A stretch of DNA of 20,612 bases. Origin: Candidatus Bathyarchaeum sp. GTDB taxonomy: Archaea > Thermoproteota > Bathyarchaeia > Bathyarchaeales > Bathyarchaeaceae. This document shows positions 1 through 20,612 of the stretch, piece by piece (within the stretch, counting starts at the first letter, position 1; each line of letters starts with the position of its first letter). The translations under genes were made by a program, and so were the position numbers. The notes under the pieces were generated by a model. It was not told the DNA's origin, searched no databases, and was given only the letters and a program-made list of their open reading frames with translations. Location of the stretch: positions 1 through 20,612 of the forward strand of contig JAOZIF010000101.1 in the NCBI GenBank assembly GCA_026014495.1, written 5' to 3'.

Positions 1-36
1 GTTCGTATGTTTTTACTCCCTCAAGAGCGTATTCTT

Positions 37-1095
37 TCATATTTCAACCTCCGAGTAGTCGCCAACATGAAGCTTTAAGCAACCATTTCGATGGTTCTTA
101 GTTACTTTTGCGTTTTTTCCTATCAAGCTTTCTTCTAGGCGGTCAACACCGGTTATTTGTGCATGATCCAAAATAACACTATAGTCTATAACGCTGTCAA
201 CAATTTTTGACCCATCGCCAATACTGGTATATGGACCAATGAAAGAGTTTTCAATAACACAACAATCTCCTATAACACAAGGTCCACGAAGAGTGGAATT
301 AACAACTTTTGCCCTTTTTTGGATATCCACTCTTCCTTCAATTTTGGTATCAATTACAGTTCCAAAAATTTGTTGTTTGGCATATTGATCTAAAACTTTG
401 GCGTTGGCTGTTAATATGTCGTCTTTTTTTCCAGTGTCAAGCCACCAAGTGTTAAGAGCCTCAGCTTTTACATTATAGCCCATATCAACCATCTTTTGTA
501 TGGCATCAGTAATTTCAAGTTCACCTCTCCACGAAGGCTTGATTTGATCTATTGCATCAAAAATTTTGCTAGAAAAAATGTAAGTTCCAACTATAGCAAG
601 GTTTGATTGAGTGTTTTTCGGTTTTTCAACAAGTTGTATAATGTTGTTGTTATCATCAAGTGTTGCGACACCAAATTTTGTTGGATCTTCAACAGGCTTT
701 AGCAGTATTAACGCATCCATGTTTTTTGCTTTGAATTTTTTAACATATGTAGTTAATCCGAGGCCTTGTAAGTTGTCACCAAGGCACATTATGAAGTCGT
801 CTGATCCCAAGAATTTTTTTGCAGTTTTGACGGCATGTGCTAAGCCCAACGGCTCTTGGGTGATGTAAGTGACTTTGAAGCCCCACTCGTTTCCATCTTT
901 TACGTATTCTTTTACATAGTGACCAGTTTCAGGAGCGATTATTAACCCAATTTGATTTATCCCAGTTTCAGCCACTTGATCTAAAACATAACCAAGAACA
1001 GGTTTATTGGCTAAAGGAATTAGTTGTTTTGCTAAAGTAAAAGTTAAGGGTCTAAGTCTAGTTCCTTTACCTCCGCTTAAAACTAGAGCCTTCAA
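37..1095 (-). CDS. rmlA: Glucose-1-phosphate thymidylyltransferase, long form with C-terminal left-handed beta-helix
   Basis: KALVLSGGKGTRLRPLTFTLAKQL nucleotidyltransferase signature, GLAHAV, EKP, RGELEITDA and WWLDTG motifs, and C-terminal hexapeptide repeats (IGDCCVIENSFIGPYTSIGDGSKI). The ORF track starts at TTG 1107. TTG 1095 (MKALV) follows a GGTG at 1102-1105 and is the more likely start. Confidence 0.9.
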   Translation of the reverse strand: MKALVLSGGKGTRLRPLTFTLAKQLIPLANKPVLGYVLDQVAETGINQIGLIIAPETGHYVKEYVKDGNEWGFKVTYITQEPLGLAHAVKTAKKFLGSDDFIMCLGDNLQGLGLTTYVKKFKAKNMDALILLKPVEDPTKFGVATLDDNNNIIQLVEKPKNTQSNLAIVGTYIFSSKIFDAIDQIKPSWRGELEITDAIQKMVDMGYNVKAEALNTWWLDTGKKDDILTANAKVLDQYAKQQIFGTVIDTKIEGRVDIQKRAKVVNSTLRGPCVIGDCCVIENSFIGPYTSIGDGSKIVDSVIDYSVILDHAQITGVDRLEESLIGKNAKVTKNHRNGCLKLHVGDYSEVEI

Positions 1096-1130
1096 ACTCA
1101 ACACCAACGAAGAAAGTTAATTCTTACGAT

Positions 1131-1163
1131 TAGCTTTAAATTTTTGTTAACATCCAACAAAAA
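1131..1163 (-). promoter_or_regulatory. Putative archaeal-type BRE/TATA element (AACAAAAA-TTTAAAG) overlapped by an 8-bp inverted repeat, upstream of rmlA
   Basis: The minus strand reads AACAAAAATTTAAAGCT, with TTTAAA at 1140-1135, about 28 nt upstream of TTG 1107. TTTTTGTT (1141-1148) and AACAAAAA (1156-1163) form a perfect inverted repeat with a 7-nt spacer. The AT-rich background lowers significance. Confidence 0.35.
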
Positions 1164-1219
1164 GTGCAGTTGAAATGCATTAGACAAAATTTCAATATTT
1201 TTGTAGGTTTCAACGAACA

Positions 1220-2554
1220 TTATATTAAACCGCTCTTTCGATGGTTTTCTACATAATCTAGGGATCTTCTCACACAGGCATCCATGTTTAGATACGCAAA
1301 CTCTGAAAATCGTCCCAGAAGGTCCACACCAAGAGCATTCAAATAATTTTTTATCAAAGTTATATTTTGTTCATAATCCAAATCATTGATCACATACGCA
1401 AATTCTGTCTTTTTAACAGCTGTAAAACAGATGCTTTTCTTGTCTAAAATTTTGAGAGAATGCAAATCATCTATAACGTGTTCAATTAACCTTGATTCAC
1501 TCATTCTCCATATTTTGTCGCATTTACTGCAAGTAACTTCTGCTAAGACCGAAGATTTGCCTTTTGGAACAACATCTGGACTATAGTTTGATGGAAAACT
1601 AACTCTATGAGGCATCACGTTTTTGTCTGGAATATAAAGCCAAGATAAATTGTTAATCGTATTAGTGTTCAACCCAAGCATTACAGTTATTAACGAAGCA
1701 TATTTCAAATCCCGTCCAGCTTTTCTGATTTCTTTAGGAGTATCTAAGGCGCCAAGAAATTTTTGCACCGGAATTGTTGAAACAATTTTGTCATAAAACT
1801 TCTCTTCAACCCCATTTGAAATAATCCATTTTTCGTTTTCTTTAGTCACACGTGTTACTTCAAAGTTTGTTGTTATCTTATCATCTATTTTTTGTTTCAA
1901 ACTGTTTCCTAGAGCCTGAATTCCATCAACCTTCGGGTAATAAAAAAACAGTTGATGCGTGTATCCTTCAGTTTCGATTCCCAAAGACGACTTCACTATG
2001 TCCGCGACAGGAGGATTAGGGATACGGTCAACCCATTTCAAACTAGTTTTTGATGGCGGATATTTCCATATTTTTTCGTTATATGGAATCAAATATTTTT
2101 CTGAAATTCCTTTACCAAAAGTGTAGTAACACCATTCTTGGAGATTACGCGGTTTTTGCAGTTTATTTTGCGCTTTTTTAAGTGTTGTCTGGAAAAAAGT
2201 ATACAAACATTCAAAGTTTTCTTGTTGGGAAAGGTTTGCTAAACCATTTTCGAACGGATACTTAACATAACGGTTGTTATATAACACTTTGGTGTTACGC
2301 ATTCTTTTCAATTTGTTGTAGCCCAGAAGATCTAGAATGAAATTTTGGGCAATATTATCTTTTGAAAAAATTACATGTGAACCGCAATAATCAAAAGTAA
2401 ATCCGTCTTTCTTCAGACTTCGAATAAGTCCACCACATTCGGCTTCTTTCTCAAGGACTTCTAGACAATACCCTTCTTTGTTCATCAGGTAGCCCAAGGT
2501 AAGACCAGTTAATCCTGCACCAAGAACCGCAGTCGTCCCAGATTCCAAATTCAA
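1220..2554 (-). CDS. FAD-dependent oxidoreductase, UDP-galactopyranose mutase-like (protoporphyrinogen oxidase/amine oxidase fold)
   Basis: N-terminal GAGLTG dinucleotide-binding motif, LEKEAECGGL, GFTFDYCGSHVIFS, PYNEKIW and C-terminal GRFSEFAYLNMD. Located in a nucleotide-sugar locus. TTG start. Confidence 0.7.
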   Translation of the reverse strand: MNLESGTTAVLGAGLTGLTLGYLMNKEGYCLEVLEKEAECGGLIRSLKKDGFTFDYCGSHVIFSKDNIAQNFILDLLGYNKLKRMRNTKVLYNNRYVKYPFENGLANLSQQENFECLYTFFQTTLKKAQNKLQKPRNLQEWCYYTFGKGISEKYLIPYNEKIWKYPPSKTSLKWVDRIPNPPVADIVKSSLGIETEGYTHQLFFYYPKVDGIQALGNSLKQKIDDKITTNFEVTRVTKENEKWIISNGVEEKFYDKIVSTIPVQKFLGALDTPKEIRKAGRDLKYASLITVMLGLNTNTINNLSWLYIPDKNVMPHRVSFPSNYSPDVVPKGKSSVLAEVTCSKCDKIWRMSESRLIEHVIDDLHSLKILDKKSICFTAVKKTEFAYVINDLDYEQNITLIKNYLNALGVDLLGRFSEFAYLNMDACVRRSLDYVENHRKSGLI

Positions 2555-2647
2555 CCCGCCTAGTCACTAATATCTAGTCAGTTATAGAAGCATGTGTGTA
2601 ACATTTCTTTGCATGTTGAAACCAAAACGTAAACGTTTGATAAACAA

Positions 2648-3367
2648 TCAAGCAACCTTTCTAACCAGCTTTTGCGCTTGTTTCAAATCTTGTTTGGTGT
2701 CTATTTCTAAACAAATTTCGTTATCAAAGTATAGTGGATGGAGTAAAAATTTATCCGACATTGTGTTGAAAACAGTTTCAGCATAAATTTTGGTTTTTCG
2801 TTGTTTGATAGCATTTTCAATTGCAGTTAACCATTTCAGATAATCAAATTTTGAAAGTTTGTACATAGGAGCTAAGAAATAGGCGTTTTCACCAAAACAA
2901 TCAACACCAATTCGAATTATTGCCCCATTTTTGATTATGGCTTTAAAGTCTTTTTCAGGAGGAGACATAACTGATTTTTTAACTGGTACACAAGTTGGAT
3001 ATTCTGAGTTTACCAAGTTAACAAGCAATTGTTTTTCAAAAAATAAATCACCGTGCATCAAGATGATGTCATCATCTACGAACTCTCTTGTTAACCACAT
3101 TGAATAGATATAGTTAGTTGTTCGATATTTTTGGTTCTTCACGTAAGTGATGCGCACATCAGGATATTGCTTTTTTACATAGCTTTTTATTTGATTACCA
3201 AACGGCCCAGTTGTTAAGATAAAGGAATTAAAGCCACAATCAATTAACATTTCAAGTTGATAACCAAGAAGAGGCTTAGAATCTATATTCAAAAGAGCTT
3301 TAGGTCGATATCTAGTCATCGGGTATAACCGTGTACCCCGTCCAGAATTCAGTATTATTGCTTTCAT
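2648..3367 (-). CDS. LicC/PntC-like nucleotidyltransferase (probable phosphonate cytidylyltransferase)
   Basis: MKAIILNSGRGTRLYPMTRYRPKALL signature, NYIYSMW, HGDL and terminal EIDTKQDL, all typical of phosphocholine/phosphonyl cytidylyltransferases. Starts 13 nt after the Fe-ADH stop, inside the pepM cassette. Confidence 0.8.
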   Translation of the reverse strand: MKAIILNSGRGTRLYPMTRYRPKALLNIDSKPLLGYQLEMLIDCGFNSFILTTGPFGNQIKSYVKKQYPDVRITYVKNQKYRTTNYIYSMWLTREFVDDDIILMHGDLFFEKQLLVNLVNSEYPTCVPVKKSVMSPPEKDFKAIIKNGAIIRIGVDCFGENAYFLAPMYKLSKFDYLKWLTAIENAIKQRKTKIYAETVFNTMSDKFLLHPLYFDNEICLEIDTKQDLKQAQKLVRKVA

Positions 3368-3380
3368 GGGTGATCACAAG

Positions 3381-4511
3381 TTACAAAATTCTACTTAAAA
3401 TTGCTCGTAACTCATCTGGAGTTACTTCACGTGGATTATTCGCGGCTCTGTCGGGCCTAAACCCTTCATTAATTATCAAATCTATATCTTCACGTTTAAT
3501 TCCAACTTCACTTAACAGGGTAGGCAAAGCTACATCTAAAATAAGCTGTTTAACTTTTTGTACAAAAATATCAATCGTATCCGTACCAACCATTTTAGCC
3601 AGACGCAACATTCGTTCTTCCAACACTTCAGAATTAAACTGAATAAAAGAAGGCAATGTAAAAGAACAGGCTAATCCGTGAGGAACATCAAAAAAAACAG
3701 TCAAAGGATAAGAAACCGCGTGAACAATTGTAGTTTTTGTTATACTAATAGCAAGCCCTGAAAAAAGACTAGCAAGTGCCATATTACGTCTAAAGGTTAG
3801 GTCTTCAGGAAAATTACATGCTCCAACAAGATTCTCGAAAACCAACTTGACACCTTCAATTGCAAAAAGATCACTTACAGGGGTCCGATTTTTGGACCAA
3901 TAAGACTCAATGCATTGTGAAAGAGCATCTAATCCAGTGGTTGCAGTAACAAATTTTGGCATAGTTAGAGTAAGATTTGGATCAATTATAGCCACTTCTG
4001 GACGTATGAAATCACTAGTTAATGATAACTTTTTTTTCAAATTAGCATCTACAATTGAAGCATATTGTGTAACTTCGCTTCCAGTCCCAGAAGTAGTGGG
4101 AATTGCTATAACGGGAATTCCCTTGTTAGCTATTTTTGCAACACAATGAAGATAATTTGACAGAAAAACAGTGTTATTTGCCAAGATGGCTATCGCTTTG
4201 GCAAAGTCAATAACACTTCCGCCACCTAACGCGATCACCAAATCTGCTTCCTCTTTTTCCAAAAAAATTTTTCCATCTTCAACATCATCAACGGTGGGGT
4301 TGTGTGTTGCGTTATCATAAACAACAACTGAACGATTTCCCAGTTGATCTAGAATGTTCTTTGTTACACCAGACTGTTTCATGCTTTGTTTTCCTGTGAC
4401 TAGCAGGATTTTTTTGGGATTAAAAGATTCAGTTATTTCAGCGAGTTTTCCAATTGAGTTTACACCAAAGAGTATCTTTGTCGGTAAGTAGCAGCTCCAA
4501 AGATTCATCAT
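3381..4511 (-). CDS. Iron-containing (group III) alcohol dehydrogenase, probable phosphonoacetaldehyde reductase (PhpC/FomC type)
   Basis: ALGGGSVIDFAK, IPTTSGTGSEVT, DALSQCIESYWS, HAVSYPLT and VPHG motifs. Directly downstream of pepM. The ORF track starts at 4529, but ATG 4511 or 4508 is more likely. Confidence 0.85.
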   Translation of the reverse strand: MMNLWSCYLPTKILFGVNSIGKLAEITESFNPKKILLVTGKQSMKQSGVTKNILDQLGNRSVVVYDNATHNPTVDDVEDGKIFLEKEEADLVIALGGGSVIDFAKAIAILANNTVFLSNYLHCVAKIANKGIPVIAIPTTSGTGSEVTQYASIVDANLKKKLSLTSDFIRPEVAIIDPNLTLTMPKFVTATTGLDALSQCIESYWSKNRTPVSDLFAIEGVKLVFENLVGACNFPEDLTFRRNMALASLFSGLAISITKTTIVHAVSYPLTVFFDVPHGLACSFTLPSFIQFNSEVLEERMLRLAKMVGTDTIDIFVQKVKQLILDVALPTLLSEVGIKREDIDLIINEGFRPDRAANNPREVTPDELRAILSRIL

Positions 4512-4532
4512 GTGTATCGAAGAGTTCAATGA

Positions 4533-6254
4533 TTAATATACCACCTTTTTTGCCATTTCATAGTCTTTCTTATTATGAATTTCCATCCAGCCCTTGTTAG
4601 TCTCGATGTAATTAACAGTAAATCCCCTATCGATCATTTCTTGAATCATATCAACTATTGAAGCTTTACCAAAACTTTCGCTTTCATGAAATCTTCCGCT
4701 ATGATTCTTTAAACAATCGGAATACAATTCTTTTAGATTTTTTGCACCATATTCAGAAAATTTGGCTATACCAATAAATTCATGAGTTGCAATATCTTTT
4801 TTGATTTTCTTGCCGATGTATGTTACCTCTTTTTCAAGAGCAATAGATGGTTGCCGATAGTACCCACCTTCTTGCTTACCAATTAACAAGTCGAGCTCTT
4901 TGTCGATTTCATGCCGATGATAAGGATATGACGCATCAGCAATTAGAACTATATCCGCCGTGCTCTTAAGAAGACTGACGATAATAGATTCGTCAAACAA
5001 AATATCAGAAAATATTAAGAAAAATCCATGATCCATTTCGGCTTGAGCAGAAAACAGGGAGTGAAGTGAACCTGTAGTGTAATCAGGTGCATCATAATAT
5101 TTTACCCCATTGTAACTAAATTTCTCTTTGGCATAACCTCGTACAACTGTTACATCAGCTATTCCACAATGTCTTAACACATCAAGCTGACGCTGCATAA
5201 CCGTTTTTCCGTTTACGTCAAGCATTGCCGAGGGCATACATTCAATAATTGTTTCTTTGGGTTTTCCAGCAGCAGGAATAATTACTTTAGCTTTGCTTTT
5301 GTCGAGTAATAGTTGGAGGTCTCTTTCCTTTATTTTTTCAAAACCAACCATATGCATTATGGTGGTTATTGGAGTGCAGTATGGTTCACTTTCGAAGGCA
5401 CGCCCTTTAAGCAGAATATTTTTGCAGACAGCTTGCATCGATTTTACTGAGGCACGCAACAGGTGATTGGCGTATATGACAATTTTGAACCCATGTTCAC
5501 AAAGTTCTTCTTCCTTGATAGTGTTATAAGTTGTAGGCACACAAATGAGTGGTCTATAAAAACCGATTTTTTCTAATAGCTTCGAATACTCCTTAGCAAA
5601 TTTAAGTACACGCACGGGGTCAGTTTCTCTCGAGTGAATTAGTATTCCATCTGCTCCTGCTTGCAAATATTTTTCTGCACGTAACAACGCATCTTCAACA
5701 TCGAATCCTGCAATCAGGCTCTCTATCCGGGCGAAAATCATGAAATCTTTTGAGAGCAAAGCTTCTTTTCCAAGCCTAATTTTATTTGCAAATACTTCTG
5801 GGGCCTCAAGATTTTGTATTGAACCATCATCCAGACTATTACGTTTAGGATATGTTTTATCTTCTATTACAACAGCTGAAACGCCTAAAAGTTCGAGTCT
5901 ATTTAGAAAATACTCGAAATTAGCGATTTCTCCTCCAGTATCACCATCAACTATCAAGGGCTTGTCAGTAACATTCATTATTCGTTCTATGGTACTAAGT
6001 CTTGAGTCGGGACTAACAAGCTCAATATCTGGAAGTCCTTTTGATGTTGAATCAGTAAAACCACTGCCCCATAAAGCGTCAAATTCTAAAAAGTTGTTCT
6101 CGCCACCGTTTCCTAACTCAAGTTTTACATTATTTGCAACTAATGCGCTGATTCCATCATGAACCTCAATTGCACGTACAAGTTGTTTGTTTTCAAGTAG
6201 AGTTCTCAGTTTGCCGCGTAATTCTTCAGGTGAATGTCGCCGTCTTGCACTCAT
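4533..6254 (-). CDS. pepM: Phosphoenolpyruvate mutase fused to a C-terminal nucleotidyltransferase-like domain
   Basis: PepM-diagnostic EDKxxxxxNS motif (IEDKTYPKRNS), plus EVHDGISAL, DSTSKGLPD, IVDGDTGG, ARIESLIAG, AGADGILIHSR and IYANHLLRAS. The C-terminal ~250 aa (VIIPAAG...RGY...FSDILF...GWMEIHNKKDY) has an NTP-transferase fold. ATG 6254 (MSARR) avoids overlap with the upstream gene. The ORF track gives 6293. Confidence 0.95.
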   Translation of the reverse strand: MSARRRHSPEELRGKLRTLLENKQLVRAIEVHDGISALVANNVKLELGNGGENNFLEFDALWGSGFTDSTSKGLPDIELVSPDSRLSTIERIMNVTDKPLIVDGDTGGEIANFEYFLNRLELLGVSAVVIEDKTYPKRNSLDDGSIQNLEAPEVFANKIRLGKEALLSKDFMIFARIESLIAGFDVEDALLRAEKYLQAGADGILIHSRETDPVRVLKFAKEYSKLLEKIGFYRPLICVPTTYNTIKEEELCEHGFKIVIYANHLLRASVKSMQAVCKNILLKGRAFESEPYCTPITTIMHMVGFEKIKERDLQLLLDKSKAKVIIPAAGKPKETIIECMPSAMLDVNGKTVMQRQLDVLRHCGIADVTVVRGYAKEKFSYNGVKYYDAPDYTTGSLHSLFSAQAEMDHGFFLIFSDILFDESIIVSLLKSTADIVLIADASYPYHRHEIDKELDLLIGKQEGGYYRQPSIALEKEVTYIGKKIKKDIATHEFIGIAKFSEYGAKNLKELYSDCLKNHSGRFHESESFGKASIVDMIQEMIDRGFTVNYIETNKGWMEIHNKKDYEMAKKVVY

Positions 6255-6276
6255 TGATAGAACATCCAAAATAAGG

Positions 6277-6843
6277 TTATCTAGGCAATGCAATTAAAGC
6301 ATTGACAAACCTTTTTGTAATTTCAGTCGGCTCAATTGAAACCCGTGGTACATCCACACGAACATTATCAACTTTGACATGTAAAAACGAGGGGCCTTCT
6401 GAACTAAGGGCTTCAACAAAGTGTTTCTTTAATGTAGTAACAGAATTGACATATTTGCTGTTTTTAATACCAGAAGAACGTGCTATAATGTGAAGCTCGG
6501 TTATGGAACTTGATGTTTGTTGCCCACCAGTGGATTCATGGCATTCGTTATCCAGAACTACGAATATGAAGTTTTTAGGAGATGTTTTCCCAATCGTTGC
6601 AAGAGTACCAAGAGACATTAGAGTGTTTCCGTCACCAGCAAGAATCACGATTTTAGCGTTTGGTTTTGCCAAACTTACACCTAATCCTATTGCAGGAGCC
6701 AAACCCATCGACCCTAGCATATAGAAGTTCTTTTCTTGATCTTTTATTGTAAAAAGTTCCCTGCTTATCATTCCATTACACGAAATGACGAATTCGTTGG
6801 TCAGGCAGGTGGCAATTACTTTGATGGCATCGTATCTTCTCAT
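6277..6843 (-). CDS. Phosphonopyruvate decarboxylase, beta (TPP-binding) subunit; ComE-like
   Basis: NFYMLGSMG, TPP-binding GDG...N motif (GDGNTLMSLG...VVLDNECHESTGGQ) and GPSFLHVKV. ATGA overlap with the alpha subunit. Adjacent to pepM. Confidence 0.88.
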   Translation of the reverse strand: MRRYDAIKVIATCLTNEFVISCNGMISRELFTIKDQEKNFYMLGSMGLAPAIGLGVSLAKPNAKIVILAGDGNTLMSLGTLATIGKTSPKNFIFVVLDNECHESTGGQQTSSSITELHIIARSSGIKNSKYVNSVTTLKKHFVEALSSEGPSFLHVKVDNVRVDVPRVSIEPTEITKRFVNALIALPR

Positions 6844-7328
6844 GTGATTACCCCCTTTTTTAGGATTAATGCAACAGGAGTTTTTTGTTTACACATTTTT
6901 TTTGAAAGCTGGTTCAACTGCTCAGTTAATCGTGTAGTTTCGGCTATTTCAGCAGGAATTTTCATGATATCTAAAAAGTTCATCATGCATTTTCCCATAT
7001 ACAAGTGCTCAGGAGCATCTTTCCCTTCAAAGCCACGCCATGAAATTAGCAGCAACATAGGAATCTTGTATAACAAAGCAAGAGAAGTAAGGGCATTCAC
7101 AGACTGCCCTAATCCAGAGTTCTGCATAAGAACAACAGGCTGTTTTCCAGCCATATATGCACCAACTGCGAGGCCAATTGCTTCATCTTCGCGGGTTGCT
7201 GAAACGTAACTAAAAACATTGTCTTCAGACATGTATTTGATTATTGAGCTTAAAATGGAACAAGGTACACCAGTATAGAAATCGAAACCTCGTGTTTTCA
7301 AAAGCTGACAAAAATGTTCATGATTCAT
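6840..7328 (-). CDS. Phosphonopyruvate decarboxylase, alpha (Pyr-domain) subunit; ComD-like
   Basis: FYTGVPCSIL, ATREDEAIGLAVGAYMAG, LMQNSGLG, ISWRG and PEHLYMG motifs of the Ppd/ComD N-terminal domain. Confidence 0.88.
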   Translation of the reverse strand: MNHEHFCQLLKTRGFDFYTGVPCSILSSIIKYMSEDNVFSYVSATREDEAIGLAVGAYMAGKQPVVLMQNSGLGQSVNALTSLALLYKIPMLLLISWRGFEGKDAPEHLYMGKCMMNFLDIMKIPAEIAETTRLTEQLNQLSKKMCKQKTPVALILKKGVIT

Positions 7329-7362
7329 TTTATTACGCCCTTTAAGTTGTCACCCAATATTT

Positions 7363-8175
7363 TTATTCCAATCGAGTTTTTAAAGCAATATACTGAGTTA
7401 CTAGAACAACAAAAGAATATGGTACAAGAAATAAATAAGGTAACAAGAATAGATGCATCATTGTTACTTGGTGGTTCCACAAAATGAAGCTAGGAACAAA
7501 CAAGTCTACCAGAGCCAAGAATAAAAACAGAATCACCATATATCCGCTAAAAGTGATCACCGAAGCAATTCTAGCAATCAATTTCCCGATTTGAATAGTA
7601 TATCGGTTAACTAACAAAGAACTACCATTAAAACGGTTTTCAACCTGATCGTTAGTAAGACCAGATTCCGTCTTTGACACATTTTTAGAGGATTTATACA
7701 ATGTCCAACAGTAATTAGCCATTATAAATTCGCAAACTATCAGAACCAGACAATCTATGAAACCTAGAAACAGCACAGATGTCTGACTGAAAACGTTAAA
7801 CAAATAAAAGGCTACACCAAAAGGTACCATAGCCACGATTAGATAATCAAAAGTGATTTCTAAGAAAAAACCAGTTGGGGTTTTCATGTTTTTATATCTG
7901 GCGACTTCCCCGTCAACATGGTCAAATACGCTCCAAAGGAAAAGGACAACAGCCGCAACAAAGATATCAACAGGCGTTTGCGCAATAAGCAACAACAAAA
8001 CACTAAGTATCCCAATACCAAAATCAATCACAGTAATGTGATTAGGAGTAACAGAATCCCACTTCTGTAGAATTATCCAACTCAAACGAGCAGATATTGG
8101 CCTAGCAATATATTTAGCGTATAACCTATCGTCGTTTTTAACAACCTTTTTCACGTATTCTGAGTAGCTTTCCAT
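7363..8175 (-). CDS. CDP-alcohol phosphotransferase family membrane protein
   Basis: RPIS...VTPNHIT N-terminal element and the signature DHVDGEVARx8GFFLEITFD (DxxDGxxAR...GxxxD/ExxxD). About six hydrophobic segments. Confidence 0.88.
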   Translation of the reverse strand: MESYSEYVKKVVKNDDRLYAKYIARPISARLSWIILQKWDSVTPNHITVIDFGIGILSVLLLLIAQTPVDIFVAAVVLFLWSVFDHVDGEVARYKNMKTPTGFFLEITFDYLIVAMVPFGVAFYLFNVFSQTSVLFLGFIDCLVLIVCEFIMANYCWTLYKSSKNVSKTESGLTNDQVENRFNGSSLLVNRYTIQIGKLIARIASVITFSGYMVILFLFLALVDLFVPSFILWNHQVTMMHLFLLPYLFLVPYSFVVLVTQYIALKTRLE

Positions 8176-8336
8176 TGTTTTATCATTCCATAATTGTAAT
8201 ATCTATGCTTTTGATAACAAACTACGATATTTTTTGACAGTTACACTATAACGTCGCAAATAAGCCACAATAGGCGCAAGTCCCAGCAGAACCCATGATT
8301 TACCGTACGTCAATTTGGGACTGATCAATAAAACAT

Positions 8337-9425
8337 TCAATTTAGTATTCTCCGAAATATCTGTTCAACATTATCAACAGTCTTATCCCATGTAAACTGG
8401 TTTGCAGTTTTTGGTCCTTCTTTTCTGAAATATTCACTTAAGTGCTCATCTTTGAGCAAACGAATTATTGCATCTGCAAGCGACTTGGGACTTCGTGGAG
8501 GAACCACCAAAGCATTTTTCCCATCAAAGGCATAGTCTTCAGTTCCAAATCTTGTTGTAACAGTAGGACTTCCACAGGCCATAGCCTCTAATGGTGGCAA
8601 AGGAAAACTTTCAAACCAAGATGGACAAATGGTAACATCAGCTGTGCGGTATAAGTCTGCTAACTCTTCATCACTTGGGTTTGTATAGAAGATGTGTGGA
8701 AACGGTTCGTGTAATTGAATTGGTTTTCGGCCATAAACCCAAAATTCAACATTATCCATGTGTTTGTTTACAAGTTTCATTGCGTGGATTGCATCGTTAA
8801 AACCCTTCCAAGGCAACTGTCGCCCCCCAAAACACAGAACTATTCGTTTGTCACTTTTTTTGTTAACACCTCGTGGAAAGAAGATTTTATGGTTAATTGC
8901 AGGGTTTACTACAGGTAAATCATAACCATATCGTTCTTTCATGTTGTTATGCAACCAAATACTATTTACCAATCTTTTGATTGGGAGATTATATGCCTCA
9001 TCACACACAGCTTTAGCCGCTGGGTCAGAAGATATTACTAACTCGTCATGCTGCATATAATGAAACGGAACACCCATATTTGACTCAAAAATAGGAAAAA
9101 CATCCCCATACGAGTGTGCTATGTTCAAATCACATTCGGGAAGCCATTTAGAAACAGATGTTCTAATTGCAGCATATCCATCTAAATCGTAAGCAGAAAA
9201 CTTCCGTAACATACGGCAAAGCCCTAGTACAAACAGGTTCCTTTTTGCAAACTTTGCCTGATTAAAAGCAATTTTTTTGTCCAACATGAATGGTGAACGG
9301 CTTGGCAACATTGAGGTAATAGTCACGTCATGACCTTTTGCGACTAAACCATTCAGAACGTTAGTGATTACTCTGAAGCCCCCATTGCCCTCGTCAAAAG
9401 TTAAAGTCAGATAATGTATGTTCAT
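8337..9425 (-). CDS. Glycosyltransferase family 4 (GT-B)
   Basis: GGFRVI N-terminal loop, KGFNDAIHA and the EX7E motif ESFPLPPLEAMACG. Confidence 0.9.
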   Translation of the reverse strand: MNIHYLTLTFDEGNGGFRVITNVLNGLVAKGHDVTITSMLPSRSPFMLDKKIAFNQAKFAKRNLFVLGLCRMLRKFSAYDLDGYAAIRTSVSKWLPECDLNIAHSYGDVFPIFESNMGVPFHYMQHDELVISSDPAAKAVCDEAYNLPIKRLVNSIWLHNNMKERYGYDLPVVNPAINHKIFFPRGVNKKSDKRIVLCFGGRQLPWKGFNDAIHAMKLVNKHMDNVEFWVYGRKPIQLHEPFPHIFYTNPSDEELADLYRTADVTICPSWFESFPLPPLEAMACGSPTVTTRFGTEDYAFDGKNALVVPPRSPKSLADAIIRLLKDEHLSEYFRKEGPKTANQFTWDKTVDNVEQIFRRILN

Positions 9426-9426
9426 T

Positions 9427-12240
9427 TCATTTACTCACTTCGAGTTTGTCAATTAGTAGAGACATGTCCCCAGTTACATCGGTAAATTGAATGCTTATAT
9501 GTGTAACAGCAGACAGATCAGGATTGCCTCGAACAGTCACAAAAGCCATAAGAGGAATTTTGATAAATCGCCAACCATCCCAATCAAAAGTAAAACTAAT
9601 TTTTGTTGAATCATCAGGAGTTGGAGCCATCATATATATTATAAATTTTGCTGCAGAACCGTCGCCATGAAGGTAGAAACTGATGTAATTTTCTGAGCTT
9701 AAATCTAAGGCATCCTCAAAAGTTCTGTAAAAACCAACTCGACCATTCGTTCCGTTGCTAATTCGGGCTTCTGTAGAATAGTTTCCACTAATTTTATTAT
9801 CTCTTTGAGAAGAGAGAACGGGTATTCCTAAAGTCCCATCTAATTCTCCAAAAGTGGACCAAAAGGTTGCTTGCTCATCATCAGCGATTAACGTTGGATT
9901 TTGAATGTCGTACTCGTCAACGTTGTAGGTGTACTTGTATACTGTACCAGAGATTGTTGCTAAATCAAATTTAAAAAAGTAAAACTTGTAATCAGTTCCT
10001 ATAACGGTATAGTCTGCCGCGAATTCTTTCAGTTTTTCAAAATTATCAAGCACCAAAGAGCTCCCTTTAACATACCAATCTTCGGTAACGAAAAAGGCAA
10101 TAGTGGAATTGGTTGCAACCATACTTTTTGTGATTAAAAAGGGGTCGGGGTTAAGAAGTAATAAACTTGTTGAATCACGTACAGTTCCAGCAGCAAGAGC
10201 TAAATTAGGTTCATCATCAACATATCGGTAACCCAAATTTCCTGCAACAAGTTTAGGAATAAATCCATTGGCTAAAATACAGTAATTTTCTGTTCCTGAT
10301 GATGAATTTATAAGTTGAACAATTTTCATCTCATCAGCGGATACAGTTCGCCATGTTGGGCGACCAGGTTCAGCAGGAACATTTTTGTCAAATAACGGAA
10401 TGGAATAAGCCAGATAAAAAGACGATAACATTCCAAATATGCTTAAAGTCAACAAAATAAATGCAAATATTTTTTTCTGTGAAAACAGTATTGGAAGTTT
10501 TTTTGCCAAATTTAATTTGAAGTTGTTAATTTTATCCAAGGAAGCATTGTTTATGTCAACAAAGAACCGGTCTACTGTTGAGAATATATACAAAATGAAA
10601 GCAGCAAAAGGAATCAGGGAAATGTCAACAACTCTAGCAAACCTGTGAGTCCCATAAGGAAGATTTGTTATTCCACTTACAACGATGAACCAACTAAACA
10701 AGAAAACCAGCACTGTAAAAAAAAGCCACATACCAGTTCGCTTTTTCGCATCATTTTTGATCAATTTTATTGAACAAAATCCGCCAAACAACAAAACGTA
10801 CCTAATCCAATTAAAGCTCTCAGAACAAATTGAATCAGCTGTCAACTCGTTAGTTAACCAATGCGTCGATAACCAAAAGTCTTTGATAGATTCTAGACTT
10901 GGAAGTTGTATTTGAAATGGGTTGTTATTAAAGAGCAAACCTTGCACAACTGTAAATTGTATTGGAAACAGTAATAACCCTAAAAATATAACAAGCAATA
11001 ATAGAATATAACGACCATTTTTCATACGCCAGATTTTAAAGTGAAAAGGCAGGGCAAGTAAATCGGCAATCAATGCAAAAGTTCCAGAAAATGGATGAAT
11101 AAGAACAGTAGCGATAGTTGTCAAACTAACTAAGAATAACCCACGATAGGGCGTATTATCGGAAATAAAGAAAGTTATGAAAAAAAGATTGACATAAAGG
11201 AATATAACACCAACCATCTCTGCTACTGACACACTAATAAGCCAAAAAGTTGGAAATACCATAAACCCAATTAAACCAAGTAAGAAAACGTGACTATTGT
11301 TAACACTAAAGAACAGTTTTTTCAAGAAATGATATGTCACCAAAGGAATGAAAATACTTGCAAACAGAGGACTCCATAACCAAGTAACGTTTTTCATCAC
11401 AGTTAAATTGAAACTTGTTCCTTCAAACACAGCAATTGTCGCAAGAAACGATTGATACCCACTGTAAGGGATTACAAGACTGGAACCAGTTGGGTCTCGA
11501 CCACCCAGTTCAAATATGACTCTAACACCCGACAGCAAGCCCCAAACGTCTGGGTCAAAAGATATTTTTACAACTAAAACAAGCAAACCAAAATACAAAA
11601 ATGCAATTAAGAAACTCGAAATAATGGATATCTCAAAACAAAACGCTTTGTTTTGAATTCTTTTTTGAAGGAAAACAAAGGCAAAAATGTTCACACCCAT
11701 GAACAGCCAGAAATATGACGGCAAAACTTCCCAAACAGAAAAGAACATCGCGTCAGTTCGTGAGCTTATAATTATAACTAATAAGCTTAGAAAACTAGCA
11801 CCAAAAATTATTACTGCACTAAAATCAACAGCGGTCCAAACATCTTTTGGCGAGATAGAAATAGATTCATTCTCTGTATTGCGGTTATAACATGTTTTGA
11901 TTTTTTGTGCTAATATAAGAAACAAGGGTAAAAACAGCATAGGTAATATTGCATGCACACGGTCGAACATTTTAAGAATTGTAATCAAACCTTCAAAAGC
12001 TATTATCCAGCAGACCACAATAAATGCTCCAAAAAGGAGTTGACTAATTTTAGGTTCTTCTTTGAAAAATAGGTTTCCAGACCATAAGCCACAGCATATT
12101 ATGTATGCAAGTAGTGTAAGTGTGCCCAAATAAGGCGATGGAAAACAGAAAAGGCTCAAAGCAAGTGGAAGTAACAGTATGACAGATGCTATAGGGTATT
12201 TCAAGCGCAAAATAGTGCGTGAGTCGAATTCAGTCAACAT
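9427..12240 (-). CDS. Large polytopic membrane protein, possibly GT-C fold, with a C-terminal CBM11/CIA30-like beta-sandwich domain
   Basis: About 16 hydrophobic segments by eye in the first ~610 aa. Acidic loop FDPDVWG, intramembrane IHP and HRF motifs. The soluble tail LDLSSENYISFYLHGDGS...FDWDGWRFIKIPL..F...PDLSAVTHISIQF resembles CBM11-type modules. The ORF is certain, the function is not. Confidence 0.55.
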   Translation of the reverse strand: MLTEFDSRTILRLKYPIASVILLLPLALSLFCFPSPYLGTLTLLAYIICCGLWSGNLFFKEEPKISQLLFGAFIVVCWIIAFEGLITILKMFDRVHAILPMLFLPLFLILAQKIKTCYNRNTENESISISPKDVWTAVDFSAVIIFGASFLSLLVIIISSRTDAMFFSVWEVLPSYFWLFMGVNIFAFVFLQKRIQNKAFCFEISIISSFLIAFLYFGLLVLVVKISFDPDVWGLLSGVRVIFELGGRDPTGSSLVIPYSGYQSFLATIAVFEGTSFNLTVMKNVTWLWSPLFASIFIPLVTYHFLKKLFFSVNNSHVFLLGLIGFMVFPTFWLISVSVAEMVGVIFLYVNLFFITFFISDNTPYRGLFLVSLTTIATVLIHPFSGTFALIADLLALPFHFKIWRMKNGRYILLLLVIFLGLLLFPIQFTVVQGLLFNNNPFQIQLPSLESIKDFWLSTHWLTNELTADSICSESFNWIRYVLLFGGFCSIKLIKNDAKKRTGMWLFFTVLVFLFSWFIVVSGITNLPYGTHRFARVVDISLIPFAAFILYIFSTVDRFFVDINNASLDKINNFKLNLAKKLPILFSQKKIFAFILLTLSIFGMLSSFYLAYSIPLFDKNVPAEPGRPTWRTVSADEMKIVQLINSSSGTENYCILANGFIPKLVAGNLGYRYVDDEPNLALAAGTVRDSTSLLLLNPDPFLITKSMVATNSTIAFFVTEDWYVKGSSLVLDNFEKLKEFAADYTVIGTDYKFYFFKFDLATISGTVYKYTYNVDEYDIQNPTLIADDEQATFWSTFGELDGTLGIPVLSSQRDNKISGNYSTEARISNGTNGRVGFYRTFEDALDLSSENYISFYLHGDGSAAKFIIYMMAPTPDDSTKISFTFDWDGWRFIKIPLMAFVTVRGNPDLSAVTHISIQFTDVTGDMSLLIDKLEVSK

Positions 12241-12350
12241 GTGCCATCTTTGATTCAGTAAAAAAGCTGTAATAGAAACGGTCTGTGCAAGTTAACATTC
12301 GGAACACAGAATGCACAAGTTGTTTGATTCTTTTGAAATAAACAGTTCAT

Positions 12351-13268
12351 CTAAATCTTTCCAGACTTGTTTAGGGTTACGAAAGACTTGGGCAAAACTG
12401 CTTGCCCGTAGCTGTTTGTTGTGAAATCATAGAACCCTTTTAACATTGCCCGTGCTAAGATGATGTTTCTATACTTTGCCAAGTAATTGAAAAGTCTAAA
12501 ACCAAAACGGGGAATCCATAAAACAAAGAATAGTGGGTTGAGGTGTTTCCTTGCGAAGAGGAGCTCATTTCTTGTCGAGTAGTATAAAACAGACGGATTA
12601 ACTCGCCCACTAAATGAATATGATACTTTGTGGTATGTTTTAGCAGATGGAACGTGCAGTATTTTGTATCCAGCCACTCTTACACGGTGACATAAATCAG
12701 CCTCATCAAAATAAAGAAAAAATTTTGTGTCCATTAAACCTATTTTCTGGATAACACTTTTTTTGATTAGAATACAAGCTCCAGGGATTAAGTTGACTTC
12801 TTCGGGTTTTCGAATGTTAATTAATGGTGTATAGCCAACACCCAAGTAAAAGTTGTAATTGCCATATTTTGTATAAAGGCTGTCTGGTTTTTCAAAAAAG
12901 AATAGTCTGGGACTTGTTATTCCAATTTTTGGGTCAGTTTCAGACGCAGCAACTAACTCATTTAAGAAAGAGGGGTCAACATCCATATCATCATTTAGAA
13001 TTAAAATATAATCACTTTGCAGTTTTTCAAGGGCATAATGTATCCCTACATTATTACCGCCCGTGTATCCCAAGTTCTGTGAAGTTTCTAGCAATACAAC
13101 AGAAGGAAAATGTGAGTTAACCATGGATGCAGTTCCATCGGTTGAGTTGTTGTCGACAACAACGATTTTGTAGTTTGAGTAGCTGATATTAAGAACAGAC
13201 TCTATACAACTTTGCAAAACTTTCTTTTTGTTATAAGTAACAATAATGACCGAAACAGATGGCTCCAT
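12351..13268 (-). CDS. Glycosyltransferase family 2 (WbbL/GlfT1-like)
   Basis: VSVIIVTYN, VVVDNNSTDG, NLGYTGGNN, LILNDDMDV (DxD), GACILI and YFDEADLCHR. Its ATG directly follows the TAA of the upstream GT4. Confidence 0.9.
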   Translation of the reverse strand: MEPSVSVIIVTYNKKKVLQSCIESVLNISYSNYKIVVVDNNSTDGTASMVNSHFPSVVLLETSQNLGYTGGNNVGIHYALEKLQSDYILILNDDMDVDPSFLNELVAASETDPKIGITSPRLFFFEKPDSLYTKYGNYNFYLGVGYTPLINIRKPEEVNLIPGACILIKKSVIQKIGLMDTKFFLYFDEADLCHRVRVAGYKILHVPSAKTYHKVSYSFSGRVNPSVLYYSTRNELLFARKHLNPLFFVLWIPRFGFRLFNYLAKYRNIILARAMLKGFYDFTTNSYGQAVLPKSFVTLNKSGKI

Positions 13269-14453
13269 TTAATTGCTCACACTTAGATTTTTAGAAAGGT
13301 TGCCGCCATTGTGGTAAAAATCAGAATATAACGTAGAATAAAAATTCAAAAGCCGCTGCCTCATTTTATCCCACCCATAAAGTGCATCATACGCAGTTCT
13401 GCCGTTAAAACCGAGTTCTTTACATAACGACGGCTGATTTTTTAAACGCAATACAGCATTTTTTACATCATCAGTGTTTTGGGCATCAACAACAAGCCCA
13501 CAGTTATGCTTTACAACTTTGATAGCAGTTGATGTGCCTTTGTTAACAATTATGGGTTTGGCACACATTAGTGCTTCCAGAAATTTGCTTCCACAAATAT
13601 ATTTTTGTACCAGTGGAACAGGGTCGCGTAACGAAAACAATAAATCGGCTTGACTGGACAGTTTCAACACTTCGCTGTAAGGAACACGCCCAAGATACTT
13701 AACTTTGTTCGGCATCGTGCGAGCCTTAGTTTTGATTTCATCCATCAGGTCCCCATCGCCAACGAATACAACAGTTACGCCGTCAAAGGAATCAATCACG
13801 TTCAACATAGAATCAAGGTTCAAGTTTCGGTTTCTACTAAGGTAACCTGCATAGAAAACTACAAAGTTATCATGAGTTTTCGGAGCAATAGACACGTTCT
13901 CAACAATTGAAGATGGCGAATCATAGATAACTGTTAGATTAGGGTTTGGAATACCACCAAATTCGTCTACTTGTAATTCATCAACTAATACAACACCATT
14001 TGCGAGAGTGATACATAATTTCTCGACATGAATGCCAATGAACCGTAACAATTGAGGCAAAACAGTCAATTGGTCGATATACGTGTCTTCAATATCGTAA
14101 ATTAGCAGTTTTCTTTTTAGTTTTGTAGCAATGATAGCAGGCATAATAGATGGAAAATTAACGACATGAACAACGTCGTAGTCCATTCGTAGCAACCACA
14201 AAAACTCAAACACCCACCACAAGGGAAGCGCAAACACACTAGCAATACCAGTAGATGCTTTTTTACACAATATTTTAGATTGATATTGCTTTTTCTCAAA
14301 TTGCTTATGAGAATCTGAAGACGAGCTATCATCTCGGTTCCACCCCAAAAAAGTGACATGATAATTGTCACTTAGAAAAATTGACAATAATTTGAGCAAA
14401 CGTGGGTCATTTTCTAACGGAAAAAAATTTTTAACAAAAACTAATTTCTTCAT
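13269..14453 (-). CDS. Glycosyltransferase family 4 (GT-B)
   Basis: DPRLLK N-terminal motif, VFYAGYL, FVGDG, YLGRVPYSEV and SKFLEALMCAKPII. Confidence 0.85.
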   Translation of the reverse strand: MKKLVFVKNFFPLENDPRLLKLLSIFLSDNYHVTFLGWNRDDSSSSDSHKQFEKKQYQSKILCKKASTGIASVFALPLWWVFEFLWLLRMDYDVVHVVNFPSIMPAIIATKLKRKLLIYDIEDTYIDQLTVLPQLLRFIGIHVEKLCITLANGVVLVDELQVDEFGGIPNPNLTVIYDSPSSIVENVSIAPKTHDNFVVFYAGYLSRNRNLNLDSMLNVIDSFDGVTVVFVGDGDLMDEIKTKARTMPNKVKYLGRVPYSEVLKLSSQADLLFSLRDPVPLVQKYICGSKFLEALMCAKPIIVNKGTSTAIKVVKHNCGLVVDAQNTDDVKNAVLRLKNQPSLCKELGFNGRTAYDALYGWDKMRQRLLNFYSTLYSDFYHNGGNLSKNLSVSN

Positions 14454-14503
14454 TTAAGGGTAATCCAACCTAATTGAACAAAAAAAGAACTATGGTAGCA
14501 TGT

Positions 14504-14607
14504 AACAATAACAAAATGATATCTAAAAAGGATAGTTTCTTGTTAGAGTACATATTATTACTAAAATGAAAGTTCATTTGAAAAATCACCAAAACAATAA
14601 CAAAATG
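14504..14607. repeat. Exact 15-bp direct repeat AACAATAACAAAATG (14504-14518 and 14593-14607) in the intergenic region
   Basis: Read directly from the sequence: two identical copies 89 bp apart in the 168-bp gap between two GT4 genes. Confidence 0.8.
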
Positions 14608-14621
14608 GAAATCTTCAGGTT

Positions 14622-15854
14622 TTACTCCAATATCAAACGTTTTTTGACCATTTGACTCAAAACAGAAGATAGCCTATGAGAGATCTTCTGTTCACAATGA
14701 TTGCTTTTCACGTAGAGGTACCCATTTTTTCCAACACTTTTTGCAAAGTCATCGTGCTTTAATATTTTAATGGTATTCTTTGCAAACTGATTAATTTCTG
14801 AGTATATTATGCCGTGTTCTGGACCAAAAAGTAAGGAAACCATTCCTGGCAGAGGTGTAGCCAAAACTGGTTTAGCACAAGCAAGATATTGTATTACTTT
14901 TCCAGGGATAATATCCTGAGTGGTTGAATTAATTAAGAATGGGTTGATACAAACATCCGCTATGTTGATGAACTGAGGCATCAATTCAAACGGTTCAAAC
15001 CCAGTAAGAATTACATTTTCTTTGAGGTTTAGTTCAGTAACAAGTTCCTTGAGTTTATTCAACAGAATGCCGCCTCCAACTATTACCAATTTCACGTTAG
15101 GAACTTCTTTCACAACTTTTGGGAACTGTTTGATATACAAATCTAGACCTGAGAACTCAAATAAAGTTCCGATGAAAACTACGATTTTATGTTCTTTTGT
15201 TAGTCCTAATCTTTGCTTGAGTTTTTGAGTACCAACACCAGAATTGAAAGCATTTGTATCAACACAAAAGGGAAGCATTTCTACGTTGTCTTTTTCAGCA
15301 CCCAATCGTATCACATATTCTGAAAGTTTTGGAGATAACGTCAAAATTTTATCTACGTGTTTGTATACCCATTTTTCAAGAGAAAAAGTGATTGGTCTTA
15401 AAGCCTTAGTGGGAACCAACATGTGTAAAGTGTCTATTGATCTAAAAAGTACAGGAACATTATATTTCCCAGCAAGTTTTACAGTCTGATAACCATTGGT
15501 AGGAACTGAATACAAAATTATTATGTCAATTTCCTTTTCGTTGATAACCCGTTCGATTTCAAAGTAGTGAGTAAACAACGCAGTTGCTCGGTCAACAAAA
15601 GGTGTTTTAATAAAACCCGGTCGAATCAAAGTTGTTGAAGACCCATTAGTTGTTCTACTAATGTTATCAAAGACCTTTGTTTTTAAAGAACCAATATCAA
15701 GTACATTTTCTTTACTCCATTCATGCTCAAAATCAATAACATACACGTTGTGCCCTAAACTAGACAACATCTCTGACCAGCTATGAATCTCAAAAACAAC
15801 TTTTTTGAGCAAATCAACTTCATGAATAAAAAGAATATTCAAGAGGCAACTCAC
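14622..15854 (-). CDS. Glycosyltransferase family 4 (GT-B)
   Basis: VVFIGTLFEFSGLD, IVGGG, ILTGFEPF, ADVCINPF and PGKVIQYLACAKPVLAT. GTGA overlap with the radical SAM gene. Confidence 0.87.
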   Translation of the reverse strand: MSCLLNILFIHEVDLLKKVVFEIHSWSEMLSSLGHNVYVIDFEHEWSKENVLDIGSLKTKVFDNISRTTNGSSTTLIRPGFIKTPFVDRATALFTHYFEIERVINEKEIDIIILYSVPTNGYQTVKLAGKYNVPVLFRSIDTLHMLVPTKALRPITFSLEKWVYKHVDKILTLSPKLSEYVIRLGAEKDNVEMLPFCVDTNAFNSGVGTQKLKQRLGLTKEHKIVVFIGTLFEFSGLDLYIKQFPKVVKEVPNVKLVIVGGGILLNKLKELVTELNLKENVILTGFEPFELMPQFINIADVCINPFLINSTTQDIIPGKVIQYLACAKPVLATPLPGMVSLLFGPEHGIIYSEINQFAKNTIKILKHDDFAKSVGKNGYLYVKSNHCEQKISHRLSSVLSQMVKKRLILE

Positions 15855-17248
15855 TTAACCAGATCAATAAGCATACGTAAACCTGCAACATTTGTCTTCA
15901 TGTCCGTTATTGAACCCAATTTTTTTATCCGCTTCCACAGATATGCGCCCCTAAAGTAAAAAGAAGAATAAGCTTTTTTGTTCCATTTCCTTAATTCTTC
16001 TGGGCTTAAGGTTGCTGTTTTGAATGTTGGGTAATCCATAGACTTCAAATCGGCATAAACATACTTTTTCCACTCAGTAGGCACATAACCATCTTTTACT
16101 GCGAGGTCATAAAGGTCAGTTCCAGGATATGGAGTGGTCAAAGAAAACTGAACGAAATCAGGATCAATCTTTTTAGCAAATTCAATTGTGTCCCTGATAG
16201 TGTTGGGTGTTTCTCCGGGAGCACCGATCATGAAATATGCCACAGTGTCAATTCCTGCGGCTTTTGTATTTTTGAAAGCATCAACTATCTGGTTAAGAGT
16301 TATATCTTTTCTAAGGTTGTTAAGAATTGTTTGGTTACCAGATTCGATGCCATATTCAATCATGTAACAACCAGATTCTTTCATAAGATTTAGCAGGCGT
16401 GAATTTACTAAATTAACTCTAGTTTCACATGTCCAAGGAATGTCTAAACCAAGTTCTTTCATTTTATTGCAAAGAGCAACAATTCGTTTCTTGTCTAAGG
16501 TGAATACATCGTCATAGAATTTTATTTCTTTAATACCAAATTTTTCAATTAACAACTGAATCTCAGCGATCACGTAATCTGCACTGTTTCCACAATATTT
16601 CCTGCCAAAAACAGATTTTGAACAAAAAATACACCGGTAAGGACATCCTCGACTAGTAATAATTGGCATAGCAGGTGATCGGCGCCCAAAAGGAGGGTGT
16701 AAACGGTATTTATCCATTAATAATAAATCAAAAGCAGGATAAGGTAAAGAATCAAGATCCAAAATGGGCATTCTTTCTGGGTTACTTTTGATAATGTTTC
16801 CCGACCGATAAGTTATTCCAGAAACATCCTTAAGACCAGACATCTGATTTGCACCGAAAACTTTGACCAACTCAAGCATGGTCTGTTCACCCTCTCCACG
16901 CACAACTACATCTATTGCAGAAGTGTTACGCAATGTCTCTTCAGGAAGTATCGTGCCATGAGCACCACCAAGAACAACCGGAATATCACTGTTAGATGCT
17001 TTCACTATCTCAGCTGTCTTAATTGCCGAATCAATCTCAGGAGTAAGAGCGGTTATTCCAACAACATCAGGTTGTTCTTTTGCTACTGTTGATGAAATCA
17101 CCTTTTCAGACAAACCCAAAGCAGGCAAATCCAATACATCTATGTCGTATCCGTTTTTCAACAAAACTGCTCCAATCATAGCCAAACCAAGAGGCGGCTG
17201 CGGATATTTTGTCGAGTGGAAAGGATTAATTAGTAAAATTTTCTGCAT
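15851..17248 (-). CDS. Cobalamin-binding (class B) radical SAM protein, probable methyltransferase
   Basis: N-terminal B12-binding domain (PPLGLAMIGAVL, PDVVGIT, VVLGGAHGT, VVRGEGE), CxxxCxxC motif (SRGCPYRCIFC), FYDDVF, GIESGNQ, YFMIGAPGET and PYPGT. ATG 17248 is the likely start. The ORF track gives TTG 17260. Confidence 0.92.
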   Translation of the reverse strand: MQKILLINPFHSTKYPQPPLGLAMIGAVLLKNGYDIDVLDLPALGLSEKVISSTVAKEQPDVVGITALTPEIDSAIKTAEIVKASNSDIPVVLGGAHGTILPEETLRNTSAIDVVVRGEGEQTMLELVKVFGANQMSGLKDVSGITYRSGNIIKSNPERMPILDLDSLPYPAFDLLLMDKYRLHPPFGRRSPAMPIITSRGCPYRCIFCSKSVFGRKYCGNSADYVIAEIQLLIEKFGIKEIKFYDDVFTLDKKRIVALCNKMKELGLDIPWTCETRVNLVNSRLLNLMKESGCYMIEYGIESGNQTILNNLRKDITLNQIVDAFKNTKAAGIDTVAYFMIGAPGETPNTIRDTIEFAKKIDPDFVQFSLTTPYPGTDLYDLAVKDGYVPTEWKKYVYADLKSMDYPTFKTATLSPEELRKWNKKAYSSFYFRGAYLWKRIKKLGSITDMKTNVAGLRMLIDLVK

Positions 17249-17385
17249 TAGTTCAACCAAAAAGAGGCACTAAATTACTTTTGTTTAACACAATCTGCGA
17301 TAAGCGCCTACAAAAAACTAGAAGCTTTGTAAGCATTATCCTAAACTTAATAAAATTGGGAGCTACAACAACAAACAACATGTTA

Positions 17386-18387
17386 CTAAAATTCCGCAGA
17401 ATTTTTGATGCACATCCAGTTGTCCACAAACCAATCATGAGTAGACTTCAACCCATCGTGGAACTTCATTTTTGGTTCATACCCCAAAGTTTTTTTTGCT
17501 TTTTCGATTGAAGCAAGCAAACGTGTTTTTTTGTCCCAGTTCCGGCGCTCTTTGAAAATTATTCCAGCATCATTTCCGGTTATTTCGTTGACCCATTTGG
17601 CTAAGTCTTTTATTCGTATTTCTCGCGAAGTAGCAAGGTTAAACGCTTCACCAACAGCTTCTTTGTGGTATGCCATCGCCAGCAATCCGCTGACTATATC
17701 GCCAACGTAAGTGAAATCGCGTGTTTCTTCTCCAGTTCCAGTGATTGTTAAAGCTTGTTTGTTCATTGAAAGATACATAAAGTTAGGAATAACGTTGCGG
17801 TATTTCCCTGGAACTTCCCCTGGACCGTAAGAATTGAAGAACCGAGCGTTGACAATTGGTAAATGATAAAGGTTGTAGTAGTAGTTGGTGTATAGTTCTC
17901 CAAGCATTTTGGTAACCTGATAAGGTGTATACAGCTTCAGTGATGCATCATGTTCCTCGAAGGGTATCTTTGAGTCTGAACCGTAGATTCCACACCCAGA
18001 AGAAGCATAAATTAATCTGTCAACACCAACAAGATGGGAGTATTCAAGAATTTTCAGGGTCCCCATTCCATTTACCATCAGGTCTGTTTCAGGGTTGTCA
18101 ACTGAATTTTGATTTGCAAAATGAGCAGCTAAGTGATATACGATGTTGGGTTTTTGTTTGAATGCCCAGTTCAGTGTTTCATCGTCCAAAATACTTCCGT
18201 TGACAAAAGAGATGTTTGAAGCTCTTGGGATATTCCAAGGGTATGAAGATGAAAGGTCGTCAAGAATAATGATTTTGTTTGGTTCGTATTCCTTGATTTT
18301 TTTGACCAGATTAGACCCGATTGCTCCTGCACCACCGGTCACTAACACTGTTTTTCCTTTGAAGTTTTCAGTTATTTCTTGTTTCAA
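17386..18387 (-). CDS. NAD-dependent nucleotide-sugar epimerase/dehydratase (extended SDR)
   Basis: VLVTGGAGAIG, HLAA, YASSGCGIYG, YQVTK (YxxxK), FNSYGPG and TRDFTYV. GAGGT RBS at 18396-18400 precedes the TTG start. Confidence 0.92.
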   Translation of the reverse strand: MKQEITENFKGKTVLVTGGAGAIGSNLVKKIKEYEPNKIIILDDLSSSYPWNIPRASNISFVNGSILDDETLNWAFKQKPNIVYHLAAHFANQNSVDNPETDLMVNGMGTLKILEYSHLVGVDRLIYASSGCGIYGSDSKIPFEEHDASLKLYTPYQVTKMLGELYTNYYYNLYHLPIVNARFFNSYGPGEVPGKYRNVIPNFMYLSMNKQALTITGTGEETRDFTYVGDIVSGLLAMAYHKEAVGEAFNLATSREIRIKDLAKWVNEITGNDAGIIFKERRNWDKKTRLLASIEKAKKTLGYEPKMKFHDGLKSTHDWFVDNWMCIKNSAEF

Positions 18388-18436
18388 ACGTTTTTACCTC
18401 AATTCATAGACAGATTTTTTGTAGTCAGCGAAGAAA

Positions 18437-19360
18437 TCATTTTTTGTAGTAACTTTTGAACCATTCAACAGTTCGTTTTATTCCTTCGTCAACAGGGATT
18501 GTTAATTTAAAGCCTAAATCACGTTCAGCTTTCGAAGCGTCTGGTGTTTTAATTCTAGTCGTAAAGGGTTCATCGTCTTCATAAGTAACCATCGAATCGT
18601 CGGTTCCAACGTGTTTTAGTATAAGGTCTGAAACATATTTTATTGTATACTGCTCACCGCCACCAAAGTTGTAAACTTCACCAGATTTGAAGTTATCAAC
18701 TATGTTTGCAAAAGCTCTACAAAGGTCTTCAACGTATTCAAGGGTTCGTTTATGCCCAAGATAAACAGTGTAAGGCTCGTTTTCGATTGCACTGTAAATA
18801 AACTTAGGTATCCAACCACGATAAGGAGTGTACGTGTCACCTGGACCATAAACATTGAACAAACGCATCCGAACAGTTTCAGTACCAAACATTGCCGCAG
18901 AATTCAGTATCTGCATCTCGTTAACCCACTTTGATATTGCATAATCGTTCATCTGTTTAATCGGTATTTTCTCCATCACATCTTCGCTCATTAGACCATC
19001 GTAGTCTCCGTAAACTTCTGCGCTTCCAAAAAAGATCATACGAAACCGTTTTTTTTCTTGCACCCGCAAAATGTTTTTTGTGCCCACAGCATTTGTTGGC
19101 CAAAGGTTCTCATAATAGTCTTCACCGTTCCACCGACCATATTCTGCAGCAGCATGGTAGACGTAATCGAAATTGTATTTTTCAAGCATATGTTCAACTT
19201 GCCGGTATTTGCTTACATCACATCGAACATAGTTACGGCGCTCGGAATGGATTAAGTCGCATGCCCAAACTTTGTGCCCTCGACTTTCAAGCTCACGAAT
19301 TAGATTGGTTCCGATGAAACCCAATCCGCCTGTCACTAGTATCTTGGTTTTTTTACTCAT
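18437..19360 (-). CDS. NAD-dependent nucleotide-sugar epimerase/dehydratase (extended SDR)
   Basis: ILVTGGLGFIG, YHAAAE, GSAEVYG, YAISK (YxxxK) and FNVYGPG. GTGAGG RBS at 19368-19373. Confidence 0.92.
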   Translation of the reverse strand: MSKKTKILVTGGLGFIGTNLIRELESRGHKVWACDLIHSERRNYVRCDVSKYRQVEHMLEKYNFDYVYHAAAEYGRWNGEDYYENLWPTNAVGTKNILRVQEKKRFRMIFFGSAEVYGDYDGLMSEDVMEKIPIKQMNDYAISKWVNEMQILNSAAMFGTETVRMRLFNVYGPGDTYTPYRGWIPKFIYSAIENEPYTVYLGHKRTLEYVEDLCRAFANIVDNFKSGEVYNFGGGEQYTIKYVSDLILKHVGTDDSMVTYEDDEPFTTRIKTPDASKAERDLGFKLTIPVDEGIKRTVEWFKSYYKK

Positions 19361-19436
19361 GTGTATTCCTCACTTTTTCCATGTTTGTGACCAAAATTTA
19401 TGTTCCAAAACTAGTTTCCCAGAGAAAAATTGATTT

Positions 19437-19754
19437 TCATTTAGATACATTTTTAGTAATTCTTGTAATTTTGAAAATCACTGTACCACCGTCGGTGTAT
19501 GGTTGCCCTGGATCAACACATTGAATGTAAGCATGCTCTTTATCTATTGACTTTGTCAAACCTAGTTTTACTGGATCAGCACCAGATTCTAAAATCAACA
19601 CATAATGCAACAACGATGAAAGTGCGTGTGTACAAAGAGCATCAGTTCTATGCAACAAAATTTTTGGGTCATCAATAATTATTTTGTCTCCAACGTTGTG
19701 AACTGGGCACTTGCCTTTAATCGCACATACTTCAATTTCTAACATTCGTAACAC
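19437..19754 (-). CDS. TIGR04076-like small cysteine-containing protein of unknown function
   Basis: Pattern I.V..IKG.CP..VGDKI...LC.HAL...CVDPG...GGTVIFKI matches my recollection of TIGR04076. The start may be ATG 19745. Confidence 0.7.
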   Translation of the reverse strand: MLRMLEIEVCAIKGKCPVHNVGDKIIIDDPKILLHRTDALCTHALSSLLHYVLILESGADPVKLGLTKSIDKEHAYIQCVDPGQPYTDGGTVIFKITRITKNVSK

Positions 19755-19765
19755 ACAACTTTAGC

Positions 19766-20612
19766 CTAAGTTCGGTTCCCATTCTTTTGGGTATGTCTAG
19801 AAATTGCGTAAAGTGTAATTGCGGTAAATACCATGAACATTCCTATAATAGTAAAAGCGATTGAAGCCAAAGCAATATTTGTTATTATTTGCTGTTGTTC
19901 AATAAACACTTTTAACATCCAAGTTCCAAAACCAATTCCCGCAAACAAGAAAAACAATCCTGGCAAACCCAACAATGTTAGAGGCTTCTTTTCTACAACC
20001 AATTGAATAATGGACATAAACACGCTTGCGCCATGCCCAATTGGATTATGAGTAGATGTTTGCTCTAACTTGTCATATTTGCATGCTGCGGAAACCTCAA
20101 TAACTCTTAAATCCTGATTCTTGGCTTTCACTAGAATTTCGACACTGGACCCCATACCGTTTTCAACAAGGTTTAGACCACCCAGAGCCCTTTGTCCGTA
20201 TACTCTGAAGCCACACTGAGCGTCTTTGAATTCATGATTAGCCGCAGCTCCAGTTAATTTTGAAATGAATTTTATACCCAAGCTTCTGTATCTTGGAACA
20301 CCATTGGTTTTTTTGTCAGCATCCAAAAAACGTGACCCTAAAACGATATCTGCCTCATTTTCCAAGATGGGTTTTATCAATTTTGGAATTTCTCGCGGGT
20401 CATGTTGGCCATCCCCATCAAGAGTAATTAAAACATCAGCTTTTAGTTCTCTTGCTGTTGTGAACAAAGTTTTGATTGCGGCACCATATCCCATATTTTT
20501 GTCATGTCTAACTACGTCAGCACCTAATCTTTTTGCGATTTCTGCGGTCATGTCTGTTGAGCCGTCGTCACAGACTAAAACAACGTCAGCATATTTTTGT
20601 GTCTCTAACACT
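19766..20612 (-). CDS. Polyprenol-phosphate glycosyltransferase (DPM1-like GT2) with two C-terminal TM helices; 5' end lies outside the window
   Basis: VCDDGSTD, NMGYGAA, ITLDGDGQHDP, IVLGSRF and DAQCGFR, followed by two hydrophobic helices. The first GT-A strand (IPAYNE-type) is missing, so GTG 20611 is an internal codon. Confidence 0.88.
   Translation of the reverse strand, partial: VLETQKYADVVLVCDDGSTDMTAEIAKRLGADVVRHDKNMGYGAAIKTLFTTARELKADVLITLDGDGQHDPREIPKLIKPILENEADIVLGSRFLDADKKTNGVPRYRSLGIKFISKLTGAAANHEFKDAQCGFRVYGQRALGGLNLVENGMGSSVEILVKAKNQDLRVIEVSAACKYDKLEQTSTHNPIGHGASVFMSIIQLVVEKKPLTLLGLPGLFFLFAGIGFGTWMLKVFIEQQQIITNIALASIAFTIIGMFMVFTAITLYAISRHTQKNGNRT

Follow-up and report, generated by a model that had tools for sequence, protein, structure and literature searches.

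Gene Content and Conservation of the Locus

The window, i.e., the whole 20,612-nt stretch of DNA that was analysed, lies on a contig of a Bathyarchaeia metagenome-assembled genome (MAG) from sediment, in agreement with the probably archaeal origin suggested by an earlier sequence-only reading, and all 18 of its 18 open reading frames are on the minus strand. Six co-oriented genes form a cassette at 2648–8175. Counted from the gene at 7363–8175 onward, they are spaced by a 34-nt gap, a 4-nt overlap, a 17-nt overlap, a 3-nt gap and a 13-nt gap, matching the contiguous arrangement with gaps of about 35 nt or less described previously. Pfam and NCBIfam assigned to them, in the same order, the domains CDP-OH_P_transf, TPP_enzyme_N, TPP_enzyme_C, PEP_mutase + NTP_transf_3, Fe-ADH and NTP_transferase. 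The features are as follows:

7363–8175, minus strand: candidate phosphonyl transferase, a CDP-alcohol phosphotransferase of 270 aa that crosses the membrane several times
6840–7328, minus strand: predicted phosphonopyruvate decarboxylase (Ppd) alpha subunit, TPP_enzyme_N, 162 aa
6277–6843, minus strand: predicted Ppd beta subunit, TPP_enzyme_C, 188 aa
5343–6209, minus strand: predicted PEP mutase (PepM) domain of a 586-aa fusion (whole ORF 4533–6293)
4536–5294, minus strand: C-terminal NTP_transf_3 domain of the PepM fusion, with a degenerate nucleotide-binding loop
3381–4529, minus strand: group III iron-type alcohol dehydrogenase (ADH), 382 aa; candidate phosphonoacetaldehyde reductase yielding 2-hydroxyethylphosphonate (HEP)
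2648–3367, minus strand: stand-alone LicC/PntC-type cytidylyltransferase, 239 aa
8337–15854, minus strand: adjacent glycan-assembly block (Pfam: GT4, GT-C-like, GT2, GT4, GT4), consisting of the next five entries
8337–9425, minus strand: GT4 (Pfam)
9427–12240, minus strand: 937-aa GT-C-like membrane protein (Pfam; Atlas look-alikes in DUF6541, DUF2206 and PMT_2 clusters)
12351–13268, minus strand: GT2 (Pfam)
13269–14453, minus strand: GT4 (Pfam)
14622–15854, minus strand: GT4 (Pfam)
15851–17260, minus strand: B12-radical SAM enzyme, best models HpnJ (269 bits) and BchE

The flanks were as first read: Pfam and NCBIfam found a long-form rmlA, two genes for SDR epimerase/dehydratases and five for glycosyltransferases, two of them GT2 and three GT4. 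Besides the B12-radical SAM enzyme and the 937-aa membrane protein, the flanks also encode a flavoprotein and a TIGR04076 protein.

In a synteny comparison, the PepM-nucleotidyltransferase (NT) fusion, Ppd, ADH and stand-alone NT were found together at the PepM locus of two further Bathyarchaeia MAGs and of an archaeon of another phylum, and split over two loci in a third Bathyarchaeia MAG. Because the same genes are co-located in other archaeal genomes, their grouping in the cassette is not due to chance.

PEP Mutase and Split Phosphonopyruvate Decarboxylase

The PepM domain scored 327.7–330.1 bits with TIGR02320 (cut-off 319.55), compared with 145 bits on the PPH model and 97 on that of methylisocitrate lyase. 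It carries the motif EDKTYPKRNS at 5838–5867, which fits EDKxxxxxNS, including the Asn that is replaced by Thr in phosphonopyruvate hydrolase. In the tree, it grouped with three Bathyarchaeia PepMs (SH-aLRT 98), and the motif-bearing clade that includes it was separated with a support of 100 from motif-less paralogues, which occur in the same phylum as the source. The reading as a genuine PepM withstood each of the tests named against it (HMM cut-off, motif and phylogeny), and the domain is almost certainly a PEP mutase as judged by sequence. NCBI labels close homologues in Bathyarchaeota and Asgard MAGs "phosphoenolpyruvate mutase". Translation likely starts at 6254, the ATG of residue 14 (the public gene call has 573 aa), which would turn the 17-nt overlap with ppd-beta into a 22-nt gap.

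Against TIGR03297, whose cut-off of 312.5 bits was set for a single-chain protein, Ppd alpha scored about 149–150 bits over model positions 1–155 and Ppd beta about 181–184.5 bits over positions 171–358. The beta subunit has the thiamine-diphosphate motif GDG-x26-N, and the pair is the sole one of its type in the genome. The top PDB matches were the two chains of RhiEF, a characterised split Ppd (PMC12141560): RhiE for alpha (9IZ3_A, 2.3e-28) and RhiF for beta (9IZ3_B, 6.9e-38). Models for ComD and ComE scored 146.6 and 191.3 bits, close to the values obtained with the Ppd model, as would be expected if the two genes encoded a sulfopyruvate decarboxylase for coenzyme M that stands beside PepM by coincidence. 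Both scores are nevertheless below the respective cut-offs (147.95 and 221.5), the nearest solved structures are RhiE and RhiF, and the Ppd genes overlap or abut PepM in the source and in each related locus; moreover, PepM requires a coupled decarboxylase. A ComDE function is thus extremely improbable, and the gene pair very probably encodes a phosphonopyruvate decarboxylase.

Alcohol Dehydrogenase and Probable End Product

The ADH contains Fe-ADH and ADH_Fe_C domains. Its top NCBIfam model was TIGR03405 with 275 bits, under the cut-off of 424, and the lactaldehyde-reductase and ErcA models scored nearly equally; Gln replaces His as the second metal ligand. Orthologues adjoin PepM or Ppd in seven other loci (L002, L004, L005, L014, L020, L024 and L038) and in Nitrosopumilus-type loci, and phosphonoacetaldehyde is the candidate substrate. 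A search of the genome with Nitrosopumilus MpnS, which recovered MpnS in two control genomes, found no MpnS/HepD. Neither was a true AEP transaminase found in the genome, the best TIGR03301 score being 166 (cut-off 360.8) on a different contig. Since both enzyme types were absent from these searches, HEP is probably the product of the cassette, a conclusion we hold with good confidence.

Nucleotidyltransferases and Probable Activation

The stand-alone NT has an intact GRGTR-x8-PK loop (3299–3343), and LicC (1JYK, 8.4e-17) and Treponema PntC (6PD1, 1.2e-10) were both among its top four PDB matches. Orthologues with 44–57% identity adjoin ADH/Ppd in L002, L004, L005, L014 and G202. In the PepM-fused NT domain, the Pfam match begins at profile position 17 and the loop (5229–5267) reads GKPKE...PS in place of GXG(T/S)R...PK, a signature that was missing in 162 of 162 PepM-fused NT relatives checked. 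PntC activity requires Arg15 and Lys25 (PMC6697681). The fused domain is probably not a catalytic cytidylyltransferase, and a structural or regulatory role is more likely than a catalytic one. As a correction to the first reading, given the missing signature in the fused domain, CMP activation within the cassette appears likely to be performed by the stand-alone NT alone, with HEP as the candidate substrate.

CDP-Alcohol Phosphotransferase and Proposed Transfer

The CDP-alcohol phosphotransferase (CDP-OH) scored 42 bits with PF01066 (cut-off 22) and carries the signature D85xxD88GxxAR...G102xxxE106xxxD110 at 7846–7923. Of the signature Asp residues, D1, D2 and D4, the last being the presumed base in catalysis, are kept, and Glu replaces the third, which bridges the two metals. 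A search of 5.8 billion proteins yielded just seven close relatives, each of them with this Glu. The top PDB match was AF2299 (7.5e-10). CDP-OH transferases also lie beside PepM, Ppd, ADH or AEPT, and NT in L005, L014, L020, L024, L036 and L038, several of which are Wzx/Wzy glycan loci. Among 80 metagenome loci fetched purely by distant similarity to the cassette's CDP-alcohol phosphotransferase, five had phosphonate genes within 10 kb, with PepM in four of the five. The pairing of such transferases with phosphonate genes has been catalogued for bacteria (PMC8942020). Judged by gene context, transfer by the CDP-alcohol phosphotransferase has about an even chance of being correct.

The enzyme may instead stand outside the phosphonate pathway and serve the glycan module with an ordinary CDP-alcohol or CDP-archaeol, in which case CMP-HEP would be used by another transferase or HEP would enter a soluble product. 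Its close clade always adjoins the 937-aa protein block and is linked mainly to that protein and the GT4 block: L007 keeps the run GT4 (13269–14453)/GT2/937-aa protein/GT4 (8337–9425)/CDP-OH at 48–70% identity, and in L008 the CDP-OH gene still comes after that for the 937-aa protein, both contigs stopping before any phosphonate gene would be visible. In addition, three other archaeal genomes with PepM (G202, G401, G402) yielded no close homologue, the contigs of the CDP-OH relatives matched none of the 120 best PepM-NT clusters in length, and NT + CDP-OH pairs without PepM are common among the metagenome loci. What makes this role unlikely is that just 34 nt separate the gene from ppd-alpha, which follows it on the same strand, that a profile search found no LicD, TagF or sulfatase as an alternative transferase within the window, and that each of the four PepM-linked transferases among the scored metagenome loci (L014, L020, L024, L036) is a non-canonical motif variant, as is the one next to PepM in the Bathyarchaeia locus L004, with 0 of 40 canonical ones being PepM-linked. 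A comparably small probability is given to a lipid alcohol of the archaeol type as acceptor of the HEP-phosphonyl group, which would yield a phosphonolipid head group in the manner of choline/ethanolamine phosphotransferases and as predicted for bacterial 'Burkholderiales_CDP-OH' clusters. Characterised members of the family make lipids or have lipid acceptors, choline/ethanolamine phosphotransferases are among the PDB matches, and Li and Horsman interpret bacterial Ppm-PntC + PntC + CDP-OH clusters as phosphonolipid clusters (PMC8942020). However, in the source, L007, L008, L014, L024 and L036 the gene is surrounded by glycosyltransferases and Wzx/Wzy-type or GT-C-like genes and not by lipid-synthesis genes, and AF2299, the nearest solved relative, is of the DIPP-synthase type with soluble substrates.

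Fom3 is known from the literature to act on CMP-HEP, and in L036, L112 and G202 B12-radical SAM genes lie 0.5–10 kb from phosphonate genes; by analogy, the B12-radical SAM enzyme of the window could C-methylate CMP-HEP, making the decoration 2-hydroxypropylphosphonate. This is highly unlikely, as its top models are HpnJ and BchE (see above), the sugar diol-dehydratase AprD4 is its nearest relative of solved structure, and the radical SAM enzymes near phosphonate genes elsewhere are not orthologues (26–34% identity). The gene lies 7.7 kb off with five genes between, and has 13 paralogues in the genome, the closest of which (58% and 40% identity) are in glycosyltransferase loci without phosphonate genes.

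Proposed Pathway

In the preferred reading, PepM would convert PEP to phosphonopyruvate, which the RhiEF/ComDE-type two-subunit thiamine-diphosphate decarboxylase would turn into phosphonoacetaldehyde, pulling the unfavourable PepM equilibrium forward. The Fe-ADH would reduce phosphonoacetaldehyde to HEP, and the stand-alone LicC/PntC-type enzyme would form CMP-HEP from HEP and CTP. The membrane CDP-alcohol phosphotransferase would then exchange CMP for a hydroxyl group of an acceptor bound to the membrane. A lipid-linked glycan from the neighbouring GT4/GT2/GT-C-like genes is the most likely acceptor, with a lipid as the alternative, and the cell envelope would thereby gain a phosphonoester-linked HEP decoration. 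That the operon-like cassette makes HEP and, after activation with CMP, transfers it onto a glycan or lipid of the envelope is, taken as a whole, rather likely. The basis lies in tests on sequence, i.e., enzyme family membership, motifs, conserved synteny and searches that found no MpnS/HepD/AEP transaminase; at this level, every enzyme assignment of the sequence-only reading withstood the tests. New are the lineage (Bathyarchaeia) and some enzyme details, the pathway type being already catalogued in bacteria (PntC logic; 'Burkholderiales_CDP-OH' group), Nitrosopumilus and other archaea.

Comparison with Known Systems

RhiEF of Bacillus subtilis (9IZ3; PMC12141560) is likewise a two-subunit Ppd homologous to ComDE; it supplies an aldolase in rhizocticin synthesis, whereas the cassette Ppd is proposed to supply the ADH. 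The early fosfomycin pathway (Fom1 CyTase-PepM, Fom2, FomC, Fom3) shares the sequence PEP, phosphonopyruvate, phosphonoacetaldehyde, HEP and CMP-HEP. The Fom1 cytidylyltransferase is N-terminal and belongs to PF01467, whereas the fused domain of the cassette is C-terminal, PF12804 and degenerate. FomD and Fom4 are missing, a Fom3 is not supported, and the cassette is set in a glycan locus and not an antibiotic cluster. One metagenome locus (L024) holds a Fom1-type fusion together with a CDP-OH transferase.

The Nitrosopumilus maritimus-type methylphosphonate cluster (L111/L112) is also archaeal and has an ADH, with the same Asp-x3-Gln metal-site variant, and a split PpdA/PpdB matching the cassette's in subunit sizes (162 and 184 aa); its NT is homologous to the PepM-fused NT domain. 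However, it has a stand-alone PepM of 298 aa and an intact NT (GSGKR...PK), its PepMs form a clade separate from the cassette PepM (support 99), and MpnS (1.5e-197 against PDB 6B9S) and three sulfatases come next, with no CDP-alcohol phosphotransferase.

As far as described in PMC8942020, where it is cited, the exopolysaccharide of Stackebrandtia nassauensis resembles the proposed product in being a glycan decorated with HEP via PepM, Ppd and a PhpC-like ADH; the host in that case is actinobacterial, with a transferase not known to be a CDP-alcohol phosphotransferase. The phosphonyl-tailoring (Pnt) pathway (Rice et al. 2019, PMC6697681) and the 'Burkholderiales_CDP-OH' group (Li and Horsman 2022, PMC8942020) share with the cassette the Ppm-PF12804 NT fusion, a second, stand-alone PntC-type NT, Ppd, a CDP-alcohol phosphotransferase and the use of cytidylyl activation to decorate the envelope. 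AEP is what the bacterial group makes, with AEP transaminase plus an alpha-ketoglutarate oxygenase, and its predicted end products are lipids (PMC8942020), whereas the cassette has a split Ppd, an anaerobic archaeal host and a glycan locus; with Fe-ADH in place of the transaminase, its product would be HEP.

Organisation, Host and Habitat of the Locus

The window comprises one entire contig of 20.6 kb (C87) from a 2.19-Mb MAG (G000) that is 93% complete, and the minus strand carries 18 of its 18 ORFs. The six cassette genes, with their Pfam and NCBIfam domains, and four neighbours of interest are:

7363-8175, minus strand, CDP-alcohol phosphotransferase (CDP-OH_P_transf)
6840-7328, minus strand, predicted phosphonopyruvate decarboxylase (Ppd), alpha subunit (TPP_enzyme_N)
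6277-6843, minus strand, predicted Ppd, beta subunit (TPP_enzyme_C)
4533-6293, minus strand, PepM-nucleotidyltransferase (NT) fusion (PEP_mutase and NTP_transf_3)
3381-4529, minus strand, alcohol dehydrogenase, ADH (Fe-ADH)
2648-3367, minus strand, stand-alone NT (NTP_transferase)
1220-2554, minus strand, flavoprotein (Amino_oxidase/NAD_binding_8, PRK07208-like) with weak UDP-galactopyranose-mutase similarity
9427-12240, minus strand, 937-aa multi-pass membrane protein without a Pfam family
15851-17260, minus strand, B12-binding radical SAM enzyme, HpnJ/AprD4-like according to profile models and its solved relative
19437-19754, minus strand, Cys-rich TIGR04076 protein of 105 aa (67 bits against a cut-off of 33), between a GT2 and an SDR gene

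In the order listed, the CDP-alcohol phosphotransferase and ppd-alpha genes are 34 nt apart, the two ppd genes overlap by 4 nt, and ppd-beta overlaps the fusion gene by 17 nt; 3 nt then separate the fusion gene from the ADH gene, and 13 nt the ADH gene from the stand-alone NT gene. If translation of PepM begins at codon 14, the start used for the public 573-aa protein, the 17-nt overlap is replaced by an intergenic gap of 22 nt. Flanking the cassette are glycosyltransferases of the GT2 (two) and GT4 (three) families, two SDR sugar epimerases/dehydratases and an RmlA of the long form (467 bits, cut-off 320), together with the B12-radical SAM enzyme, the 937-aa membrane protein, the flavoprotein and the TIGR04076 protein. 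A sequence-only reading of this DNA had named the six cassette genes at positions that proved exact, and Pfam and NCBIfam agreed with its domains, with spacing of no more than 34 nt or overlaps; its five flanking glycosyltransferases, two SDRs and rmlA were likewise all found by these models. Its suggestion of a probably archaeal origin was borne out by the placement of the host among sediment Bathyarchaeia and by the nearest PepM-NT fusions residing in Bathyarchaeia MAGs.

Among species-representative genomes, these nearest fusions came from three Bathyarchaeia MAGs (72-73% identity), one of which (G202) shares its genus with the window's genome, followed by an 'uncultured archaeon' (52%). 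The sequencing run best matching the window was a sediment metagenome. Composition gave no signal of recent horizontal transfer, since the GC content of the cassette (0.36-0.385) equals that of its flanks.

The 937-aa protein resembles Atlas clusters of the DUF6541, DUF6311, DUF2206 and PMT_2 families, most of them from Bathyarchaeota, and these similarities point to a transferase or polymerase of the GT-C type. The same arrangement, with this protein upstream of the CDP-alcohol phosphotransferase gene, occurs on two metagenome contigs with close relatives of that enzyme, L007 (61% identity, with the GT4 at 8337-9425 matched at 70%) and L008 (49%). In L007, an orthologue of the flavoprotein (61%) lies between the GT4 and the phosphotransferase gene, and because of this place the flavoprotein is taken to be part of the glycan module.

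Identity of the PEP Mutase

PepM scored 327.7-330.1 bits against the curated TIGR02320 cut-off of 319.55, compared with 145 bits on the phosphonopyruvate hydrolase model, 97 bits on the methylisocitrate lyase model and 43 bits on the CPEP mutase model. The catalytic motif EDKxxxxxNS is present as EDKTYPKRNS (residues 143-152) and is common to 117 of the 119 closest clusters; solved phosphonopyruvate hydrolase has Thr where the PepM motif has Asn.

A tree of the PepM domain was calculated from 143 rows, comprising representatives, related loci, Nitrosopumilus-type genes and, as outgroup, four motif-less paralogues of the same phylum. Because this was a quick search with SH-aLRT as the one support measure, only starred branches were used. 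The window PepM and the three Bathyarchaeia sequences formed a group (SH-aLRT 98) inside the motif-bearing clade, which was split from the motif-less Thermoproteota paralogues at a support of 100; the Nitrosopumilus-type PepMs formed a separate clade (support 99) apart from the window PepM. The assignment as PepM made in the sequence-only reading thus withstood the comparison with sister families by score, motif and tree.

In several PepM-NT relatives (P0010, P0026, P0028, P0031, P0058 and P0107), the motif Asn is replaced by Cys (EDKKYPKRCS, EDNxFPKRCS), one of these proteins being 53% identical to that of the window. Such proteins may represent another activity among members of the PepM clade.

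Decarboxylation, Reduction and Probable End Product

The TPP_enzyme_N and TPP_enzyme_C domains are found on adjoining cassette genes, and the beta subunit contains the thiamine-diphosphate motif GDG-x26-N (sought as GDG-x(24-27)-N). The two proteins match the two halves of the single-chain model TIGR03297 with 150 and 184.5 bits; the cut-off of 312.5 lies above each alone, and the rough sum of 334 exceeds it. Since the subunits of sulfopyruvate decarboxylase, ComD/ComE, are matched about equally well, with scores just under their cut-offs, the HMMs alone do not decide between the two decarboxylases. The coenzyme M reading was rejected on these sub-threshold ComD/ComE scores and on the best relatives in the PDB, RhiE (2.3e-28) and RhiF (6.9e-38), which constitute a characterised heteromeric phosphonopyruvate decarboxylase. 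No other such pair is encoded in the window's genome, and at each related locus, as in the window, the two genes adjoin PepM.

The ADH belongs to group III, with the Fe-ADH and ADH_Fe_C domains both over cut-off and the nucleotide motif GGGS present. Its top NCBIfam match was the phosphonate ADH model TIGR03405 with 275 bits, below the cut-off of 423.7, followed closely by ErcA (264 bits) and lactaldehyde reductase (261 bits). The metal ligands of group III ADHs are usually Asp/His/His/His; here, they are D201, Q205, H270 and H284 (DALSQ, residues 201-205), with Gln replacing the second His. The Gln variant was seen in six of ten other phosphonate loci compared (L002, L004, L005, L038 and the Nitrosopumilus-type methylphosphonate clusters L111 and L112), and His was seen in L014, L020, L024 and G202. 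With orthologues beside PepM or Ppd in nine loci (L002, L004, L005, L014, L020, L024, L038, L111 and L112), conserved synteny led us to predict that the ADH is a phosphonoacetaldehyde reductase.

The AEP transaminase PhnW/AepZ was not found in the genome, where the best TIGR03301 match, on contig C97, reached 166 bits against 360.8, and none was present in the window. MpnS was searched for with a Nitrosopumilus-type protein that matches solved MpnS at 1.5e-197; there was no match at E<=0.01 in the 93% complete G000 or in three related PepM-positive genomes, and the same query retrieved MpnS from G568 and G610 as a positive control. As neither a true AEP transaminase nor MpnS was found in the genome, 2-hydroxyethylphosphonate (HEP) is most likely the end product, as judged from gene content, which fits an anaerobe unable to run the O2-dependent MpnS. 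Of the route from PEP to HEP proposed in the sequence-only reading, the PepM and Ppd steps were corroborated and HEP was retained as the most likely product; the ADH step scores below its model cut-off and is based on synteny.

Predicted Activation by the Stand-Alone Nucleotidyltransferase

PntC needs a GXG(T/S)R-x4-8-PK loop, and exchange of Arg15 or Lys25 for alanine leaves less than 10% activity (PMC6697681). This loop is intact in the stand-alone 239-aa NT (GRGTR-x8-PK), whose best PDB match is LicC (8.4e-17), with Treponema PntC in fourth place (1.2e-10). Alongside ADH/Ppd, five further loci encode an orthologue of this NT (44-57% identity). In the PepM-fused NT domain, GKPKE...PS stands in place of the signature, with both key residues lost. 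GXG(T/S)R was found in 0 of 118 close fused homologues and 0 of 44 more distant C-terminal fusions, and it is present in every stand-alone NT of the same loci; the PK lysine is kept in most fused relatives of 50-54% identity and lost in the window and its nearest relatives. The signature loss, as read from these alignments, is not a local defect. Because the loop is intact in the stand-alone NT and degenerate in the fused domain, we conclude that the former is the predicted activating enzyme and that the latter would have another role. CMP activation, which had been proposed for this locus, is therefore predicted for the LicC/PntC-type enzyme and not for the fused domain. A literature search retrieved no paper testing a Ppm-fused PF12804 domain.

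Proposed Transfer by the CDP-Alcohol Phosphotransferase

PF01066 places the 270-aa membrane protein among the CDP-alcohol phosphotransferases (42 bits against a gathering cut-off of 22); its best solved relative is AF2299, and its gene lies 34 nt upstream of ppd-alpha. It departs from the signature D1xxD2GxxAR...GxxxD3xxxD4 at D3, which is Glu106, and retains D1, D2, the G, A, R and G residues and, as presumed catalytic base, D4. This Glu is invariant in a small clade, in eight of eight sequences from a search of 5.8 billion proteins. In PgsA1, the third signature Asp bridges two metals and the fourth is the presumed catalytic base. Since the change to Glu is conservative, the function of the enzyme is probably retained.

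Of 80 metagenome loci fetched via distant similarity to this enzyme, five (L014, L020, L024, L036 and L038) have, within 10 kb, Ppd and either an ADH or a transaminase. PepM accompanies them in four; the fifth, L020, ends within PpdB. Several of these loci are of the Wzx/Wzy glycan type. A phosphotransferase gene of this kind is also near PepM in L005 and in the Bathyarchaeia locus L004. All PepM-linked transferases with a readable signature are non-canonical, and PepM linkage was seen in 0 of 40 canonical ones. An argument against a phosphonate connection is that the close clade is associated chiefly with the 937-aa GT-C-like protein and the GT4 next to it (L007, L008). These two contigs, which carry the only close relatives given by a single metagenome scan, stop short of the place where a phosphonate gene could be seen. 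Also counted against it are the lack of a close homologue in three other PepM-positive genomes, including G202, and the phosphotransferase gene being as rare as PepM in the class sample. Comparison of the closest relatives (P0002, P0003, P0006 and P0007) with the 120 best PepM-NT clusters, a weak comparison, gave no longest-contig match. On balance, that the enzyme performs phosphonate transfer, with a lipid-linked glycan or lipid as candidate acceptor, is plausible and about evenly poised, and it is the weakest link of the pathway. The transfer step of the sequence-only reading thus stands as to family membership, and its connection to phosphonates comes from the neighbouring genes, with a non-canonical signature.

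In a large set of environmental relatives (L009-L086), His or Asn occupies D4, the position of the presumed base, and many of the genes come directly after an NT gene that is intact, within glycan loci. The four PepM-linked metagenome examples that were scored are all in this set. In L008, the homologue (7344-8016) aligns in two pieces, residues 1-92 (52%) and then 8-126 (29%), which could reflect either two genes in tandem or one that is broken. We tentatively propose, while leaning against rather than towards it, that transferases with an altered acidic signature (Glu at D3 here, His/Asn at D4 in other PepM-linked enzymes) are the long-sought phosphonyl transferases, which would use CMP-HEP as the donor to place HEP on a lipid-linked glycan.

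The B12-Radical SAM Enzyme

A Fom3-like role of the B12-radical SAM enzyme was judged unlikely, given HpnJ and BchE as best models, AprD4 as best solved relative and 13 paralogues in the genome; a Fom3-like step is accordingly not supported. As the nearest paralogues (58% on C70, 40% on C49) also sit among glycosyltransferases and SDRs, on contigs without phosphonate genes, a sugar-modifying role appears likelier.

Distribution

In the window's class, PepM over cut-off was found in 2 of 401 genomes sampled, both of one genus; elsewhere in the phylum, there were only near-cut-off stand-alone PepMs in one family, which is Nitrosopumilus-like and carries MpnS. In the same-genus genome G202, the pathway is split between PepM-NT on contig C1 (L003) and NT-ADH plus PpdA-PpdB on contig C10 (L094). 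The PepM-NT gene at L003 follows an rml operon that comprises rmlA and genes for a dTDP-sugar isomerase, an SDR and an RmlD-type reductase.

Of 301 genomes from the phylum of locus L005, 23 had a PepM above the cut-off, and in 18 of these 23 it was the same fusion (566-585 aa). The NCBI names of relatives of 50-54% identity (Lokiarchaeota, Odinarchaeota, Promethearchaeota) suggest that this phylum is Asgard. Close homologues are already labelled 'phosphoenolpyruvate mutase [Candidatus Bathyarchaeota archaeon]' at NCBI. Among the papers searched, none connected phosphonate synthesis with Bathyarchaeia or with Asgard archaea.

Discussion

Phosphonates constitute a sizeable pool of reduced phosphorus, and to our knowledge, the known archaeal producers are aerobic marine Nitrosopumilus. 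The locus and its relatives indicate that the PepM-Ppd-ADH-cytidylyltransferase route also occurs in anaerobic sediment archaea, where it appears to stop at HEP because the O2-dependent MpnS was not found. Overall, the gene cassette is confirmed and the HEP reading is supported, with the reservations that activation probably falls to the stand-alone NT and that transfer is the weakest link. The phosphotransferase is a candidate for the step that transfers the CMP-activated phosphonate to the envelope, and the common PepM-fused NT domain, devoid of the residues needed in PntC, may not be an activating enzyme. If our proposal on altered-signature transferases is true, abundant anaerobic sediment archaea would supply HEP-type phosphonates in anoxic sediments by a route that needs no oxygen and has gone unrecognised, the producers being the Bathyarchaeia described here and the sister PepM-NT family in about 6% of the sampled genomes of the probably Asgard phylum. 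The ecological weight is uncertain, since the trait is rare in the class.

Among known systems, the Nitrosopumilus-type methylphosphonate pathway differs in having MpnS. The fosfomycin-type early pathway has a Fom3-type methylase, and its PepM carries an N-terminal PF01467 cytidylyltransferase, unlike the C-terminal PF12804 domain of the window fusion. A Fom1-type fusion (N-terminal PF01467 cytidylyltransferase and PepM) is encoded in L024 (6137-12827) with Ppd, ADH, a CDP-alcohol phosphotransferase and a TagF-like glycerophosphotransferase, and these phosphonate genes adjoin a Wzy-like gene. Marine surveys have found pepM, ppd and phpC together in Thaumarchaeota, adjoining glycosyltransferases, and a Methanocorpusculum cluster was previously noted. 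Rice et al. (PMC6697681) described the Ppm-PF12804 fusion, another NT in its vicinity and cytidylyl activation as a means of tailoring the cell surface. Li and Horsman (PMC8942020) reported a large group in bacteria that combines a Ppm-PntC fusion with another PntC and with CDP-alcohol phosphotransferase lipid genes, as well as HEP in 8.5% of neighbourhoods, with 12 archaeal neighbourhoods analysed. The kind of pathway is thus already known, and the novelty is modest, residing in the lineage, the combination of HEP, split Ppd and degenerate fusion, and the Glu variant of the transferase.

Follow-up and report, generated by a model that had tools for sequence, protein, structure and literature searches.

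The window, i.e., the whole stretch of DNA that was analyzed, is a 20,612-nucleotide contig of Candidatus Bathyarchaeum sp. The genes and features considered here are as follows:

2648..3367, minus strand: stand-alone NTP transferase (59.7 bits to positions 1-218, the IPCT half, of profile NF041135)
3381..4529, minus strand: iron-containing alcohol dehydrogenase (Fe-ADH; top NCBIfam match the phosphonate-associated Fe-ADH TIGR03405, 275 bits, below cut-off)
4533..6293, minus strand: PEP mutase (PepM) with a C-terminal NTP_transf_3 (PntC-type) nucleotidyltransferase domain (TIGR02320, 327.7 versus a cut-off of 319.55; PF12804, residues 356-452)
6277..6843, minus strand: phosphonopyruvate decarboxylase (Ppd) beta subunit, TPP_enzyme_C (TIGR03297, 181 bits; sulfopyruvate decarboxylase beta, 191 bits; both below cut-off)
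6840..7328, minus strand: Ppd alpha subunit, TPP_enzyme_N (top match TIGR03297, 149 bits, below the whole-protein cut-off)
7363..8175, minus strand: candidate hydroxyethylphosphonyl transferase (P0001), a divergent CDP-alcohol phosphotransferase of 270 aa with an ATG start
7846..7923, minus strand: signature D85xxD88G89xxA92R93-x8-G102xxxE106xxxD110 of the transferase, residues 85-110
8337..9425, minus strand: GT4 glycosyltransferase, upstream of the transferase
9427..12240, minus strand: polytopic membrane protein of 937 aa, whose C-terminal part is a beta-sandwich weakly matching CBM11/CIA30
12351..13268, minus strand: GT2 glycosyltransferase, first gene of a recurring block
19766..20611, minus strand: AglJ/dolichyl-phosphate-hexose-synthase-like GT2 (TIGR04182, 120 bits; NF058614, 112 bits; both below cut-off)

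The transferase had originally been described as the leading gene of a phosphonate cassette, immediately upstream of ppd-alpha, and this is a fair description: 34 nt separate it from ppd-alpha downstream, and 161 nt separate it from the GT4 gene upstream. The ppd-alpha and ppd-beta genes overlap by 4 nt, and the beta subunit was assigned to Ppd because its gene adjoins that of PepM. The window's pepM gene is the only one in the genome.

Residues 85-110 of the transferase read D-H-V-D-G-E-V-A-R-x8-G-F-F-L-E-I-T-F-D. Seven of the eight signature residues of the family are kept, including the fourth Asp (D4, D110); only the third (D3) differs, being replaced by Glu106 (codon GAA at 7858-7860). 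The replacement described originally is real, and in a HMMER alignment Glu106 is paired with the third Asp of AF2299 and D110 with the fourth. The cytosine-binding motif P-N-x-x-T is present N-terminal of the signature as P-N-H-I-T (residues 44-48). Glu at D3 is invariant in eight close relatives (42-54% identity), in four further members of the same clade (~25-30%) and in a class relative, L108. We therefore conclude that it is neither a one-off nor a sequencing error. The residue following D4 is Tyr in the window's transferase and Tyr, Phe, or Ile, never Arg, in 12 of 12 members of the Glu clade that were checked.

The eight signature residues are described as absolutely conserved in characterized enzymes of the family (PMC4634129), so a loss or change of activity may accompany the D3 replacement. 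The transferase could then be a paralogue with impaired catalysis or with no enzymatic role at all, such as a scaffold, which we regard as highly improbable. D3 of PgsA1 does coordinate both catalytic metals (PMC6506517), and D4 is also missing (His, Ala, or Gly) in many relatives of the wider ~270-aa family. Against this, Glu106 retains the carboxylate that bridges the two metals, and down to 25-30% identity the clade shows no variation in the nucleotide-binding motif or in the rest of the signature, which points to purifying selection on the active site.

The transferase matches PF01066 (CDP-OH_P_transf) over residues 43-155 with 42 bits, versus a cut-off of 22. By sequence, its best solved relative is AF2299 (56 bits), and IPCT-DIPPS scores 41 bits; similarity to CEPT1 and CHPT1 is marginal (25.7 and 20 bits). 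The structure model is of moderate quality (pLDDT 70.7), and its top Foldseek matches are AF2299, DIPPS, and PIPS, all with probability 1.0 and TM of 0.53-0.56 (0.55 for AF2299 and 0.53 for IPCT-DIPPS). A housekeeping role as an archaetidylinositol-phosphate, PGP, or PS synthase was rejected: the protein scores 51 bits versus a cut-off of 180 for the archaetidylinositol-phosphate synthase NF040950 and 20 bits versus 109 for TIGR00560, and two of the three further PF01066 genes of the genome, which are canonical (L002/L003), are placed in the DIPPS/AIPS-like half of the tree, apart from the transferase's clade (99% support). The third paralogue has a very long branch and an unstable position. 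Compared with the six-TM housekeeping paralogues, the transferase has ~70 residues more, probably one extra helix.

Pairing with an NTP transferase, as in IPCT/DIPPS, had also been pointed out originally, and the window's stand-alone NTP transferase and the transferase indeed match the IPCT and DIPPS halves of NF041135, respectively. Membership in the IPCT/DIPPS family was nevertheless rejected: the transferase scores 52.9 bits versus a cut-off of 580, the two halves are separate genes, and Tyr follows D4. The resemblance is one of donor logic, outside that family. Since seven of the eight signature residues are kept and D3 is Glu, the protein is best filed at the superfamily level (PF01066), as a divergent member and not a canonical enzyme. 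A search for longer (fused) forms of the transferase found none, which is weak evidence. In a collection of species-representative genomes there were no close relatives (the best match was 32% identical), and the gene-context comparison was based on metagenome contigs.

The five genes downstream of the transferase would supply its donor. PEP mutase (above the equivalog cut-off), Ppd, Fe-ADH, and cytidylyltransferase stand together in one operon, and by their sequences they form a Fom1/Fom2/FomC-like cassette for the supply of CMP-2-hydroxyethylphosphonate (CMP-HEP), with predicted products. PepM and Ppd would yield phosphonoacetaldehyde; Fe-ADH, likely a phosphonoacetaldehyde reductase, would convert it to 2-hydroxyethylphosphonate (HEP), which would be cytidylylated by the PepM-fused or the stand-alone nucleotidyltransferase. 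The stand-alone enzyme, the second of the two candidates for this activation, is kept within the matching cassette of loci L093, L094, L100, L102, and L103. Locus L093 also encodes LicD and a phosphodiesterase-family protein. A Fom3-like role for the window's B12/radical-SAM gene (15851-17260) was dropped: its best solved match is the diol dehydratase AprD4 (116 bits), and its NCBIfam matches are below cut-off.

In the tree, Glu at D3 defines a well-supported clade of 13 sequences, including the window's transferase, and the sister clade retains Asp. The pepM-ppd-Fe-ADH cassette is present in six of nine informative Glu-clade loci, compared with 4 of 80 loci from distant members of the family, so that the predicted synteny with pepM does extend to relatives. 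For P0015, P0020, P0024, and P0035, the contigs are too short to tell whether pepM lies nearby. No pepM was present in the recovered DNA of three Glu-clade loci, L087-89 (~20 kb), L090 (14 kb), and L108 (3 kb), all of which encode a nucleotidyltransferase. A nucleotidyltransferase gene is, in fact, found in every Glu-clade locus with enough flank: it adjoins the transferase in two, lies a few genes off in one, and is inside the phosphonate cassette in the rest. A genome of the same genus contains pepM and lacks a paralogue of the transferase, and no ppd or Fe-ADH was found within the 10 kb checked on either side of that pepM.

Two cassette architectures are shuffled over both Glu subclades. 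The cassettes of L093 and L094 share 60-74% identity with that of the window, yet the transferase of these loci shares only 28-30%. Conversely, the transferases of L085 and L086 share 43-54% identity with the window's, beside a cassette that is Fom1-type: there, PepM bears an N-terminal CTP_transf_like domain (PF01467), as in Fom1, and this fused cytidylyltransferase is the sole nucleotidyltransferase near the transferase. Cassette and transferase similarities point to different loci: their association has been re-assorted.

The enzyme could instead use an ordinary CDP-alcohol, such as CDP-glycerol or CDP-ribitol, which the stand-alone NTP transferase would make, and add a phospho-alcohol to a glycan; CMP-HEP would then be consumed by another, unrecognized transferase, and pepM would be a neighbor only because both genes belong to one glycan island. 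This is unlikely in our judgment. Consistent with it, glycerol-3-phosphate dehydrogenase and nucleotidyltransferase genes adjoin the transferase in one locus of the sister clade, L087, L090, and L108 have cytidylyltransferases and no pepM in the recovered DNA, two nucleotidyltransferases are encoded in the window, and the LicD and phosphodiesterase-family proteins of L093 could handle the phosphonate. However, the 20.6-kb contig contains no phosphotransferase candidate besides the 7363..8175 gene, which is operonic with ppd; L085 and L086 offer only the PepM-fused Fom1-type enzyme, and the pepM linkage survives the re-assortment of cassette types.

Whether Glu at D3 marks pepM-linked enzymes, as was originally proposed, received a mixed answer. 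It defines the clade, and it recurs in a second pepM-adjacent lineage of Bathyarchaeia, which gained it independently. Yet pepM-adjacent homologues from bacteria and other archaea retain Asp at D3 (D4 is His or Gly in the bacterial ones examined), and three Glu-clade loci show no pepM. Counted by lineage, Glu is present in two of seven pepM-adjacent lineages; a simple statistical test was rejected for phylogenetic non-independence. We therefore conclude that Glu is not a phosphonate-specific marker, and that the Glu clade is not strictly phosphonate-bound. Re-tuning of the di-metal site by Glu106 for a P-C donor may be envisaged as speculation. The bolder proposal, that Glu in place of the metal-bridging Asp is the mark of a CDP-alcohol phosphotransferase lineage adapted to P-C donors and that Bathyarchaeia make a HEP-linked glycoconjugate, is doubtful, if somewhat less so than the use of an ordinary CDP-alcohol.

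The surroundings of the transferase bear on its acceptor. The window's glycan genes (GT2, GT4, the AglJ-like GT2, rmlA, and sugar epimerases) make the locus a typical surface-glycan island, and the AglJ-like GT2 suggests a lipid-linked sugar pathway within the cluster. A block in the order GT2, ~930-aa membrane protein, GT4, transferase recurs in relatives. A GT4 is found upstream, adjoining or a few genes off, in almost all Glu-clade loci; the sister clade and one other relative have it as well. No inference about the acceptor of the window's GT4 was drawn from its matches to MshA, BshA, and GlcNAc-PG synthase, which cover mainly the C-terminal nucleotide-sugar domain. The 937-aa protein, a conserved partner in the block, is 47-59% identical to its counterparts in L085, L086, L087, L093, and L094. 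Its residues 1-700 have no Pfam match, and its structure model (pLDDT 49.7) is too low for use; a GT-C-like nature is a lead only, coming from language-model neighbors (DUF6541, DUF2206, and PMT_2 at 0.92-0.97), and hhalign comparison with a PMT_2 protein gave a probability of 0.2. An MFS transporter gene recurs beside nucleotidyltransferase or transferase genes in the loci of relatives.

The explanation that we favor, at a probability of about 45%, is that the protein is a divergent and probably active transferase that moves the hydroxyethylphosphonyl group from CMP-HEP to a membrane-anchored glycan precursor, with release of CMP. Fom1/FomC and PntC are the analogues that suggest the donor. 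For the acceptor, gene context is the only guide: it would be a hydroxyl on the precursor of a glycoconjugate, facing the cytoplasm, and a dolichol-linked sugar or oligosaccharide made by the neighboring glycosyltransferases is the likeliest choice, since GT2, GT4, AglJ-like GT2, rmlA, and sugar epimerase genes surround the transferase. Activity is suggested by the largely intact catalytic residues (the signature with the Glu carboxylate and D110, and P-N-x-x-T). The use of CMP-HEP is further argued for by the excess of cassettes in the clade over distant loci, the re-assorted association with pepM together with the Fom1-like domain of PepM in L085/L086, the nucleotidyltransferases of all well-flanked loci, and the joint absence of the transferase paralogue and of nearby ppd and Fe-ADH in the same-genus genome. 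The closest solved relatives, AF2299 and IPCT-DIPPS, use soluble CDP-alcohol donors and process no lipids (PMC4634129), which agrees with both the donor and a glycan acceptor. Finally, Arg after D4 binds the phosphorylated acceptor in PgsA1 (PMC6506517), and Tyr, Phe, or Ile at this place fits a neutral sugar or lipid hydroxyl.

The same donor evidence applies equally if the hydroxyethylphosphonyl group of CMP-HEP is placed on archaeol or some other membrane alcohol, at its free hydroxyl, giving a phosphonolipid or lipid anchor. This is a serious rival, though of lower probability. In that case, the neighboring GT4 might attach a sugar to the HEP hydroxyl of the head group, with further extension outside the cell; a GT4 gene precedes that of the transferase in the Glu clade and its sister and also beyond them, and the large polytopic membrane protein and GT2s, as conserved partners, and the recurring MFS transporter would suit this. 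The result would be a lipoglycan made by the enzyme families of mycobacterial PI/PIM/LAM synthesis (PgsA1, PimA, GT2, GT-C). The extra ~70 residues, probably one helix beyond the six-TM paralogues, are also consistent with it, and bacterial clusters of pepM, CDP-alcohol transferase, and NTP transferase have been drawn as phosphonolipid pathways (PMC5987646). On the other hand, lipid processing is foreign to the closest solved relatives, the similarity to CEPT1/CHPT1 is marginal, the locus is of the surface-glycan type with the GT-C assignment only a lead, and phosphonates go unmentioned in the main text on a 2025 database of archaeal lipids, which was built on 79 head groups from the literature.

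Reversed polarity, with CDP-archaeol as the donor and free HEP as the acceptor to give an archaetidyl-HEP head group, is very unlikely. Most prokaryotic members of the family do use CDP-linked lipids, and the NCBIfam models for DIPPS (53 bits) and archaetidylinositol-phosphate synthase (51 bits) fit the protein about equally well. With this polarity, however, no role would be left for the conserved cytidylyltransferases that are PepM-fused or lie beside PepM; Arg after D4, which binds anionic acceptors (PMC6506517), is replaced by Tyr, Phe, or Ile; and the transferase is far in the tree from the two canonical housekeeping paralogues. Of the three chemistries originally envisaged, this one is thus disfavored, and the glycan and lipid acceptors are inseparable by sequence.

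To our knowledge, no pepM-linked CDP-alcohol phosphotransferase has been characterized biochemically, and the window's transferase is the best candidate for the step that attaches an activated C-P compound to the cell surface. Such "phosphonyl tailoring" steps have been called enigmatic (PMC6697681), and the passage of phosphonates from activated nucleotides to surface molecules is an acknowledged gap, for which the Glu clade is a compact candidate. HEP and methylphosphonate esters of polysaccharides constitute a large marine phosphorus pool and a source of methane (PMC8942020, PMC8931226). Bathyarchaeia, abundant sediment archaea, would join the likely phosphonate producers; no paper linking Bathyarchaeota to phosphonates was found in the literature searched. 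The Glu clade with its HEP cassettes and the Asp sister clade with glycerol-phosphate dehydrogenase and nucleotidyltransferase (one locus) form a natural comparison set, which could reveal how the di-metal site becomes suited to a P-C donor. Should such adaptation be true, the CDP-alcohol phosphotransferase family would gain its first phosphonyl transferase from a prokaryote, one that possibly acts toward a phosphonolipid-anchored lipoglycan glycosylated at the HEP hydroxyl, much as in PI/PIM but on a C-P head group.

Among known systems, AF2299 (PDB 4O6M/4O6N/4Q7C) and IPCT-DIPPS (4MND) are similar in being polytopic, with the signature on TM2/TM3 and a paired cytidylyltransferase. In the window, the cytidylyltransferase is separate or PepM-fused instead of transferase-fused, the transferase has Glu at D3, no Arg after D4, and ~70 extra residues, and the predicted donor is a phosphonate. 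The link of pepM to the CDP-alcohol transferase family is already known, having been drawn for bacteria: pepM clusters of Nostoc and Burkholderia that encode an NTP transferase as well as a CDP-alcohol phosphatidyltransferase were read as phosphonolipid pathways (PMC5987646, Fig. 7). These clusters share PepM, Ppd, a nucleotidyltransferase, and a PF01066 enzyme with the window and are likewise biochemically uncharacterized; they make AEP through a transaminase, whereas the window is archaeal, HEP-type, and within a glycosyltransferase block. The bacterial pepM-adjacent homologues that were examined have Asp at D3 and His or Gly at D4, in contrast to Glu and Asp in the window.

The choline/ethanolamine phosphotransferases CEPT1 and CHPT1 share the superfamily and the chemistry, transfer of a CDP-activated head group to a neutral lipid alcohol, but have a ten-TM architecture and canonical Asp residues. 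In ciliates, eukaryotic choline/ethanolamine phosphotransferases make phosphonolipids from CMP-AEP and diacylglycerol. The LicC/LicD pair also uses a cytidylyltransferase and a transferase to put a small phospho-group on surface glycans; LicD, of an unrelated family, is absent from the window, and LicD-like genes accompany pepM in oral bacteria (PMC6697681). Fom1, whose PepM carries an N-terminal cytidylyltransferase domain, makes CMP-HEP (PMC6697681), and the Fom1/Fom2/FomC and PntC systems resemble the window in the route from PEP through phosphonopyruvate, phosphonoacetaldehyde, and HEP to CMP-HEP and in the cytidylyltransferase-PepM fusion (PMC6697681). The window's fusion is C-terminal (PF12804, PntC-type, shown for AEP), that of L085/L086 is N-terminal (PF01467, Fom1-type), and the Fom1/Fom2/FomC and PntC systems have no known downstream phosphonyl transferase of the PF01066 family.

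The transferase, a 270-residue CDP-alcohol phosphotransferase, is encoded by a minus-strand ORF at 7363-8175; all long ORFs of the window share that strand. It matched the Pfam CDP-OH_P_transf model with 42 bits (cut-off 22). Its residues 85-110 read D-H-V-D-G-E-V-A-R, x8, G-F-F-L-E-I-T-F-D, so that the third signature Asp (D3 of D1-D4 in DxxDGxxAR-x8-GxxxDxxxD) is replaced by Glu, specified by a GAA codon at 7858-7860. In a HMMER alignment with AF2299, this Glu stood opposite D3 and D110 opposite D4. The gene is separated by 161 nt from a GT4 glycosyltransferase (GT) gene upstream; ppd-alpha starts 34 nt downstream, and the genes beyond it overlap or are spaced by 3-13 nt. Since motif, codon, alignment, and gene spacing agree, the original prediction described the gene correctly, both in the Glu at D3 and in its position next to ppd-alpha.

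Genes of the window discussed with the transferase
6840-7328 and 6277-6843, minus strand: split phosphonopyruvate decarboxylase (ppd), downstream of the transferase
4533-6293, minus strand: PEP mutase (PepM) with C-terminal NTP_transf_3 domain; equivalog cut-off passed (327.7 versus 319.55 bits)
3381-4529, minus strand: iron alcohol dehydrogenase (Fe-ADH); top model, phosphonate-linked Fe-ADH
2648-3367, minus strand: stand-alone NTP transferase, downstream of the transferase
9427-12240, minus strand: 937-residue membrane protein; ca. 15 helices (predicted), alpha/beta region, beta-sandwich at the C terminus weakly matching CBM11/CIA30

Upstream of the transferase lie genes for a GT4, the 937-residue polytopic membrane protein, a GT2, two more GT4s, a B12/radical-SAM enzyme, two sugar epimerase/dehydratases, and an AglJ-like GT2; rmlA and a gene for a UDP-galactopyranose-mutase-like flavoenzyme occupy the opposite end of the cluster. 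The window is thus a surface-glycan island containing a 2-hydroxyethylphosphonate (HEP) cassette, and the transferase is the sole phosphotransferase candidate of the 20.6-kb contig. The closest genomic relatives of the PepM fusion came from three Bathyarchaeia MAGs (72-73% identity), in line with assignment of the window to Bathyarchaeia. No family in Pfam or NCBIfam matched the 937-residue protein, which shows 47-59% identity between five metagenome loci and is shorter (372 residues) at locus L090. The B12-binding radical-SAM gene (15851-17260) recurs at a second clade locus (L093:7387-8922, 41% identical). Among solved proteins it best matches the AprD4 diol dehydratase rather than a methylase, and it may therefore act in sugar deoxygenation rather than in Fom3-like methylation of CMP-HEP. 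The gene for a 105-residue TIGR04076-family protein (19437-19754, 67 bits) separates the AglJ-like GT2 gene from the sugar epimerase genes. The flavin amine-oxidase/UDP-galactopyranose-mutase-like protein at the cassette end (1220-2554; PRK07208-type, 216 bits, under cut-off) had no homologue in related loci by tblastn.

Three other PF01066 genes were found in the genome, two of them with the canonical D...D-R motif. These two grouped with DIPPS/AIPS-like sequences of Thermococcus and Thermoproteota, far removed from the transferase in the tree; the third had a very long branch and an unsure position. The transferase scored 51 against a cut-off of 180 with the NCBIfam archaetidylinositol-phosphate synthase model, and far under cut-off with those for PIP synthase and PgsA. 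By both scores and tree placement it does not group with housekeeping archaetidylinositol-phosphate or PGP synthases, and a role as a housekeeping lipid synthase was rejected.

When 1.84 billion representatives were searched exhaustively with HMMER, only six proteins fell under 1e-30. Glu occupied D3 in 8/8 close relatives and, as L-E-(L/M/V), in four more distant ones. In trees built with FastTree and IQ-TREE, these 12 Glu sequences, joined by a hit from a Bathyarchaeia-class genome (L108), formed one clade (support 96-98%), hereafter the Glu clade. Its six-member sister keeps Asp (98-99%), and the two are jointly supported at 99%. Across the wider family of ca. 270 residues, Glu at D3 was seen in 24 of 158 sequences, in several separate lineages. 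D4, the presumed catalytic base of PF01066 enzymes, was mostly His (61/158) in the wider branch of ca. 260-290 residues (P0017-P0158; loci L005-L084), and Ala or Gly in one Streptomyces/Kitasatospora group. In one PIP synthase, a D4N substitution nearly abolishes activity (PMC4634129). Members lacking this Asp must employ another base or serve another function.

The transferase was predicted to be syntenic with pepM in relatives, and this was borne out: cassette genes were present at six of the nine Glu-clade loci with sufficient flanking DNA.

Cassette genes at informative Glu-clade loci
Window: pepM, ppd, Fe-ADH
L085 (P0002): pepM, ppd, Fe-ADH
L086 (P0007): pepM, ppd, Fe-ADH
L093 (P0011): pepM, ppd, Fe-ADH
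L094 (P0012): pepM, ppd, Fe-ADH
L095 (P0013): ppd and Fe-ADH, contig end beyond
L087-89: no cassette genes; NTP transferase (36% identity with the domain fused to PepM), MFS transporter, metallophosphatase
L090: no cassette genes; IspD-like cytidylyltransferase
L108: no cassette genes on 3.2 kb; TagD-like cytidylyltransferase, MFS transporter

Among distant family members in reference genomes, pepM lay within 10 kb at 4/80 loci. The cassettes of L093 and L094 share 60-74% identity with the window cassette, and their transferases only 28-30% with the window transferase; conversely, the L085 and L086 transferases are 43-54% identical to the window transferase, and their cassettes only 33-47% to the window cassette. 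The latter cassettes are of the Fom1 type, with an N-terminal CTP_transf_like domain fused to PepM and a single-chain Ppd. The pepM linkage, judged from these identities, is not one inherited operon; each subclade is found with each of the two cassette types, an argument for functional coupling. In a survey of 401 sampled genomes of the class, two contained pepM and two a protein to which the clade profile gave more than 100 bits. We therefore conclude that the module is a rare accessory trait. An MFS transporter gene adjoins the cytidylyltransferase/transferase pair at L087:12118-16127, L103:7696-9804, and L108:2-939, two of the three without pepM; it could serve Lic-like salvage of a phosphonate or alcohol phosphate from outside the cell, or act as a lipid flippase. 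A class I SAM methyltransferase gene, absent from the window, lies between or beside the GT4 and transferase genes in L085, L087, L090, and L093.

D3 of PgsA1 is a ligand to the two Mg ions and, as catalysis proceeds, takes part with D4 in a carboxylate shift (PMC6506517); Glu at D3 retains the ligand on a longer arm. At L097, in the Asp sister clade, glycerol-3-phosphate dehydrogenase and NTP transferase genes adjoin the transferase gene, an arrangement on a single 3-kb contig that is consistent with CDP-glycerol supply. In L102, another Bathyarchaeia MAG (PepM 71% identical), two very divergent, divergently transcribed PF01066 genes (13240-15159, ca. 29 bits each) abut ppd-alpha of a HEP cassette and are followed by GT2 genes. 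Their motifs end in G-K-Y-L-E-T-I-N-E and G-R-Y-L-E-G-I-H-N (D3 Glu; D4 Glu or Asn). The two form their own pair in a different tree region from the Glu clade, and so represent an independent Asp-to-Glu change adjoining pepM. In the Glu clade, the change to Glu coincides with a donor-cassette shift from phosphate ester to phosphonate, and it recurs in L102, which is suggestive, in two lineages only. Glu as the mark of pepM-adjacent members holds for the Glu clade and L102, but not for archaeal L103 or bacterial L005, L010, L014, and L021, which are pepM-adjacent and keep Asp (D4 is His or Gly in their regular-motif members; L014 has a longer insert within the motif). Since such homologues exist, Glu is not necessary, nor is it proven sufficient. 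A natural control is provided by G202 (locus L101), of the same genus as the window. It carries an orthologous PepM::NTP_transf_3 fusion (72% identical). Neither ppd nor Fe-ADH was found in the 10 kb on each side of pepM, and the genome has no third PF01066 paralogue. Following the fusion are genes for an Ldh/Mdh-like dehydrogenase, sulfate activation (PAPS-reductase-family and EF-Tu-like CysN-type), and a phosphodiesterase-family protein; the product may be of phosphonolactate type or sulfated, rather than HEP.

A nucleotidyltransferase was present at every informative Glu-clade locus, near the transferase gene or within the phosphonate cassette; loci with pepM encode it as a PepM fusion. The fused domain of Fom1 cytidylylates HEP, and PF12804 PntC enzymes cytidylylate 2-aminoethylphosphonate (PMC6697681). 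As the window cassette combines a fused putative cytidylyltransferase with Fe-ADH and lacks an aminotransferase, CMP-HEP would be the most parsimonious donor. The opposite polarity, with CDP-archaeol as donor and HEP as acceptor, is less likely: it would leave the cytidylyltransferases of the loci idle, and D4 is followed by Tyr, Phe, or Ile in 12/12 clade members checked, instead of the Arg of the DIPPS/AIPS-like group. PIP synthases invariably have Arg or Lys here, and in PgsA1 this residue is critical for binding the acceptor phosphate (PMC6506517). With the Arg replaced, a neutral hydroxyl appears a likelier acceptor than an anionic compound (HEP, inositol phosphate, or glycerol phosphate).

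Acceptor readings were drawn solely from gene context. At nearly all Glu-clade and sister-clade loci, the transferase gene has a GT4 gene upstream, either directly or at a distance of a few genes, and a GT4-family gene fragment precedes the more distant relative P0024. The recurring block comprises four genes (GT2, membrane protein of ca. 930 residues, GT4, transferase), and the window also encodes an AglJ-like, dolichyl-phosphate-hexose-type GT2. We favor, with a probability of roughly 0.45, a lipid-linked sugar or oligosaccharide as the candidate acceptor, because the gene lies in a glycan island and because polysaccharides and glycoproteins carry HEP and methylphosphonate (published evidence as summarised in PMC8942020, PMC8931226). 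The transferase would decorate this acceptor at the cytoplasmic face, ahead of export. The same gene context fits a second reading, with PI/PIM-like logic, in which an archaeol-HEP lipid would be made first and its free hydroxyl glycosylated afterwards; we regard this as a serious but less likely alternative.

By sequence and by fold, the nearest solved proteins are AF2299, which binds CDP-glycerol, and IPCT-DIPPS; neither processes lipids (PMC4634129). The bifunctional NF041135 model aligned through its IPCT half with the stand-alone NTP transferase and through its DIPPS half with the transferase. Since the halves match two separate genes, the operon contains a split form of the IPCT/DIPPS pairing. 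No biochemical characterisation of a pepM-linked CDP-alcohol phosphotransferase and no paper linking Bathyarchaeota to phosphonates were found in the literature searched. Clusters of Nostoc and Burkholderia in which, as in the window, pepM occurs together with genes for a CDP-alcohol phosphatidyltransferase and for an NTP transferase have already been drawn as a putative phosphonolipid pathway (PMC5987646). Four features are new: a defined clade with Glu at D3; its Asp-bearing sister clade, whose context is of the ordinary phospho-alcohol type; linkage, with re-assortment, to two types of HEP cassette; and conservation of a block made up of GT2, membrane protein, and GT4.
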